This document shows positions 1 to 64,000 of a stretch of DNA of 64,000 nt, piece after piece. A model generated the notes under the pieces. It was given only the letters and a program-made list of their open reading frames with translations. It searched no databases and was not told the DNA's origin. Numbering within the stretch: position 1 is the first letter of the stretch; each line of letters opens with the position of its first letter. Where the stretch lies: positions 64,001 through 128,000 of the IMG/VR virus record IMGVR_UViG_3300045988_135716; one strand, 5' to 3'. Source of the DNA: a virus. Position numbers and translations under genes: made by a program.

Positions 1-143
1 TAGATACTACATATTATATTAATGACACACCAGATGGATTCCAGTGTGACTTATGGGATTATTATTTTGATGACTTAGAAACTATTGCTTCTCAGTTATA
101 TGACGAAATGCATGGTAGTGTGACGGAAATTAGAATTGAGTGA
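1..143 (+). CDS. hypothetical protein, 3' end only (truncated by window edge)
   Basis: Frame 3 is open from the window edge (..DTPDGFQCDLWDYYFDDLETIASQLYDEMHGSVTEIRIE) to TGA 141-143. Confidence 0.5.
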   Translation, partial: DTTYYINDTPDGFQCDLWDYYFDDLETIASQLYDEMHGSVTEIRIE

Positions 144-474
144 TACAATGCTGAAATCAAACTTTCATGGAGATGATGAAATGCTAGAAAAATTAATTAC
201 TGACAATAAAGAAAACTTTAAAGGTTATTATGTATTTGCAATCTGTATGTGGAAAGATAAATTATGCTTAGTGCCATGTGATGATGCAATGTCTGGGTAT
301 TATCCTGTATATGATAAAGCAATTAATATATCCGATATGCCAATCGTGAATTTTCCAAATAAAATCAATGGACAAAATATTGATGCAATAATTTTAAAAT
401 TATATAAAGGATCTATAGAATTTGATTTTGCAGAAGATACATGGGATGGATTTCAGCCATTAGGAGATTTATAG
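136..474 (+). CDS. hypothetical protein
   Basis: 112-codon ORF with TTG at 136 and first ATG at 148; start uncertain; tiles with neighbours. Confidence 0.6.
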   Translation: MSDTMLKSNFHGDDEMLEKLITDNKENFKGYYVFAICMWKDKLCLVPCDDAMSGYYPVYDKAINISDMPIVNFPNKINGQNIDAIILKLYKGSIEFDFAEDTWDGFQPLGDL

Positions 475-512
475 TAACTATGAAATCCAGCTTTCAAAGA
501 AAGGATTATTTT

Positions 513-1058
513 ATGAAGTATACAAAGTTTAGTGATATACCACAGTTTACAAGAGATGCAAGTTATCACGTTAATATGGATATTCGTAGAGTATCTATAT
601 GGATTGAAGAAAACATTAAAGAATATAATTTGCAACTTAATCCAGACTTCCAGAGAGGACATGTGTGGACAGAAGAACAACAGATTGCATGGTTGGAGTT
701 CTTTCTCAAAGGTGGTAAATCTGGTAATGATGTCTATTTTAATGATCCATTTTGGATGGACTGGAACATGAATAACACAAAACCGGATATATATAAAGAT
801 TTTGTTTGTGTAGATGGTTTACAGAGATTAACTTCCATTCAGAGATTTATAAATAATGAGATTAAAGTGTTTAATTCTTATTATAGAGAATATGAAGATC
901 CAAGGCATCTGAATACAAATACATTAATCATTCATGTAAATAATCTGAAAACAGAGAAAGAAGTATTGCAATGGTATATTGACATGAATGCAGGTGGAAC
1001 ACCACATGCAAAAGAAGAGATTGAACGTGTCAAGGAACTTATTGATAATTTGGAATGA
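513..1058 (+). CDS. DUF262 / ParB-like nuclease-domain protein
   Basis: FQRGHVW and VDGLQRLTSI (DGQQR-type) motifs typical of the DUF262 (GmrSD N-terminal) domain. The ORF opens at 441, but ATG 513 has an AAAGGA SD 7 nt upstream. Confidence 0.7.
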   Translation: MKYTKFSDIPQFTRDASYHVNMDIRRVSIWIEENIKEYNLQLNPDFQRGHVWTEEQQIAWLEFFLKGGKSGNDVYFNDPFWMDWNMNNTKPDIYKDFVCVDGLQRLTSIQRFINNEIKVFNSYYREYEDPRHLNTNTLIIHVNNLKTEKEVLQWYIDMNAGGTPHAKEEIERVKELIDNLE

Positions 1059-1110
1059 TTAGATGAAAAGTTGTTTTTTAAATTTTATGTTGCGTATGTA
1101 TGGGCGATGA

Positions 1111-1512
1111 TTATTTATCATCGTCCTTCTTGTTTGAGTTTAATACATCTAACATTATATTATAGAATATTTGATTTATATTTGGCGTTGCTTTGTCTAT
1201 TGCCTTTTTGAGTTCATTATTAGAGTCAGATACATAAGCGTCAGTATTATTTTTATTATTTTTCTGATTTTGTGAATGATAAACCCTAATTATATTCTTT
1301 TTCTTTTGCGGTTGCTTAGTTGAAATTAATAAATCATTTGGGGTACAATTAAATAATTCGCACATTTTTTCAAGTGTATCAAATGCGATTTTTGTAGTTT
1401 CGCCATTGTAGATTTTACAAGCTGCTTGGTATCCTATTCCAAGTGCGACAGCAAATTGATTAATGTTTTTATAATTCTCATCTACATACCTTTTAACCTC
1501 AAGTTTCATCAT
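1111..1512 (-). CDS. XRE/Cro-CI family helix-turn-helix transcriptional regulator
   Basis: N-terminal HTH_3-like segment (INQFAVALGIGYQAACKIYNGETTKIAFDTLEKMCELFNCTPNDLL). One of only two convincing minus-strand genes; divergent from a consensus promoter carrying operator repeats. Confidence 0.8.
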   Translation of the reverse strand: MMKLEVKRYVDENYKNINQFAVALGIGYQAACKIYNGETTKIAFDTLEKMCELFNCTPNDLLISTKQPQKKKNIIRVYHSQNQKNNKNNTDAYVSDSNNELKKAIDKATPNINQIFYNIMLDVLNSNKKDDDK

Positions 1513-1572
1513 AATACATCCCTCCGTATATAAATTGTATTATAGCATAGAACTTGAGATAAATAAATTGAT

Positions 1573-1628
1573 TTTTAGATTAAATCTTTAGATTATATCT
1601 TGACATCTAATCTAAAGAGTAATATAAT
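1573..1628 (+). promoter_or_regulatory. Consensus sigma-A type promoter with three operator-like 10-mers
   Basis: TTGACA 1600-1605, a 17-nt spacer, then TATAAT 1623-1628. The 10-mer (T/C)TTTAGATTA occurs at 1573-1582 and 1586-1595, and inverted (TAATCTAAAG) at 1608-1617 inside the spacer. Confidence 0.75.
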
Positions 1629-1665
1629 AGGCTCATAAGATAAAGAAAGGAGCTACACACACGAT

Positions 1666-2055
1666 ATGATGGAGTTTAATATATTTGATATTCTTTATGT
1701 CAAAACAAATGTTAATACATCAGCTAAATCACACGTTCAGCAGATCGAAAGACCTGTTGTTGTAATCCAGAATGATTCTGGAAATAAGTTTGCTCCTACT
1801 TTGATTGTCATGTGCTTAACCAGTAAAATCAAAAAGGTTGAGCAGCCCACTCACGAAGTAATTAAAGCTAGTAAATCTAATGGTTTAAAATGTGACTCAA
1901 TGGTTTTAGGAGAACAGATTTTTACTATTGATAAGCGTGATGTAGTTGAAAAATGGGGAAACATTGACAATGAAGAGGATAGACTTTTAGTAGAAAAATG
2001 TTTTCTTGCAAACTTATATGGTAAAAAGAAAATCAGAGTGGAGGAATTAGCATGA
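1666..2055 (+). CDS. mazF: MazF/PemK (EndoA-like) endoribonuclease toxin homologue
   Basis: ERPVVVIQNDSGNKFAPTLIVMCLTS..QPTHEVI..GLKCDSMVLGEQIFTIDK closely parallels B. subtilis EndoA/NdoA (RPVLVIQND.GN.FSPT.IVA.IT..LPTHVEI..DSVILLEQIRTIDK), recalled from memory. Confidence 0.85.
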   Translation: MMEFNIFDILYVKTNVNTSAKSHVQQIERPVVVIQNDSGNKFAPTLIVMCLTSKIKKVEQPTHEVIKASKSNGLKCDSMVLGEQIFTIDKRDVVEKWGNIDNEEDRLLVEKCFLANLYGKKKIRVEELA

Positions 2056-2330
2056 GTGGAAGAATTGTGTCCGTAGATGAAGCTATAAGATTGTTAACTG
2101 AGTATAAGAAAAACGGTGGAGAGAATGTGTTATTTTCCTCATTTGATTTAGATACAAGATCACCTGATTGTGAAGCAATTCCAATTAGTATTACTTGTGG
2201 AATTAAAGCAATTACAACAGGTCTTCCGATAACATATAATAGAAACTTTATAATGTCCACATTAAAAACACAAGATAAAAACAAAGAGAAGACGATATTA
2301 TTTGCTGAGAAGGGACATATGAAAATATAA
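2052..2330 (+). CDS. hypothetical protein, translationally coupled to the MazF-like gene (possible cognate antitoxin)
   Basis: ATGA start/stop overlap with the preceding gene; 92 aa with no recognisable motif. Confidence 0.55.
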   Translation: MSGRIVSVDEAIRLLTEYKKNGGENVLFSSFDLDTRSPDCEAIPISITCGIKAITTGLPITYNRNFIMSTLKTQDKNKEKTILFAEKGHMKI

Positions 2331-2365
2331 AATCGAAAAAATACAAACAAATGTTCTGGAAAGTA

Positions 2366-2394
2366 TTGACACAAACAAATGTTTGGTATATGAT
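2366..2394 (+). promoter_or_regulatory. Putative sigma-A type promoter
   Basis: TTGACA 2366-2371, a 17-nt spacer, then TATGAT 2389-2394, in a 310-nt non-coding gap. Confidence 0.5.
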
Positions 2395-2424
2395 ATGAAC
2401 ATCTTCACAAGATAATAAAAAAGT

Positions 2425-2470
2425 AAGGATCTTATCTCGGTGCGGGAACACCATATGAGATAAGAACCTT
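2425..2470 (+). ncRNA. Long imperfect hairpin, candidate small structured RNA
   Basis: AAGGATCTTATCTC (2425-2438) pairs with GAGATAAGAACCTT (2457-2470) with one mismatch. An inner GGTG/CACC helix is also present. Sits about 30 nt downstream of the putative promoter. Confidence 0.3.
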
Positions 2471-2615
2471 ACAAACAACACATATAACAGAGATTGGTAC
2501 AACCTCTTGCTATACATTTTTAGTTTAAGTCTTTTTAGTTTAAAAGTCAAGATAAAAGTCTAGCAATTCTGCGATTGTTCCAATTAATTACAACTAAATA
2601 TAGGAAATATTACAA

Positions 2616-2633
2616 ATGAAAGTCGGCTTTCAT
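2616..2633 (+). repeat. Dispersed palindrome family member (ATGAAAG-TCGG-CTTTCAT)
   Basis: Perfect TGAAAG-N4-CTTTCA palindrome followed by CGTAG; see the motif-family finding. Confidence 0.6.
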
Positions 2634-2641
2634 CGTAGTTT

Positions 2642-3592
2642 TTGTACGCATTTTTTGGAAGGGGGTCTGATTATATAAATAATTATGTAGATTGTGGTTC
2701 TTATTATATTGGGACTACTAAAACAGGATTAAAATTTTATTTTGATAAGAAATATTATAATATAGTATCTTTATATCATTGGAAAATGAATAGTGATCAT
2801 ATTCCAGTAACATGCGTTGATAATAAATATGTTTCAATTAAGAAAATATTATTTGGAAATATATCATTAAAACATATTAACGGGAATAAATCGGACATAA
2901 GAGAAGAAAATTTAATACCAACAAGAGGATTAAATCATGATGGTAAAACTTTTTTGAATGGTTATATTTCTATCTACATGCCAGAACATAAACGAGCATT
3001 TGATAATGGGTGTGTATATGAACATGTGTTAGTTGCAGAAAAAATGTTAAATAGAGAATTAAAAGAAACAGAATGCGTACATCATATAAATCATATTAGA
3101 ACAGATAATCGTCCAGAAAATTTGATGGTATTTCGTACAAACAAAGACCATATTTTGTTTCATGCAGGAAATTATGCAATTTTATTGGATGATGGCTCGT
3201 ATGTCGTTGATGATAAAAAGATAGAATATTTATATAAATATAATAATAGAACTGCGGAAGAAATTAAAAATAACGTTGAGGATAAAGGTTCAGTTACAGT
3301 AATTACATATAAAAGACAGATAGGAAAAGATTTATGTCCAGTCTGTTTAAAACATATGAAATCAATAAAAGCAAAAATGTGTAAAGAATGTTGGGACAAA
3401 GAAAAAAGTACAAATATACCTACAAAGGAAGAACTTGAAAAATATATTTATGATTTTTCATTTGAAAAAATCGGAAAAATGTATGGTGTAACAGGTAAGA
3501 ATATAACGAAATGGTGTAAAAAATATAATTTACCATATAGAAAAAAGGATATGGATAAAAATGAAAGGGGCGATGTAAATTGGATTGCTTAA
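2642..3592 (+). CDS. HNH homing-type endonuclease with C-terminal HTH
   Basis: HNH_3-like ECVHHINHIRTDNRPENLMVFRTNKDHILFH and C-terminal IGKMYGVTGKNITKWCKKYNLP. Start is uncertain (TTG 2642, or ATA 2675 downstream of a GGAAGGGGG SD). Confidence 0.8.
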   Translation: MYAFFGRGSDYINNYVDCGSYYIGTTKTGLKFYFDKKYYNIVSLYHWKMNSDHIPVTCVDNKYVSIKKILFGNISLKHINGNKSDIREENLIPTRGLNHDGKTFLNGYISIYMPEHKRAFDNGCVYEHVLVAEKMLNRELKETECVHHINHIRTDNRPENLMVFRTNKDHILFHAGNYAILLDDGSYVVDDKKIEYLYKYNNRTAEEIKNNVEDKGSVTVITYKRQIGKDLCPVCLKHMKSIKAKMCKECWDKEKSTNIPTKEELEKYIYDFSFEKIGKMYGVTGKNITKWCKKYNLPYRKKDMDKNERGDVNWIA

Positions 3593-4311
3593 TTACAAAC
3601 GGCAAGCAATATATCCGTTTAGATTCAAATGGTAGTCCTCAAACATGCGGTCAGGTACTTGCAGAAAGATTTTCAGAAGATAAAGCAAAAAACATTATCA
3701 AGAATCTTCCTAAACCATTGAGAAAATTTCACTTTAATGTTCAGCTAGTCTCTGAAATCGCTGCTCAACCTAAATCAATTGAAGAAGAAAAACTACCAGA
3801 AGATATTAACGGTATCTTAGCGGAACTTGACGATTACTATGAAGATTATCAGCGAAATTCAAAGTATGATAATCCTTATACATATCATGGAGAAACTGCT
3901 TTAGAGAAAGAACTTTCTATGAATGATATAGGAATCGGCAATTTCTTTAAGATGGTAATTGATTGTGTTTCTGATAGAGAGAAATACATTGAGAATATGG
4001 AATATCTTATTAAAGAATATGATCTGAAAATTCTTGACGTAAGACATTTTATCCGAGATGAAGAAACAAAATTGGGAACAGTGCCAATGAGTAGAATCAG
4101 TTACTTATTACAATATTATGAACGTCAACGTGCTATATGCAAGAGAAATAGAAATTGTGCAAAACTTTTCCAATATCATGTAGAGAGATTTAAAAACAGG
4201 AAATACATGAAAGTGATTGATAGGATTACAAATTCTAAATATAAATACAGACGTTTATCTAAAGAATATCTCGAAGATTATGCAAAAGGTATAACGAAAG
4301 AGAGAAAATAA
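3580..4311 (+). CDS. hypothetical protein
   Basis: 243-codon ORF with TTG start 9 nt after AAAGGGG; no recognisable motif. Confidence 0.6.
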   Translation: MDCLITNGKQYIRLDSNGSPQTCGQVLAERFSEDKAKNIIKNLPKPLRKFHFNVQLVSEIAAQPKSIEEEKLPEDINGILAELDDYYEDYQRNSKYDNPYTYHGETALEKELSMNDIGIGNFFKMVIDCVSDREKYIENMEYLIKEYDLKILDVRHFIRDEETKLGTVPMSRISYLLQYYERQRAICKRNRNCAKLFQYHVERFKNRKYMKVIDRITNSKYKYRRLSKEYLEDYAKGITKERK

Positions 4312-4345
4312 TTATTACATAGTTACATATCAACAGAGAGGATCG

Positions 4346-6610
4346 GTGATACGAATGCACTACAAAGACATTCTGGAATCTTATTACAAAGTTAATGAGA
4401 ACAATCCAGAAAACTCAGCAAAGAAATTACATAATGTTGTAGATAAAATTCTAAAACAGTTTGGTGGTATCACCGATATTGACAGGGATGAATGTTATTC
4501 TATAGCAAATTTAGAGATTACAAAATATATCAAAAGTCAATTAGATAAAGGAATTGAAGATTTTGATGAAGATAAATTCAATGGATTTATATATTTTGCA
4601 ATTTCCAGAAAAGTTAAGATGCATATTACAAGAAAAAACAGACAAAAGCGTTGTAAAATCGTAACAAAGATAGAAGATGGAAAGGAAATTAAGGAATATA
4701 TTTATCCAACATCATTAGATAATCTCATGTCTGACGATGGAAAAACAAAGATGATTGATATAATTCCTTCTGATTTTGATATAGAAAGCAGTATTGATGC
4801 AGGAGAACTATTAAATCTTGGAGAAAATGTAGTCAAATATATTGCTTCTCTTGGGTGTATAGAGCGCAAAATTGCAGATTTAATAATGCAAGGATGTAAT
4901 TCTACGGAGATCAAAAGCATATTAAAGCTTTCGGACAAAGAATATAATACATATCTTTCGGATATGAAAGAATATGAAAAAAGAAAACTTCTAAAGATGG
5001 AAGAATGTGAAAATGCAAATATTGAGGAGGAATTACCAATGGAAACAAAAACAACAACATCAGAAAGAACAAAATCTACCAGTTATTCAATAGAATCTCT
5101 TAGCAAACAGTTGAGACAGCACAGATTAAGAGACAACCATCCATTACAAAGAACTTCTGGACAATGGAGTCTACTTACAAAAAGCGAATTAATTTCTGAT
5201 ATTTTACAAGGTAATTCACTTTTACAGATTGTAATTTCAGAAGAAATTAAAGCCGGAATTATAATGCATTGGTTAATTGATGGAAAGCAGCGTTCTACAA
5301 ATTTAAAAGATTATCTTGAAGATGGATTTGCAATTTCCAAAAATGTACAGAGATATATGATTGAATATCAGAGCGACAAAACAGATGAAGATGGGAATGT
5401 AATTTTAAATGAAGATGGGTTTCCAATGCCAGAAAGTAAAGTATTTGATATTCGTGGAAAAAAATTTTCTCAATTGCCAGAAGAATTACAAGACAAATTT
5501 AAAGATTATCAAGTTCCTGTAATGCTCAATTTGAATTGTACAAAGAAAGATATTGCTTATGATATTGCACGATTCAACAGATGTAGACCAATGAATGTTT
5601 CTCAGTCAGGATGGCTAGGATTAGAAGAATCCTATGCTGAATATGTAGATAAGATTTTAAAGATGGATTTCTTTAAGGTTGATTGTGATAAGTCAAGTTA
5701 TTCAAATACGAATATTAAGAACGGATCACTTAGAAGAATTATTATTGAAGCAATAATGACATCTAAATATCTTAGTCATTTTGATAAAGACTTTGGTAAA
5801 ATGTGTGCTTACTTAACTGAAAATGCAAATGAATCAGTATTTATTGATTTTTATTTGACATTGGAGAAGTTATCTAATGTGTTAAGAGGTAATACATCAG
5901 ATATTTTTAATAACAAAAATTCATTTTTATGGTTTGCTTTATTTGATAAATTTTTAGAATATAACATTGAAGATGATAAATTTAATGGATTTATTCAGGA
6001 ATTTAAAGAGACATTACATAATAAAGAAATTGATGGTATTACATACGATTGCTTAAACGGTCAGAAAGGGACAAAGGATCGTTCTTCCGTAACAAAAAGA
6101 TTCAATCATTTGCTTACTCTGATGAAAGAATACTTACATATCGAAGATTCTGTTGAGGAAATCACAGAAGAACCAGAAACCATTGAAAATGATTTGTTTG
6201 ATACAGAAACAATTGAAGAATCATCTGAGAAACCTGCTATCGCAGAAGTAACAGAGTATTCAGCAATTGGAAATGTGGAAATTGAACACGTTGAAGGAGA
6301 AGTAGTAGATAACGATACATTAGATTTTGTGAAAGAATGTGTTGATAAGAACGTAACAGACATTGATGTTTCTTATTATGAAGACGACTTAAATACCATT
6401 ACAAAAGATGTACAGTCTAAGTTACTTGATGATGTAAACAGAAAATCTTTAATTGCAGTTATCGCATATGCGTATATGCAGGATGAAAATTACGAAGAAT
6501 GGTTTGAGAATTATTTTAAAAGAGTTGATACATATGATATTGATCAAAAAAAGAACTATCTCAATATGAGAAACGATTTGATTACTTTTAATAAAGGAGC
6601 AGTTGCATAA
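4346..6610 (+). CDS. Large fusion protein: sigma-70 region-4-like HTH N-terminal part, central DUF262/ParB-like nuclease domain, acidic C-terminal part
   Basis: IERKIADLIMQGCNSTEIKSILKLSDKEY resembles a sigma region 4 / LuxR-type HTH. PLQRTSGQWS...WLIDGKQRSTNL matches the DUF262 DGQQR motif. The start could instead be ATG 4355. Confidence 0.65.
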   Translation: MIRMHYKDILESYYKVNENNPENSAKKLHNVVDKILKQFGGITDIDRDECYSIANLEITKYIKSQLDKGIEDFDEDKFNGFIYFAISRKVKMHITRKNRQKRCKIVTKIEDGKEIKEYIYPTSLDNLMSDDGKTKMIDIIPSDFDIESSIDAGELLNLGENVVKYIASLGCIERKIADLIMQGCNSTEIKSILKLSDKEYNTYLSDMKEYEKRKLLKMEECENANIEEELPMETKTTTSERTKSTSYSIESLSKQLRQHRLRDNHPLQRTSGQWSLLTKSELISDILQGNSLLQIVISEEIKAGIIMHWLIDGKQRSTNLKDYLEDGFAISKNVQRYMIEYQSDKTDEDGNVILNEDGFPMPESKVFDIRGKKFSQLPEELQDKFKDYQVPVMLNLNCTKKDIAYDIARFNRCRPMNVSQSGWLGLEESYAEYVDKILKMDFFKVDCDKSSYSNTNIKNGSLRRIIIEAIMTSKYLSHFDKDFGKMCAYLTENANESVFIDFYLTLEKLSNVLRGNTSDIFNNKNSFLWFALFDKFLEYNIEDDKFNGFIQEFKETLHNKEIDGITYDCLNGQKGTKDRSSVTKRFNHLLTLMKEYLHIEDSVEEITEEPETIENDLFDTETIEESSEKPAIAEVTEYSAIGNVEIEHVEGEVVDNDTLDFVKECVDKNVTDIDVSYYEDDLNTITKDVQSKLLDDVNRKSLIAVIAYAYMQDENYEEWFENYFKRVDTYDIDQKKNYLNMRNDLITFNKGAVA

Positions 6611-7056
6611 TGAAAGATACAGTAAATGAAGTAAAGAAAAACTTATCAGAACTCGATTATCTTCTTGGAGAAAATAATGTTGAAGATATTAAGAAACGTA
6701 TTGGAGATTTGATTGTGGACAGAATAGCATCAGATTTACGTGCATATGACTATTATCTGTTTTATCCAGAAGATTATACCGAAACAATCAATAGTGCATT
6801 TGAGAAAATAGAGAAGAAAATAACAAAAATGTATTCCGATGCGTTATTGGAAACGGCAACAGAATCAGTTACACGATTTAAAGATATTGCATTATCACAT
6901 ATAAACGAAACACAGGGGCTACAATTGAGGTCGTGTCATAAATGTGAACATTGTAATTTTAATAGATGTAAATTCTATGAAGATTACTATTGGAAAGCAC
7001 ATGACGGAATTTGTGCAGAAGAAGGATTTATCAATTTTAAAGAGAAAGTAGATTAA
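6610..7056 (+). CDS. hypothetical protein with C-terminal Cys/His cluster
   Basis: TAATG overlap with the upstream gene; AAAGGAG SD; CHKCEHCNFNRCKF cluster. Confidence 0.65.
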   Translation: MKDTVNEVKKNLSELDYLLGENNVEDIKKRIGDLIVDRIASDLRAYDYYLFYPEDYTETINSAFEKIEKKITKMYSDALLETATESVTRFKDIALSHINETQGLQLRSCHKCEHCNFNRCKFYEDYYWKAHDGICAEEGFINFKEKVD

Positions 7057-7071
7057 TAAGGGAGATTACAT

Positions 7072-7659
7072 ATGAACATGAGACTTTCAGAAATTAAAAT
7101 TTCTGCGGATTTTGAAAGCAGTATTCCAAATACATATAAATATAATAAATGTGAAAATTACTATAACAAAACAGGAAATCAGGATAGGTACATAGTAGTA
7201 GATGAGAAGAATGTTTTAGTAGATGGTTATATAATGTATTTAGTATTGAAAAATCATGATGTGGAATATGGTAATGTAAAACGTTTGACATTAAGAAAAC
7301 ATACTTATACTGATAAGCAACGTAAAAAGTATGGACGATTGATTTCACCTAAACACGTTGTTACATACAAGGAAAAACCAACTGCTTATGTATACGGAAA
7401 ACATCCTAATAGTAAAGACAATAAAGAATACGTTTGGAGATTACCGCAAGCATGGGGATATATGAGTCTTATGTTACAAAAAGGTGATGTAATCTATTGT
7501 GGTACAAGATTTGGAGTTGCACCTGTTGTTGTAACTAAAGTGGAATTAAAATCTAATTTTGATACCAGTTTATGTATTAAAAAAGTATGCTCACAGAAGA
7601 TTTATAGGAATGGAGAATTATTAAAATATGATAGTAAGGATGGATCAACTAATGTGTAA
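7072..7659 (+). CDS. hypothetical protein (weak ParB N-terminal-like resemblance)
   Basis: GGGAG SD. The segment YIVVDEKNVLVDGYIMYLVLKNH is reminiscent of the ParB/Srx fold 'DGyhR' region, but the motif is incomplete. Confidence 0.6.
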   Translation: MNMRLSEIKISADFESSIPNTYKYNKCENYYNKTGNQDRYIVVDEKNVLVDGYIMYLVLKNHDVEYGNVKRLTLRKHTYTDKQRKKYGRLISPKHVVTYKEKPTAYVYGKHPNSKDNKEYVWRLPQAWGYMSLMLQKGDVIYCGTRFGVAPVVVTKVELKSNFDTSLCIKKVCSQKIYRNGELLKYDSKDGSTNV

Positions 7660-7819
7660 TCATAACTGGGTATTAATCGAAAAGCCACGACATTTAAAGT
7701 ATAATTATAGTGGGTTAGAAGTTGTGATTGGTAAATGTCGATGCACGAAATGTAAGAAGATAAAGGATAGAAAGATGATTGGTCACCAGATTGGAAATAT
7801 ATTTGAGGAGACAGGATAA
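7652..7819 (+). CDS. small zinc-ribbon-like protein
   Basis: CNHNW...CRCTKCKK Cys pairs. The ORF opens at 7628, but ATG 7652 follows an AAGGATGGA SD. Confidence 0.5.
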   Translation: MCNHNWVLIEKPRHLKYNYSGLEVVIGKCRCTKCKKIKDRKMIGHQIGNIFEETG

Positions 7820-7838
7820 AAGCGTGGTTTCATTGCCA

Positions 7839-8010
7839 GTTTTTAGAAGAGCTTAAATTTATAGAGTTCTAAAACTAATGAGGTACATTGGTTAAGTGTA
7901 GTGCACACGTTTTAGAAGAGTGTAAATTTATAGGGTTCTAAAGCTCCTTGCCCGTCATGCCGATAGCACAGCCAGTTTTAGAAGAGTGTAAATTTATAAG
8001 GTTCTAAAGC
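7839..8010 (+). CRISPR. Mini-CRISPR array: 3 repeats (36-37 nt) and 2 spacers (33 and 30 nt)
   Basis: R1 is 7839-7875 GTTTTTAGAAGAGCTTAAATTTATAGAGTTCTAAAAC. R2 is 7909-7944 GTTTTAGAAGAGTGTAAATTTATAGGGTTCTAAAGC. R3 is 7975-8010 GTTTTAGAAGAGTGTAAATTTATAAGGTTCTAAAGC. Unique spacers lie at 7876-7908 and 7945-7974. Repeat termini are type II-like (GTTTTAGA...CTAAAAC). Confidence 0.8.
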
Positions 8011-8288
8011 CTCAAATTTACAAGAACCTTATAAATTATGAAATGTACGTATGTACATACGTTGTCAACTAAAAATAGAATAAGTGATACATAAGTTGAA
8101 CTACATTATTATAAGAGAATATGTTATTGTGTCGCTCTAGCAATAATTATATCGTGAAAAGCTAAACATCCATTACATAATTCTGTAAAACACTCTTAAT
8201 GGAAGTGCTTGAACATCAAAGACTTATAATAATATTTTCGAAGAGCATTACCAGTTTTATACTGAGATTATATTTAAGGACAAAGAAA
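8011..8288 (+). ncRNA. Putative tracrRNA / omega-RNA-like scaffold fused to the last CRISPR repeat
   Basis: Anti-repeat AGAACCTTATAAATT (8023-8037) is the exact reverse complement of repeat bases 7991-8005. A 16-nt perfect palindrome ACGTATGTACATACGT lies at 8047-8062. The 278-nt non-coding stretch runs up to the IscB-like start, as omega-RNAs do. Boundaries are not determined. Confidence 0.5.
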
Positions 8289-9842
8289 ATGAATTACTTA
8301 GATTTTGCATTTGTAATAGATAAAAATAATAATCCTTGTATGCCTATTTATGAAGGATATGCAGGTAAATTATTGAGAAGTAAAAAAGCAGTTATTGTAA
8401 ATCATGATCCATTAGTTGTACAAAGACACGATGAATATAATGCAGATTTAGAGTTTAGAGATAGAATTACATTAAAAGTAGATACTGGATATGAAAATAT
8501 AGGATTTTCAGTCAGTGATAGTAAACATGAATATTTATCAGGTCAAGTTAAATTGCTTAATGGAATATCTAAGAGGTTATTGGCTAGAAAAGAACATAGA
8601 GGTTGTCGTAGACAAAGATTAAGATATAGAAAAAACAAAGCCATAGACTATAAAACAGTTAATAATCCAACATATAAAAATGGGAATCAAGATGGTTGGT
8701 TAGCACCTTCAATTTTACATAGAATTAATTCGCATTTGAGATTAGTTGATAAAATTGCTTCTTGGATTCCAATTGATAAAGTGATTATTGAAACTGCGAA
8801 CTTTGATATACAGAAAATAAAAGCTATATTAAACGACAAAGAAATTGAAGGAGTCGAATATCAGTTAGGAGAAATGTATGGATTTGAAAATGTTAAACAG
8901 TATGTAAGAGAACGAGACAATTATACTTGTCAAATATGCGAAGCTGGACAAGATAAAGATAAGAAAAATGTTCCTATAGAAGTACATCATATTATTCCAC
9001 GTTCAAAAGGAGGTTCTAATAAGCCAGATAATTTAATTTCGTTATGTAAAACCTGTCATAAAAAAGTTCATATGAATAATAATGACAATGATTTATTTAG
9101 AAAATTGCAACATGATGGAGTGAAAAATACATACAAAGATGCTTCATTTATGAACATCATGAGATGGACGCTATATAATCAGTTAAAAGAAAAATATGAC
9201 GTATCTATATCATATGGTTATATAACAAAATTAAATAGACGAATGGCAAATCTGAAAAAGTACCATTATATTGATGCGTTGTGCATTTCAGATTATCATG
9301 AAATTACACTTACTAAAAATATTTATTTAGTTGAACAAAAACGATGTAATGATAGATGTATGGAATCGTTTTTTGATGCCAAATATATTGATAGTAGAGA
9401 TAATAAAATAAAGGAAGGAACTGAATTATGTAAAGTCAGAAAATCATATGCATCGAGAAGATCTACAAGAAAAGAAGATATTGAAAACAATCGTATTTTT
9501 AGAAAAGAAAAAGTTGAAAAAGGAAGAAGACAATATAGATGTCATTCATATTGTTTAAAAGCAGGAGATTTAGTATATATAAATTATGGAAAACATAAAG
9601 GCAAAATAGCAGAATTTTCAACAATGAAAAAAACTCCAACTGGTTCATATCAAATAAAATTTATTTATGATGGACAAGAATGTAAATGTCCATCAATATC
9701 TATCAAACCAGAAGAGTATATTCAATTAACAACAAATCAATGTGACAAAGTAAAAATTGTACGTACTCGTAGAGGTATGATTTGGCGAAAAACTGATAGA
9801 TTAGAATATGAGTCAAACACACCTGAACAGTATAGACCTTAA
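8289..9842 (+). CDS. iscB: IscB-like RNA-guided nuclease (PLMP, split RuvC, Arg-rich bridge helix, HNH); compact Cas9-like effector
   Basis: Motifs occur in IscB/Cas9 order: NNPCMPI (PLMP), KVDTGYENIGFSV (RuvC-I), RGCRRQRLRYRKNK (RRXRR bridge helix), VIIETANFD (RuvC-II), CQIC..HHIIPRSKGGSNKPDNLISLCKTCHKKVH (HNH), HYIDALC (RuvC-III). ATG 8289 has an AGGA SD 8 nt upstream. The in-frame extension back to 8199 is probably non-coding. Confidence 0.8.
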   Translation: MNYLDFAFVIDKNNNPCMPIYEGYAGKLLRSKKAVIVNHDPLVVQRHDEYNADLEFRDRITLKVDTGYENIGFSVSDSKHEYLSGQVKLLNGISKRLLARKEHRGCRRQRLRYRKNKAIDYKTVNNPTYKNGNQDGWLAPSILHRINSHLRLVDKIASWIPIDKVIIETANFDIQKIKAILNDKEIEGVEYQLGEMYGFENVKQYVRERDNYTCQICEAGQDKDKKNVPIEVHHIIPRSKGGSNKPDNLISLCKTCHKKVHMNNNDNDLFRKLQHDGVKNTYKDASFMNIMRWTLYNQLKEKYDVSISYGYITKLNRRMANLKKYHYIDALCISDYHEITLTKNIYLVEQKRCNDRCMESFFDAKYIDSRDNKIKEGTELCKVRKSYASRRSTRKEDIENNRIFRKEKVEKGRRQYRCHSYCLKAGDLVYINYGKHKGKIAEFSTMKKTPTGSYQIKFIYDGQECKCPSISIKPEEYIQLTTNQCDKVKIVRTRRGMIWRKTDRLEYESNTPEQYRP

Positions 9843-9919
9843 TACATATCATATCTAAAACATTCTTATAAAAGATCCCAATTTTATCATAATTGAATAT
9901 ATAGAAAGAGGTGATAACC

Positions 9920-10066
9920 ATGATCCTAGTAATGCGAATAATCCTTGTACCATTATGTATCGCAAATGCGATTGTTCAGAAACGAAACACACAAAAAGTC
10001 CTCTGGTCTTGCATGGCATTATGTTGGCTTGGATTGTGTGTAGATGAAATTATGAAAATTTGGTAA
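9920..10066 (+). CDS. small hydrophobic protein (48 aa)
   Basis: AGAGGTGA SD; MILVMRIILVPLCIANAIV... membrane-like sequence; below the ORF-track size cut-off. Confidence 0.5.
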   Translation: MILVMRIILVPLCIANAIVQKRNTQKVLWSCMALCWLGLCVDEIMKIW

Positions 10067-10080
10067 AGAAAAGGAGAAAA

Positions 10081-10482
10081 ATGAGAGACAGAAGTGAATT
10101 TGGAAGAATGTATGGAATTATTTTCACCAATGATGATTATGTTGGTATGAAAAAGCTTGATGAAATTTTAAGAGAAAAGTTGGCACAAGGAATTAAGTGT
10201 GTAAGACATGACCGACTTGGATATTATTGTAATTACATTATGAAATTTTCGGATGATGATGTATGGAGAATTATTTCACCACATGACAAATCTGTGAGGT
10301 GCTTAAAATGGAATTTAGCATATATAGACGCTTATAATACTACTTTGGATGATTACATGAATATTATTATTCCTTCTGGTGATACAACAATGGTTGAAGA
10401 ACCAAAATATTTTAATTGGGATAATGAATATTTTAAAGATTTAGTTATTGGCAAACGGCAAGAATTTAAGTGGATAGAATAA
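10081..10482 (+). CDS. hypothetical protein
   Basis: The ORF opens at 10060 (TTG), but ATG 10081 follows an AAAAGGAG SD. Confidence 0.65.
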   Translation: MRDRSEFGRMYGIIFTNDDYVGMKKLDEILREKLAQGIKCVRHDRLGYYCNYIMKFSDDDVWRIISPHDKSVRCLKWNLAYIDAYNTTLDDYMNIIIPSGDTTMVEEPKYFNWDNEYFKDLVIGKRQEFKWIE

Positions 10483-10516
10483 TACGATGAAATGTGAGTT
10501 TTAGGAGTAATTAAGA

Positions 10517-10612
10517 ATGATAGAATTGATTTATAATATTATGTTAATTATGATACCTGTAATATATTTAACAAATGTTATTTACAATTGGGTTTTTAAG
10601 GAGAAGAAATGA
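10517..10612 (+). CDS. small hydrophobic peptide (31 aa)
   Basis: TAGGAG SD; MIELIYNIMLIMIPVIYLTNVIYNWVFKEKK; ATGA overlap with the next gene. Confidence 0.4.
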   Translation: MIELIYNIMLIMIPVIYLTNVIYNWVFKEKK

Positions 10613-10851
10613 AAGAGAGTCAGTGTGATAAATTATTTAACAGATTTGTAGATAGTTATAACAGTTCTAACTGGCATCCAAATGACATTAGAAGATTTCA
10701 TGAATATGTAGAATACTGTTATATGAATAATATAGATTGTTATGCTATGATTGAAAAAATTAAAAGATGCACATTTACAAAAGAAACAAAAGATATACTT
10801 ATAAGAAATGCATTAGACGTATATGAGTATTTACGAATAAAAGATATTTAA
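10609..10851 (+). CDS. hypothetical protein
   Basis: AAGGAG SD; 80-codon ORF. Confidence 0.65.
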   Translation: MKESQCDKLFNRFVDSYNSSNWHPNDIRRFHEYVEYCYMNNIDCYAMIEKIKRCTFTKETKDILIRNALDVYEYLRIKDI

Positions 10852-10954
10852 AACTTAGATGAATGACTTGTTTTATTAAAACTTGAGTTTCAAAGAAAGG
10901 AAGTGAGATACAATAAGTAAAGAATTTGAAAATGAATTTTATAAATTAGATTAT

Positions 10955-11212
10955 ATGCATAATTATATTTTGAATACTATGAATCACATACCAAGATATG
11001 TCTATGGTAAACCAAAACAATCAAAACGACTCATTAAAGAATATATGCTGAAAAATGAATATGATGAATATTTTACAGAAGAAATTAATAATGATTTTTG
11101 TGAAGGTTTTGGATGCGCAGTTGATTTAATATTTAATGAATTTTTAGATGATATTCATGAAAAATATGATCTATTAAAAAAAGGAAGATATGGAGAGAAT
11201 TATAATGGATAA
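10955..11212 (+). CDS. hypothetical protein (possible upstream ATA start at 10913)
   Basis: ATG 10955 has no SD. In-frame ATA 10913 lies 6 nt after AAGGAAGTGA. Confidence 0.6.
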   Translation: MHNYILNTMNHIPRYVYGKPKQSKRLIKEYMLKNEYDEYFTEEINNDFCEGFGCAVDLIFNEFLDDIHEKYDLLKKGRYGENYNG

Positions 11213-11615
11213 GGAGAAAGAAAAATTATCTAAAGAGATATTTCTTATTTGTAAGGGAAGATACAATTACGAAAAGTATGGTTCAGTGTTTGATGCAATG
11301 AATAAATATTATCATAAACATTATTGTGATGATATTGACATTACATATAAACTTGCCAATCAGATATTTTTATTTCCTATGGTTGAATGGATATTGGAGA
11401 ATCATAGAGATAATAAGTTGCATTCGTTTTTGTATCACATATTTAATAATAACTTATTTTGGAACGGAGAATGTAATTACGATGAGAACTTATTTAAAAA
11501 GATTTTGAGTTGGGTTGTTATAATAAATGTAAAACATTATAACGAAGAAACGGATGAATACGAATGGGTTATTGATTTATCTGATTTTGACGGAAAGGAT
11601 GTTGATTTAGAATGA
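11205..11615 (+). CDS. hypothetical protein
   Basis: The ORF opens at 11190; ATG 11205 follows a GGAGAG SD. Confidence 0.65.
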   Translation: MDKEKEKLSKEIFLICKGRYNYEKYGSVFDAMNKYYHKHYCDDIDITYKLANQIFLFPMVEWILENHRDNKLHSFLYHIFNNNLFWNGECNYDENLFKKILSWVVIINVKHYNEETDEYEWVIDLSDFDGKDVDLE

Positions 11616-11641
11616 TTAATAGTATCAAATAAGGAGAAAAT

Positions 11642-11791
11642 ATAGGTGTAGCAACACAGGTACAAGGTGCAGTTGTAGATGTATATCAACATCCAAAATT
11701 TAAAGGCATGTATGGATTTGTATATAGAGGTGAGAAGTGGACTTGTAGTGATTATGCTTTTGATAAGGAGTACAAGAGTGAAATGGATTAA
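11642..11791 (+). CDS. possible small protein with an ATA start
   Basis: 49-codon open frame (..VDVYQHPKFKGMYGFVYRGEKWTCSDYAFDKEY..) beginning 5 nt after AAGGAG. No ATG/GTG/TTG is available at the 5' end. Confidence 0.3.
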   Translation: MGVATQVQGAVVDVYQHPKFKGMYGFVYRGEKWTCSDYAFDKEYKSEMD

Positions 11792-11948
11792 GAGAAAAAT
11801 AATTATGTGGTTATTTGGATATGATTTTCCTCGATATGTGAGACAGTTCTATAAGGAACAGGATCAAGTGAGAAAATTGTACTCTGATATGCTACATGAA
11901 GAAGAAAGATTGTTAAGATGGATAAAGCTAGCAGAAGAAAAGAGGTGA
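11778..11948 (+). CDS. hypothetical protein
   Basis: GTG 11778 lies 7 nt after AAGGAG (11765-11770). The track ORF opens at 11679 without an SD. Confidence 0.5.
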   Translation: MKWIKRKIIMWLFGYDFPRYVRQFYKEQDQVRKLYSDMLHEEERLLRWIKLAEEKR

Positions 11949-11954
11949 GAATAA

Positions 11955-12560
11955 TTGAGTTACATAGGGAGTAGGGTTAAGTATATAGGCAATGTTTATG
12001 GTATGTCTTGTAAAGAAGGTATAATTATTGAAGAAAATACAGGCACTGTACAGGTTGAATTTGACAATGGGGTAATTCTTGATTTATGTAAAAAATATAT
12101 TGTAATAAACGAAAGTGAGGATAATAACATGGCAAAATTAGAAGGATATTATGCAGTAGCAGTAACAGAAGAAGGAATTGGGTATAATAAAAGAAATTAT
12201 TATTATGCGATTTTTGATGATGGTAACATATATAAAGTCGGAGATCAGGTTATAGTAAGTGGTTCAAATAATGACGTTTTGGAAATTAAAGATATTATCA
12301 CATTAGAAGAAGCAAAAGAAAAAGGAAGAAAAGATATTACTGCGGAAGTTATTTGTAAGGTTGATACATTAGCGTATGATAAACGTGTGGAAGAACGTAA
12401 AGAGAAAGTTGAACGTAAGAAAGAAGCTGATAAAATTAAGAAACAGATGGATAAAATGATTGCAGAAATGGATCAGACAAAGCGTTATGAGATGTATGCA
12501 AGTGATAATCCTGAGCTAGCAGAGAAATTAAAAGCATATAAGGAGCTGATTGGAGAGTAA
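11955..12560 (+). CDS. hypothetical protein with Lys/Glu-rich coiled-coil-like C-terminus
   Basis: TTG start after a GAGGTGAG SD; 201 codons. Confidence 0.65.
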   Translation: MSYIGSRVKYIGNVYGMSCKEGIIIEENTGTVQVEFDNGVILDLCKKYIVINESEDNNMAKLEGYYAVAVTEEGIGYNKRNYYYAIFDDGNIYKVGDQVIVSGSNNDVLEIKDIITLEEAKEKGRKDITAEVICKVDTLAYDKRVEERKEKVERKKEADKIKKQMDKMIAEMDQTKRYEMYASDNPELAEKLKAYKELIGE

Positions 12561-12561
12561 T

Positions 12562-12813
12562 ATGGAAGTCATGATAGCGATTTTAATTATAACATCTATT
12601 ATGTTGAGTATATTTTTTGTGTACAATGCTGTTGAAAGTGATGATTTGCCACATGAAACATACTTAATTATTTACAAAGATAAAAATTTGTTTGGGATAA
12701 TTACCACTACTTTATATTTGATTTTTTCAATTCCTGCACAGATAATTATATATTTATCTTATGTAATCATGGAGTTTATTGATTTGATTTATCGTTTAGG
12801 AGTAAAAAAGTAA
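12562..12813 (+). CDS. small membrane protein
   Basis: Two hydrophobic segments; the ORF opens at 12550 and ATG 12562 follows GGAGAG. Confidence 0.6.
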   Translation: MEVMIAILIITSIMLSIFFVYNAVESDDLPHETYLIIYKDKNLFGIITTTLYLIFSIPAQIIIYLSYVIMEFIDLIYRLGVKK

Positions 12814-13073
12814 TGAACAAAGAAAAGATACATAAATTTCGTAGGAAGTTAGGTTGGGTTGTTTTTCTTGGTGGGATGGTGGCAAACGTGATAATTTCAT
12901 GGGGATTTTTATTCATGAAACCCGTCTTTCATCTGTTATTTTCCATTGCAGCAGGGGTATTTTCAGTTAAATTATTGGGAATTTCACTATTAAAATGCTT
13001 TTTAGCTCCTATTGTATGGTATACATTATTATGGATTATAGAAGTAATTTTAGAATATTTGGGAGATTATTGA
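12813..13073 (+). CDS. small membrane protein
   Basis: TAATG overlap with the upstream gene; three hydrophobic segments. Confidence 0.65.
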   Translation: MNKEKIHKFRRKLGWVVFLGGMVANVIISWGFLFMKPVFHLLFSIAAGVFSVKLLGISLLKCFLAPIVWYTLLWIIEVILEYLGDY

Positions 13074-13184
13074 TAAATAAAGAGAAAGAATTAAAAGAAC
13101 ATATTGAAAAACGTATTCAGAATTATGTTTGGAAAGCTTTGACAGGAAAGAAATTAACTATTGAAGATTTAGGAGGATATAGCG

Positions 13185-13514
13185 GTGGCGGTTTTAAGAA
13201 CAGAAGATGGTAAAGAGTTGATTTTAACTTGTAGATGTGGATGTGATGATGGAATCCACTTTAAGATTGATAAGGATTTTGAAGATTATATGTATATGAC
13301 ATATACGAATGGTAATTTTTACCGTGATCAGGACAATGGATTCTTTAGAACATTAGGAAGAAAGTTACGAAAAGTTTTTGCAATCTTATTCAATCAAGAT
13401 TACTATTATGCAGAAGCAGTATTCTCTAAAGAAGATTTTGAAGAGTTTAGAGAATATATTAATAGTTTTGCAGTACATAAAGAAAACTCCACTGACGTTG
13501 TGGACAATCAGTAG
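13185..13514 (+). CDS. hypothetical protein
   Basis: GTG start 7 nt after an AGGAGGA SD. Confidence 0.65.
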   Translation: MAVLRTEDGKELILTCRCGCDDGIHFKIDKDFEDYMYMTYTNGNFYRDQDNGFFRTLGRKLRKVFAILFNQDYYYAEAVFSKEDFEEFREYINSFAVHKENSTDVVDNQ

Positions 13515-13643
13515 AGTTATTGGAATAGATCAAGACCAGTGATCTATGTAGAAAATCATATCATGTTTCTATGACTTGTTCAAGTCGATATTTCCAAGAT
13601 AATAATTAAAAATCAATATTAAATATATAGGAAGGATTATTTT

Positions 13644-13817
13644 ATGAACTCAGCATTTAGACAAATTTTAGAAAACCAGATGACAATTATGGAAGAATTA
13701 GGAGATATTAAATTTTGTGTATTAGGATTATTAAAAGGACATATCCCTGATGAATATAACAAGGCATTACTTGAAAGAATTGGGAGTACTGAAAAATTAT
13801 TAAAACAGAGAATATAG
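13644..13817 (+). CDS. small hypothetical protein (57 aa)
   Basis: AGGAAGGA SD; this plus-strand ORF is preferred over the overlapping minus-strand track ORF 13637-13825. Confidence 0.5.
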   Translation: MNSAFRQILENQMTIMEELGDIKFCVLGLLKGHIPDEYNKALLERIGSTEKLLKQRI

Positions 13818-13854
13818 TGATACATTGAATCTTGCTTTCAGGAGGTGCGATAAA

Positions 13855-14040
13855 GTGACAACAGTTGAATTTAGAAATGAATTAATAGACAGGTTGAATA
13901 ATAATGCAAGTCGTTATCACGGTGGAATTTGTAACGGAAAATATTTTCCAGAAGTAGAAACATTTGATGTTGATGAAGTTTATGAGATTATCGACAGAAT
14001 TTACTTCAATCAACCAGAAGATAATAACGAAAGTGAGTGA
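13855..14040 (+). CDS. hypothetical protein
   Basis: GTG 13855 follows a CAGGAGGTG SD; the track ORF opens at 13825. Confidence 0.6.
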   Translation: MTTVEFRNELIDRLNNNASRYHGGICNGKYFPEVETFDVDEVYEIIDRIYFNQPEDNNESE

Positions 14041-14045
14041 TTATA

Positions 14046-14693
14046 ATGTCATATTGGACTTACATAACAGGAACGATAACAGTATCTCCCATAGGGTGTA
14101 CACAAGCTCAGAAAAGGTACATTCTCGATACCGTCCTGGCACATCTACCGATAGTTTCTGGTTCAGAGAAAGATATGGATGTATATGTGATTCAGAAAAA
14201 TGGTCATAATAGTTCCTGTTCTTGTGATGAATTTGGTGAAAGAACTAATAATTTAACTGATTGGTATGGTGATAGAACAAGAAGTAGAGGAATGTTGTGT
14301 ACACAAGATGAATACATCTTAGTCGTAGACGCTGCATTAAGAGATAGAGAATTTGATCAGACATACAGAGAATTTATGAAATGGATTGTAAGATTAGGTA
14401 AAAGAGTCATGATTGATAATATTCTTGTAAAAATTAGTGGATATGATAAGTCTACAATCATCAAAGATTATTGTGTGAAAAATGAAAAATATTCATATCA
14501 GAATGTTTTCTTGAATCTATTTGAAGGTACAAGCTGGGTTAAAGAAGATGGAGAAGTTAATTGGTGTGAATATATGCTATATCCAAGAGCTAAAGATTCT
14601 GATTATCCCATGATGTTAGCTTATAAGTATTTCAATGATAAGGAAAATGATGAAGAAGTAGAGAGAAGAATGAAGTATGAGAGGGGTAAATGA
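14046..14693 (+). CDS. hypothetical protein
   Basis: ATG 14046 (the ORF opens at GTG 14037); 215 codons. Confidence 0.65.
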   Translation: MSYWTYITGTITVSPIGCTQAQKRYILDTVLAHLPIVSGSEKDMDVYVIQKNGHNSSCSCDEFGERTNNLTDWYGDRTRSRGMLCTQDEYILVVDAALRDREFDQTYREFMKWIVRLGKRVMIDNILVKISGYDKSTIIKDYCVKNEKYSYQNVFLNLFEGTSWVKEDGEVNWCEYMLYPRAKDSDYPMMLAYKYFNDKENDEEVERRMKYERGK

Positions 14694-15075
14694 AAAGTAT
14701 AAAGAGAAATATAAAACAGGAATGATATTCAGAAGTAAAAAATATCCATGGACTGATTTGGTAATTGATTTTGTTTCGTACATGAGAGGATCGGAAACAG
14801 CTTATACATTCAATATGAACTCAATTATAGACTGGGTAAGAATTAATGAAGAAGCATTCAATAAACATATCAGTGTAGCAAAAGGTATTAATTATAACAA
14901 AGTTAAAAATCATGAAGTGAGTACATTTCCATATCCATTTTTCGGTGAGATGCATCAGAAATCTATGGATAATTATATCAGAAAATATGAAATGGAATTT
15001 TGTGGTATGAGTGATAAAGAAGTTATTGTATTCAATGATGATGTTTTTGAGTATAGTTCTGGATTTAAAAAGTAA
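14677..15075 (+). CDS. hypothetical protein
   Basis: 132-codon ORF overlapping the upstream gene by 17 nt; start uncertain. Confidence 0.6.
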   Translation: MRGVNEKYKEKYKTGMIFRSKKYPWTDLVIDFVSYMRGSETAYTFNMNSIIDWVRINEEAFNKHISVAKGINYNKVKNHEVSTFPYPFFGEMHQKSMDNYIRKYEMEFCGMSDKEVIVFNDDVFEYSSGFKK

Positions 15076-15110
15076 CATCATGATAAAAATTAAAATATGG
15101 AGTACATAAA

Positions 15111-15271
15111 ATGAGCTACTGTGACGGAACCTGTAAGTATCTGAATACAAGAAAACACAAATGTGAATTGACAGGAGAAAACTCACATACATGAAATGGA
15201 GTTATGGAATCGAGTATTCAGTGCATGAACACAGAGGATTCTGTGAGAAAGATAAGGAGGACACAAAATGA
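15111..15271 (+). CDS. small Cys/His-rich protein, apparently interrupted by a -1 frameshift at an A-run
   Basis: GGAG SD. MSYCDGTCKYLNTRKHKCELTGEN stops at TGA 15192. The -1 frame from 15182 continues LTYMKWSYGIEYSVHEHRGFCEKDKEDTK to TGA 15269-15271, overlapping the next ATG. Confidence 0.4.
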
Positions 15272-15567
15272 AATTATTTAAAACAGTAGATGAGAAATTA
15301 GCAGAAATTGGATTTACAAAAGAAAAAGAAGACAAGTATGGGTGTGTATATAAAAGAAAAGATAAGAAATATAATTTTACACAAAAAGTTGTCATTGAAC
15401 ACAAAAAATCTGGTAGACATATTTTACAGTCATATGATCCAGATTTAGGAGATGATAAAGGAATTGGAAATACTTGTGTAGGACTTACAGGATACGAAAT
15501 GAAACTATTTCTTAAAAAGATGAAGCGGATGAAAATGTATTCTGGAAAGAAAGTAAGCATCGAATGA
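15268..15567 (+). CDS. hypothetical protein
   Basis: AAGGAGG SD; 99 codons. Confidence 0.7.
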   Translation: MKLFKTVDEKLAEIGFTKEKEDKYGCVYKRKDKKYNFTQKVVIEHKKSGRHILQSYDPDLGDDKGIGNTCVGLTGYEMKLFLKKMKRMKMYSGKKVSIE

Positions 15568-15572
15568 AATAA

Positions 15573-15588
15573 TGAAATTGGCATTTCA
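15573..15588 (+). repeat. Dispersed palindrome family member (TGAAAT-TGGC-ATTTCA)
   Basis: Perfect palindrome immediately 5' of the AAGGAG SD of the 15601 gene. Confidence 0.6.
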
Positions 15589-15600
15589 AAGGAGCGGAAT

Positions 15601-15837
15601 ATGTTAATTAGAAGTCAGGATAAAGAAATTTTAATCAATTTTAATAACTCACCGGCAATCAAAATCATGGAAACTAAGGGAGATGCAATAATTATCTGTT
15701 CAGATACATATGAGACGTTTGTTATTGGGAATTATTCCACCAAAGCAAAATCCCTGAAAGTATTAGATATGATTCAGGAATCCTATATAAATGGACATAT
15801 TGATTATCAGATGCCAGAAGATAGTGAGGTGGTATAA
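15601..15837 (+). CDS. hypothetical protein
   Basis: AAGGAG SD; 78 codons. Confidence 0.7.
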   Translation: MLIRSQDKEILINFNNSPAIKIMETKGDAIIICSDTYETFVIGNYSTKAKSLKVLDMIQESYINGHIDYQMPEDSEVV

Positions 15838-16278
15838 ATGAAAAATAGAGAAAAATTCGCTAAAGAAATTTTGGATATTGCTTGTAAAGGAAACCATTTT
15901 GGAGTAACAAAAGCAGGTGAAATTATTAGTTGTCATGAGACCGATTGTGAAAAATGTTTATTTAATGGTGATATTGATTGTGATATTAGTTTGGAGCAAT
16001 GGTCAGAATCAGAATATGTAGAGAAACATACAATTACATCAAAAGAAAAGGCATTTCTTGATACACTTGTACCTGACTGCAAATATATTGCAAGAGATGG
16101 TAATAATCGACTTTATATTTATGGTAAGAAACCAATACGTGAAGATAAAAGTGAATCTTGGGTATCTGATAATTCTAATTATTACTGTGCAACAAGAGAT
16201 ATGTTTGACTTTATTAAATGGGGAGACGTGGAACCTTGGAGAATTGAAGATTTAAAGAAATTAGAGGTGAGAGAATGA
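15838..16278 (+). CDS. hypothetical protein
   Basis: GAGGTGG SD; abuts the upstream stop. Confidence 0.7.
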   Translation: MKNREKFAKEILDIACKGNHFGVTKAGEIISCHETDCEKCLFNGDIDCDISLEQWSESEYVEKHTITSKEKAFLDTLVPDCKYIARDGNNRLYIYGKKPIREDKSESWVSDNSNYYCATRDMFDFIKWGDVEPWRIEDLKKLEVRE

Positions 16279-16676
16279 GTGGAGAAATGATGCAGTTTCC
16301 AAATAATATGAAACAATTTTTAAACAAATATTCATTTTTAGACAGAGAAAGAATATATACAAATGGAAGTTTATTGATTCCTACATTCAGAGCAGAACAA
16401 GCTCTTGAGTATTATGTTCCAAAATGGAATTCGATTAATAATGGTTTACCATGTATGGAATTAGTACATAAATCATCATTTAACAATACCTATGAATCAA
16501 AAAATGTTCTCATTCAAACAAAACGAGATGAAATATATTCGGCTTATTGTGTAAAAAGAGTATATAAAGACATGAAATTTAAGGAAGATATAAATTGGTA
16601 CACGCATGGAACAATGAAAGTGATGAGTAAAGTTGTTGCATGGATGCCATTACCAGAATTATATACAGGTGAGTAA
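16275..16676 (+). CDS. DUF551-like phage protein
   Basis: ATGA overlap with the upstream gene. The C-terminal VVAWMPLPELY resembles the conserved WmPLPepP end of DUF551. Confidence 0.55.
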   Translation: MSGEMMQFPNNMKQFLNKYSFLDRERIYTNGSLLIPTFRAEQALEYYVPKWNSINNGLPCMELVHKSSFNNTYESKNVLIQTKRDEIYSAYCVKRVYKDMKFKEDINWYTHGTMKVMSKVVAWMPLPELYTGE

Positions 16677-16678
16677 TT

Positions 16679-16822
16679 ATGTGTGATGATTATGAAGAAG
16701 ATCCATACGACTACTGTTATGAATGTGGTGGTTATGGTGACAATTATTATCTGGACGAAGATGGAGAATTAATCTGTAGATGTCCTGAGTGTCTGATGAA
16801 TCCTAATTCGTGGGATGATTAA
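16679..16822 (+). CDS. small zinc-ribbon protein (47 aa)
   Basis: AGGTGAG SD; CYECGG...CRCPEC Cys pairs. Confidence 0.5.
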   Translation: MCDDYEEDPYDYCYECGGYGDNYYLDEDGELICRCPECLMNPNSWDD

Positions 16823-17000
16823 TACATATCAAGTAAATTTCTATGGGTGGTCACCCAATTATTTCCAAAAACAAAGAAATATTATTTTTATCGGATAGTC
16901 ATGAATGTCCGATTTACGCAGCATTACAAAGTTTATAGAAAGGAATTTAGGTAAATTCTAGGATAAAGTAGTTGTACAACTCCCTATAAAATAAGGGAAT

Positions 17001-17984
17001 TTGAGTCATTTAGTTGAAAATAATAATTCATCTGAGAATGGATTAAGAGTATTAAGTCTATTCGATGGTATATCTTGTGGCAGAATTGCATTGGATAGAG
17101 CTGGATTTAAGGTTAAAGATTATTACGCTTATGAGATTGAACAGAATGCAATCAAGATAAGCAGATATAATTATCCGTCCATTTATCAATGTGGTGATGT
17201 TTTTGATGAAGATTTTAGTAAATATGATGGTATTGATTTGTTAATTGGTGGCAGTCCCTGTACTGAATTTTCAGTAGCAAAGTGTTCTAAAACTGCAAAA
17301 CATAAAAGAGAAGTCGTGCCTGGTGGAGATGGTTGGAAATTGTTTATGCAATATGTAAGAGCGTTACATGAATCGAAACCAAAATATTTTCTATATGAGA
17401 ACAATTATGGCATTGCAGATTCTATACGTGATGCTATCACAAAAGAACTTGGTGTTGAACATGTGCTTTTAGACAGCCAATTAGTTTCAGCTCAAAGACG
17501 TAAGAGATTATATTGGACGAATATTCCAATAAAAGGAGAACCAGAAGATAGAGGAATTTTAGTAAAGGATGTGATTGTAAATGATTCTGAACTAATTAAG
17601 CAGTTTGATGATCGTATTAGAAACACATTAGTCAAATGTGAGAATTACATAAAATATGATTTAAGTGGCAAAGGACATTTTTCTCAGCAAGATAGGATGT
17701 ATTTTCTTAATAATAAAGCACCAACAGTTCCAAGATGTAGAACTGAAACTAAATTTAATGTTTGGTTAGGTGGAGAAACATATAAGAAAACTTGTCCTGT
17801 TGAGATAGAAAGACTTCAAACATTACCAGATGGATATACGGAGTTTGGGTTGAATGAAGATGGAAGCATTGTGAAAATGCCGAAAACAAGAAGATTTGAA
17901 GCTATTGGTAACGGTTGGACTGTTGACATTATAGCTTGGATATTTAGTTTTATGAAGGAGAAACAAGATGCAAATAACAGCTAA
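17001..17984 (+). CDS. DNA (cytosine-5)-methyltransferase
   Basis: Motif I LSLFDGISCG, motif IV GGSPCTEFS, motif VI-like LYENN, QRRKR, motif X IGNGWTV. The TTG start is poorly spaced from the SD, so the start is uncertain. Confidence 0.85.
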   Translation: MSHLVENNNSSENGLRVLSLFDGISCGRIALDRAGFKVKDYYAYEIEQNAIKISRYNYPSIYQCGDVFDEDFSKYDGIDLLIGGSPCTEFSVAKCSKTAKHKREVVPGGDGWKLFMQYVRALHESKPKYFLYENNYGIADSIRDAITKELGVEHVLLDSQLVSAQRRKRLYWTNIPIKGEPEDRGILVKDVIVNDSELIKQFDDRIRNTLVKCENYIKYDLSGKGHFSQQDRMYFLNNKAPTVPRCRTETKFNVWLGGETYKKTCPVEIERLQTLPDGYTEFGLNEDGSIVKMPKTRRFEAIGNGWTVDIIAWIFSFMKEKQDANNS

Positions 17985-18834
17985 AAGCTATTTTAGTGGA
18001 GCAGGAGGAATGGATTTAGGAATAGAGGAATCTGGAATTAACATAATTGAATCGTATGAGATAGATAAAAAGTGTTGCGACACTTTGAGAAAGAATTTCA
18101 AACATCATGTAAATGAGTCAGATATTACACAGATTACAGTTCTCGATCAGAATGATGCGGATGTTTATATTGGTACATTTCCATGTACACGATATTCAAC
18201 CATTGCTGATATTTCAGGTATAAGAACAGGTGATGATTTATTTTTACATTTCTTTAGGCATATTGCTTTAGCACAACCAGAAATGTATGTAGTAGAAAAC
18301 GTTCCTGGAATGCTTAAATTCAAAGTAGTTATGGAAGCATTGACAAAATTACCTGATTATTACGTGAGAGTTGAATGTCCTATTAACGCAAATATGTGGT
18401 TGCCACAAGAAAGAAAACGATTGATTCTAATTGGAAGTAAGAAACCATTTACCAATTTTGATTATCCTGATTCTCAACCATTAAAACTGAAAGATATTAT
18501 CGAAAATGATGCTTCGATTGATATTCCACAATATGTATATAATCGCATTAATGGAAAATATAGAGATAAACCAATTGTTTCAGATCCAGATAATGATGAT
18601 CTTGCTCCAACATGTGTAGCGCATTACGCAAAAGATAAAGGAACAAGATTAATCAAAGATGGAAAGAGAATTAGACCATATACAGTAAGGGAATATGCTA
18701 GACTGCAAGGTTTTCCAGATTGGTTTGAGTTCTGTGGAACAGATAATGATGCTTATAGACAGATTGGTAATGCTGTTGCTGTTCCAATGGGACGTTGGAT
18801 TGGCAAACAGATTGTAAAATATTTTAATTCATAA
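17968..18834 (+). CDS. DNA (cytosine-5)-methyltransferase (second copy, divergent)
   Basis: Motif I YFSGAGGMDLG, motif IV GTFPCTRYS, motif VI VVENVPG, QERKR, motif X IGNAVAVPM; AAGGAG SD. Confidence 0.85.
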   Translation: MQITAKSYFSGAGGMDLGIEESGINIIESYEIDKKCCDTLRKNFKHHVNESDITQITVLDQNDADVYIGTFPCTRYSTIADISGIRTGDDLFLHFFRHIALAQPEMYVVENVPGMLKFKVVMEALTKLPDYYVRVECPINANMWLPQERKRLILIGSKKPFTNFDYPDSQPLKLKDIIENDASIDIPQYVYNRINGKYRDKPIVSDPDNDDLAPTCVAHYAKDKGTRLIKDGKRIRPYTVREYARLQGFPDWFEFCGTDNDAYRQIGNAVAVPMGRWIGKQIVKYFNS

Positions 18835-18855
18835 TAAGAAAAGGAGAAAAACACT

Positions 18856-18981
18856 ATGGGAATTACAAGCAAACAGACAGGGAAATTTAGAGGAATGATG
18901 AGAAAAATTGAAAATGAACAGCTTAAAATTAAAGCTGATTCCGTGAAACGTAAGAAGAAAGAAGATAAGAAAAATGCCTGA
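18856..18981 (+). CDS. small basic protein (41 aa)
   Basis: AAAAGGAG SD; overlaps the next start. Confidence 0.45.
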   Translation: MGITSKQTGKFRGMMRKIENEQLKIKADSVKRKKKEDKKNA

Positions 18982-19168
18982 CATTACAATGTGTTGTAGT
19001 AGTGACTGCCCTAAACGTAGTCATTGCTACAGGGCGCAAGCCAAACCAGACAAATTACAGAGTTATTCAGACTTTTCTGCTGAGTGTTTTCAATACAATT
19101 TCTTGCGATATTGGAGCATGAGTAGGGAATCTGACGAGATGAAAGGGAATAGCGATGAACGACATTAG
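18974..19168 (+). CDS. small Cys-rich protein
   Basis: 64 codons; CCSSDCPKRSHC motif. Confidence 0.55.
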   Translation: MPDITMCCSSDCPKRSHCYRAQAKPDKLQSYSDFSAECFQYNFLRYWSMSRESDEMKGNSDERH

Positions 19169-19316
19169 TCATTGTATAATGGGTGCGTTGATTATTCTAA
19201 ATATGATTGCGGCAAAACGGTACGCTAATCGAAATAAATTAGAATATGTCATTATTTTATGTACAACTTCGATAATTATAACAATATTGATGTGTTGTTT
19301 AGTAATGAATGGTTGA
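19155..19316 (+). CDS. small membrane protein (53 aa)
   Basis: Two hydrophobic segments; overlaps the upstream gene by 14 nt. Confidence 0.45.
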   Translation: MNDISHCIMGALIILNMIAAKRYANRNKLEYVIILCTTSIIITILMCCLVMNG

Positions 19317-19322
19317 TTTCAA

Positions 19323-19505
19323 ATGAGATGGTTAATTAATTATATACGAAGTTGTTTTTGTAAACATGACTGGGAATTAATTTTTGATACTCAAGTACAT
19401 GGTGAAAAATTAGATGGAAGTCCTTATGAATATCCATTATATCGTGTAAAAACATATCGTTGTAAAAAATGTGGAATGGAGAAGAAATATAAAAGTGTTA
19501 AATAA
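19323..19505 (+). CDS. small zinc-ribbon-like protein
   Basis: CFCKHDW...CKKCG motif; 60 codons. Confidence 0.55.
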   Translation: MRWLINYIRSCFCKHDWELIFDTQVHGEKLDGSPYEYPLYRVKTYRCKKCGMEKKYKSVK

Positions 19506-19803
19506 ATTTCCAATAATGCATTTGATTGGTAGTACGAAAATAGAAAATGAACAACAATTCATAGATGCTGAGAAATATTATACTAAAAATGGTTATATAG
19601 TATTTAAACCTGTATTTTTCGGGTTAGATAAAAATGATAAGAGGTTATCTATGTATACCGATATGTGTACACAAAAATTAAATATGTGTGATGTAGTTTG
19701 TGTCGTCACTGAACACATTGGAGAATCTACGAGAAAAAGAATAGAACAAGCAATGGAATCTGGTAAAGAAATTATATATTTTAATTTGGAAAGGAATAAA
19801 TAA
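19471..19803 (+). CDS. hypothetical protein (weak resemblance to DUF4406 / nucleoside deoxyribosyltransferase-like fold)
   Basis: 110-codon ORF. The pattern ..GYIVFKPV...CDVVCVVTEHIGESTRKRIEQAMESGKEIIYF is suggestive only; start uncertain (19471/19495/19516). Confidence 0.5.
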   Translation: MEWRRNIKVLNKFPIMHLIGSTKIENEQQFIDAEKYYTKNGYIVFKPVFFGLDKNDKRLSMYTDMCTQKLNMCDVVCVVTEHIGESTRKRIEQAMESGKEIIYFNLERNK

Positions 19804-19892
19804 TATGATTAAAATTGTTTGTATTGTGAGCTTTGTTTTACTTACATGTGTTGCTATTGGTGCATCGTTTGAATAAAATAACGAGGTGAAGA

Positions 19893-20207
19893 ATGAAGAA
19901 TTATATTCCTTTAAGATCGTCAAAATTATCAAAATACAAACAATATATGTATGTTGATTGTAAGAATTATCTTGCTGATGATTTATTCATAAAAAATAAA
20001 ATCACGGTGAATTTTGAAGGTGATTTCACAAAGGATGACTCTGATTATATTTTTGTATATTGTAAAATAAAAAAGAAAAATCAGGATAAATTCATTAAGG
20101 CTCTTGAAGAATTGAAAAATAAGATGTTAATTATGGGACATTCTGATTATGAATCATTTTGTGAAGAACATATTAACAGAATTTTAAATGATGCAAACAA
20201 TATATAA
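19893..20207 (+). CDS. hypothetical protein
   Basis: GAGGTGA SD; 104 codons. Confidence 0.7.
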   Translation: MKNYIPLRSSKLSKYKQYMYVDCKNYLADDLFIKNKITVNFEGDFTKDDSDYIFVYCKIKKKNQDKFIKALEELKNKMLIMGHSDYESFCEEHINRILNDANNI

Positions 20208-20245
20208 GTTGAAAGAAATCTTTTATTGTATCAAAGGTTACAAAA

Positions 20246-20794
20246 ATGAAAAGACAAAAAGCAAATAAAAAGATCCAAAATATTGTTGGAAATATTTGTT
20301 GCAATTGCGGAAAAACAGATCATATAGAATATCATCATATAGTTCCGTTGTCATTGGGAGGAAATGATATTGAATCAAATATTGTTCCAATATGTCATGT
20401 TTGCCATATGGCAGCTCATCATGGTAGGAATATCAATCATTACTTTGGTTCATTCAATAAAGGTGGAAGACCTTCAATCGCTAATATTGAAGACGATTAT
20501 AATATTTTTGATATGTATATAAATGGTGAAATTGGAAATAGAATGGTAAAACAAATGCTTGGATATTCTGATTCAACACAAATCAAAGATAGATCTGTTT
20601 TTAAAAAATACATAAAATCTAAAGGTATAAGTAGTATAAAAAATATCATAGATGTAGCAGCAACAAATAGATCCGATGGATTAAAAAATGGAGATGTAGT
20701 TGGAGAAATTATATATGAAGATGGTAGGCATGAAGATATTATTTATAAAGATACAGGATATAATCTTGTAGAATACCATCATCGTTGTAGTTGA
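20246..20794 (+). CDS. HNH endonuclease
   Basis: CCNCGKTDHIEYHHIVPLSLGGNDIESNIVPICHVCHMAAHHG is a canonical HNH motif. Confidence 0.85.
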   Translation: MKRQKANKKIQNIVGNICCNCGKTDHIEYHHIVPLSLGGNDIESNIVPICHVCHMAAHHGRNINHYFGSFNKGGRPSIANIEDDYNIFDMYINGEIGNRMVKQMLGYSDSTQIKDRSVFKKYIKSKGISSIKNIIDVAATNRSDGLKNGDVVGEIIYEDGRHEDIIYKDTGYNLVEYHHRCS

Positions 20795-20824
20795 AAAATT
20801 TATTTCATTTTAGAAGGTGATTTG

Positions 20825-21256
20825 ATGATTAATATTCAAGATGTTTCATTATTAAAGATAACGAAAGTGAGAGATTGGTCTATTCTTTTTGACTATGATG
20901 GAAAACATTATTTATTGCATGGAACTGGCGAAAGTGGAGAACCTGATCGACAAGAATTGTACGAGAGAAATCTAAATCAAAATGGAAAATATGATTTAGA
21001 GTATAAAAATGTTTGCTATGGAACTGAATATGTATCAAGAGATTACATTAAAAGTAAGAGCAACAAAACTATTGTTTATAATCAAATTGATAAAGATTTT
21101 TTCGCTTATAAATTGACTAAACGAGGATTTGCGGAAGGTATTATGGAAGATAAAGTACAATATGAAAACGATAGAATAGATAAGATTCAGAAGAAAATTA
21201 GAATATTTGAATATAAAATTTCTGAACTGAGAAGAACAATACAAGATTATATTTAA
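20825..21256 (+). CDS. hypothetical protein
   Basis: ATG 20825 (TTG 20822 is also possible) after GAAGGTGA. Confidence 0.65.
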   Translation: MINIQDVSLLKITKVRDWSILFDYDGKHYLLHGTGESGEPDRQELYERNLNQNGKYDLEYKNVCYGTEYVSRDYIKSKSNKTIVYNQIDKDFFAYKLTKRGFAEGIMEDKVQYENDRIDKIQKKIRIFEYKISELRRTIQDYI

Positions 21257-21281
21257 AATATTTCAAGGAGAGAAATAATAC

Positions 21282-21506
21282 ATGATTAAATATATTTGTG
21301 ACTTATGTGGCAAAGAATCAGGGTATTTAGACAAATATTATATTCCAATGATGTATTCAAATGGCAAATTCAAATCAGTACAATTACATTTATGTGATGA
21401 TTGCTGTAATAGAATTGATTTATTCATACGTGATATAGCATCTAAGAATATAGGGAAAAGACTGGATCAGATGATGAACACAAACGATAAGGATGATCTT
21501 TGGTAG
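21282..21506 (+). CDS. small zinc-finger protein
   Basis: AAGGAGAG SD; CDLCGK...CDDCC motif. Confidence 0.7.
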   Translation: MIKYICDLCGKESGYLDKYYIPMMYSNGKFKSVQLHLCDDCCNRIDLFIRDIASKNIGKRLDQMMNTNDKDDLW

Positions 21507-21520
21507 GAGAAATAAATAAT

Positions 21521-21733
21521 ATGTGGAAAGTAGATTATTACACTTTAGCGGTATGTGAAGATGGCTCTGTAGGAAATGTAAAACAATATAGTGACGTTTG
21601 GTACACAGAATATGGACCTCCAATTTTATTTGATAAATTACAAGAAATTACAGACAAAAGAAAAGGCAAAAATCAATATAAACCTGTAATTTTAAAAATT
21701 GAGTCTGTAGGAGGACATGGTGATATATGTTAG
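21521..21733 (+). CDS. hypothetical protein
   Basis: The ORF opens at 21500; ATG 21521 follows a TAGGAGA SD. Confidence 0.6.
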   Translation: MWKVDYYTLAVCEDGSVGNVKQYSDVWYTEYGPPILFDKLQEITDKRKGKNQYKPVILKIESVGGHGDIC

Positions 21734-22098
21734 ATCATTATGAATGGGAAAGTCAGATATACTTATATCCACCAGATAAAATGAATGATTTGTATTATAA
21801 AGTTTGTTGCTATTGGAATGCAAAAACTGAAATGTATGATTCTATTTTAGCTGACAGTTATCTATATGACTCAGCATATATTTCAAATCCTAAACTTCGT
21901 GGCTATTCTGCCGAATATTCCCGTCAAATATTTTTGTTTTGTCAACACGTACTTATTTGTGAATACAATAAGCCGTTTGATGAAAACTTATGGAAGAATA
22001 TAAATAACAATAGATATACTGCTCGTCAGTGGATGAAAGAATATGAAAGATTAAAGTCTAATGGAGAATTAGATTTTATAGAAAGATATAAACAATAA
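21727..22098 (+). CDS. hypothetical protein
   Basis: 123 codons; overlaps the upstream gene by 7 nt. Confidence 0.65.
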   Translation: MLDHYEWESQIYLYPPDKMNDLYYKVCCYWNAKTEMYDSILADSYLYDSAYISNPKLRGYSAEYSRQIFLFCQHVLICEYNKPFDENLWKNINNNRYTARQWMKEYERLKSNGELDFIERYKQ

Positions 22099-22116
22099 TA
22101 AATAAAAGGAGATTGA

Positions 22117-23480
22117 ATGAACTACGAAGATTTTCTAAAACAAAAGGATTATGTTCTGGAAAGTAGTGGATTTAATATTGATAAAGATAAATTAAATCCC
22201 ATGCTATTTGACTTTCAGAAAGACGTAGTAAGATGGGCATTAGCAAAAGGTAGAGCTTGTATTTTTGCAGAGTGTGGGCTTGGTAAAACGCCAATGCAAT
22301 TATCATGGGCGCATCAAGTACATCTACATACGGGCGGTAAAGTTTTAATTCTTGCACCTCTATCGGTTGCGGATCAGACAAAGAGAGAATCTGAAAAATT
22401 CCATTACAATGCAAAAGTATGTGAGAAACAGGAAGATTGTATTGATGGAATCAACATTACAAACTATGAGAAATTAGACAAATTCGTAGCAAATGAATTT
22501 GTTGGAGTAGTCTTAGACGAGAGTTCAATTCTTAAATCCTACACTGGTAAAGTGAGGACTTCTATTATCGAGAATTTCCAAAATGTTCCCTATAAATTAG
22601 CTTGTACTGCGAACCTGCCCCAAATGATTATATGGAGTTGGGAAATCATTCGGAATTTTGTGGAGTTATGACACGTTCAGAGATGTTATCAATGTTCTTT
22701 GTTCATGATGGTGGTCAAACATCTAAGTGGAGATTAAAAGGTCATGCAAAAGATGTATTTTGGCAATGGATGGCAAGTTGGTCTGTATTTATTGATAATC
22801 CATCAAATTTAGGATATGACGGTACAGATTATGAATTACCTAATTTGAATATTCATGAAATTATAGTTGATGGAGATGAACCAATCACTGAATCACTCAC
22901 ATTAACAGAGCGTAGAAATGCAAGAAAAGATACTCTTGAATTAAGATGTCAAAAAGCAGCAGATTTAGTAAATAATTCAGATGAACAATGGTTAGTCTGG
23001 TGTGATCTTAATGCAGAAGGCGATAGATTGAATGAACTGATTGAAGAAAGTAAAAACGTTCAAGGAAGTGATAAGAATAAATACAAGAGTGAAACAATGC
23101 TATCATTTTCTGATGAAAAATTAAAATGTCTTATCAGCAAGCCACAGCTCGCAGGATATGGCATGAATTGGCAGAATTGCCACAATGTTATTTTTACTGG
23201 ACTTTCTGATAGTTTTGAGCAATATTATCAGGCTGTAAGAAGATGTTGGCGTTTTGGTCAGACAAAAGAAGTCAATGTATACATAATCATTTCAGCAAAA
23301 GAAGGTTGTGTAAAAGAGAATATTGAAAGAAAGCAATTAGATTTCATTACTATGAGAGATGCAATGATTAATCTGACTAAAGAAATTACTAAGAAAGAGC
23401 TTAAATCAACGTGTAGGCTTACTACACCATATGAAGCAAATACAACAATGAAATTACCAAATTGGGAGGAATTCAAATAA
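22117..23480 (+). CDS. SNF2/DEAD-like superfamily 2 helicase, reading frame broken by an apparent -1 frameshift near 22612-22616
   Basis: Motif I ECGLGKTPMQ, motif II VVLDESS, motif III region LACTA|N|PAPNDYMELGN split between track ORFs 22117-22671 and 22602-23480. C-terminal motifs GYGMNWQ and AVRRCWRFGQ are present. Confidence 0.75.
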
Positions 23481-24388
23481 TGATGAACGTAATTGATCAA
23501 GCAGTAGCAAATAGATATGCACTTTATCATGGAGACAGTGTAGAAATTACTAAGGAGATTCCAGATAATAGCATTCACTACACTATCTTTTCACCACCAT
23601 TTTCACAGTTATATGTGTACTCTAATTCAGATAGAGATATGGGTAATTGTAAAGGTGATGAAGAATTCTATAATCATTTCAAATATCTTGCAAAAGAATT
23701 ATATAGAATTACAATGCCTGGACGACTTCTGAGTTTTCATTGTATGGATTTACCTCTTATGAAATCAAGAGATGGTGTAATTGGATTAAAAGATTTTCCT
23801 GCGCTCATGCTTAAAATCTTTCAGGATTGTGGATTTATCTATCATAGTAAAGTAACTATTTGGAAGAATCCTGTTACAGAAATGCAAAGAACAAAAGCAC
23901 TTGGGCTTTTACATAAACAGATTAAGAAAGATAGTAGTATGAGTCGTCAAGGACTTCCAGATTATGTGATCACGGTTAGGAAGCCTGGTGATAATCCAGA
24001 ACGAGTTGAACACACAAATGAATCATTTCCTGTTAATGTATGGCAAAATTACGCTTCACCTGTATGGATGGACATTAGGCAGAGTGATACATTACAGAGA
24101 AAATCAGCAAGATCTGAACAGGATGAGAAACATATTTGTCCATTACAGCTTGAAGTAATTCAGAGATGTATTGAATTATGGACGAATCCAAACGATATTG
24201 TGTTTGATCCGTTTGGTGGAATTGGTTCTACTCCATATGTTGCACTTAAATTAGGAAGAAGAGGAATTGCAAGTGAATTAAAAGATAGTTATTTTGAGCA
24301 GTTGAAGAAAAATGTAGAGTCTGTGGCTGCCGAAGAACCAGAATTATTTCCAGTTGGAGAAAAGAGTATTGAGGATGTAGTCGCATAA
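23480..24388 (+). CDS. N4-cytosine / N6-adenine DNA methyltransferase (beta class, N6_N4_Mtase-like)
   Basis: Catalytic SPPF (IFSPPFSQ) lies N-terminal to the SAM-binding DPFGGIGST. TAATG overlap with the helicase; GGGAGGA SD. Confidence 0.8.
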   Translation: MMNVIDQAVANRYALYHGDSVEITKEIPDNSIHYTIFSPPFSQLYVYSNSDRDMGNCKGDEEFYNHFKYLAKELYRITMPGRLLSFHCMDLPLMKSRDGVIGLKDFPALMLKIFQDCGFIYHSKVTIWKNPVTEMQRTKALGLLHKQIKKDSSMSRQGLPDYVITVRKPGDNPERVEHTNESFPVNVWQNYASPVWMDIRQSDTLQRKSARSEQDEKHICPLQLEVIQRCIELWTNPNDIVFDPFGGIGSTPYVALKLGRRGIASELKDSYFEQLKKNVESVAAEEPELFPVGEKSIEDVVA

Positions 24389-24435
24389 GCGGCTATATTC
24401 CTTATACAAAATATAATTTAAAGGAGAACAACACT

Positions 24436-24579
24436 ATGAAAGATTCAGTAAAAGAAACATTAAAAAGACTTGGGATTTCACTAACAAAAGAAACAGATAA
24501 AGGAACTTGTGTGAAAACTTCATATGAATTATTGGAAGAATTAGCAGAAAAGTGGGAAACACAGTTATTAAAAGATTGA
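24436..24579 (+). CDS. small hypothetical protein (47 aa)
   Basis: AAGGAG SD; below the ORF-track cut-off. Confidence 0.45.
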   Translation: MKDSVKETLKRLGISLTKETDKGTCVKTSYELLEELAEKWETQLLKD

Positions 24580-24599
24580 TAGTTTGAAAGGGTGAGAAC

Positions 24600-24809
24600 A
24601 TGAAAACAAGTACCAGATATCAGTGTGAATTTTGTGGAACAGAATATTCAGATAAAAATAAATGTAAACAGTGTGAAGAAAATCATAAAACAAATTTAAA
24701 AATTATAGGAAAAAAATATGTCTCATTCAAAGGAGATAATACTGGATATCCTACAAGAATTGAAGTGGAGTTTGAGAATGGAGAATTTGTGACATATAAA
24801 CGCTATTAG
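24600..24809 (+). CDS. small zinc-ribbon protein
   Basis: CEFCGT...CKQCE motif; GGGTGAG SD. Confidence 0.7.
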   Translation: MKTSTRYQCEFCGTEYSDKNKCKQCEENHKTNLKIIGKKYVSFKGDNTGYPTRIEVEFENGEFVTYKRY

Positions 24810-24810
24810 T

Positions 24811-24826
24811 TGAAACACGAGTTTCA
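24811..24826 (+). repeat. Dispersed palindrome family member (TGAAAC-ACGA-GTTTCA)
   Basis: Perfect palindrome 3 nt before the AGGAG SD of the 24842 gene. Confidence 0.6.
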
Positions 24827-24841
24827 CAGGAGAAATAATTT

Positions 24842-25435
24842 ATGAGTTATATTATTAAATCACCAGATGAACTAAAAGATCCATTCTTATGTTATTGTGT
24901 ATTCCATAGATTTATGGAAGAAGCTGGCGAAGATTATATTGATTACAATGAATGTATTGTAAACGGGACACCATTATTGTTCTGGATGCTTGGCAAAGGA
25001 TATATTTCAGATAAAGAAACAGAAGAAGTATTAAAGAGAAGTAATGGGAGATATATTTATGTTTCAGATATTTTAAAAGACGATGCGATTTTTAAAAAGA
25101 GTTACGGTGACACATCAATTGGATCAGCAAAATCATATAGCATTTTAGCGGAATATATGTGTCAGATTTCAGAATTTAGACAAAGATTATATGATAGTGT
25201 ATATGACAAAGCAACAGGATTTGAGAATTATAAATTTTATAAAGATGAAAATGAAATTAGTCTTGCTTGTATTATCAGTGATGAAAATATGATTGAAAGT
25301 AAATTGTATTCTTTAGAAGAATTAAAAAATATGACAGTATATGAATTTGATGATTTATCATATAAAGATCAGTTTAATGCAGTAAGAAATCTTACTATTA
25401 AAGAAGCCGATGGTATAGAAGAAAAATATAGTTAG
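24842..25435 (+). CDS. hypothetical protein
   Basis: AGGAG SD; 197 codons. Confidence 0.7.
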   Translation: MSYIIKSPDELKDPFLCYCVFHRFMEEAGEDYIDYNECIVNGTPLLFWMLGKGYISDKETEEVLKRSNGRYIYVSDILKDDAIFKKSYGDTSIGSAKSYSILAEYMCQISEFRQRLYDSVYDKATGFENYKFYKDENEISLACIISDENMIESKLYSLEELKNMTVYEFDDLSYKDQFNAVRNLTIKEADGIEEKYS

Positions 25436-25471
25436 TTTAAACACGGTTTTCAAAATTTGTAGGAGAAAAAC

Positions 25472-25780
25472 ATGGTTTTAAAAGATAAATATAATAATAA
25501 ATCATATTATTGCAAACTCACAGAAGACTTAGACCATTGCGCAGGATTTGATAAAAAAGCTTATAAGTATTATGAGCATTATTTACTTGATTATCGAAAT
25601 GTTGATGGGTTTTATAATTTTCCAATTCGTGTTCCTGGTGGTACAGTTGGTGGAATTTGGGTAGACGATCATAATATAATTGTTAATATAAAGATTGATC
25701 GTAATTATGTTGTGAAAACATATTCTGATGAATTGGATGCAATTATAGAGAAATACATTGGTAAGAAGATTGAGCTTTAA
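25472..25780 (+). CDS. hypothetical protein
   Basis: TAGGAG SD; 102 codons. Confidence 0.7.
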   Translation: MVLKDKYNNKSYYCKLTEDLDHCAGFDKKAYKYYEHYLLDYRNVDGFYNFPIRVPGGTVGGIWVDDHNIIVNIKIDRNYVVKTYSDELDAIIEKYIGKKIEL

Positions 25781-25792
25781 GAGGTGAAGTAG

Positions 25793-26233
25793 ATGGAGAG
25801 ATTAACAAAATGGGAAGATGATAGTATCACATATAACGAAAAACGAGAGTTTGAGTGTGGTGAATATTGCGATAGCTGCTCACAGGGTGCAGGAAATTGC
25901 AAAACAGTAGAGAATATGATTAAAAAGCTTGCCACTTATGAAGACTTAGAAGAACAGGGATTGCTTGTGAGATTGCCGTGTAAACTTAAAGATAAACTAT
26001 ATCATTTTTACGGAATAGATCTTGAAGATAATTTTGCAGATGTAATATCAGACGAAATCATAATGGAAGTTGTAGCAACGGAATTTATAATTGATAGTTA
26101 TGAAACCGCAATTAAGTGTATCACTGATTGGAATAGTCCATATGAATATTTGCCAGTGGTAGAGTTTGGTAAAACAGTATTCCTCAATCGTGAAGATGCT
26201 GAAAGAAAATTAAAGGAGTTAGAAAATGAATAA
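25793..26233 (+). CDS. hypothetical protein
   Basis: GAGGTGA SD; 146 codons; Cys cluster CGEYCDSCSQGAGNC. Confidence 0.7.
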   Translation: MERLTKWEDDSITYNEKREFECGEYCDSCSQGAGNCKTVENMIKKLATYEDLEEQGLLVRLPCKLKDKLYHFYGIDLEDNFADVISDEIIMEVVATEFIIDSYETAIKCITDWNSPYEYLPVVEFGKTVFLNREDAERKLKELENE

Positions 26234-26435
26234 TGTGTATCTAGTGATGAGAGAAAAAGATAATGTATTGGTTTCGATTATGCGAAATAAATTAGATGGT
26301 ACATATTCTTTTGTAAATTTAACAAAAGGACACATATGTACTTGTAAATTTAATAGTATTGAAGAAGCGATAAACGATATTCAAACTAAAAAAGAAAATG
26401 ATGAAGTTGTAGATTATTTTAAAGTAGGTGAGTAA
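26226..26435 (+). CDS. hypothetical protein
   Basis: AAGGAG SD; overlaps the upstream gene by 8 nt. Confidence 0.65.
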   Translation: MNNVYLVMREKDNVLVSIMRNKLDGTYSFVNLTKGHICTCKFNSIEEAINDIQTKKENDEVVDYFKVGE

Positions 26436-26438
26436 ATA

Positions 26439-26702
26439 GTGGATCGAAGAAATAGAAAGTATTATTTAGTGGAATTATCATATTGTCATAATGCATGTGT
26501 GAAAAAATTAAAAGAAATTAGAACTGTAAAAATTTCAAATCCTTATGATTTTGATAAAGATAAGGAATATGGATATGCAAATTGTTTAATTGGATTCTCC
26601 AATGATGTAGAAAATTCTGTTCTTACAGTTTTAAATTCAAAATGGGAATATGGTTATAAAGCAGAATATAAAGAAATTACTAAAGAAATGATTGGACATT
26701 AG
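26439..26702 (+). CDS. hypothetical protein
   Basis: GTG start 6 nt after AGGTGAG. Confidence 0.6.
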   Translation: MDRRNRKYYLVELSYCHNACVKKLKEIRTVKISNPYDFDKDKEYGYANCLIGFSNDVENSVLTVLNSKWEYGYKAEYKEITKEMIGH

Positions 26703-26720
26703 GAAAGGTATAAATAAAAA

Positions 26721-27224
26721 ATGGGAAAATCATTGAAATTTATAAAAGAGAGAATCCAATCAGGTGGAACAAACGGTATGGAAAATAATAAATATGACTG
26801 GATGGAAGAACAAACACCGTTTGAAGTTCTCAAAGAACCATTAAAATTAGTAATTAAAGATTCTATCTTATGTAACCAGACATTTGAATATAACATTCTA
26901 AATAAAGGTATATTTAATGTAAAACTTATTTATAATCCAGATGCCGAATATGATTATTTTACAATGCAACGTTGTTCATCTGATGGCACTTATGCACATC
27001 TTTATGAACTAATGGAAATATGTGTAGAAAACATCATTAATCTTAAAACTTATTTTAAGAATGTAACGCTTCCAAAAGATTTATCAGGGCATACTTTAAT
27101 TTATACTATAGGTAATTTTGTTTTAACTTCCGAAACGGATAAGGAAAAATTTAAAACAGAGGATAAGCCTTGGTTGGATTGTAGATTTACAGCAATGTTA
27201 CCTATTAAATTTGAGATTGAATAA
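26721..27224 (+). CDS. hypothetical protein
   Basis: 167 codons; tiles with neighbours. Confidence 0.65.
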   Translation: MGKSLKFIKERIQSGGTNGMENNKYDWMEEQTPFEVLKEPLKLVIKDSILCNQTFEYNILNKGIFNVKLIYNPDAEYDYFTMQRCSSDGTYAHLYELMEICVENIINLKTYFKNVTLPKDLSGHTLIYTIGNFVLTSETDKEKFKTEDKPWLDCRFTAMLPIKFEIE

Positions 27225-27264
27225 TATTTTAAATCGGACAGAAATTTAATTGGGAGTGATATCA

Positions 27265-27555
27265 ATGTGTAAAACAAGTACAAATATTAAACATAATCCA
27301 AAAACAAAAGTAACCGATATAGAACAGATTCTCGAGATTATAGATGATAGACCTTATTATTCATTAAAATATAAAAAAGTTGGAGAAGACTATTATCATA
27401 TAGGATATAGTTCATATGATTTCCATAATGTTCTTCAATGGGAGCAAGAATGTTTTGAGCTGGCTAATTGTATTGAATGTAAGTATGAACAGAAAAATGT
27501 TGTAGGGAGAAAGTGTCAAGCGTGTATAGGTAAAAATATGTTTGAGAAAATATGA
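27265..27555 (+). CDS. hypothetical Cys-rich protein
   Basis: The ORF opens at 27250 (TTG); ATG 27265 follows GGGAGTGA. Confidence 0.6.
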   Translation: MCKTSTNIKHNPKTKVTDIEQILEIIDDRPYYSLKYKKVGEDYYHIGYSSYDFHNVLQWEQECFELANCIECKYEQKNVVGRKCQACIGKNMFEKI

Positions 27556-27565
27556 GGAATAGAAA

Positions 27566-27751
27566 ATGATTAGTTTAGCAGGAAGTAGATTTAGAGTAGA
27601 GTATGATTTTGATAACGATGAATATAAAGTATTCACTAGGGATCATAGTGGACAAAAAGAAGTCACGGAATCTTTGAGTGCAGAGGACAAGGAAGAACTA
27701 ATAGATGATTTAATTTATGCTATTACAAAACTGGTCACAAAGGAAGCCTGA
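27566..27751 (+). CDS. hypothetical protein
   Basis: GAGGAA SD; 61 codons. Confidence 0.6.
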   Translation: MISLAGSRFRVEYDFDNDEYKVFTRDHSGQKEVTESLSAEDKEELIDDLIYAITKLVTKEA

Positions 27752-27764
27752 AACGGCAGTTTCA
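27749..27764 (+). repeat. Dispersed palindrome family member (TGAAAC-GGCA-GTTTCA)
   Basis: Perfect palindrome at the head of the 27.8-34.2 kb operon. Confidence 0.6.
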
Positions 27765-27820
27765 TTTGGAGAAATAAAGCACATAACAATAAATAATATA
27801 TAAAATAGGAGGAATAAAGA

Positions 27821-28429
27821 ATGATGAACAATTTTTTAAACGGGATGTTTGGGAAAATTGGAAGTGGAATGTGTAGGCTTTCAATGAATGGAGGAATTGC
27901 AGTAAAAACATCAAACGGTTACAAAAGCTACAATGTTAAAACAGGTAAACTTACTAATTGTAGCAATTTTGTGTTTGATATTGGAGAAGAATTTTTCTTT
28001 GTAATTCCAACAAATAAAGTAGAAAAAGGTGATATTATTTTAGTTAATAATAAACCAAAATGTGTCATTGAATCTGATAAAACTAAAATTACTGTAATCA
28101 ATTATGAAGATTCAACAGTAGAAACTATTTTACCTGAGAGACATGTATTTATGGGTAATACATATTTTTATGGGAAAATTGTTTCAATGTTTGGATGTGA
28201 TATTTTAAAAGGAAAGAAAGGCACAAACAATATTTTTAAATATATGATGCTTTCACAAATGATGAAAGGTGAAAACAATTCTTCTGGAATGCTAAATGGA
28301 AATAGTGGAGGAATGAGTGCTATGTTACCATTTATGATGATGGGTGGAAATATGGGAGAAATGTTTGATGGAATGTTTGATTTTGATACAGACAATGATA
28401 CAAATGTAGAAGAAGAGGAGGAAGCATAA
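27821..28429 (+). CDS. hypothetical protein with Gly/Met-rich then acidic C-terminal tail
   Basis: TAGGAGGA SD; C-terminal ..NSGGMSAMLPFMMMGGNMGEMFDGMFDFDTDNDTNVEEEEEA. Confidence 0.7.
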   Translation: MMNNFLNGMFGKIGSGMCRLSMNGGIAVKTSNGYKSYNVKTGKLTNCSNFVFDIGEEFFFVIPTNKVEKGDIILVNNKPKCVIESDKTKITVINYEDSTVETILPERHVFMGNTYFYGKIVSMFGCDILKGKKGTNNIFKYMMLSQMMKGENNSSGMLNGNSGGMSAMLPFMMMGGNMGEMFDGMFDFDTDNDTNVEEEEEA

Positions 28430-28430
28430 T

Positions 28431-29309
28431 ATGGGATGTGGATCATGGACAAGAGCTAGTTATACAAGTTATTCAAAATCAGTAGGAAGAAGTGTTTCAA
28501 AAGATGGAACAATTAGTGGTTCTTATTCTAATCAGGATATGTTCAAAGCTACAAATATTGATCCTGCACTGAATCCCAAAAATGTAATCAGAGAATGTTG
28601 CGACACAGAAGAACATCCAAATACAGTTCCAGTTATTTTAGCATTAGATGTTACTGGATCTATGGGACAAGCTGCCGTTGAAGTAGCAAAGAAACTCAAT
28701 GTAATTATGACTAAATTATATGAGAAAGTAACAGATGTTGAATTTCTCATTATGGGGATTGGAGATTTAGCATGTGACTTTTATCCTATTCAAGCTTCTC
28801 AGTTTGAATCAGATATTCGTATTGCTGAACAGCTTGATAAAATTTATTTTGAATTTGGTGGTGGTGGAAATAATTACGAGTCTTATACCGCAGCATGGTA
28901 TTTTGGTTCTCGTCATACAAAGCTTGATTGTTTAAATCGTGGAAGAAAAGGAATTATCATCACTATGGGAGATGAACAGCTTAATCCATATCTTCCGTTA
29001 AGAGGTCGTTATAGCGGATTGATTGAAGCAACAGGGGATAATCTTCAAGATGATGTAGAAACAAAAGATTTATATAATGAAGTTTCTAAAAAATTTAATA
29101 TTTATCATTTAGATGTAAATCATGGTCGTAGATGGGACGAAGATGAGATTGAAACATCTTATAGAAAATATCTTGACGATGTTCATTTTAGAAAAGTGAC
29201 TATGGATAGTATTACGAATGAAATTGTAGACATTATCATTAATGAAGCAGAAAATAATGTAGTAAATTCAGTTACAAAATCTTCTGGTTCAGAAGAAATT
29301 ACATGGTAG
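28431..29309 (+). CDS. von Willebrand factor A (vWA) domain protein
   Basis: MIDAS-type DxSxS motif in VPVILALDVTGSMGQAAVEVAKKL; the start lies 2 nt after the upstream stop. Confidence 0.7.
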   Translation: MGCGSWTRASYTSYSKSVGRSVSKDGTISGSYSNQDMFKATNIDPALNPKNVIRECCDTEEHPNTVPVILALDVTGSMGQAAVEVAKKLNVIMTKLYEKVTDVEFLIMGIGDLACDFYPIQASQFESDIRIAEQLDKIYFEFGGGGNNYESYTAAWYFGSRHTKLDCLNRGRKGIIITMGDEQLNPYLPLRGRYSGLIEATGDNLQDDVETKDLYNEVSKKFNIYHLDVNHGRRWDEDEIETSYRKYLDDVHFRKVTMDSITNEIVDIIINEAENNVVNSVTKSSGSEEITW

Positions 29310-29326
29310 AATAGGAGAATTAAAAG

Positions 29327-30427
29327 ATGAAAGACATTAAGATTGTAATTGGAGCAAATTTTGGGGATGAAGGAAAGGGCTTGATGACAGATTATTTTTC
29401 GCAAAAATCCAATAGCATTGTTGTGTGTTCAAATGGTGGAGCGCAAAGAGGACATACTGTAACAACGCCAACTGCAATTAGACATGTCTTTCATCATTTT
29501 GGATCAGGTACATTTAATAACGCAAGTACATATTTATCTGAGGATTTTATTCTTAATCCAATTATTTTTAAACAAGAATATGATGAGTTAGTAAAACTTA
29601 ATCATAATCCAAATGTATATATTAATCAAAATTGCATGATAACAACTCCATTTGATATGATAGCTAATCAAATCGTTGAGGAAAGCCGTGGTAAAAATAA
29701 ACATGGTAGTTGTGGATTAGGGGTTTTTGAGACAATTAAAAGATATAGAGCTGGTGTAACTGATTTAGATTACAATATTAAAGAATACTATTTGGAACAA
29801 CTTAAAAAGGAGGACATTGAATTATCAGGCGAATGGTTGAAAATCTTTTTTGATAATGGTATATTTGAACATTTCTTAGAAGACTTGGATTTTATGAATA
29901 GCCATTCATTGTGTATTTCAGATGAATATTTCTTAAATCAGTATGACAATATTATTTTTGAAGCAGCACAAGGGCTTTTACTTGATCAAAATAATATTGA
30001 TTATTTTCCACATCTTACCCCATCTAACACTGGAATTAAAAATCCCAAGAAAATAATTGAAAATATTGAATGGAATGATGATATAAATATTGAAACTTGT
30101 TATGCATCTCGTACTTATTTAACAAGACATGGCGCAGGGAAATTTCCATCAGAATGCAATAAAAATTTTATTAACGAATATATGTATGATAAAACAAATG
30201 TTCCAAATCCTTTTCAAGATAGATTAAGATATGGATATCTTAATCTAAGAGAACTATATAATAGATGTTCTGATGATATTGGAGATTTTGGAAACACAAA
30301 ATCAATTGCAATTACCCATTGTAACGAATATGACAAATGGGATAATGATTTGCTTATAAATTTATTTAATGATTGGAATATTTATTATTCTGATGGAGAA
30401 ACCCGAAATGATGTAGATTTAAGATAA
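29327..30427 (+). CDS. Short adenylosuccinate synthetase-family enzyme (PurA/PurZ-like)
   Basis: Collinear with PurA motifs: GDEGKG, GGAQRGHT (compare GGHNAGHT), HHFGSG, GSCGLGV, FEAAQGLLLD (compare FEGAQGTLLD), TPSNTG, TRHGAGKFPSE. At 366 aa it is shorter than bacterial PurA, as in archaeal PurA and phage PurZ. Confidence 0.8.
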   Translation: MKDIKIVIGANFGDEGKGLMTDYFSQKSNSIVVCSNGGAQRGHTVTTPTAIRHVFHHFGSGTFNNASTYLSEDFILNPIIFKQEYDELVKLNHNPNVYINQNCMITTPFDMIANQIVEESRGKNKHGSCGLGVFETIKRYRAGVTDLDYNIKEYYLEQLKKEDIELSGEWLKIFFDNGIFEHFLEDLDFMNSHSLCISDEYFLNQYDNIIFEAAQGLLLDQNNIDYFPHLTPSNTGIKNPKKIIENIEWNDDINIETCYASRTYLTRHGAGKFPSECNKNFINEYMYDKTNVPNPFQDRLRYGYLNLRELYNRCSDDIGDFGNTKSIAITHCNEYDKWDNDLLINLFNDWNIYYSDGETRNDVDLR

Positions 30428-30456
30428 ATAAAATGTTGTTTTCAAAGGAGGATAAG

Positions 30457-31041
30457 ATGAAAAGACAGATAAGAAAATTAGTTTTTGAGACAAATTCATC
30501 AAGCACACACGCTATTTGCATTACAAAAAAGAAAGATAATTATAAACTTCCAAATCATATTGATTTTGAATTTGGTGAGTTTGGGTGGGAATATGGTGAA
30601 TATAGTGATACACGTAATAAAGCATCATATTTAATTACTGCAATTTTTAGTTTTAGCAAAAGTGAAGCAGATGAAAACCTTACACGATTAAAAAATATTT
30701 TGGATTCTCATAATATTACATATTCAATTCCAGAACCAAAAGTTGAATTAGATAGGTGGAGAGGAAAAGAATATTATTATTATGATATTGGTGATAATTA
30801 CATTGACCACGTAAGAGAAACGCAAGACTTTGTAGATGCGGTTTTATCAGATTCAGAAAAGTTATTTAGATATTTATTCGGAGATTCTTTTATTATTACT
30901 GGTAATGACAATGACGATAGCTACAGGGATAGAATGTGTATCTATGAAGGTGAAGAAGAAACAGATTATGGATGCTATCCGATTTACGGAGATTTAAAAC
31001 CTGAATTTAATGATTATGAAATTTATGAGAAAGGAAATTAA
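30457..31041 (+). CDS. hypothetical protein, ETNSSS-motif family (paralogue 1)
   Basis: AAAGGAGG SD. The N-terminus MKRQIRKLVFETNSSSTHAI is almost identical to that of the next gene. Confidence 0.7.
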   Translation: MKRQIRKLVFETNSSSTHAICITKKKDNYKLPNHIDFEFGEFGWEYGEYSDTRNKASYLITAIFSFSKSEADENLTRLKNILDSHNITYSIPEPKVELDRWRGKEYYYYDIGDNYIDHVRETQDFVDAVLSDSEKLFRYLFGDSFIITGNDNDDSYRDRMCIYEGEEETDYGCYPIYGDLKPEFNDYEIYEKGN

Positions 31042-31044
31042 ATT

Positions 31045-31341
31045 ATGAAGAGACAAATTAGACGAGGTGTATTTGAAACTAATTCATCAAGCGTACATAG
31101 CTTAACAATGTGTACACAATCAGATTATGATAGATGGAAAAATGGAGAACTTATTTATGATTATTGGGATGGTAAGTTAATTTCAACTGACGAATTAGAT
31201 GATGATTATGAAGAAGGAAGATATTATACATATGAGAATTTTAATGATTATGAACAATTTGATTTTGAAACATATGAATATGACTTTACGACAGAAAATG
31301 GTGATACGGTAGTTGCATTTGGATATTACGGTCACGATTGA
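31045..31341 (+). CDS. hypothetical protein, ETNSSS-motif family (paralogue 2, short)
   Basis: N-terminus MKRQIRRGVFETNSSSVHSL; acidic/aromatic C-terminal part. Confidence 0.7.
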   Translation: MKRQIRRGVFETNSSSVHSLTMCTQSDYDRWKNGELIYDYWDGKLISTDELDDDYEEGRYYTYENFNDYEQFDFETYEYDFTTENGDTVVAFGYYGHD

Positions 31342-31356
31342 TTAGGAGGATTAAGA

Positions 31357-32247
31357 ATGGGATTATTAGGAAGATATAAAAACGGTAACTTTGTGACAAC
31401 TATTTTAAGTGACGGAACAAAAATTAGAGAAACAGAAGATGATGAATTTATTCCTTCATTTGCTGAAAATATGGATATAAAAATTTGCAACTATTGTGAT
31501 ATGGGATGTAAATTTTGTCATGAGGGTAGCACAATAAATGGCAAGTTTGGTAATATTTTAAATGAAAAATTTGTTGATACTTTACATCCATATCAAGAAG
31601 TTGCGATTGGCGGTGGTGATGCAACCAGTCATCCTGATTTAATTCCATTCTTACAAAAACTAAAAGAACGAAAAGTTATTGCAAATATGACTGTTAATCA
31701 GATCCATTTTGAAAAGAAGCATGAATTAATAAAGAGATTAGTCAATGAGAAATTAATCTATGGTCTTGGCGTTTCGTTAGTAAATCCCACAAAACATTTT
31801 ATTGAACTTATAAAACAATATCCAAATGCAGTTATTCATGTAATTAATGGTGTATTAAAACCATCTGATATAAAAGCATTAGAGAATAATAATTTAAAGA
31901 TGTTAATTCTTGGGTATAAACATTTGCGTAGAGGTAATGAGTATTTTGAAGAAGAACAGAATGATATTGAGACTAAGCAGCAATGGTTATATGAAAATCT
32001 TGAAGATATTATTCAGAAATTTAAAGTTGTAAGTTTCGATAATCTTGCCATTGAACAGTTGAATGTAAAAAGATTATTAACACAGGAAGAATGGGATGAG
32101 TTTTATATGGGTGATGACGGAAAAGTTACATATTATGTTGATATGGTAGAGCGTAAATTTGCTCAGAGTTCAACTGCTCCATTTGATAAAAGATACGATT
32201 TACTTGATTCAGTAGACGATATGTTTCATGTTATTACAAATTTATAG
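31357..32247 (+). CDS. radical SAM enzyme
   Basis: CX3CX2C cluster in ICNYCDMGCKFCHEG and a GGE-like IGGGDATSHPD segment; TAGGAGGA SD. Confidence 0.75.
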   Translation: MGLLGRYKNGNFVTTILSDGTKIRETEDDEFIPSFAENMDIKICNYCDMGCKFCHEGSTINGKFGNILNEKFVDTLHPYQEVAIGGGDATSHPDLIPFLQKLKERKVIANMTVNQIHFEKKHELIKRLVNEKLIYGLGVSLVNPTKHFIELIKQYPNAVIHVINGVLKPSDIKALENNNLKMLILGYKHLRRGNEYFEEEQNDIETKQQWLYENLEDIIQKFKVVSFDNLAIEQLNVKRLLTQEEWDEFYMGDDGKVTYYVDMVERKFAQSSTAPFDKRYDLLDSVDDMFHVITNL

Positions 32248-32257
32248 AGGATATGAT

Positions 32258-32485
32258 ATGACAGAACAAGAAATGATTGAATATTTAAAATCAACAGGAC
32301 TATACGAAGAACATGAAGATTTCTTTTATGAAAAAGAAATGCTAAATACAAATAAAACTGTTCCAATTAGTGATCTTGTTGAAAGATTTATTGGAATTGA
32401 TAAAGAATTTGAAGGAAGACCTTGGAATATCTTACAAATTCTTACAAATATTAATATGATTATTCCTGTAGAGGATAGAAAATAA
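32258..32485 (+). CDS. hypothetical protein
   Basis: The ORF opens at 32228; ATG 32258 follows an AGAGGA SD. Confidence 0.6.
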   Translation: MTEQEMIEYLKSTGLYEEHEDFFYEKEMLNTNKTVPISDLVERFIGIDKEFEGRPWNILQILTNINMIIPVEDRK

Positions 32486-32498
32486 TAGAGGAATTAAA

Positions 32499-32747
32499 AT
32501 GAACAGATTTTTTGGAATGATGCCACGTAATGAAATTGATAAAGAAGAAACATTGATTGATGAAAATAATTATAAAGTAACAATTCAAGCTGGATGCAAT
32601 GGATATACGATTATATATGCAGATGGAAGTTCTATGTATGAAGATATTACTTGTTCTACAGAAGAGAATTTTAACAAGGCATTCAGATTAGCTGAAAGTA
32701 GTGTTGGAAAACTAACTAGGACTGGACAAGTAAGTGAGGAACGTTAA
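32499..32747 (+). CDS. hypothetical protein
   Basis: AGAGGAA SD; 82 codons. Confidence 0.65.
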   Translation: MNRFFGMMPRNEIDKEETLIDENNYKVTIQAGCNGYTIIYADGSSMYEDITCSTEENFNKAFRLAESSVGKLTRTGQVSEER

Positions 32748-32748
32748 A

Positions 32749-32994
32749 TTGATTGAACTACATAAAGTAGAACAACGATTGAAAGAAATAGAAAAGAAGT
32801 TTGGTAAAGATGACTTATTTGGGTATATTGATGGATATGATTTCTCACTTATTATGCAAGATTTATTAATTCCAGATGGAGATTATGTCGTTGATACAGG
32901 TAACTGGGAGAATGTAAATTATTTCTGTGCATATGGATTGATTAAGAGAATAAAGAAACATCCGTTAATATGGAGATTATTTTTTATAATCTAG
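32749..32994 (+). CDS. hypothetical protein
   Basis: TTG 32749 lies 8 nt after GAGGA; the track ORF opens at 32734. Confidence 0.55.
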   Translation: MIELHKVEQRLKEIEKKFGKDDLFGYIDGYDFSLIMQDLLIPDGDYVVDTGNWENVNYFCAYGLIKRIKKHPLIWRLFFII

Positions 32995-33033
32995 TGATGA
33001 ATTGTTGTTTCATTTGAAAGAAAGGAGAATTTT

Positions 33034-33891
33034 ATGCCAACAAGAGATGATCTAGGAACTAGAATGAAAACTTTTTATGAGGAAATTCCAAAAACAAAAC
33101 TTATGCGTCGCTGTCCAGTTACTATTAGAATTGATGGAAAAGCATTCCATACATTTACAAGAGGATTTCAAAAACCATTTGATGAAGTTTTAATTGAAGC
33201 TATGCAGAAAACAATGAAATATCTTTGTGAAAATATCCAAGGATGTGTATTGGGATATACTCAGTCTGATGAGATTACATTGATTCTGGTTGACTATAAG
33301 AAATTAAATTCTTCTGCATGGTTTGATTATGAAGTTCAGAAAATGTGCAGTATCGCAGCGAGTATGGCTACAATGGCGTTTAATAGATTTTTCATGTATG
33401 AATATGAAGAGTTTAATAGATGGGTTAATGAAGGAAATCCAACAGATGAAGATAGACGATTAAATGATATTTATTATGATGCGATGTGTAAAGGTGCAAT
33501 GTTTGATGCACGTTGTTTCAATATTCCAAAAGAAGAAGTAACAAATCTTATCTACTGGCGACAATTAGACGCTTCTCGTAATTCAATTCAGATGGTAGGT
33601 CAAGCCAATTTCTCTCATAAAGAACTACAAAATAAATCATGTAATCAAATTCAGGATATGTTAATGGAGCAAAAAGGTATCAATTGGAATGATTTACCGA
33701 CATATCAGAAAAGAGGGGCTTGTTGTATTAAAAATAGCCATATAGTTAGATGTTCATCAGATGGAACAGAACTTTGTATAATTAAAGATCCTGGAAAACC
33801 CACAAATGAATGGATTATTGATAAAAATATTCCTATTTTTAAAGGATGTAAGAGGGAATATATTGATAAGTTAATTAATGTAGGAGAATGA
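33034..33891 (+). CDS. Thg1-like protein (tRNA-His guanylyltransferase family, 3'-5' nucleotidyltransferase)
   Basis: The N-terminal half matches Thg1/TLP hallmarks: ..RMKTFYE...CPVTIRIDGKAFHTFTRGFQKPFDEVLIEAM...GYTQSDEITLIL, including the catalytic D of RIDG and the SDE carboxylates. Confidence 0.75.
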   Translation: MPTRDDLGTRMKTFYEEIPKTKLMRRCPVTIRIDGKAFHTFTRGFQKPFDEVLIEAMQKTMKYLCENIQGCVLGYTQSDEITLILVDYKKLNSSAWFDYEVQKMCSIAASMATMAFNRFFMYEYEEFNRWVNEGNPTDEDRRLNDIYYDAMCKGAMFDARCFNIPKEEVTNLIYWRQLDASRNSIQMVGQANFSHKELQNKSCNQIQDMLMEQKGINWNDLPTYQKRGACCIKNSHIVRCSSDGTELCIIKDPGKPTNEWIIDKNIPIFKGCKREYIDKLINVGE

Positions 33892-33917
33892 ATTGCGTCT
33901 TTCATGAGGTGAGAAAT

Positions 33918-34211
33918 ATGTTTGAATTAGAATTATTTGATAAAATTCCAATGTCTGTTTATAAATTAATTTATGAACAAACTTTTGAATCACAAAGAAT
34001 GCAAGATGAAGATGAATTATATTTTACACATGGAATATCTGATCCAAATAGTTGCGATTATCATATGATGGATTTTGAAACAACTGAAATTTTAGGTACA
34101 TTTATGGATTTACGTCCAGTATCTCCAAATCAATTAAAGAGGATATTAATTTTAGGCTATTTATTTAATATGGTTTTTGGTAGATATTATACGGATAAAA
34201 ATGAGGAATAA
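33918..34211 (+). CDS. hypothetical protein
   Basis: The ORF opens at 33888; ATG 33918 follows a GAGGTGAG SD. Confidence 0.6.
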   Translation: MFELELFDKIPMSVYKLIYEQTFESQRMQDEDELYFTHGISDPNSCDYHMMDFETTEILGTFMDLRPVSPNQLKRILILGYLFNMVFGRYYTDKNEE

Positions 34212-34214
34212 TAA

Positions 34215-34298
34215 ATGGATGAATTTACAGTAACCTTAGAATTGTTATTTATGGTGTTACTTAGTGGATGCGTATTAATTGGGAGGAATAAAGAATGA
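34215..34298 (+). CDS. small hydrophobic peptide (27 aa)
   Basis: MDEFTVTLELLFMVLLSGCVLIGRNKE; ATGA overlap with the next gene. Confidence 0.35.
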   Translation: MDEFTVTLELLFMVLLSGCVLIGRNKE

Positions 34299-34552
34299 GA
34301 TTGATTGATGCAGATAAAATAATTAATTCTCTTGGAAGTTCAGATGTAGATTTATACATATCTGGATTGATTGATGAACAGCCGACAGCTTTTGATGTGG
34401 ACAAGGTTGTGGAGCAGTTGAAACAGTTAAAAATGAGATACTTCTTAACAATTGCAAATACGGGAGATGCCGATAAAGATTGTGCTTATAAAAACATTGC
34501 AAATACAATTGATAGAGCCATTGATATTATAAAAGGTGGTAGAGTTGAATGA
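34295..34552 (+). CDS. hypothetical protein
   Basis: GGGAGGA SD; 85 codons. Confidence 0.7.
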   Translation: MRLIDADKIINSLGSSDVDLYISGLIDEQPTAFDVDKVVEQLKQLKMRYFLTIANTGDADKDCAYKNIANTIDRAIDIIKGGRVE

Positions 34553-34977
34553 GAGAAATTCTTTTCAGGGCAAAGCGGGTTGGAGACGATGAATGGGTTG
34601 AGGGATATTATCAGAAAAGACGTAACTTTTTAGGAAATGAAGAACATTTAATCTTCCATGTAGATAGTCATACGGTATGGGAATACACGGAAATTAATCC
34701 AGAAACCCTCTGCCAGTTCACGGGGCTTTATGACAGATATGAAAACAAAATTTGGGAGAACGATGTTTTAAAAACATGGTCTGATGAATATGCGCAAGTT
34801 AAATTCGGACTGTACAACACAGGTTTTGCTAGTGGTAATTGCAACCAAGGATTCTATGTTACATTTTCGGAAGATTCATATAACCGGCATGAACTAGGAT
34901 ATTGGTGTAAAAAAACTTATGTAAGAGGAAACATTTTCGATAATCCAGAATTATTACAGGAGGAAGCAGATGAGTAA
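34549..34977 (+). CDS. yopX: YopX-family phage protein
   Basis: MREILFRAKRVGDDEWVEGYY...LCQFTGLYDRYENKIWENDVL matches the YopX pattern (FRaw...QyTGlkDknGkeIyEGDi). Confidence 0.75.
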   Translation: MREILFRAKRVGDDEWVEGYYQKRRNFLGNEEHLIFHVDSHTVWEYTEINPETLCQFTGLYDRYENKIWENDVLKTWSDEYAQVKFGLYNTGFASGNCNQGFYVTFSEDSYNRHELGYWCKKTYVRGNIFDNPELLQEEADE

Positions 34978-34982
34978 ATCTA

Positions 34983-35261
34983 GTGATTGATACACCAGAA
35001 ACTTGTGTAGAATGTATATTTTGTCAAGAATACAGTACAAAAAGTAGAGAATATGCATATTGCTATGTGACCAATGGGGATAGCGAAAATGACATAAAAC
35101 TAATTGACTGTATATACGGATATCGTCAATCTAAACCCGATTGGTGTCCATTGATAGAATTACCTAAAAAGAAAAATTGGGGAGAAATATTTAATGGAAA
35201 TGTTAAAGGTTGGAATGATTGTTTGAGAGAAATTACAGGTAGTCAAAAAATTAACAGTTGA
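34983..35261 (+). CDS. Cys-rich hypothetical protein
   Basis: GTG start; CVECIFC...CYV...WCP motifs. Confidence 0.55.
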   Translation: MIDTPETCVECIFCQEYSTKSREYAYCYVTNGDSENDIKLIDCIYGYRQSKPDWCPLIELPKKKNWGEIFNGNVKGWNDCLREITGSQKINS

Positions 35262-35275
35262 AAGTTTACTTTCAA
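35256..35275 (+). repeat. Dispersed palindrome family member (GTTGAAAG-TTTA-CTTTCAAC)
   Basis: 8-bp perfect arms overlapping the stop codon of the upstream gene. Confidence 0.6.
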
Positions 35276-35297
35276 CTCATAAAATGGAGGGATTTAT

Positions 35298-35843
35298 ATG
35301 AAAAAGCATATTGATGTAGATTTTAATTGCGGAATGACAATTGAAGAAGCTGTTAAATACTTACACCAGTTGTCATATAAAACTGGTAAGGATTATTGTG
35401 GAGCTTTTAATGGTAATACTTTAAGTTCTGATATGACAGTAGATGAAGCATATGTTAAATGTATTGGTAAAACATTTAAAGAATTTAAAGATGAAAAAGA
35501 AAAAATGAGACAAGATTTAATCAGGAGAGAAGAAGAACATAAAAAGAAAATTCCAGAACTAACAAAATATTGGATTAAAGAAGGACATAAAGTTTTATCA
35601 CAAGACAAATGGGACGAATGGGATAGATGTGTACCTATCAGATTAGGTGATCTGTACAAAGGAATGGAGTTAGGTCAATGTTTAGATATTATTAAAACTG
35701 TTAAGGATAATTCTATTGTCGCAGGTATTGAAGTAATGAAGAATCAAGGTCACTCAGGAATGTCTTGGGGACTTATGAAATCTATGATTTATACATTTTG
35801 CGATTGTGGTAACGAATTTGTTGAAGCTTTAGATAATATGTAA
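35298..35843 (+). CDS. hypothetical protein
   Basis: GGAGGG SD; 181 codons. Confidence 0.7.
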   Translation: MKKHIDVDFNCGMTIEEAVKYLHQLSYKTGKDYCGAFNGNTLSSDMTVDEAYVKCIGKTFKEFKDEKEKMRQDLIRREEEHKKKIPELTKYWIKEGHKVLSQDKWDEWDRCVPIRLGDLYKGMELGQCLDIIKTVKDNSIVAGIEVMKNQGHSGMSWGLMKSMIYTFCDCGNEFVEALDNM

Positions 35844-35897
35844 TTTTTCTAAGAGCATTTCTGCTCAAAATTCCATAAAAAATACAATTGAATAGAG

Positions 35898-36290
35898 GTG
35901 AGAGTAATAGTACACAAATCTAAAAGATTCACTAATACATGGTGGAGTTTATGTACTAACTATGAGGATTATCTTAACTTTGCAAAAGAAATGTATCAAT
36001 GGAAAAGTGAAGATGCCATATTTGGCGGTGAGCAATTCCAAACAGACGCTTCATTATTTGATAGTGTGAGTTCTTGGATGGACACATTTGAAGTTCCATA
36101 TATATTAGAAGATCCTAATGATAAGTACTCTGATGAGCATGAGATTAATAATCCATTGACTGATAAATACGAAATTAAAAATAAACCAGAAGAGAATGAA
36201 TATCCAGTAGTGGTTTATATGTATAGAGTGCAAGGTTATTTTAATGTTGATTGGTTTATCATTAAAGAATTGGAAAGTGAGGATAAATAA
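35898..36290 (+). CDS. hypothetical protein (start probably ATA 35907)
   Basis: GTG 35898 lies inside the AGAGGTGA SD itself. In-frame ATA 35907 sits 5 nt after it. Confidence 0.65.
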   Translation: MRVIVHKSKRFTNTWWSLCTNYEDYLNFAKEMYQWKSEDAIFGGEQFQTDASLFDSVSSWMDTFEVPYILEDPNDKYSDEHEINNPLTDKYEIKNKPEENEYPVVVYMYRVQGYFNVDWFIIKELESEDK

Positions 36291-36655
36291 TGCCGACAGG
36301 ATATACGTCTTATATTAAGGATGGGAAAATAACATCTGGTAAAGAATTTTTGAAGCTATGTACAAGAGCATTTGGAATTGCGATTGATTTAAAAGATGAA
36401 TCTTTAGATGTTCCAACACCAAATCATTTTGAGCCACATCCTTATTATGAAAAAGCATACAAAGATTCTGTAGTGTCAAGAGAAAAAGCGTATAGCATGA
36501 CTTTTGAAGAGGTAAAAGAAGATATAATATCTAAGTATCATGATAATAAGGGTAGGGCAGCAAAAATACTTGAAGAATATAAAGATGAAGATAAAAAGTA
36601 CCTAAAAGTACGAGAAGAAGTTGAAAAATGGATTCCACCAACACCAGAACATTAA
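36290..36655 (+). CDS. hypothetical protein
   Basis: TAATG overlap with the upstream gene; GTGAGGA SD. Confidence 0.7.
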   Translation: MPTGYTSYIKDGKITSGKEFLKLCTRAFGIAIDLKDESLDVPTPNHFEPHPYYEKAYKDSVVSREKAYSMTFEEVKEDIISKYHDNKGRAAKILEEYKDEDKKYLKVREEVEKWIPPTPEH

Positions 36656-36688
36656 AATCTAAAGAAATTTTGTTTAGAACAAATTGAT

Positions 36689-36913
36689 ATGTCATTGAAT
36701 ACATCTTTATATGAATGGTGTGAAAAAGATATAAATAAGGAATTAGATACTTCTGATGATACAGTTAAGAAATATATTGATATTTTAAGAGATAATGCAG
36801 ATGAAAAATTGAAAAGAGCATATAAACATTGGCAAGAAGAATTAAGGAGAGTAGAAGAAAAGAATCTATGGATGAAACAATTTTTAGATAGTTTGGAGGA
36901 CATAAAATGGTAA
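36689..36913 (+). CDS. hypothetical protein
   Basis: 74 codons; weak SD. Confidence 0.55.
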   Translation: MSLNTSLYEWCEKDINKELDTSDDTVKKYIDILRDNADEKLKRAYKHWQEELRRVEEKNLWMKQFLDSLEDIKW

Positions 36914-37242
36914 ATTTTGAAGAAAAATTTAATGATTTAATTCAGAAAAAGATTATCAATGACATTTCAAAACAGGATCTTATCAAAATTAATTATGATA
37001 ATAGGTATGAAGTTCCATACGAAATCCTTAAAGAATGTTATGAAAAAATTGATATTGAAAAAGTAAAAGAGAAAATTATATCACGATTAGAAGAAGAAAT
37101 GGCAGATAAGATTGTTAATAAAATGGTTACTGAATTTTCAAATGACATTAAACAGATTATGTGCAATCGTGAACTTAGAGAAGATTTGAGATATTATATG
37201 AGAACTAAAATTAAAGAAATCAATGACAAAGTGATGGGCTAG
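36907..37242 (+). CDS. hypothetical protein
   Basis: GGAGGA SD; 111 codons. Confidence 0.7.
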   Translation: MVNFEEKFNDLIQKKIINDISKQDLIKINYDNRYEVPYEILKECYEKIDIEKVKEKIISRLEEEMADKIVNKMVTEFSNDIKQIMCNRELREDLRYYMRTKIKEINDKVMG

Positions 37243-37324
37243 CATCACATGAAACAAACGATTCAAGGAGGTGATTTAAACGTCAAAAACTTGTTTTATT
37301 ATATTTTTTATAGTTCTATGGATT

Positions 37325-37579
37325 ATGAGTGGATTCATTTCTATTGTTTTTGCATACGCATATAGTACAAGAGGAGAAGAATATAATCCAAATTATCTTG
37401 ATGGAGAAATTAAATATATAATATTATTATCTTTTGGTGGTTGTATGACATTAATAGTAACCATAGTTGCTTTTATATATGTATGGATTAATGAACACAA
37501 ACCAAAATCAAGATCATTTACAAAATTTATCTATTGGTTAGGAAACATTGGAGTTAAGAAAGATGATGATAAGACATGA
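37325..37579 (+). CDS. small membrane protein (frame open and hydrophobic from 37280)
   Basis: ATG 37325 has no SD. A perfect AAGGAGGTGA (37265-37274) lies 5 nt before in-frame ACG 37280, and the intervening codons encode more of the hydrophobic helix. Confidence 0.6.
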   Translation: MSGFISIVFAYAYSTRGEEYNPNYLDGEIKYIILLSFGGCMTLIVTIVAFIYVWINEHKPKSRSFTKFIYWLGNIGVKKDDDKT

Positions 37580-37857
37580 GGGTTGTAGAACTTATAAGAA
37601 AATTACAAGAAATCGGCTATGATGAGAATACTGAATTGACATTTAGTTGCACAGATGGTGAAACAGGTGAGTATTACGTTATTCCATTTGAAGAAATTAC
37701 ATATGGAGAAGAATTAACTGGTGAGTCGTATGATAATGATGTGATTGATATTTCAGTAGATATTGATTCAGTGGAAGAATATATCAAGGCAAAAGCAGAA
37801 GTTGAATTAGAGAAACAAACGCAAAGAGTAATTAAAGCATTAGAGGATTATAGTTAA
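37576..37857 (+). CDS. hypothetical acidic protein
   Basis: ATGA overlap with the upstream gene. Confidence 0.65.
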   Translation: MRVVELIRKLQEIGYDENTELTFSCTDGETGEYYVIPFEEITYGEELTGESYDNDVIDISVDIDSVEEYIKAKAEVELEKQTQRVIKALEDYS

Positions 37858-37858
37858 T

Positions 37859-38134
37859 ATGAGAACATATAAAAAGGTATTATTTTATAAAGAAGCGGAA
37901 TCACCTCTTGCATGGAGAGATGATCGTAAGGCAAGAACAAAAATCGAAGTTATTATGTGGTTTGATTTTAAAGAAGGATTAAGATTTTCAGTTGGAGCAG
38001 GAAATATTACTTCTTGTGAAAGAAACATCTTTAAAGCCATTTGGAGAGTATTGGAACATGAATCTATTGGAATGGCGAAATATGATTGTTTGAAAGAAGA
38101 TACTAGATCAAAGGGACTATGGAAAAAATTATAA
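37859..38134 (+). CDS. hypothetical protein
   Basis: AGAGGA SD; 91 codons. Confidence 0.65.
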   Translation: MRTYKKVLFYKEAESPLAWRDDRKARTKIEVIMWFDFKEGLRFSVGAGNITSCERNIFKAIWRVLEHESIGMAKYDCLKEDTRSKGLWKKL

Positions 38135-38154
38135 AGAGAAAGAGGTAATAGAAT

Positions 38155-38340
38155 ATGAAAACAATCTATGAATTAAATGAGAAAGATATCGCAACGCTTG
38201 TAGCCGAAAAATTTGACATTGGAACAGAATGTGTTCACGTAAGCTATGACAATGTAACAACTGGATATGGTGTTGCAGAAACTACGAATCCTACTATTAA
38301 GATTCAAATTATTACGGATAAAGAAATAGACGAAGTATAA
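38155..38340 (+). CDS. hypothetical protein
   Basis: AGAGGT SD; 61 codons. Confidence 0.6.
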   Translation: MKTIYELNEKDIATLVAEKFDIGTECVHVSYDNVTTGYGVAETTNPTIKIQIITDKEIDEV

Positions 38341-38380
38341 CTTTGAATTCTCGATTTCATGGGATAAAAGGTGATGTTTT

Positions 38381-38734
38381 ATGAATAAAAGAACACGTAA
38401 AAAGCGGTTAAAGAAACAAGGATTGTATGTAAATCCAAAAGAAACATGGAATCTGGATTGTAATATTGCAAAATATGTTCTTCCAAGATTAAAGATGTAT
38501 AAGAAATTAACCATTGCTTATCCTGGATATGGCGAAGCGAATACACCTGAAAAATGGGATGCTCTATTGGATAAAATGATTTGGTCATTCGAGCAAGTTG
38601 CTAATGATTATGAGATATATGCGTCTATAAATTTTAAGGATTCCGATTGGATGGATAAATACAATGAACTGAATGATAAGATTCAAGAAGGATTGATATT
38701 ATTTGCAAAATGGTTTCGGTATTTATGGTGGTGA
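38381..38734 (+). CDS. hypothetical protein
   Basis: AAAAGGTGA SD 6 nt upstream of the ATG. Confidence 0.7.
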   Translation: MNKRTRKKRLKKQGLYVNPKETWNLDCNIAKYVLPRLKMYKKLTIAYPGYGEANTPEKWDALLDKMIWSFEQVANDYEIYASINFKDSDWMDKYNELNDKIQEGLILFAKWFRYLWW

Positions 38735-38738
38735 GAAA

Positions 38739-39062
38739 ATGAAAGAGATTTTAGGTAATAACCTTGAGCAATTCTTTTTTGTACTGGATTATCCAAAAGA
38801 ATATGGAGCAGTATGTACATACAAAAGTAATAGATATGAAGTTTGGTTAATGGATGATGAAATATTTGATATGATTTCAGATCTGTCAGAAGAAAAATTT
38901 GTGAAATTCGCAGGTGAAGATGCTTGGTGGAGAAGTAGTAACGGTAGTGTATTATATTCACTTGATAAAGGAGAAGTAACAATTAACAACCAGAAAATGA
39001 TTGGATGGATTAGAAAACCTTGGGATGAAGAAATATCAATCATTATCAGAGTATCTATGTGA
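38739..39062 (+). CDS. hypothetical protein, paralogue A of a local pair
   Basis: ILGNNLEQFFFVLDYP..C.YK.N.YEVWLMDDEIFDMISDLSEEKFVKFAGEDAWW parallels the 39179 gene. The ORF opens at 38703. Confidence 0.65.
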   Translation: MKEILGNNLEQFFFVLDYPKEYGAVCTYKSNRYEVWLMDDEIFDMISDLSEEKFVKFAGEDAWWRSSNGSVLYSLDKGEVTINNQKMIGWIRKPWDEEISIIIRVSM

Positions 39063-39177
39063 ATTTATTGGAGCTTCTACACCTCAGAATGTTGTGGCTT
39101 GTGTAATGGATTTAGCAAAATTCAATCATTTATCAATGGGTGAATTGTTTAAAAAATATGAACCAGTGGAGGATTAA
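39025..39177 (+). CDS. possible small overlapping gene (50 aa)
   Basis: MKKYQSLSEYLCEFIGASTPQNVVACVMDLAKFNHLSMGELFKKYEPVED fills the gap between the paralogues; weak SD. Confidence 0.3.
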   Translation: MKKYQSLSEYLCEFIGASTPQNVVACVMDLAKFNHLSMGELFKKYEPVED

Positions 39178-39178
39178 A

Positions 39179-39463
39179 TTGAAAAATATAAAAGCGATTA
39201 TTGGTACTAATCTTGAGAAGCTTTTTTTAAATTTAAAATATCCAGAACATTGCAAAGCTGCCTGTATATATAAAAATAATGAATATGAAATAGAAGTATG
39301 GGTTATGCCAGACAAAGTATACGATATTATTGTTAAGATGTCTAGTAGAAAATTTAAGAAACTAGCCGGAGAAAATGCATTTTGGGCGGAATGGGTTGGA
39401 AATGGAGTAGAAAGAGATGAATATGGGAGAGTAACTGGTTGGTCTTGGACTGAATTGCCGTAA
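39179..39463 (+). CDS. hypothetical protein, paralogue B of a local pair
   Basis: TTG start 5 nt after GTGGAGGA. IIGTNLEKLFLNLKYP..C.YKNNEYEIEVWVMPDKVYDIIVKMSSRKFKKLAGENAFW. Confidence 0.6.
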   Translation: MKNIKAIIGTNLEKLFLNLKYPEHCKAACIYKNNEYEIEVWVMPDKVYDIIVKMSSRKFKKLAGENAFWAEWVGNGVERDEYGRVTGWSWTELP

Positions 39464-39528
39464 ATAATTCGAATATAGAATTAAAAGATTGAATTATTTA
39501 GAAAATACATAAAGGAGTATGTTGAAAT

Positions 39529-39840
39529 ATGAAGAAATCAGAACCAAAATTAATTTTAAATCTGCAAGTTGATAGTGAAGAACTCGATCAGAAAGTTAAA
39601 CTTGCAATGGATAAGTACATTGAAGATGTAATTGTGGGTAATCTTGATGATGAAATTGAAAAGATTGTCACTAAAAGAATTGAAGCATTAGTATCAGCAG
39701 ATAGATGGAATCCAAATCGAAAAATTAAAGATAAAACATTAGAAACGTATGTAAAAGAAGCAACAGAGAAAGTTATTAGTGATGTAATTGATAAGAATAT
39801 CAAAGATATTTTTGCAAAGAAAGTTGCGGAGATGCTATAG
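39529..39840 (+). CDS. hypothetical protein
   Basis: AAAGGAG SD; 103 codons. Confidence 0.7.
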   Translation: MKKSEPKLILNLQVDSEELDQKVKLAMDKYIEDVIVGNLDDEIEKIVTKRIEALVSADRWNPNRKIKDKTLETYVKEATEKVISDVIDKNIKDIFAKKVAEML

Positions 39841-39847
39841 GTTAAAT

Positions 39848-40045
39848 ATGAAGAGAAAGAAGAAACAGAATAACAAATTATCAGACAAAGAAAAATTGTT
39901 GAATAATTTTAAAACAGTGGAAGATTATATGGTAAAGAAAATCGAGAATCATATTACGCAAAGCATTTATAAAGAAATAGAACAACGTTTATATTTTAAT
40001 AAAATCGTAAGTGATGTTTATACAAAATTTAAAGACAAAAAGTAA
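39848..40045 (+). CDS. small basic protein
   Basis: The ORF opens at 39788 inside the upstream gene; ATG 39848 is the first start after its stop. Confidence 0.5.
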   Translation: MKRKKKQNNKLSDKEKLLNNFKTVEDYMVKKIENHITQSIYKEIEQRLYFNKIVSDVYTKFKDKK

Positions 40046-40260
40046 CATAAAATATTTCTTTCATCGTAGTCTTGAATATCCTTGATTTCACTGACTTCTG
40101 AAAGAGATAACGTAATCAGAATACATAGAATCATGTGGTTTTGGGACGCTGAAACCGTATAAATATTAGTGATTTAATATATCACATGAAAGAAATAATT
40201 GATCGAAGAAAGGAAAACATAGTCTCATGAGGTAAGCTGCGCAGCACTTTAGGGACGAAT

Positions 40261-41352
40261 ATGAATAATAAAACATTTAATCCATTAAATGTAAGCAGTA
40301 AATTTGCAATCTGTGGGCTACCAATAAGAGTAGATACATATAAAACTTGTAGTTTTGGATGTAAATATTGCTTTTCAAATTACAGAAAGATTATGGAATT
40401 TGAGAAACAATTACAAGTAGCGAATATCAAATCTGTAGAAAGAAAACTGGATAAAATACTTAACAAGAAAGAAGTAAATCCTGAAAATTTCTTAGATGTA
40501 TTAATTTCACAAGGATATGACTGGCATTGTGGTGGAATGAGCGATCCATTTCAACCAGTAGAACAGAAACTTCAAATTACAAAACAGTTGATTGATATAA
40601 CAAATCAGTATGATATACATATTTTGTTTAGCACTAAATCTGATACAACTTATAATTGTGATATAAAACCAGAATTACATACATTTCAATTGTCTGTTAC
40701 TAACACTAATGATAGAGTAGATTTTGAGCCAAATGTACCAGATATTTCAAAAAGATACAAATTCTATAAATCTCTTAAAGAACGTGGATTTAAAGTAGGT
40801 ATTAGAATCCAACCGTTTATCCCAGATATTTCCACATTAGACATAATAGAAAAATTTAAAGATGCTGATCATTTCACAATTGAAGGATTGAAACTTGTTC
40901 CACAAAATAAGCAACATAAAGATTACTTGCTTGAATTAACAGGATTACATCATTCTGATTTTACACAAATGGGATTATTGAATTTAAAACCAGAAATAAG
41001 AAATGAATTATATAAGCCATTTATTGATAAGCTGCAAGAATATGGAATCTCATATAGTATTGCTGATAATGATTTACATCATTTAGGAACGTCAAAGTGT
41101 TGTTGTGGAGACACTTTGATACATAAAAGTACAGATTTTAATAATACGTCAATGATATGTAGATATGGAATCAACTATACAAGAGAACAGTTAAATAAAG
41201 AACTTAAAAGGTGTAGTGTTGATTGTTGTAAATGTAATCAGTTATTTACATCTAATAGGCAAGAAGGATGTGTAACAGTACAGGATTTTTATAATAAGAG
41301 GTTCGATAGAAAATCAAGTCCATTTAGTCCTAAATTTCTGTATCTAAATTAA
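40261..41352 (+). CDS. radical SAM enzyme, SplB/COG1533-like (spore-photoproduct-lyase-like DNA repair family)
   Basis: CX3CX2C cluster in VDTYKTCSFGCKYCFSNY near the N-terminus, as in COG1533 proteins; preceded by a 215-nt non-coding leader. Confidence 0.65.
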   Translation: MNNKTFNPLNVSSKFAICGLPIRVDTYKTCSFGCKYCFSNYRKIMEFEKQLQVANIKSVERKLDKILNKKEVNPENFLDVLISQGYDWHCGGMSDPFQPVEQKLQITKQLIDITNQYDIHILFSTKSDTTYNCDIKPELHTFQLSVTNTNDRVDFEPNVPDISKRYKFYKSLKERGFKVGIRIQPFIPDISTLDIIEKFKDADHFTIEGLKLVPQNKQHKDYLLELTGLHHSDFTQMGLLNLKPEIRNELYKPFIDKLQEYGISYSIADNDLHHLGTSKCCCGDTLIHKSTDFNNTSMICRYGINYTREQLNKELKRCSVDCCKCNQLFTSNRQEGCVTVQDFYNKRFDRKSSPFSPKFLYLN

Positions 41353-41606
41353 AAATAATCGTCAGAAAAATCACCCCATCCTTCAGACATAGCTTTAGAA
41401 ATAAGTTCTAGCATAACAGCAAAAGATGGAATCCTTGCTTGCCCTCTTGATGGAATCATATTTCCATCGGATGTTCTCCAAATAAATCTATAACCTTCTT
41501 TTTCTTTATTATCTGAATATGGGTATATAACATGTTGTAAACATAAAAATTCCCCGTCTTTTGCTTGTTTTTTAATTTCGTTTAATATTTTTATTGTCAT
41601 AATCAA
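41349..41606 (-). CDS. hypothetical protein (minus strand, convergent with the radical SAM gene)
   Basis: GAGGA SD on the minus strand 8 nt before the ATG; 85 codons; 4-nt overlap of the two stop regions. Confidence 0.6.
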   Translation of the reverse strand: MIMTIKILNEIKKQAKDGEFLCLQHVIYPYSDNKEKEGYRFIWRTSDGNMIPSRGQARIPSFAVMLELISKAMSEGWGDFSDDYF

Positions 41607-41737
41607 TTATCCTCTTGAAATTTTTCTTAACTAAATTAGATCATATTTTGTATAAAAAATCAAGAGGTATATTGATTTATCAAAAAATCTATCATTACAA
41701 CCAAATAAAATGTTTATTAAGAAAGAAAGGGATAACA

Positions 41738-42004
41738 ATGAAATGTGTAAGTAAGAAACAATATGAATGCATAAAATTAACAAAGGAAAATTTAAAAGAA
41801 TTTTTAAGAATAGTTGAACCTTATCTTGATAGTAAATATGTCTTTATCCAAGATGATAATGATAAATATTGTCTTGTTAAACTTTTTAAAGTGGAGAAAT
41901 ATTATTTTTACAATGATTGGTATGTTTTCGATTGGGACGAAGCAACGTGGGGACGTTATACAGACGAAGAATTTAAAGAAGAATTTGAATTATTAGATGA
42001 ATAA
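41738..42004 (+). CDS. hypothetical protein
   Basis: ATG 41738 follows AAAGGGA; the track ORF opens at 41615 (TTG) in the divergent intergenic region. Confidence 0.6.
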   Translation: MKCVSKKQYECIKLTKENLKEFLRIVEPYLDSKYVFIQDDNDKYCLVKLFKVEKYYFYNDWYVFDWDEATWGRYTDEEFKEEFELLDE

Positions 42005-42016
42005 AGGAATAAATAA

Positions 42017-42424
42017 ATGAGAATATTTGATGAAAATAATTATTGTATACAACCAGTGCTAAATGTTGCTGATTTATCGGATGATAAAATTGTAATCTTA
42101 TATCCGAAAGAATTTATTGGTGATCCAGTATTAGAAGAAAATATTCCTAAAATGATTTCAGTAGTTAGAGAATATATTAAAGAGTTTGAATCATATTTAA
42201 TGTTTAAAAATATGATAGGAAATGCTAGATGGGATTCAGAGAAACTTAAATATGGCAATATAGCCTATGAGCACCAGGAAAAAGCAGATAAATTAGCAGA
42301 AAAAATGAACGAAGGTATTAGCCCTTATGGTTGGTATATTAATAAAGTAAATGATAAATTAGCGTTCAATGGAATTTCACAAGAAGTTGATTACGCCGTA
42401 TGTTTAGAAAAGATTGAAAGGTGA
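42017..42424 (+). CDS. hypothetical protein
   Basis: AAAGGAA SD; 135 codons. Confidence 0.7.
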   Translation: MRIFDENNYCIQPVLNVADLSDDKIVILYPKEFIGDPVLEENIPKMISVVREYIKEFESYLMFKNMIGNARWDSEKLKYGNIAYEHQEKADKLAEKMNEGISPYGWYINKVNDKLAFNGISQEVDYAVCLEKIER

Positions 42425-42502
42425 TTCACGATAGAAATTAAATTAAAAAATGGAAGTAAATTAGAGAATATAGAATCAAAAGATAGTAAACGTAGTAATT
42501 CC

Positions 42503-42685
42503 ATGAGAATTAAATTTGGAGAATGGGAAACTACAACACAAGAAAATTCAGAAGAAGTAATGAAGAAACAAATTTTATATTATCAGGAGCACCCAGAAGA
42601 ATTTCTTGAATTGATGGGGCATGATTTACACTTGTATTGGTATCAGAAATTATGGATAAAGTTTTTAGCAAAAATTGGGAGGTAA
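42503..42685 (+). CDS. hypothetical protein (possible ATA start at 42431)
   Basis: ATG 42503 has no SD. In-frame ATA 42431 lies 6 nt after AAAGGTGA. Confidence 0.6.
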   Translation: MRIKFGEWETTTQENSEEVMKKQILYYQEHPEEFLELMGHDLHLYWYQKLWIKFLAKIGR

Positions 42686-42688
42686 ATT

Positions 42689-42913
42689 ATGAATTTCGCA
42701 AGCGCATTATTTTCACTTAAAAGAGGACACAAAATCAGGAGAAAACATTGGACAGGTTGGTGGGAACTGGATGGTAATGAAGTTATGATGCACTGTCATG
42801 ATGGTAGAATTATCAATATCAGAGATTCAGAAGATATTACATATACAATCGAGAACATGGCATGCGATGATTGGACTATTGCTGATAATTGTGGAGTAAA
42901 GGGAGAAATTTAG
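42689..42913 (+). CDS. DUF2829-family protein (the family that includes the Thoeris anti-defence sponge Tad2)
   Basis: MNFASALFSLKRGHKIRRKHWTG....DDWTI fits the DUF2829 pattern (M.F.eAl.alk.GkkvrRkgW.g ... eDW.i), recalled from memory. Confidence 0.6.
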   Translation: MNFASALFSLKRGHKIRRKHWTGWWELDGNEVMMHCHDGRIINIRDSEDITYTIENMACDDWTIADNCGVKGEI

Positions 42914-42918
42914 ATCAG

Positions 42919-42936
42919 ATGAAAGTTCCCTTTCAT
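42919..42936 (+). repeat. Dispersed palindrome family member (ATGAAAG-TTCC-CTTTCAT)
   Basis: Perfect palindrome followed by CGTA, nearly identical in frame to the copy at 2616-2633. Confidence 0.6.
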
Positions 42937-43011
42937 CGTAAAAAATAGGTCTTTTGAGGTGTATTTTTGATTGAAATATGCCTTAAAAGGCACATATGAG
43001 GTGATAAATGG

Positions 43012-43185
43012 ATGAATAATGTTAAAGTTACAAAGCAATTTGTGGAATATTCGAAGAGATTAGCGGAAGATATTCTTGGATTTAATCAATGTTGTAGTCA
43101 CGGTCGTACAGATAGCGAAAGAAATAGAAAACTAAGATACCATATTAAACGTTGTGAGAAATTGCTTAATGAAATGGAGAAGTGA
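43012..43185 (+). CDS. small hypothetical protein (57 aa)
   Basis: GAGGTGA SD; below the ORF-track cut-off. Confidence 0.45.
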   Translation: MNNVKVTKQFVEYSKRLAEDILGFNQCCSHGRTDSERNRKLRYHIKRCEKLLNEMEK

Positions 43186-43188
43186 TAT

Positions 43189-43560
43189 ATGAATTATATA
43201 AAACGTGGGATTAAAGTATCTTTATGTTTTTATGGTAATTCTCAGACAAAATATTTTATGAACGAAAAAAATGAATTTACGATTAATGGGAAACCTACGT
43301 TCCAACATATAGAGGGGTTTCAAATGTGGATTCCACCAGAAAAAAGAAGTTTTACTTTAGTCCCTGATTATAGTTACAAAAATTATAAACATATTAGAAA
43401 CTATGAAGAATTACTATATCATGCAATTATGGATGGAAATAATGCAGAAAAGTTTGGAAGAAATTGTGTACATGCTATTGAAGATTATATGAAATCTTAT
43501 GGTATCAATTACATTCCAAAATATTCAATTGAATTTGAACGATGTGATATTGTGGAGTGA
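43189..43560 (+). CDS. hypothetical protein
   Basis: GGAGAAG SD; 123 codons. Confidence 0.7.
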   Translation: MNYIKRGIKVSLCFYGNSQTKYFMNEKNEFTINGKPTFQHIEGFQMWIPPEKRSFTLVPDYSYKNYKHIRNYEELLYHAIMDGNNAEKFGRNCVHAIEDYMKSYGINYIPKYSIEFERCDIVE

Positions 43561-43567
43561 ATGGTGT

Positions 43568-43741
43568 ATGAGAGGTCAACGAGCAGAATTAAAAATTATA
43601 GATGATTCATTTGACAATTGGTGTATTGAACATGAAGAGGAAATAAATGAAATTTTACAGCCATTTTTTAAAACATCCGATGAGGTCAAAGAATTTAAAA
43701 ATCAGTTTATTTATATGTCATCTAAAGGAGAAATGAAATGA
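43568..43741 (+). CDS. hypothetical protein
   Basis: The ORF opens at 43499 inside the upstream gene; ATG 43568 follows GGAGTGA. Confidence 0.55.
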   Translation: MRGQRAELKIIDDSFDNWCIEHEEEINEILQPFFKTSDEVKEFKNQFIYMSSKGEMK

Positions 43742-44007
43742 TTCTGATTGAAGGTAATTGGGAAGAAGTTAATGATCTTCAAGATGCTGCTTGTCTTGTA
43801 AGAAGTTATTACAATTCGGATTTGGCGGATGAGATTGAGAAGCTAACACCGATACATAGCGATGAAGAATATCAGGAATTGTTAGATAAAGTTTATGATT
43901 TAGAAAAAGAAAACGAAGATTTGCAAGATGAAAATTGTTCTTTAGATTCGAAGAATGATATGTTAAGAGAGAAAATTGAGCAGTTAGAAGATATACTAGA
44001 AAGTTGA
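43738..44007 (+). CDS. hypothetical acidic coiled-coil protein
   Basis: ATGA overlap with the upstream gene; AAAGGAG SD. Confidence 0.7.
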   Translation: MILIEGNWEEVNDLQDAACLVRSYYNSDLADEIEKLTPIHSDEEYQELLDKVYDLEKENEDLQDENCSLDSKNDMLREKIEQLEDILES

Positions 44008-44040
44008 ATTTTTCATTTCATGGAAAGGAGAAATGACATT

Positions 44041-44325
44041 ATGGGTTGTCCAGAAAATTCTTATGAGCGAATGTGTAGAGAAATAGACAGGATTATGTCT
44101 GATAAACCTAATACGAATTTTGATATTTCATTTGATGAGGTATTAAATCGAGTTAAAGCATATGAACATAATCCTAATTTTTATTATAATAGTGGAATAG
44201 CTGCTAGAAATGTTTTTTGTGATATTGCTGAAAACGAAGGAAATGATGCTTTTAATGCAGCATGTGCTGGATTGTATATGTTTGAAGAATTGATTGGGTT
44301 ACACAAAGGGGATGAAGATATATGA
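44041..44325 (+). CDS. hypothetical protein
   Basis: ATG 44041 follows AAAGGAG; the ORF opens at 44020. Confidence 0.6.
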   Translation: MGCPENSYERMCREIDRIMSDKPNTNFDISFDEVLNRVKAYEHNPNFYYNSGIAARNVFCDIAENEGNDAFNAACAGLYMFEELIGLHKGDEDI

Positions 44326-44912
44326 ATTCGACAGAACAAGATAATATAAATTTCCTGCTTAACAAATATAAAGATATAGTCAAAAATGATGATGGTTCAT
44401 TTAGATTGGCTCATCGTTGTATTCCTGGTGATAATGATAGCTATGTCAAATTTGTATACACAGGTAGACACAATTATAATGAACTTGAACATAACTGTTA
44501 TTGTCATAAATGTAAATATTGTGAATTAAATCATCCATTTAATTACTGTCTTCTAAGAACAACTCTTGAAAACTCATCTATTAAAGTTCCTACGCATTAT
44601 GTTGCTAATTGTGACGCATATGATCCAATAGAATATCTCAATATCATTCGTAATAAAAGTGAAATGATTACCTTCATAGAAATGATTCAACAATATTTTG
44701 GCAGTCCTGAGTATTGCGAAAAATATTTTGGATTTAATACAAATGTAGATGATGATACAGGAGAAGTTTTAGAGACAATTAGAGAATATTATGAACGTGA
44801 TGGAGAATTTAATAATATACCAGATAAATACCCATGTGTAATTTATTTTCCAATTGACGATATAGACATTCACAAGAAACTAGAATGGATTTATATAGGA
44901 GAATCAGCATGA
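44322..44912 (+). CDS. hypothetical Cys/His-rich protein
   Basis: ATGA overlap with the upstream gene; 196 codons. Confidence 0.7.
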   Translation: MNSTEQDNINFLLNKYKDIVKNDDGSFRLAHRCIPGDNDSYVKFVYTGRHNYNELEHNCYCHKCKYCELNHPFNYCLLRTTLENSSIKVPTHYVANCDAYDPIEYLNIIRNKSEMITFIEMIQQYFGSPEYCEKYFGFNTNVDDDTGEVLETIREYYERDGEFNNIPDKYPCVIYFPIDDIDIHKKLEWIYIGESA

Positions 44913-45520
44913 AGAAAACATTAGTTATTAGTGCTTATACCTGTTGCGGTAAAACATATGCAAGTGAACACATAAAAGATTATGATATCTTGGATGTTGA
45001 TATTCGTAAATTTAAGACCATAAAGCGATTACCAAACGAAGAAGAAATTGAAAAAGAACGTCAATGGTGGGAATCAAGTCTGCATCTTATGTCTACAGAA
45101 GCACATCTAAATCAATTCAAACAACAAATTATCAGTGTCGATAATCCAAATTTTCCAGACAATTTTATCCAATATATAAAAGAGAATATAGGTAAAGTAG
45201 ACGTTATATTTGTAGATAGCGACGTTAGGATTAGACAATGGCTTAATGAAGCAAAAATTAAATTTGTAACGGTTTATCCTCGGAATAGTTGTTTGTGTGA
45301 ATGGGTTGGAAGAATGTATTTACAGGATTATCCTGATTTGATTATCAGAAACAAAATTAATGGATGGCATCATGAGGTATACCCTGTTAAAGAGCCATAT
45401 GGAGATCAACTAATTCGATTGTCTCACGGAAAATACATTAGTGAGAAATTTATTGATGATTGTTTTATTTTAGGCTATGGAATAAATGGAGGATTAGAGA
45501 ATGAAAGTAATTCAAAATAA
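44909..45520 (+). CDS. P-loop NTPase / kinase-like protein
   Basis: Walker A-like ISAYTCCGKTY at the N-terminus; TAGGAG SD; the ORF opens at 44885. Confidence 0.5.
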   Translation: MKKTLVISAYTCCGKTYASEHIKDYDILDVDIRKFKTIKRLPNEEEIEKERQWWESSLHLMSTEAHLNQFKQQIISVDNPNFPDNFIQYIKENIGKVDVIFVDSDVRIRQWLNEAKIKFVTVYPRNSCLCEWVGRMYLQDYPDLIIRNKINGWHHEVYPVKEPYGDQLIRLSHGKYISEKFIDDCFILGYGINGGLENESNSK

Positions 45521-46004
45521 TTATAAAAATATACCAAGAAATCCGCAACAATTACCAGAACAAACTAAACCAAAAATAGAAAAAGTAAAAATAAAATGTG
45601 AGAATTGCGGATCAATTCTTGAAGTGTTAAGAGAAGATACTCATATAGGATACTTAGGATTACCCCATGTCACCTGTCCATGCTGCGATTACGAGATGGA
45701 CGTTGAAGAATTTGACGATGATTCTATTGATATTTATGTATCAAACGTAAAATATCCTACGCATTTTACTGTATCAAGTAAAGATTTTAGAGCTATTGAA
45801 GTTTCAGATGAAGAAATTAATAAATGGATTCAACAAGGAATTGAATATTTTAGAGGAAACCCAGAAGCATATTCTTATTTTATGGGTTCTGGTAACAGTA
45901 TGATACATATGTACAAATTCGATGAGGATAAAGAATACTATGTCGTAGTGTCAAAAGATTATGAATCAGGTAAAATTGAGTTTGATAAAGAAGATTGTGT
46001 ATGA
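45501..46004 (+). CDS. hypothetical zinc-ribbon protein
   Basis: CENCGS...CPCCDY motif; GGAGGA SD. Confidence 0.7.
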   Translation: MKVIQNNYKNIPRNPQQLPEQTKPKIEKVKIKCENCGSILEVLREDTHIGYLGLPHVTCPCCDYEMDVEEFDDDSIDIYVSNVKYPTHFTVSSKDFRAIEVSDEEINKWIQQGIEYFRGNPEAYSYFMGSGNSMIHMYKFDEDKEYYVVVSKDYESGKIEFDKEDCV

Positions 46005-46225
46005 GTAAAAAAAATAAAATCAAAGGTAAATGTCCTAGATGTGGTTCTAAATTAGAGATGGGTTTATTGTGTTATGAATTTTCATATATGGACAAACCAG
46101 AAGTCACAGAACTTTTACCAATATGTACAAATGATAATTGCGATGAATCGTGTGGATATGGTAGTGAAATCAGATATAGATGGATCAACCATAGGACAGT
46201 AAAAATTGATGGATTATGGGACTAA
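46001..46225 (+). CDS. small zinc-ribbon protein
   Basis: ATGA overlap with the upstream gene; CPRCGS...C..DNCDESC motif. Confidence 0.6.
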   Translation: MSKKNKIKGKCPRCGSKLEMGLLCYEFSYMDKPEVTELLPICTNDNCDESCGYGSEIRYRWINHRTVKIDGLWD

Positions 46226-46261
46226 TTAAAACTCTGATTTCATAGAGAAAGTGAGAACATT

Positions 46262-46570
46262 ATGAGTATAAACGAAGATTTTCAAATTCTTGCGAAAAAG
46301 TTGGACAATTGTGAACTACTTACTAATTACAATCTGAATGTATTAAATGAAGATATGATGTTGTTACAAAATGCTTTTATTGGAGCGTTAGTTGCAAGAG
46401 ATATTTCTGAAATGGAACGCTTATTGAATAATATAAAAGAACTTGCATACAGAATGAGGAATACATTAAAGAGAACAGAATCAATAGAATCACCAGATGT
46501 ATTGGCTTCAAAATTTGTAGCGACTTATGATATTTTTGAGAAGATTTCAAAGATTCAAACAAAGAAATAA
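46262..46570 (+). CDS. hypothetical protein
   Basis: AAGTGAG SD; 102 codons. Confidence 0.7.
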   Translation: MSINEDFQILAKKLDNCELLTNYNLNVLNEDMMLLQNAFIGALVARDISEMERLLNNIKELAYRMRNTLKRTESIESPDVLASKFVATYDIFEKISKIQTKK

Positions 46571-46573
46571 ATA

Positions 46574-46640
46574 GTGTAGACATGGTGTGATTCTATATGT
46601 AGAAATATAGAATGGTAGGGTTCAAGTCCCTACCTACACA
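46574..46640 (+). ncRNA. tRNA-like element lacking a D-arm (canonical T-arm and acceptor stem)
   Basis: The T-arm TAGGG-TTCAAGT-CCCTA (46616-46632) has a canonical GTTCAAGTC T-loop. GTGTAG (46574-46579) pairs with CTACAC (46634-46639). The central hairpin is CTATA/TATAG with an 8-nt loop TGTAGAAA. Only 12 nt sit where the D-arm should be. Confidence 0.35.
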
Positions 46641-46670
46641 TTCAAAAATAAATATGAAAGGAGAATAATT

Positions 46671-47459
46671 ATGGCAAATATACCGCCAAAGAATCAAAGA
46701 TTTGAAAGTGGCGAAATTGTGTTTTGGTGTCATCAATGTGGACATAAATATTCAGTTCATTATGGAATTGTAGATGAACAGTATAAATTTGGCGTTTATA
46801 TTGATTATCTCTCACCAAGAGAACGTAGAAGAATCTATTCTGACTATGTAAAAGGTATTCCGATTGATGAATTTGAAACAGAACAAAGATTTCACAAACT
46901 TCCTAAGAATTGGAGTTATGATACAAAGCTATTTGAGATTAAACAAGATCCATTAACAGATGAAGAGATTAATTTTAAATTGGACATTAACAAACCAGAA
47001 ACATTAAAAGAAGCATATAATAAAGGATTCTTAGTAAAACGTGCGAAAATCTTTCATGGAGAAATTCGTTCAGAGATTACTAATGATGGTTGGAGAATAC
47101 ATAAAGGGTATCCGCAAGATTTGGGAATCAATAGGACTCCAAATTATACAACTATAACTTGCTCAAAAGTATATCGCACATATGATGAAGCACAGAAAGA
47201 AGTAGATGAACATATTGCGGAATATAAACGTCAAGCTGCTTTATCTGATTACGATTGGTCTGTTGAGCAGATTGATAAGATATTAGGTTATTATAAGAAC
47301 ATTTGCGATTTAACTGATAGTGAAGTAAAACAGTATCGTGATTGGATATTATCACAAGATGATATAGAGAATATAGAAGTAAGAATCCATTTCGGAAATC
47401 TCGAATTTCGAAATTGGAACAAACATAAGAAATGGCATGGTATAGAAACTAATATGTGA
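46671..47459 (+). CDS. hypothetical protein
   Basis: AAAGGAG SD; 262 codons. Confidence 0.7.
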   Translation: MANIPPKNQRFESGEIVFWCHQCGHKYSVHYGIVDEQYKFGVYIDYLSPRERRRIYSDYVKGIPIDEFETEQRFHKLPKNWSYDTKLFEIKQDPLTDEEINFKLDINKPETLKEAYNKGFLVKRAKIFHGEIRSEITNDGWRIHKGYPQDLGINRTPNYTTITCSKVYRTYDEAQKEVDEHIAEYKRQAALSDYDWSVEQIDKILGYYKNICDLTDSEVKQYRDWILSQDDIENIEVRIHFGNLEFRNWNKHKKWHGIETNM

Positions 47460-47467
47460 GGTGGATT

Positions 47468-47653
47468 ATGAGAAATATAGATAGATTTAGAGCAATGTCA
47501 CTTGAAGAACTTGCACCATATTTAGTTTATAGAACTATGATCAATAAATCAGAAGTTTGGTGTAGTCCTAGTGGATATACGTTTAGTAATAAAGATGCTG
47601 CGATTGAGAATTGTATTCATTGGTTAGATAAAGAATATCATAAGGAGAATTAA
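47468..47653 (+). CDS. hypothetical protein
   Basis: ATG 47468 follows GAGGTGG; the ORF opens at GTG 47456. Confidence 0.6.
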   Translation: MRNIDRFRAMSLEELAPYLVYRTMINKSEVWCSPSGYTFSNKDAAIENCIHWLDKEYHKEN

Positions 47654-47697
47654 AAGATAAGAGTAAATAAATTCTGAATTTCATGGAGAATAAAAAA

Positions 47698-48114
47698 ATG
47701 GGAGAAGATAATAAAGAGATTAATGAAATACATTTAACGAATGGTGACAATCCAATTATGCAAATTACTGATATTCAAGATGGTGATTTGAAATATGAAT
47801 ACAATACAAAATATAAAGCACGATTAAATAAATTTGATGGTTCATTTTGTATTAATGTATCTGAGCCAATTGATTATAAAAAGATACATAAGCTTTTTGG
47901 TATTGATGAATCTAAGATTACTGATAAATACGATATGAAAGTTTCAAAACTTATTCCATGTAAATGGCACAAAAAGAAGAGAATTAATAAAAAGATGCTA
48001 AAGAAACATGGACATCCAAATTATGTTCATAGATTTGAAATTGTAAAAGGGTGGAAGTTAAATGCATACACAAATGGAGAATTTGAATTTGCCAAGGATG
48101 GTGATAAGTTATGA
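47698..48114 (+). CDS. hypothetical protein
   Basis: ATG 47698 follows GGAGAA; the ORF opens at 47683. Confidence 0.6.
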   Translation: MGEDNKEINEIHLTNGDNPIMQITDIQDGDLKYEYNTKYKARLNKFDGSFCINVSEPIDYKKIHKLFGIDESKITDKYDMKVSKLIPCKWHKKKRINKKMLKKHGHPNYVHRFEIVKGWKLNAYTNGEFEFAKDGDKL

Positions 48115-48296
48115 AAGATGTTAAAATTGCAAGATTTGTAGAATTAATCATTAAAGGCAAAACAGCAATCGAAGCTGCGAGAGAATCCGGTATATCACAT
48201 TTACTAATGGATGAAGTATTGACAGAATTATCAAAAGAAGATTATGAATCTGATTGGGATAAATTAGCAAAGGCAATTATGGGAGAGTGTATATGA
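48111..48296 (+). CDS. small HTH-like protein
   Basis: ATGA overlap with the upstream gene; IIKGKTAIEAARESGISHLLM resembles a short HTH. Confidence 0.6.
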   Translation: MKDVKIARFVELIIKGKTAIEAARESGISHLLMDEVLTELSKEDYESDWDKLAKAIMGECI

Positions 48297-48646
48297 TTAA
48301 AAATGAAAAAGATAGTGTTTATTTAATCAATCATTCATATGGAGAAGTAATAGATGGAATTACATGGGATGAATCTTCCGCAAAATTCCTGGTAGATAAG
48401 CTCAATGAGAGATGTAAAAAAGTAAATAAATGTATTAAATGTAGAAAAAGCAATTTTAAAATTGGTGAAGAAACGTGTGATAAAGCAGAAATCTATTTTA
48501 GTAGCAATGGATATGGTAGTAGATGTGCTGTATATTGCGTCAATGATGTTACTGATAAATTAAATAAAGATTATATTGAATCACCATATGAGTATCATTA
48601 TCAGAAGATTGACGTACTTGATGTGAAGAAAATGTTAGGAGAATAA
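48293..48646 (+). CDS. hypothetical protein
   Basis: ATGA overlap with the upstream gene; GGGAGAG SD. Confidence 0.65.
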   Translation: MIKNEKDSVYLINHSYGEVIDGITWDESSAKFLVDKLNERCKKVNKCIKCRKSNFKIGEETCDKAEIYFSSNGYGSRCAVYCVNDVTDKLNKDYIESPYEYHYQKIDVLDVKKMLGE

Positions 48647-48651
48647 GATTT

Positions 48652-48915
48652 ATGATTAGTGCAAAAGAAGCAAGAGAATTAAGTAAAAGAAATACAGAAT
48701 ATAATGATAAATTAAAAAATTATATTAATAAAATAGACAATGAAATACGAAAACATGCTTCATACTCAGAAGATGATGCAATTCAATGGACAATTTCAAA
48801 ACCAGAACCATTTAGAACGTTATCAAAAGATTTAGAAGATGTTTTAAGAAAAAATGGTTATGATTTTGCTGTAAAATATGAAAAAGACCATAGTATAATT
48901 CAAATTTCTTGGTAA
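48652..48915 (+). CDS. hypothetical protein
   Basis: TAGGAG SD; 87 codons. Confidence 0.7.
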   Translation: MISAKEARELSKRNTEYNDKLKNYINKIDNEIRKHASYSEDDAIQWTISKPEPFRTLSKDLEDVLRKNGYDFAVKYEKDHSIIQISW

Positions 48916-48930
48916 ATGGAGAATAAATAA

Positions 48931-49176
48931 ATGAACATTAAAGTAACTGGTAAAATTGAAAAACCTGTTGAGATTAATCCATTAGATGTAATCAGAGAGT
49001 TAAAGTTGCAATTGCTTGGTAGAAATGATTATTTCATTGGTGACGATGGACAAGTTTATTATCAAGAACAATGTAGCTTATATGGAGATTATGAAAATAT
49101 TTTAGCACCAGATTATCTTCAAAAGAAAGTTGACTTAGTAAGAGCATTAAATATTCTTATAAATGAATTATCGTAA
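48931..49176 (+). CDS. hypothetical protein
   Basis: ATGGAGAATAAATAAATG leader, identical to that of the 49681 ORF. Confidence 0.7.
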
Positions 49177-49187
49177 AGGAGAAGTTA

Positions 49188-49676
49188 ATGAACAGACAAA
49201 TGTGTGATGTTTGTAAAACACAAGATGCATCAACAAGCTATAAAGTGAAAGAATCACATATGATGCATGGATCATGGGAAGGAATATGGGAACCATATAA
49301 AAAGATTGACATATGTGATAAATGCGCAGAGAAAATATTGCATATGGAAACATTAGGTTCAAGAATGCGTGATTCACTTCGTAGACAAAAAGAAATAAAT
49401 ATAAAATGTGGATTAGAAAAAAGAGAAATAAAACAGGGTGATATTGTTAAACATTTCAAAAGAGAAACAACAATTTTGTCAAATGAATACCTATATAAAA
49501 TTTTGTGTGTTGCCAAACTTACAGAAGAAGATGAATATGTAGTTGTATATCAGGCTTTATATGGCGATTTTAAAATCTATGCAAGACCTTATGAAATGTT
49601 TATAAGTGAAGTGGATCATCAAAAATATCCTGATATTAAACAAAAATATAGATTTGAAAAATGGAATGGAGAATAA
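49188..49676 (+). CDS. DUF1653-domain protein with N-terminal zinc-ribbon
   Basis: The C-terminal half IVKHFKRE...[38 protein letters not shown] matches the DUF1653 pattern (YrHyKG..Y.v...a.hte..e..VvYq.ly....w.RP..mF). Confidence 0.65.
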
Positions 49677-49680
49677 ATAA

Positions 49681-49857
49681 ATGGCATGTGAGAAATATAC
49701 AAATTGTGAATATTGCAAAAAAGATTATCATTGTCCATACGATCACATGTGTGATGGAAGTCCTTGATGTAGAGAATTTCAATGTACAGTAGATAATTGT
49801 AAAAGATATGAGTGTATCTCATATGAAGAAGAATTATTCGAGTTGAGAGGATATTGA
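49681..49857 (+). CDS. small Cys-rich protein with an in-frame TGA at 49765-49767
   Basis: GGAG SD. MACEKYTNCEYCKKDYHCPYDHMCDGSP-TGA-CREFQCTVDNCKRYECISYEEELFELRGY. The Cys pattern continues for 29 stop-free codons with no internal start. Confidence 0.4.
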
Positions 49858-49874
49858 AAGGAGAATAAATACAT

Positions 49875-50513
49875 ATGAAATATAGTGACAATATTACAAT
49901 TCAAAAATTCATAGAACAATTGATTGATGTATTAAAATACGAGAATACATATAGAGAACCAAATGGTAAAAAGCTGGATATCCCGTTTTTGGTATCTGTG
50001 CTATGGCAAGATTTAACGAATAACTATGAATGTTATAATGAATTTTGTTCTGATTTAAGAGATTGTGATAATTATGATATTGTAATTGGAGAAGACAATT
50101 ATAGTATCTGTAAAGTAAATGTATTTCTTTACAATGAAACCGAAAATGATAATTGGAAATGTGCAGAAGAATCAGATTTTAGATATGAAATTACATTCAG
50201 TTACGATGAACGTAATTGGGGAGATTGTGAATGTAATCCTGGTGATCCAGATTATAGAGAAGATAAAGAATGTTGTGGACATGGATGTGATTGGGATGCT
50301 CCAAGTGTCGAAGTTAGAAAAAGTTTTCTTGTATCGAATCACTCATGGAGTGGTGATAAACATGATTATTGGGACTTTGAAGATAAGTTTTATGCAGATG
50401 ATAAAGAAGAAAATGAAAAGAAACTTCTAGCAGAAAGAGAATGTAAGATTAGAAATCTTAAAGAAACTATCGAAAATGCTCAAAAAGAGTTAAAAAAGTT
50501 AGAGAATTTATAG
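49875..50513 (+). CDS. hypothetical protein
   Basis: AAAGGAG SD; 212 codons. Confidence 0.7.
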   Translation: MKYSDNITIQKFIEQLIDVLKYENTYREPNGKKLDIPFLVSVLWQDLTNNYECYNEFCSDLRDCDNYDIVIGEDNYSICKVNVFLYNETENDNWKCAEESDFRYEITFSYDERNWGDCECNPGDPDYREDKECCGHGCDWDAPSVEVRKSFLVSNHSWSGDKHDYWDFEDKFYADDKEENEKKLLAERECKIRNLKETIENAQKELKKLENL

Positions 50514-50514
50514 A

Positions 50515-50530
50515 TGAAACTTTCGTTTCA
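50515..50530 (+). repeat. Dispersed palindrome family member (TGAAAC-TTTC-GTTTCA)
   Basis: Perfect palindrome beginning 2 nt after the upstream stop. Confidence 0.6.
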
Positions 50531-50560
50531 AATGGAGAATATATAGATAGGAGATGAGAA

Positions 50561-50779
50561 ATGATGAAACCAATTATTAATCCATGGTTGATTTATTTTG
50601 CTAGTAGAGCAGATGCGTTAGGAACTTTATTTCTAATTGTTGCAATAGTTGCATTTGTGATATGTTGGATAGAATTTGATGATTTAACAAAAAATGGATT
50701 TAAACTATTTATTTCAATTGGGATTATTTTTATGATTCTAACAGTTCTTACCAAACTACTGAAACCGTTTATACAATGA
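50561..50779 (+). CDS. small membrane protein
   Basis: TAGGAG SD; two hydrophobic helices. Confidence 0.7.
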   Translation: MMKPIINPWLIYFASRADALGTLFLIVAIVAFVICWIEFDDLTKNGFKLFISIGIIFMILTVLTKLLKPFIQ

Positions 50780-50907
50780 TGGTAGCAAATGAAATTACAT
50801 CGGACAATATTCAAGCCATTGGTAAAACTGGTAAAGATGTAGTGGATTACATTACAAATCAGATTGACAAAATTATGAATAAGGATGATGAAAAGGAGAA
50901 TAAATGA
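50776..50907 (+). CDS. small hypothetical protein (43 aa)
   Basis: ATGA overlaps at both ends, coupling it to both neighbours. Confidence 0.45.
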   Translation: MMVANEITSDNIQAIGKTGKDVVDYITNQIDKIMNKDDEKENK

Positions 50908-51215
50908 TTAATGTAGTAGAAGATATTGTTAAAATTATGAAATATGACAAATCACATAATTTTAAAGTTGTAGTTGAACCAAATGGAATTACAGTATCAC
51001 TTAGTGAAGGAAACTTTAATGATGTCTTTGATATTCCAATAAAATATGATTGCTCAGACGGAATATATATTGATAATGAAAAGCAAAAGGGAGTAATTGG
51101 TATTTGCGACATTAATCTTGTTAAAGATATTATGGAATATCTTGAAAAACATATGAATGAACTTGATGAGTTATGTACTCAATGTGATTGGTCAGGTAGA
51201 CAGGAAGAAAATTAA
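50904..51215 (+). CDS. hypothetical protein
   Basis: AAAGGAG SD; 103 codons. Confidence 0.7.
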   Translation: MINVVEDIVKIMKYDKSHNFKVVVEPNGITVSLSEGNFNDVFDIPIKYDCSDGIYIDNEKQKGVIGICDINLVKDIMEYLEKHMNELDELCTQCDWSGRQEEN

Positions 51216-51244
51216 AATCCAAATTTCATCGGAGAATATAAAAT

Positions 51245-51526
51245 ATGAATGACAATTATAAAAAATGGAATGAAACGATTTGTCAAATGATTGACAGGAA
51301 TTATAATGTAGAATGCACTGGATGTCGAGATGATGTTAAGTTTAATCATAATTTTATTAATTCAACAAGAGACATAATGTTTTATAAAAGATATAGAAAT
51401 GTAAAATTAATAAATATTATGGGATTGTTTGAACAGTTCCATTTTCAAACAGAAGATGGTGAGTTATTAATACTTCCAGGACGATACATTATTTCAATTT
51501 TGCCAGTAAAAAATAAAGAGAAATAA
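51245..51526 (+). CDS. hypothetical protein
   Basis: CGGAG SD; 93 codons. Confidence 0.7.
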   Translation: MNDNYKKWNETICQMIDRNYNVECTGCRDDVKFNHNFINSTRDIMFYKRYRNVKLINIMGLFEQFHFQTEDGELLILPGRYIISILPVKNKEK

Positions 51527-51768
51527 ATCTTGTAGATTCAATCGAATCGAATTTTCCAAATAAATCGAAACTGAATAGAGAAATAAAATATGGGTGGTTA
51601 GCAGCATACCCTTGGGATTTTGCACCCATAAACCACTGTTGACATAGAATTTATCTTATAGATTTAATTCCATGTTCCGTCCGATAGGGCGTTTATCATA
51701 AATGTTGATACATTTCTACAACATTACAGAGTTATAAAAAATAATAATTATACAAGGAGGACATTTAA

Positions 51769-52836
51769 ATGTCAGACACAAAGAAAAAAGGAAGATTATT
51801 TGATTTACCAGAAACAAAAGGAGCATTCCAGTTAAAAGCAATTGCTACTGGGATGAATAAAGACAAAGTATACAAAGAACTCAGAACTAAGAGTAATCGA
51901 GAGATGAGAATGCTTAACTTTGGAGCAACTTACGAAGATGGTAAAACATTATATATTAATCTTCAAGGTATGGAACAGGAATATGTTTACTTTTCTAAGA
52001 GAGCAGAGAAGAAGGGTGACAAACCAGAAATAGTAAAAGTTCCGTGGGCTGATAGATTTACATATAATCGTGAAGGATTCAGATTAATTGGTAAAAATAT
52101 TGGTGTAAAAAAGAAAATTGATTCCGAAGGCAAAACAGTAAATGATAAAAAAGTACTTACGGATTTTGATGCTTGTAAAGAAATTAAAGACAATCTAAAA
52201 GATGGTAACAGTGTATTTATCAGAGGAAACATTGATTATAGTAGTTTTCCTGATAACAATGGCAATAAAAGAACATCAACAAAACTTATTCCTAATCAGG
52301 TTTCATTATGTGCAGATATTGACTTTAATGATGAAAAGTTTGAAAAGCAGAATGACTTTAATCAGGTAATCATTTTTATGGGAATCGAACAGGAAAAATC
52401 AGATAATGATAAACCTACAGGAAGATTCATTGTACTGGCAAAAATTGTTACATATAGCAATATTGAAGATGTAGAGTTTGTCATTGAAGATACTTCACTT
52501 GCAAATAAATTTAGAAAGTCATTAAAACCATATAATGCAATCAAAGTTAGTGGACATATGATTTCTGCTACTCAGATTGAAACAGTAGAAAACGATGATG
52601 AGTGGGGAGAAGAAGATAAGATCGAGAAAGTATCTGCGCCAACAAAACGTGAGTTTATTATTACTGGCGCAAAAGGTTCTTCAATCGACAAAGAACTCTA
52701 TACAGAAGAGAATGTTATGGAAGCAATCGCAAAAATTAGAAATGCTAATAAGGCAGAAGAAAGTTTTGGATCAACGTCTGATGATTGGGGAAATGTAGAT
52801 AGTCTCGATGACGGAGATGATGATGCTTGGGATTAA
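51769..52836 (+). CDS. putative single-stranded DNA-binding protein (replication module)
   Basis: First gene after a 242-nt intergenic region, with an AAGGAGG SD. The acidic C-terminal tail ..DSLDDGDDDAWD resembles SSB tails. No OB-fold motif could be verified by eye. Confidence 0.4.
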   Translation: MSDTKKKGRLFDLPETKGAFQLKAIATGMNKDKVYKELRTKSNREMRMLNFGATYEDGKTLYINLQGMEQEYVYFSKRAEKKGDKPEIVKVPWADRFTYNREGFRLIGKNIGVKKKIDSEGKTVNDKKVLTDFDACKEIKDNLKDGNSVFIRGNIDYSSFPDNNGNKRTSTKLIPNQVSLCADIDFNDEKFEKQNDFNQVIIFMGIEQEKSDNDKPTGRFIVLAKIVTYSNIEDVEFVIEDTSLANKFRKSLKPYNAIKVSGHMISATQIETVENDDEWGEEDKIEKVSAPTKREFIITGAKGSSIDKELYTEENVMEAIAKIRNANKAEESFGSTSDDWGNVDSLDDGDDDAWD

Positions 52837-52862
52837 TTAGTATTTAATTCATGAGTAGCAAT

Positions 52863-52884
52863 GGAACGTCAGAAATGGCGTTCC
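52863..52884 (+). other. GC-containing hairpin between the SSB-like and ATPase genes
   Basis: GGAACG-N10-CGTTCC; no T-tract follows, so it is not a classical terminator. Confidence 0.3.
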
Positions 52885-52927
52885 TAATATAAAAATAATA
52901 ATTACATATAATTGGAGGAATTTATCA

Positions 52928-54091
52928 ATGGCAAAAGCAAGAAAAGCATCAGTAACACAAAGTAAATTAGGAATGATTTTATATGGAGAACAGTTTACAG
53001 GCAAATCTACAATGGCAATGCAGCTTGCATATTTTAAACGACCAGATGGTAAGCCATTTAGAGTATTATATCTCGATCCTGAAACTGGTTCAATTGATGA
53101 CTATCTTGGAGAACTAGAAGCAAATGGTGTAAATCTTGAGAATATTTATATTGTATATACACAATCTCTTGGTGAAGTAAGACAGTATATTGCAAAAGTA
53201 AAAAATGGTGAAGATTTTTATGAATTAGACGATGATGGAATGGAAACAGATAATGTAGTTCTTGATGCTGACGGAGAACCATTTAGAGCAGATGCAATTG
53301 TTGTAGATGGAACTACAATCCTTAATCTTACAGCAAAACAAGGACTTGTTGAATTTTCTAAGAAAAGAAATAAAGTTAAAGCAGATAAAGATGGACTTGT
53401 TGGAGATGCCAGACTGGTAAAAATTGAAGGTGCAGGAATGGAGCTGAAAGATTATCAGACAATTAATTTCAAAGGACAGGATTTAATCCTTGATCTTATG
53501 GCTTCTGGTGTTCATTATATTGTGACTGCTAGAGAAACAGATGAAAAGCAAACAATTAAACAGGCAGATGGAACAACAATGAGTGTTGTAACGGGCAAGA
53601 AAATTCCAGACGGATTTAAAGGTATGGCGTATAATACTAAAACTGAAATTCGTATGTTTAGAAACGAAGATGGAACTGTATGCGCACATATCAAAAAAGA
53701 TAGAACCCATACACATGCAGATAATTCTATTGTAGAAGATCCAACATTACTTGATTGGCAGTCCGTAATTGATAAAACAGCAGATAAAAAATCATTTGTC
53801 GTTAAAAATGACTTAACAAAAGCAGTTGATGTAGAACAAGATATTTATAGCAAAGAAATTCTTGGAAAAGTTGGTGAACCAGATATGTCTGAATCAGACA
53901 ATAATGTATCTAGTTCAGTAAGCACTGATGTAGAAGTTCTTAAAAAAGAAATTATTGCTAGAAGAAATACACTTCCACCCACTGAAAAGAAAGCAATGAA
54001 AGAAAAACTTGAAGCAGCAGGTCTTCCTACAGCATACAAAAATGTTACTGATGTTGAGATTCTAAAAAAAGTATTAGAAATGTTTGAGTAA
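52928..54091 (+). CDS. AAA_24 / Sak4-like RecA-fold ATPase
   Basis: Walker A YGEQFTGKST and Walker B-like AIVVDGTT; N-terminal layout as in phage AAA_24 proteins. Confidence 0.65.
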   Translation: MAKARKASVTQSKLGMILYGEQFTGKSTMAMQLAYFKRPDGKPFRVLYLDPETGSIDDYLGELEANGVNLENIYIVYTQSLGEVRQYIAKVKNGEDFYELDDDGMETDNVVLDADGEPFRADAIVVDGTTILNLTAKQGLVEFSKKRNKVKADKDGLVGDARLVKIEGAGMELKDYQTINFKGQDLILDLMASGVHYIVTARETDEKQTIKQADGTTMSVVTGKKIPDGFKGMAYNTKTEIRMFRNEDGTVCAHIKKDRTHTHADNSIVEDPTLLDWQSVIDKTADKKSFVVKNDLTKAVDVEQDIYSKEILGKVGEPDMSESDNNVSSSVSTDVEVLKKEIIARRNTLPPTEKKAMKEKLEAAGLPTAYKNVTDVEILKKVLEMFE

Positions 54092-54103
54092 TTAAAAAAT
54101 ATT

Positions 54104-54132
54104 CACTACCTGGTTATATTAACTGGGTAGTG
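54104..54132 (+). terminator. possible weak intrinsic terminator
   Basis: CACTACC (54104-54110) pairs with GGTAGTG (54126-54132), followed by TTT only. Confidence 0.3.
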
Positions 54133-54146
54133 TTTGAAGGTATTAT

Positions 54147-55031
54147 ATGAGAGCTAATTATAAAGATGTTATAAAAAAAAGAGCACCAAAATGTTTTTGT
54201 TGCAGAGAACAATTTGAACTTCATAGAGGACACAATGATGATAGTATTTTATTTTTCGACAATCATTTTTTTCATAAAAAATGTTTTGTTGAAAAGAATA
54301 AAATTGTTAGATTATGTCATGAATGTAAACAAGAAATAGAATTAATTGAAAATAGTGATAATATTGTCCGTTACGATGGAAGATTTTATCATAAAGATTG
54401 TTTTATACAATGGTGTAATGGAACAAAGCACCGTAGTCAAAAAAGACAATTTGCTCTAAAAAATATTGATGAATATGTAAAAAATGCAAATTCTGAAATA
54501 GATATACTATTAAAACAAAAGTATATTGACAGTAAGCATTTAGATAAATTAGCGAATAGAGCGTGTGAAAAAATTCAGCAAATATTTGATGAAACGGATT
54601 TAAATGCATTTTTACGAGAAGAATATGGTTCAAATATCTTGGGTAGTAAGAGTACATTCTGGGTGAACTATCTTGCTCCAATTTTAAAAGGAACACAAAA
54701 TAGCCAAATTATTATCCCAGCAAGTGATTTGTTATATATGTGGAAAAAAAAATTAGATTACTTACACAAACAAAATGAAAGACTTAAATCAAAACACCCA
54801 GATCAAATATTTCAACCAATACATATTGCATCATATGATTTGGCAATTCTTGTAAATAAATATGATAGTTATTTACGTTGGAAAGAAAAACAAAAAATAC
54901 TTGAATCTGAAAAAGAAATAGAGAAATCACAAAATATTGTTAGTAAATCAATCGGTTATACAAATGTAGAAAAAGGCAATTCTAATAATACAGATAATAT
55001 TTCAGATTTAGTGGATGATATTTTTGGATAA
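54147..55031 (+). CDS. zinc-finger protein of the replication module
   Basis: Two repeats of the C..C...(F/Y)HK.CF type (CFCCRE...FFHKKCF; CHECKQ...FYHKDCF). Confidence 0.65.
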   Translation: MRANYKDVIKKRAPKCFCCREQFELHRGHNDDSILFFDNHFFHKKCFVEKNKIVRLCHECKQEIELIENSDNIVRYDGRFYHKDCFIQWCNGTKHRSQKRQFALKNIDEYVKNANSEIDILLKQKYIDSKHLDKLANRACEKIQQIFDETDLNAFLREEYGSNILGSKSTFWVNYLAPILKGTQNSQIIIPASDLLYMWKKKLDYLHKQNERLKSKHPDQIFQPIHIASYDLAILVNKYDSYLRWKEKQKILESEKEIEKSQNIVSKSIGYTNVEKGNSNNTDNISDLVDDIFG

Positions 55032-55043
55032 GGAGTTAGCATA

Positions 55044-56594
55044 TTGGAAAATGAACATGAGTTAAGAGATTGTAATATTCAGAGTGAAATATGTTTCGTT
55101 GGTGCGCTTCTTCGTTCTCCAGACTTAGTTGTAAACTATAGTAATTTTATGAGAAGCAAATATGATTTCTCGGATCAAGCAACAAAGTTTTTCTATGATA
55201 GCTTTGAAACATATTATCTTACATTTTCGCAAACTGTAGACGAAACAAAAATGAATGTTTTTATGAGTCAAAATGAGGAAAGACTAAAACTTTATAAACA
55301 ATATAAAGGTTGGAAAACACTTCAACGTTATATGACTCTTGCAGATGAAAATGATGTAAAAAATTATTTTGATACTGTAAAGAAATATTCATTAGTAAGA
55401 GAATATGGAAGAAATGGATTTCCAGTTGAAAAAATATTATCTCATAAAAACTTTGATAAAATGTCTCCGAATGACATTTATAGAATTATCCGCACAAAAG
55501 CAGATAAAATAAATACAGTAATTAATGCTGGTGAAGAAGCAGTAGAACTTACTGATAAAAACTCATCTCAAATTGATAAATATCTTGAAAAACCAAATTT
55601 CGGTTTACCTTTCCCTTGGTATATGTATAATGAATATTTTCTTGGTCTTAGAGAAACAAAAGTATTATTTGAAGGATTTCTTTCAAATGAGGGTAAAACC
55701 AGAAAGCTTGTGTTACTAGCGGCATATGTTGCGCTTGTTCAAAATGAAAATTTCTTTCTTATGAGCAACGAAATGGACGAAGAAGATCTTAGAAGTTGTT
55801 TGATTACGACTGTTATCAATAATAAAGAATTTCAAGATTTACATGGTGTATACATAAATAAGCCAGAAAAAGAAATTGTATTAGGTGTTTACCATGATAA
55901 AAAAGGTAACATTTTACGAAGAAAAATTGATGATAGTGGTGTATACATAGAAAGTAATGAAGATTATATTCAAAGAATTAAAGATACATCAGAAGAATAC
56001 TGGAATGTAAAAAAAATTACAGACTGGATTGATTCTCATGAAAAAGGTAAGGTCATGTTCAAAGATGTTGGAGATGATTATAGTCCTGAAAGAATTGAAT
56101 TTGAATTGCGAAAAGCAAAAATGGTTCAGAATATCAAATACTATGGATATGATACCCTTAAAGGTTATAACACTGATGATTGGTCACAAATTAAGCAGTT
56201 TGCAACAAAACTCAAAGAACTTACAAAAGAGCTTCGTATGAGTGGATTTGCTGTATTTCAGCTTAGTGACGATACAGTATTTACTGATATTTTTAGCTTG
56301 AGTAGTAATAATATTGCAAATGCAAAACAGATCAAGCACGTTGCAGATATTTTAAATATTGGTAAAAAACTTTCAAAGGAAGAATATCACAAATATCAAG
56401 TTGTTTTAGAAGTTGATTCTTGGGGTGAACCAATTACAGAAGACTTAGACCTAAGTAAACAGTATTTTTGTATTAAGGTGGATAAAAACAGAGCAGGTAG
56501 TAAAGACAAGATTATGTTATTTGAAATTAATCTAAACTTTAATACTTGGGTAAATATAGGATATATCATAAAGAAACAGAGAAATAATGATTAG
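55044..56594 (+). CDS. dnaB: DnaB-like replicative DNA helicase
   Basis: The DnaB N-terminal-like SEICFVGALLRSPDLV (compare EqavLGalLldp), the RecA-like C-terminal half with SNEGKTRK, and the position directly upstream of the primase. TTG start 8 nt after GGAG. Confidence 0.65.
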   Translation: MENEHELRDCNIQSEICFVGALLRSPDLVVNYSNFMRSKYDFSDQATKFFYDSFETYYLTFSQTVDETKMNVFMSQNEERLKLYKQYKGWKTLQRYMTLADENDVKNYFDTVKKYSLVREYGRNGFPVEKILSHKNFDKMSPNDIYRIIRTKADKINTVINAGEEAVELTDKNSSQIDKYLEKPNFGLPFPWYMYNEYFLGLRETKVLFEGFLSNEGKTRKLVLLAAYVALVQNENFFLMSNEMDEEDLRSCLITTVINNKEFQDLHGVYINKPEKEIVLGVYHDKKGNILRRKIDDSGVYIESNEDYIQRIKDTSEEYWNVKKITDWIDSHEKGKVMFKDVGDDYSPERIEFELRKAKMVQNIKYYGYDTLKGYNTDDWSQIKQFATKLKELTKELRMSGFAVFQLSDDTVFTDIFSLSSNNIANAKQIKHVADILNIGKKLSKEEYHKYQVVLEVDSWGEPITEDLDLSKQYFCIKVDKNRAGSKDKIMLFEINLNFNTWVNIGYIIKKQRNND

Positions 56595-57638
56595 TTGGAG
56601 GGTGGCAGCTTGGATGTACGAGAATTAAAAAATTATATATTTGAAAATAATTATTCGGAGCAAATATTGGAATCTCTTGGTTGCCACCATATCAAGTATC
56701 ATTCAGCAGGAGCATATTGGACAGCGGGCAATCCAGACGGAGATAATAAAGGTGCAATTATTCTATACAATAATGAATCACTTATTTGCTTAAATAAAAC
56801 ACGACAAATGATTAAGGTTAATAGGCAAACAGATTTAATTGATTTAGTTTGCTATGTTAAGAATCTTACATTTCCAGAAGGATTAAAAGAAATATGTTCA
56901 GAAATAGGTATGTCTTATTATCATGATTTTAATGAAGATGTACCAGATAGTTTTAAAATACTGAAAATGTTAGAAGATATGGATTCTAGTATATCAGAAG
57001 AAAGAGAAAAACCATTAGCCCCAATTTCAGAAGATATTCTTTTATATTATAAACCATATGTAAATGATTTATTTTATGAAGATCACATAGATTACCAAAC
57101 TCAAAAAGAATTTGAAATTGGATTTGATGAAGAAAGTAATAGATATACAGTTCCAATTCGTTCAGAGATTGGGGATTTAGTTGGAGTTAAAGCAAGATAC
57201 TTTGATAGAAAAGTTCCTGATGGAATGAATAAATACATTTATTTAGAACCATGTGCAAAATCAAAAATTATATATGGATTGAATAAAACACTTCCATATA
57301 TAAAAAGAACAGGACGTATTTATGTAGGAGAAGCAGAGAAGTTTGTTCTTGAGCTGTGGAGTCATGGAGTGAGAAATACAGGTGGTACAGGTGGAAAAGA
57401 ATTATCTCAATATCAAATAGATATGTTAATACGGCTTGGAGTAGAAGTTATATTTTGTTTTGATGAAGATGTAACAAAAGAAGAACTTGAATTATTAGCA
57501 GAAAGGTTCCCGAATGGTATGCCTTTGTACTATATGTTTGATGAAGAAAAAAAACTTTTACATGAGCATGAATCACCGTCTGATAATCCTGAAATTTGGG
57601 ACTATATGGTAGAACATAATATATATAAACTTAGATAA
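56595..57638 (+). CDS. dnaG: TOPRIM-domain DNA primase
   Basis: TOPRIM signature YVGEAEKF...VIFCFDEDV. The start is ambiguous (TTG 56595, or TTG 56610 which is 8 nt after GGAGG). Confidence 0.7.
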   Translation: MEGGSLDVRELKNYIFENNYSEQILESLGCHHIKYHSAGAYWTAGNPDGDNKGAIILYNNESLICLNKTRQMIKVNRQTDLIDLVCYVKNLTFPEGLKEICSEIGMSYYHDFNEDVPDSFKILKMLEDMDSSISEEREKPLAPISEDILLYYKPYVNDLFYEDHIDYQTQKEFEIGFDEESNRYTVPIRSEIGDLVGVKARYFDRKVPDGMNKYIYLEPCAKSKIIYGLNKTLPYIKRTGRIYVGEAEKFVLELWSHGVRNTGGTGGKELSQYQIDMLIRLGVEVIFCFDEDVTKEELELLAERFPNGMPLYYMFDEEKKLLHEHESPSDNPEIWDYMVEHNIYKLR

Positions 57639-57650
57639 GAGGGTGTATAT

Positions 57651-59423
57651 TTGAAATATAGATTGTACGAAAACAGTAAAAATGATACTTCTAATGTATT
57701 AAAAGAAGTTTTAAAAAACAGAGGAATTGACAATTACTATGAATATTTAAATTTAAAAAGTGATGTAGTTATTCCGTATTCCAGGTTAGACAATATAGAC
57801 AAAGCAGTTAATTTATTTATGAAACATTTTGAAAATAGAAATAAAATAGAGATATTAGTTGACTCTGATCCAGATGGTTATTGTTCCGCTGCAATGATAT
57901 ATTCATACATAAAACAATTGGATAATAGTTATCCAGTGGGATATATATTACACACAAGGGCAAAATCTCATGTGCTTGATGATGATGTTGCAGTTTCAGA
58001 AGATACAAAATTACTTATTATTCCAGATGCAGGAACAAATGACGTAATACAATGTAAGACTTTAAATGAAAATGGGATTGATATTTTAATCCTTGATCAC
58101 CATGAATCAGAAGAAAAAAATCCATACGCATTAATTGTAAACAATCAGATGAGTGCTAATTATACTAATAAGAGTTTTTGCGGAGCAGGTATTGTTTATA
58201 AATTTTTACAAGCATTAGATTCTGAAACTTGGAATGAATTTGCTGATGATTATTTGGATTTATGTGCTTTAGCAAATATTAGTGATGTTATGGATATGAG
58301 GTCATTTGAAACACGATACTTAACAGATGTGGGACTGTCAAATATTACAAACAAATGTTTTCAGTCACTTATTAAATCACAAGATTATAGTATAAATGAC
58401 AAAATCAATATTCACAATATTCAGTGGTATATTACACCAATTCTAAATGGAATGATTCGCATTGGTTCATTCAAAGACAAAGAACTATTATTTAAAGCAT
58501 TTATCGAGCAAGATGAAGTCTTTGAATATAAGAAACGTGCTACAAAAAATAAACCTATGGAGACTATTCAAGAGAATATTTACGATAGGGCTGCAAGGTT
58601 ATGTAAAAATGCAAAGTCAAGACAAGACAAATTAAAAGAAAAAGGTGTAAAAATTATCTCCGAAATTGCAAGCCAATTACCAGATACAGATAAAGTAATT
58701 ATGCTTGATACAACAGAATATCTTGACGGTGGGCTAACTGGTGTAACTGCTATTAAAATTGCAGAACAATATAATAAACCATGTATTTTGCTAAAAAAAT
58801 ATTATGATAAAAAAACAAATAGTACGGTATATGGTGGAAGTGCAAGAAACGTAAACCATAGTCCTATTGATAGTTTTAAAGATATTGTTAATTCAACAGA
58901 AATTATTCACGGCAAAGGACATCCAAATGCGTTTGGTATAGTAGATTTGTCACTAGATAATATTGAAAACGCCTTGAAGCAGCTAAATACACTTCTTAAA
59001 GATATTGAATATGATTCTACATATAAAGTTGATTTTATCTTAGACATAAATCATGTCACAATTCCATTAATTATAGAATTATCAAAATTTGAAAATATTG
59101 TTGGTCAAGGAATTGAAGAACCGATAATTGCGGTAGAGAATATTTCATTAACAAGAAATAGTTTTGAAGTATTTGGCAAAAATGAAGATACAATAAGCTT
59201 TATGATTAATGGTATAAAATATATTCAGTTTAAATGTAAAGAAGGAAATAGATTATATGATTTTTTACAAAATGCATGGGACAACAATGATGTAATTTTC
59301 TTTACAATAGTTGGAAAACCAACAATTAATGAATATAACGGTATTAGAACACCACAAATTATTATCGAAGATGTAAATGTAATTGATACAATTAGTCAAG
59401 ATGATAGTGGTGATGACTGGTAG
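57651..59423 (+). CDS. DHH/DHHA1 phosphoesterase, RecJ-like single-strand exonuclease
   Basis: DHH motifs VDSDPDGYCS, IIPDAGTND and ILDHHES; DHHA1-like GGSARN...GKGHPNAFG. Confidence 0.8.
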   Translation: MKYRLYENSKNDTSNVLKEVLKNRGIDNYYEYLNLKSDVVIPYSRLDNIDKAVNLFMKHFENRNKIEILVDSDPDGYCSAAMIYSYIKQLDNSYPVGYILHTRAKSHVLDDDVAVSEDTKLLIIPDAGTNDVIQCKTLNENGIDILILDHHESEEKNPYALIVNNQMSANYTNKSFCGAGIVYKFLQALDSETWNEFADDYLDLCALANISDVMDMRSFETRYLTDVGLSNITNKCFQSLIKSQDYSINDKINIHNIQWYITPILNGMIRIGSFKDKELLFKAFIEQDEVFEYKKRATKNKPMETIQENIYDRAARLCKNAKSRQDKLKEKGVKIISEIASQLPDTDKVIMLDTTEYLDGGLTGVTAIKIAEQYNKPCILLKKYYDKKTNSTVYGGSARNVNHSPIDSFKDIVNSTEIIHGKGHPNAFGIVDLSLDNIENALKQLNTLLKDIEYDSTYKVDFILDINHVTIPLIIELSKFENIVGQGIEEPIIAVENISLTRNSFEVFGKNEDTISFMINGIKYIQFKCKEGNRLYDFLQNAWDNNDVIFFTIVGKPTINEYNGIRTPQIIIEDVNVIDTISQDDSGDDW

Positions 59424-59432
59424 GAGAAAAAT

Positions 59433-62400
59433 ATGTATAGTGCATTACACAATCATGATTATTATTCACTTCTTGATGGATATGGAAGTCCAAAGGAAAT
59501 GCTTGATAGAGCAAAAGAAATAGGATTAAAAGCATATGCAATTACAAATCATGGAAATGCTTATGCATTCATTTACTATGATCTTATTAAAAAAGAATAT
59601 CCTGATATTAAGATGATTTATGGATGTGAGTTATATGAATGCGAAGACATTACAATTAAAAACAAAGAAAGTAAATATTTTCATTTAATTTGTCTTATTA
59701 GAAATGAACAGGGAAGAAAAGATTTAAATAAAGTTATTACAAAAAGTAATTTTGAAGGATTTTACTTCAAGCCAAGATGTGCAATTGAAGATTTAAAGCC
59801 TTATGCAGAAAATTTTGTTATTTCATCTGCTTGTTTAGCAAGTAAATTAGCAAGAGAATCAGATTTTAAAAAGTGTATTGAATATGTGAATGAATATAAA
59901 TCTATTTTCCCACATTTCTATCTTGAGATGCAATCTCATAGTCATCAGGATCAGTGTTTATATAACCAAAAAATCTTAGAATTATCAAAAATCACAAATA
60001 CCCCATTTATTATTACAACTGATAGTCATGCTCCAAGAAAAGAAGATTTATATTATCAGGATAAACTTATCCAAATTGGTAGAAAAAGTACAAATAATGA
60101 TAAAAATGCTATTGAAAATAGCGAAATCTATGAAGGTTGTTATATACAGACCGAAGAAGAAATTCATGAATGTATGGATGATCAAATCGGGTATGAAAAT
60201 GTTTGCATTGGATTAGAAAATACAAATAAGGTGGCAGATTTAATTGAAGAAGTTAATATGCCGTTTCAAAAACCTCAACTACCAACATTTCCGCTACCAG
60301 ACGGTTATAAGGACAATAATGAATTTTTATGGCATTTGATAAAACAAGGATGGAAAGATAGAGGATATGATAAGTTAGATAAAGAATCACAACAAATAAG
60401 AAAGAACAGGCTTAACTATGAAATGAGTGTTATTCATTCAATGGGATTTGACGGATATTTCTTGTTTGTGTGGGATTTTATCAAAGCTGCTGAAAATTTA
60501 GGAATTGAAGTTGGCAAAGGTAGGGGTAGTGCCGCAGGCTCACTTGTATGTTATTGCTGTCATATTACAGATATTGATCCTATTAAATATGGATTAATTT
60601 TTGAGCGTTTCTTAAATCCAGAACGTGTCGGACTTCCAGATATAGATACAGATGTTGGTGATAGGGACGCAATTATCAAATATCTTGTAGATAAATATGG
60701 AGAAGATAGAGTATGTCAGATTATCAACTATTCATATATTACTCCAACAGTAGCCATTACTGATGTAGGCAAAATTCTTGGATTCCCATATAACCAGATG
60801 CAAAAACTTTCTCAAAAATTTACATCTGATAAATGGGACGAATGCATGAAAACAAATCCTAAATTGCTTATAGATAATCCACAATATGCAGAACTGTTTG
60901 ATATTGCGAAACATTTAAGTGGTCGTGTAAAAACAGTATCTATTCATGCTGGTGGTATTGGTATTGTTGATACATCTGTTAACGACTATATGCCAATGAA
61001 AATTGGTACAAATGGTGAGCATGTAATCCAAGCAGATAAACACTATATTGAAGATATAGGTATTGTAAAATTTGACCTTTTAGGCGTAGCAACTCTTAAT
61101 CTTGTGAAAGAGATTAAAGATGACTTACATTTAAATCCTTGGGACTATGATATTAACAATCCTGCGTTTGAAAATGATCGACTAACATATGAACTTCTAG
61201 CAAGTGGTAAAACAAATGGAGTATTCCAGGTTGAATCAGCAGGAATGAAAGACTTGCTTATTAGGTTAAAACCAAAATTAGAACAATTAGACTTTGAAGT
61301 TATTTCTGTTATTTTAGCACTGTATAGACCAGATAGTATGGGCGCACTTGATGAATATGTTGAGATGGCTACAGGAGGAAGTAGACCACCATCAATTCAT
61401 CCTGATATGGACGAAATTCTTAAAGATACAAATTACTGTATGATTTATCAGGAGCAATTACTTGATATTGTAAAAAAGTTTGGTGGAAGAACATATGGTG
61501 GTGCGGATTTGTTCCGTAAGGCAATTGGAAAGAAGATTGTAGAATTAGTTAAAAAAGAGTCTGAAATTCTTAGAAATGAAATAGTTGACAATGGCTATTC
61601 AAAAGAAATTGCTAATAAAATTGCAGATGAACTTTCTTCTAAAGGAGGTTATCTTTTCAACAAAAGTCATTCATATAGCTATGCGGTACTTTGTTTTGAA
61701 ACTGCATGGTTCAAAGCTCACTATCCTACATATTTTTTCAAGGCATTATTTAACCAAAACAAAGATAAAGCAGGCGCAATCAACAAATATATTCTTGATG
61801 CAAAATATTTTAAAGTAAGTGTTAAACCACCGAATATAAATCATTCTGGTATGAATTTTACAGTAGATAATGGACAAGTATTATTTGGGTTATCTGCAAT
61901 TAGTGGCATTGGAGAATCACTTTCTAAGCAGATCATTGAAGAAAGAGAGAATAATGGTATATATAAATCATTTAATGATTTGGTAACAAGACTTTCTTTA
62001 GGCAAAGCTTCTGTTATTGCGTTAATTAAATCTGGTGCGATTCCATGTAAAAATAAAAAAGAAAAACTTGTATCATATTTAAAATCACAATATCAACCAC
62101 TTAAATTTTCAGAAGTACAATCTTTACCTACATATAAAAAACTTGAAGAAGATTGGGGAATTAATTTACAAGACTATATTATTTCTACATCTGGAAAAAG
62201 AATAGTATACGATAAAGATGCGTTACTTATTAAATATAACAAGTTAAAAAAAGAACAATTTAATGATAGTCAGGAAATTAGATTTCAAAAATATATTGAT
62301 GAGAATAAGAAATATCTTGAAGATGAACAGTTTTGGGAATTTCAGACATTGCAAGTCTTTATTAATGACAATCCATTTGATGCAGCGTATAAATTTTTGA

Positions 62401-62702
62401 CACCATTTGAAGATATTATTGATGGAGAGAAATGTACATTAGTTGGTATTATTGCAAAAGTGCAAAAAAAGAAAGACAAAAATGGTAAACAATTTGCATA
62501 TATCAATATATATTCAAGTTTTGGGCTAGTAGAAGGAATTGTTTGGCATAATCAATTAAAAGAATATGAAGATATTGTAAAAAAAGGACAACAGGTGGCG
62601 ATTCTTTGTAAGAAAGATAGTGAAGAAAAAGTAGTTGTAGAGAAATTAAAACCATACAACAAATGGTTAGAATATGTGAGAAAACAAGGGGTGAAAGTAT
62701 AA
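59433..62702 (+). CDS. dnaE: DNA polymerase III alpha subunit (DnaE type)
   Basis: PHP domain LHNHDYYSLLDGYGSP and HGNAY. Palm/fingers motifs GKGRGSAAGSLVCYCCHITDIDP, PDIDTDV, IHAGG and KFDLLG. 1089 aa. Confidence 0.92.
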   Translation: MYSALHNHDYYSLLDGYGSPKEMLDRAKEIGLKAYAITNHGNAYAFIYYDLIKKEYPDIKMIYGCELYECEDITIKNKESKYFHLICLIRNEQGRKDLNKVITKSNFEGFYFKPRCAIEDLKPYAENFVISSACLASKLARESDFKKCIEYVNEYKSIFPHFYLEMQSHSHQDQCLYNQKILELSKITNTPFIITTDSHAPRKEDLYYQDKLIQIGRKSTNNDKNAIENSEIYEGCYIQTEEEIHECMDDQIGYENVCIGLENTNKVADLIEEVNMPFQKPQLPTFPLPDGYKDNNEFLWHLIKQGWKDRGYDKLDKESQQIRKNRLNYEMSVIHSMGFDGYFLFVWDFIKAAENLGIEVGKGRGSAAGSLVCYCCHITDIDPIKYGLIFERFLNPERVGLPDIDTDVGDRDAIIKYLVDKYGEDRVCQIINYSYITPTVAITDVGKILGFPYNQMQKLSQKFTSDKWDECMKTNPKLLIDNPQYAELFDIAKHLSGRVKTVSIHAGGIGIVDTSVNDYMPMKIGTNGEHVIQADKHYIEDIGIVKFDLLGVATLNLVKEIKDDLHLNPWDYDINNPAFENDRLTYELLASGKTNGVFQVESAGMKDLLIRLKPKLEQLDFEVISVILALYRPDSMGALDEYVEMATGGSRPPSIHPDMDEILKDTNYCMIYQEQLLDIVKKFGGRTYGGADLFRKAIGKKIVELVKKESEILRNEIVDNGYSKEIANKIADELSSKGGYLFNKSHSYSYAVLCFETAWFKAHYPTYFFKALFNQNKDKAGAINKYILDAKYFKVSVKPPNINHSGMNFTVDNGQVLFGLSAISGIGESLSKQIIEERENNGIYKSFNDLVTRLSLGKASVIALIKSGAIPCKNKKEKLVSYLKSQYQPLKFSEVQSLPTYKKLEEDWGINLQDYIISTSGKRIVYDKDALLIKYNKLKKEQFNDSQEIRFQKYIDENKKYLEDEQFWEFQTLQVFINDNPFDAAYKFLTPFEDIIDGEKCTLVGIIAKVQKKKDKNGKQFAYINIYSSFGLVEGIVWHNQLKEYEDIVKKGQQVAILCKKDSEEKVVVEKLKPYNKWLEYVRKQGVKV

Positions 62703-64000
62703 ATGAATGAAGATGATATTTTACAGTTTAATATAATTGTATTAAGCGAAACGTATTATTCAGACGAAACAACATGGGGATGTTTTAATTTCTCTACAAA
62801 AGATGATATTCCATACTTTGTAGAAACATCTATATCATTTGATCCATTTAAAGAAAACCATTCAGATGAGAATGTAAAAGTAAGTAAGTTAGTAGGTAAA
62901 ATGCAACATCTAGTTGTTGGTGGAGAATATATAGTTAAAGCGCAATATAAGCGTGACAAAAAATATGGTGATCAGTACACTCCGATTGCAATTTATGCGG
63001 TTATTCCTCAAACGAGAGAAACACAATTACTATTTTTGAAATCAATGATTCCTATTACAATTGCAGAAAATCTTATAGACGCATATCCAAATGTCGTAAA
63101 TGATGTTGCGAATGGGACTTTAAAGGATATTGATTATAGCTTAGTAAAAGGAGTAAGAGAATTAACATGGAATAGAATTAAAGAAAAAATTATTAACAAT
63201 TATTTAATTTCGGATATTATTGTGATGTTAAAACCCTTAGGCGTAACATATGCAATGATAAAAAAGCTATTATCAGAAGAGCCTAACCCTGTATTGTTAA
63301 AACAAGAAATTGAAAAAAATCCGTGGATATTAACAAAAATTAACGGGCTAGGGTTCAAACGTGTCGATGACTTAGCATTGAGATTACATCCAGACAAAAT
63401 TGATTCTATAGATAGATTAGTTGCCTTTGTAAAATATTATTTTATAGAACTTGGAGAAAGTAATGGTCATACATGGTGTTCTGAATCTATTTTAAAGTCT
63501 GCAATTAGCAATAATGTTCCTGAATGTGTAGATGAAATAGATTGGTTATTAACTAATGATGAATTTTTATATATTGATAATGAACGTGTAGGACTAAAAT
63601 ATTATCATGATATTGAATTAAAAATATTTGATATTATAAAAAGAAAAGCTGATACATTGACTTTTGATGTTCCCCAAGATGTAGTTGACAATGCAATTAA
63701 TCAAGCCGAAGAGGAGCAAGGTTTTCAGTATACAACTGAACAAAATTATGTAATCAGACAATCACTTCAAAGAAGTGTTAGCTTTATTACAGGGAAAGCA
63801 GGTACGGGAAAATCGTCAATTATGAGAGGAATTATAAAAGCATATCAATTGGCGAATAAAAATATAGCAGCATCCGCTTTATCAGCAATGGCTTCACAAC
63901 GAATTACAGAAGCAACAGATTTTCCTGCCGCTACAATCCATAGAACATTAGGATGTGTTGGATTGAATAAGTTTACATTTAATAAAGATAATCATTTACT
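62703..64000 (+). CDS. RecD2-like SF1 helicase, 5' part (runs off the window)
   Basis: The frame is open from ATG 62703 to the window end. HhH-like INGLGFKRVDDLA, Walker A ITGKAGTGKSS, then AALSAMASQRITEATDFPAATIHRTLG, typical of RecD/AAA_30 helicases. Confidence 0.75.
   Translation, partial: MNEDDILQFNIIVLSETYYSDETTWGCFNFSTKDDIPYFVETSISFDPFKENHSDENVKVSKLVGKMQHLVVGGEYIVKAQYKRDKKYGDQYTPIAIYAVIPQTRETQLLFLKSMIPITIAENLIDAYPNVVNDVANGTLKDIDYSLVKGVRELTWNRIKEKIINNYLISDIIVMLKPLGVTYAMIKKLLSEEPNPVLLKQEIEKNPWILTKINGLGFKRVDDLALRLHPDKIDSIDRLVAFVKYYFIELGESNGHTWCSESILKSAISNNVPECVDEIDWLLTNDEFLYIDNERVGLKYYHDIELKIFDIIKRKADTLTFDVPQDVVDNAINQAEEEQGFQYTTEQNYVIRQSLQRSVSFITGKAGTGKSSIMRGIIKAYQLANKNIAASALSAMASQRITEATDFPAATIHRTLGCVGLNKFTFNKDNHL

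What the first reader, a model, noticed from the sequence alone, without database searches (positions are those of the whole stretch)
29327..30427. Short PurA-family enzyme in a phage: candidate PurZ (2-aminoadenine / Z-base pathway) or a new nucleotide-modifying ligase
The 366-aa ORF is collinear with adenylosuccinate synthetase motifs (GDEGKG, GGAQRGHT, HHFGSG, GSCGLG, FEAAQGLLLD, TPSNTG, TRHGAGKFP). It has the short, archaeal-like length typical of phage PurZ, which makes N6-succino-2-amino-dAMP from dGMP on the way to dZTP. Described Z-genome phages also carry a dATPase (DatZ, HD domain) and a MazG-like MazZ. I could not recognise either in this window, and the replicase here is DnaE-type rather than DpoZ or PrimPol. 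So this is either a Z-cluster in a new polymerase context or a PurA-like enzyme recruited for something else. If the genome contains Z, reads still report A, so the sequence alone cannot decide.
Basis: partly seen in the sequence, partly recalled or inferred. Interest (0 to 1): 0.7.

Follow-up and report, generated by a model that had tools for sequence, protein, structure and literature searches.

The report
PurA-like ligase with vWA partner
The phage gene is a real relative of adenylosuccinate synthetase, but it is not the PurZ enzyme that makes 2-aminoadenine DNA; it belongs to a large uncharacterised third branch of the family that always sits next to a von Willebrand-A-type partner gene and has a remodelled substrate pocket, which suggests purine-nucleotide chemistry that has not yet been described.

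Summary
It is not PurZ. It keeps the catalytic Asp that all 147 known phage PurZ/PurZ0 replace with Ser. It scores 38.7 bits against a cut-off of 300 on NCBI's PurZ model. It forms a separate clade (NJ bootstrap 100/100). Neither the window nor a 93-99% identical 176-kb relative genome encodes DatZ, MazZ, DutZ/DmtZ or any HD/MazG protein. It is not a housekeeping PurA either (96 vs 402 bits). The phosphotransfer residues (D13, K16, H41, Q224, T239) are invariant. However, three of the four side chains lining the acceptor-base pocket are re-fixed (N38Q, T129C, V273H). The inter-subunit phosphate clamp R143 is lost, and the aspartate loop is replaced. The family is very large (2,329 clusters at 50% identity with E<=1e-30). 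It occurs in cluster C mycobacteriophages, large Vibrio and Rhizobium phages, gut phages and many bacterial chromosomes. In 77 of 78 informative loci a divergent vWA/MIDAS protein (here 28431-29309) lies directly upstream. Cellular copies often add a J-domain pseudokinase and an NrtR-type regulator. I found no functional report for this clade. Best reading: an active NTP-dependent purine C6-aminating ligase with altered substrates that works together with its vWA partner.

The parts
29327..30427 (+). PurA-superfamily ligase of the third (non-PurA, non-PurZ) clade, phrog_1211, 366 aa. The P-loop GDEGKG retains the catalytic Asp. It has His43 (E. coli H41), Gln215 (Q224) and Thr231 (T239). Family-specific residues are Gln40 (N38Q), Cys129 (T129C), His268 (V273H) and the loop T290-N-V-P-N294..Q297..R301.
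28431..29309 (+). Obligate partner gene (phrog_2971, 292 aa): a divergent von Willebrand A domain with the MIDAS-like motif D73-V-T-G-S77. It has an invariant N-terminal Met-Gly followed by Trp6, and a disordered C-terminal tail ending in a conserved hydrophobic-hydrophobic-x-aromatic motif (here I-T-W).
29313..29317 (+). Shine-Dalgarno AGGAG, 9 nt before the ligase ATG. The gap to the partner's stop codon is 17 nt and contains no terminator, so the two genes are co-transcribed.
   Evidence: sequence printed
27821..28429 (+). Clade-specific upstream ORF (202 aa) with a Gly/Met-rich region and an acidic tail. Its stop lies 1 nt before the partner ATG. It occupies the position held by the J-domain pseudokinase in cellular loci and is present in 20 of 84 loci (gut-phage clade only). 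It is a possible accessory component; its function is unknown.

Best explanation
The gene encodes an enzymatically active member of a third, uncharacterised clade of the adenylosuccinate-synthetase (PurA) superfamily. It works together with the vWA/MIDAS protein encoded immediately upstream. Shown: the residues that carry out PurA chemistry are invariant. These are the P-loop Asp13/Lys16, His41, Gln224, Thr239 and the TRxG motif, which together allow NTP-dependent phosphorylation of a purine 6-oxo group followed by displacement of the phosphate by an amine. Shown: the residues that select the acceptor base (N38, T129, V273), clamp its phosphate (R143 from the other subunit) and bind L-aspartate (the ATTGRRR / TTVT loop, R303, R131) are replaced by different residues that are fixed across the family. 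Shown: the gene is almost never found without its vWA partner, in either phages or bacteria. Inferred: the enzyme converts a 6-oxopurine nucleotide other than, or held differently from, IMP or dGMP into an N6-substituted adenine-type nucleotide. The amine is probably not free L-aspartate. The vWA partner probably acts as an obligate subunit, adaptor or substrate. It does not feed a 2-aminoadenine (Z) DNA pathway. The biological role in the phage (nucleotide or NAD-related metabolism, signalling or counter-defence) is unresolved.
For: Superfamily membership and an intact catalytic core. D13, K16, H41, Q224 and G225 are conserved in 148/148 diverse members, and T239 in 145/148. Not PurA or PurZ by curated models: 96 vs 402 bits and 38.7 vs 300 bits. 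Separate clade: 100/100 NJ bootstrap. Re-fixed positions that are otherwise conserved in all Asp-using enzymes (PurA + PurZ + PurZ0): N38Q, H110D, T129C, A136T, V273H. The roles of these positions come from the S-2L PurZ structure paper PMC8342488: N49/T132/Q190/V241 line the base pocket, R146 clamps the phosphate, the TTVT tip contacts Asp, and E. coli R303 contacts O2' and Asp. Partner linkage: present in 77 of 78 loci with enough upstream sequence, on the same strand, usually <150 nt away. Co-occurrence in cultured phages is complete: 200/10/6 vs 201/10/6 Mycobacterium/Rhizobium/Vibrio records. Pairwise E-values for the partner are 9e-52 to 2e-39. The partner has a vWA fold (pLDDT 86; Foldseek probability 1.0). 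Both genes are under purifying selection, with dN/dS 0.075-0.135. The family is very large: 2,329 clusters at E<=1e-30. Cellular loci add a J-domain pseudokinase and an NrtR-type nucleotide-sensing regulator.
Against: No biochemical data exist, so the substrates are inferred only from residue changes. The alignment of the aspartate loop is ambiguous: two MAFFT runs place the family's invariant Gln and Arg differently. PurZ also has a divergent loop yet still uses aspartate, so loop divergence alone does not prove loss of aspartate use. The window protein itself has Arg at the position aligned to R303 in one of the two alignments. The AlphaFold model of the ligase was poor (pLDDT 67, active-site loops <50), so pocket geometry could not be examined. 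A physical interaction with the vWA protein is inferred only from gene linkage.
Confidence: 0.6

Rival explanations
1. PurZ: the enzyme makes N6-succino-2-amino-dAMP from dGMP and the phage has a 2-aminoadenine (Z) genome, in a new DnaE-polymerase context.
For: It belongs to the same superfamily and has a PurZ-like length (366 aa). Position 11 is Phe/Tyr as in PurZ, not Trp as in PurA. PHROG and RefSeq give this family the same product name as real PurZ.
Against: Asp13 is retained in 148/148 family members, whereas 147/147 phage PurZ/PurZ0 have Ser (PMC12884076). The PurZ HMM scores 38.7 bits against a cut-off of 300. PDB PurZ and PurZ0 score 26-34 bits against 146 for bacterial PurA. The clades are separate (99-100/100). 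No DatZ, MazZ, DutZ/DmtZ, HD or MazG gene is present in the window or in the 176-kb relative. The sets of PurZ phages and of phages carrying this family do not overlap. The same module also sits in bacterial chromosomes among housekeeping genes.
Confidence: 0.03
2. Auxiliary canonical adenylosuccinate synthetase: the enzyme still makes adenylosuccinate from IMP, aspartate and GTP to boost adenylate supply during infection, and the vWA protein is only a regulator or scaffold.
For: The whole catalytic core is conserved, as is one Arg of the Asp loop (R305-equivalent in 145/148). The nearest solved relatives are bacterial PurA. Large phages often carry nucleotide-metabolism genes; for example, the gene lies next to anaerobic RNR genes in Vibrio phage pv27.
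Against: It scores far below all PurA equivalog cut-offs. Three base-pocket residues and the phosphate clamp, which are conserved in every IMP- or dGMP-using enzyme compared, are replaced in the family. The Asp-loop tip, R131 and R303 are not conserved. Position 333, the guanine-specificity Asp, is Asn in half of the family, including the window protein. An obligate vWA partner, a J-domain pseudokinase and an NrtR-type regulator have no counterpart in purine biosynthesis.
Confidence: 0.22
3. Protein-directed ligase: the amine nucleophile is a protein amino group, most attractively the invariant, flexible N-terminal glycine of the vWA partner. The product would be a covalent protein-purine nucleotide conjugate.
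For: The partner's N-terminus is M1-G2 in 236/240 sequences with Trp6 in 233/240, which is unusual conservation for a cytosolic N-terminus. Residues 1-4 are disordered in the model. The residues that bind the aspartate beta-carboxylate (R303, R131) are lost, while polar residues (His273, Gln) that could hydrogen-bond a peptide backbone are gained. The gene linkage is strict.
Against: This is purely inferential. No PurA-family enzyme is known to modify a macromolecule. The conserved N-terminus could instead be a docking or regulatory element. No fusion proteins were found.
Confidence: 0.1
4. Non-catalytic or NTPase-only role: the PurA-like protein acts as a P-loop NTPase switch or chaperone for the vWA protein, by analogy with MoxR-vWA pairs.
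For: NTPase-vWA gene pairs are common in bacteria (established knowledge). The J-domain protein in cellular loci points to chaperone involvement.
Against: Residues needed only for acceptor-nucleotide chemistry, not for NTP hydrolysis (Asp13 general base, Gln224, Thr239), are invariant across 148 diverse members.
Confidence: 0.05

Closest known systems
Bacterial adenylosuccinate synthetase PurA (e.g. E. coli, PDB 1ADE/1CG0)
   Same: Same fold and superfamily (PF00709). It is the nearest solved relative (146 bits with the family profile). The catalytic residues are identical: Asp13, Lys16, His41, Gln224, Thr239 and the TRxG motif.
   Different: About 24% identity and a score far below the equivalog cut-offs. 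The base pocket is changed (N38Q, T129C, V273H). The dimer phosphate clamp R143 and R131 are lost. The ATTGRRRR aspartate loop is replaced by TNxPNxxQGxLR. K331 becomes H/C and D333 becomes D/N. The C-terminal domain is about 50 aa shorter. The gene always has a vWA partner.
PurZ / PurZ0 of Z-genome phages (phiVC8, S-2L, Arthrobacter and Gordonia phages; PDB 6FM1, 7ODX, 7VF6)
   Same: A phage-encoded PurA paralogue of similar length, with Phe/Tyr at position 11.
   Different: PurZ has Ser in place of the catalytic Asp13, keeps N38/T129/V273 and the TTVT Asp-loop tip, derives from the archaeal-type branch, and is clustered with DatZ/MazZ or DutZ/DmtZ. None of these features applies here.
'PurA-like adenylosuccinate synthetase' of cluster C mycobacteriophages (Bxz1, Pleione gp268, I3), Vibrio phages Va1/pv27/phiKT1024 and Rhizobium phages RHph_* (phrog_1211)
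   Same: Same clade (27-37% identity), same signature residues, and the same upstream vWA partner.
   Different: These proteins are annotated only by homology and have no assigned function. Mycobacteriophages additionally carry the kinase-like gene. The window phage instead carries a clade-specific 202-aa ORF at that position.
NTPase-vWA pairs and the TerY-P triad (vWA + Ser/Thr kinase + phosphatase) of bacteria (resemblance recalled from established literature, not tested)
   Same: A MIDAS-containing vWA protein encoded next to a P-loop enzyme and, in cellular loci, next to a kinase-like protein.
   Different: Here the P-loop protein is a PurA-type ligase, not an AAA+ ATPase. The kinase-like protein is a J-domain pseudokinase. 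No phosphatase is present.

Membership tests
PurZ / PurZ0 (succino-amino-deoxyadenylate synthase) | Ser replaces the catalytic Asp13 of PurA (100% of 147 phage PurZ/PurZ0; PMC12884076) | tested here: not met
   The window protein has G-D-E-G-K-G. Asp is present in 148/148 family members, and Ser in all 6 PurZ/PurZ0 references.
PurZ / PurZ0 (succino-amino-deoxyadenylate synthase) | Scores above the curated cut-off of NCBIfam NF038379 (amino_Aden_PurZ) | tested here: not met
   38.7 bits against a cut-off of 300.
PurZ / PurZ0 (succino-amino-deoxyadenylate synthase) | Groups phylogenetically with PurZ/PurZ0 | tested here: not met
   In the NJ tree the family is monophyletic at 100/100 and PurZ+PurZ0 are separate at 99/100. 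PDB PurZ/PurZ0 score 26-34 bits against 146 for bacterial PurA. No archaeal PurA sequence was included in the tree.
PurZ / PurZ0 (succino-amino-deoxyadenylate synthase) | Genome also encodes dATP/dGTP-pool enzymes (DatZ + MazZ/DUF550, or DutZ/DmtZ/DUF5664) | tested here: not met
   No phmmer hit at E<=0.1 in the 176-kb relative genome, and only non-significant hits (E>=0.039) in the window. No HD or MazG Pfam domain was found in the candidates.
PurZ / PurZ0 (succino-amino-deoxyadenylate synthase) | Virion DNA contains 2-aminoadenine in place of adenine | not testable with these tools
   This requires LC-MS/MS or a restriction assay of virion DNA.
Canonical PurA (adenylosuccinate synthase, equivalog) | Scores above the curated equivalog cut-offs (NF002223, TIGR00184) | tested here: not met
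   96 vs 402 bits and 83 vs 395.6 bits.
Canonical PurA (adenylosuccinate synthase, equivalog) | Catalytic residues Asp13, Lys16, His41, Gln224 | tested here: met
   Invariant in 148/148 family members, including the window protein.
Canonical PurA (adenylosuccinate synthase, equivalog) | IMP pocket N38, T129, V273 and the inter-subunit Arg143 | tested here: not met
   N38Q (145/148), T129C (139/148) and V273H (148/148), and R143 is not conserved. Residue roles are taken from PMC8342488.
Canonical PurA (adenylosuccinate synthase, equivalog) | Aspartate-binding loop (T300, T301, R303, R305) and R131 | tested here: inconclusive
   The loop is replaced by the family motif TNxPNxxQGxLR. R131 and R303 are not conserved, and one Arg is retained. 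The alignment in this loop differs between two MAFFT runs.
Adenylosuccinate synthetase superfamily (Pfam PF00709) | Pfam gathering score reached | tested here: met
   119.2 bits against 27, E=2.4e-34.
von Willebrand A domain (partner 28431-29309) | vWA alpha/beta fold | tested here: met
   The AF2 model has pLDDT 86 and pTM 0.87. Foldseek matches integrin I-domains, TFIIH p44/Ssl1 and pilus adhesin vWA at probability 1.0 with TM 0.4-0.5.
von Willebrand A domain (partner 28431-29309) | MIDAS motif DxSxS-type at the end of the first beta strand | tested here: met
   D73-V-T75-G-S77 is invariant or near-invariant in alignments A2/A3, at the end of strand 66-73.
von Willebrand A domain (partner 28431-29309) | Match to a curated vWA sequence model (Pfam/NCBIfam) | tested here: not met
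   No Pfam, NCBIfam or PDB-sequence hit. The relationship is detectable only by fold.
Known anti-phage defence systems (PADLOC-DB v2) | HMM match of any component | tested here: not met
   No hit for the ligase, the partner, the J-domain pseudokinase or the NrtR-like protein.

The most novel reading that the evidence does not exclude
The PurA-like enzyme uses a protein amine, most plausibly the invariant flexible N-terminal glycine of its vWA partner, in place of free aspartate. This would create a covalent protein-purine nucleotide conjugate through C6 of the base. That type of post-translational nucleotide linkage has not been described for any system. It would be used by both large phages and bacteria, and in bacteria it would be under the control of a J-domain pseudokinase and an NrtR-type nucleotide sensor.
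Probability: 0.1. Interest if true: 0.9.

Novelty: new variant of a known kind. Interest (0 to 1): 0.6.

Why it matters
PurA-family genes in phage genomes are now often taken as markers of 2-aminoadenine (Z) DNA, and database product names already mix the two groups. This analysis shows that a third branch is not PurZ. That branch includes about 200 cluster C mycobacteriophages, large Vibrio and Rhizobium phages, abundant human-gut phages and many bacterial chromosomes, and it is probably the largest group of phage PurA homologues. A one-residue test (Asp versus Ser in the P-loop) plus the vWA neighbour separates it cleanly from PurZ. The clade keeps the machinery for activating a purine 6-oxo group but has a rebuilt acceptor and amine pocket and an obligate vWA/MIDAS partner. 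It is therefore a concrete, testable candidate for new nucleotide chemistry, such as a new N6-substituted purine nucleotide or possibly a protein-nucleotide conjugate. Cultured phages and bacteria that carry the module are available for experiments.

Tried and rejected
1. PurZ hypothesis: rejected (see the membership tests).
2. DatZ/MazZ search: phmmer with --max against all stop-to-stop ORFs >=40 aa of the window and of the 176-kb relative gave nothing significant. ORFs picked by an HD-motif regex were scanned with Pfam; they contained EcoRI-methylase-like, calcineurin-like phosphoesterase, DUF3800 and HNH domains, but no HD or MazG.
3. Downstream genes as part of the module: the two phrog_28997 paralogues, the radical SAM gene and the Thg1-like gene were considered and rejected. 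Window 30445-32483 is absent from the close relative, and none of these genes recurs in other loci.
4. Known defence system: there were no PADLOC hits.
5. AlphaFold model of the ligase: pLDDT 67 with disordered active-site loops, so I did not use it for pocket analysis or fold search.
6. Sequence-profile search of the partner against PDB sequences: zero hits even at E<=10. Only the fold search identified it as vWA.
7. Fusion proteins linking the ligase, the partner, the pseudokinase or the regulator: none found. Longer ORFs were over-called starts.
8. Nine literature searches with varied terms (PurA-like, vWA, J-domain, NrtR, Bxz1, and active-site residue names) found no functional study of this clade.
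9. tRNA and Rfam scans of the window: empty.
10. A first bootstrap script timed out. It was rerun with vectorised distances.
Full report
OBSERVATION. All seven quoted motifs are in the translation. Pfam PF00709 (adenylosuccinate synthetase) matches at E=2.4e-34 over residues 6-284. PHROG phrog_1211 matches at E=5.6e-62, and solved bacterial PurA structures match at E about 1e-15. Compared with homologues of 80-84% identity, dN/dS is 0.075-0.10. The window has about 30% G+C and all long ORFs are on the + strand. It is 77-99% identical, in aligned blocks, to an unannotated 176-kb 'Bacteriophage sp.' record from human faeces, MT835469. The DnaE-type polymerase (59433-62702), RecJ, a DnaB-like helicase and SSB are confirmed.

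IS IT PurZ? No.
(i) A 2026 survey found that the catalytic Asp13 of PurA is replaced by Ser in all 147 phage PurZ/PurZ0 sequences, while 99% of cellular PurA keep Asp (PMC12884076). The window protein has G-D-E-G-K-G. In a MAFFT alignment of 148 diverse family members, Asp is present in 148/148, whereas all six PurZ/PurZ0 references have Ser.
(ii) NCBI's PurZ model scores 38.7 bits against a cut-off of 300.
(iii) A family profile scores 146 bits on bacterial PurA structures, 82 on archaeal short PurA, and only 26-34 on PurZ (6FM1, 7ODX) and PurZ0 (7VF6). The protein is therefore not 'archaeal-like'.
(iv) In a neighbour-joining tree the family is monophyletic in 100/100 bootstraps, PurZ+PurZ0 are separate in 99/100, and PurA forms its own group in 71/100.
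(v) No homologue of DatZ or MazZ (S-2L, phiVC8), or of the DutZ/DmtZ-region genes of a PurZ0 phage, is found in any stop-to-stop ORF of the window or of the whole 176-kb relative. ORFs picked by an HD-motif regex have no HD or MazG domain.
(vi) tblastn with phiVC8 PurZ finds 201 phage records (Arthrobacter, Microbacterium, Gordonia, Acinetobacter, Vibrio podoviruses). The window protein finds a different set.

IS IT HOUSEKEEPING PurA? No. It scores 96 bits against 402 on the best PurA equivalog model and shares about 24% identity with PurA. I searched systematically for positions that are conserved in all aspartate-using enzymes compared (3 PurA + 4 PurZ + 2 PurZ0, at least 8 of 9) but fixed to another residue in at least 90% of the family. 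This gave five positions: N38Q, H110D, T129C, A136T and V273H. According to the S-2L PurZ crystal-structure paper, the equivalents of N38, T129, Q224 and V273 line the pocket that holds the base of the acceptor nucleotide. An Arg from the other subunit (E. coli R143) pairs with its phosphate. The TTVT loop tip contacts aspartate, and E. coli R303 contacts both O2' and aspartate (PMC8342488). In this family Q224 is kept, but the other three pocket side chains are re-fixed. R143, R131 and R303 are not conserved. The loop reads T-N-x-P-N-x-x-Q-G-x-L-R where PurA has A-T-T-G-R-R-R-R and PurZ has T-T-V-T-K-x-x-R-R. The guanine-specificity position D333 is Asp in half of the family and Asn in the other half, including the window protein. 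From memory, E. coli D333N switches the donor from GTP to XTP. The phosphotransfer and general-base machinery (D13, K16, H41, Q224, T239, TRxG) is invariant. The protein therefore looks like an active ligase whose acceptor, amine and possibly NTP donor differ from those of PurA and PurZ. Caveat: the aspartate-loop alignment is ambiguous between runs, and PurZ shows that a divergent loop can still bind aspartate.

THE PARTNER. The ORF directly upstream (28431..29309, 292 aa, phrog_2971; stop 17 nt before the ligase ATG, which has its own AGGAG, and no terminator between them) has a homologue directly upstream of the PurA-like gene in three distant phages: Vibrio phage pv27, Rhizobium phage RHph_Y65 and Mycobacterium phage Pleione (E=9e-52, 1e-41 and 2e-39). 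I fetched 80 diverse genomic loci (34-52% identity) from Bacillota, Pseudomonadota, cyanobacteria-related lineages, Acidobacteriota, Chlorobiota and others. The partner was present on the same strand immediately upstream in 77 of the 78 loci that had enough upstream sequence. The single exception has a truncated ligase ORF. In cultured phages the two genes co-occur completely: the partner is in 200 Mycobacterium, 10 Rhizobium and 6 Vibrio records, and the ligase in 201, 10 and 6. The partner has no Pfam, NCBIfam or PDB-sequence match. A confident AlphaFold model (pLDDT 86, pTM 0.87) is a von Willebrand A fold, matching integrin I-domains, TFIIH p44/Ssl1 and pilus-tip adhesins at probability 1.0. 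Its D73-x-T-x-S77 motif sits at the MIDAS position. Both termini are strongly conserved: M1-G2 in 236/240 sequences, W6 in 233/240, and a disordered tail ending in hydrophobic-hydrophobic-x-[W/F/L] in about 229/240. The partner is also under purifying selection (dN/dS 0.08-0.135).

WIDER SYSTEM. Clustering all flanking ORFs from 84 loci revealed only two further recurrent families. The first is a protein of about 349 aa, immediately upstream of the partner in 41 loci. It has a DnaJ J-domain (HPD) fused to a protein-kinase-like domain that has lost the HRD Asp and, in most members, the DFG Asp, so it is a pseudokinase. Pleione gp265 belongs to this family. The second is an NrtR-type regulator (non-catalytic NUDIX + NrtR winged helix), present in 45 loci and often divergently transcribed. 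It scores 138 bits on NCBI's ADPR-responsive repressor model, below that model's cut-off. Flanking genes in isolate genomes and large MAG contigs are housekeeping genes (HtrA-like protease, FeoB, fatty-acid hydroxylase, GntR-aminotransferase). These copies are therefore chromosomal islands and not obvious prophages. The gut-phage genome has neither the pseudokinase nor the regulator. Instead, a clade-specific 202-aa ORF with an acidic tail (27821-28429) abuts the partner. The genes downstream of the ligase (two phrog_28997 paralogues and a radical SAM enzyme) lie in a 2-kb segment missing from the close relative and are not part of the module. None of the components matches a PADLOC defence family.

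SIZE AND STATE OF KNOWLEDGE. An exhaustive search of 1.84 billion representative proteins found 2,329 clusters (50% identity) at E<=1e-30. The partner family has more than 5,700 clusters at 90% identity. Nine literature searches found no functional study. The 2026 NAR paper counted 481 phage PurA homologues, of which 147 are PurZ/PurZ0, and used the rest only as an outgroup. RefSeq applies the product name '2-aminooxy adenylosuccinate synthetase' both to real PurZ and to this clade, which invites false Z-genome calls.

MECHANISM (shown versus inferred). Shown: this is an intact PurA-type catalytic core with a rebuilt acceptor and amine pocket, strictly co-inherited and co-transcribed with a MIDAS-bearing vWA protein. 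It lacks the Z pathway, and it occurs in both phages and bacterial chromosomes. Inferred: the enzyme phosphorylates the 6-oxo group of a purine nucleotide that is not held in the way IMP or dGMP is. Loss of the phosphate clamp is compatible with a larger, possibly dinucleotide, acceptor. The enzyme then couples the activated base to an amine that is probably not free aspartate, and the vWA protein acts as subunit, adaptor or substrate. Two circumstantial links point toward NAD/ADP-ribose-related metabolism. One is the NrtR-type regulator. The other is the proximity of the module to PRTase-like and NMNAT/NUDIX genes in Rhizobium phages. Neither link is tested. My probabilities are: non-canonical ligase working with the vWA partner, 0.6; canonical AdSS with a regulator, 0.22; protein-directed conjugation to the partner's N-terminal Gly, 0.1; NTPase-only role, 0.05; PurZ, 0.03.

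VERDICT. The PurZ interpretation is not supported. The gene is a new member of an uncharacterised but widespread variant of the PurA superfamily. Its interest lies in the conserved vWA + PurA-like module and the chemistry it implies, not in Z-DNA.

Noticed in passing
window 30433-32247: Two tandem paralogues (30433-31041 and 31045-31341; phrog_28997) share the N-terminus MKRQIR(K/R)xVFETNSSS(T/V)H and are followed by a radical SAM gene (31357-32247; PF04055, E=7e-7). The segment 30445-32483 is absent from the otherwise 93-99% identical relative MT835469, so it is a recent insertion or deletion.
   Followed up: partly
window 33034-33891: A Thg1-like tRNA-His guanylyltransferase / 3'-5' polymerase gene (PF04446, E=8e-30; phrog_4717, E=8e-90), although ARAGORN finds no tRNA gene in the 64-kb window.
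   Followed up: no
window 17001-18834 and 23462-24388: Two adjacent, slightly overlapping C5-cytosine DNA methyltransferase genes, plus an N6/N4 DNA methyltransferase. The phage invests in methylation-based protection, not base replacement.
   Followed up: no
window 2642-3592, 8199-9842, 20246-20794: Three HNH-type endonuclease genes (HNH_3; RRXRR+HNH; HNH). These are probably homing endonucleases scattered through the replication and early region.
   Followed up: no
window 27821-28429: A 202-aa ORF with a Gly/Met-rich low-complexity stretch and a strongly acidic tail (…DFDTDNDTNVEEEEEA). Its stop lies 1 nt before the vWA gene, and it is found only in the gut-phage clade (20 of 84 loci). It sits where cellular loci have the J-domain pseudokinase. 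The acidic tail could be a MIDAS ligand; this is an untested idea.
   Followed up: partly
window 35298-35843 and 40261-41352: A weak, sub-threshold hit to the Thoeris inhibitor Tad3 (E=0.008, 16 bits vs cut-off 27), and a second radical-SAM-like protein (E=3e-4, below cut-off). Neither can be relied on without further work.
   Followed up: no
loci L003:3547-4677, L043:2326-3375, L078:4015-5067 (and 38 more): The J-domain (HPD) + kinase-like protein encoded upstream of the vWA gene in 41 loci has lost the HRD catalytic Asp and, in most members, the DFG Asp. It is therefore a J-domain pseudokinase, an unusual domain combination.
   Followed up: partly
RefSeq records NC_023737 (Pleione gp268), NC_070967 (RHph_Y65 gp019), OR413349 (pv27) vs NC_027118 (phiVC8 p27), NC_054424 (Litotes gp48): The product name '2-aminooxy adenylosuccinate synthetase' is applied both to true PurZ/PurZ0 (Ser13) and to this Asp13 clade. 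This is an annotation lumping that can lead to false predictions of Z-genomes.
   Followed up: yes
window 1-64000: All long ORFs are on the + strand. G+C is 28-33%, and GC skew is positive in every 2-kb bin, so cumulative skew rises monotonically and no replication origin or terminus switch lies within the window. One 98%-identical copy of the vWA protein occurs on a 7.3-kb contig of an Anaerobutyricum hallii assembly, which hints at a Lachnospiraceae host.
   Followed up: no
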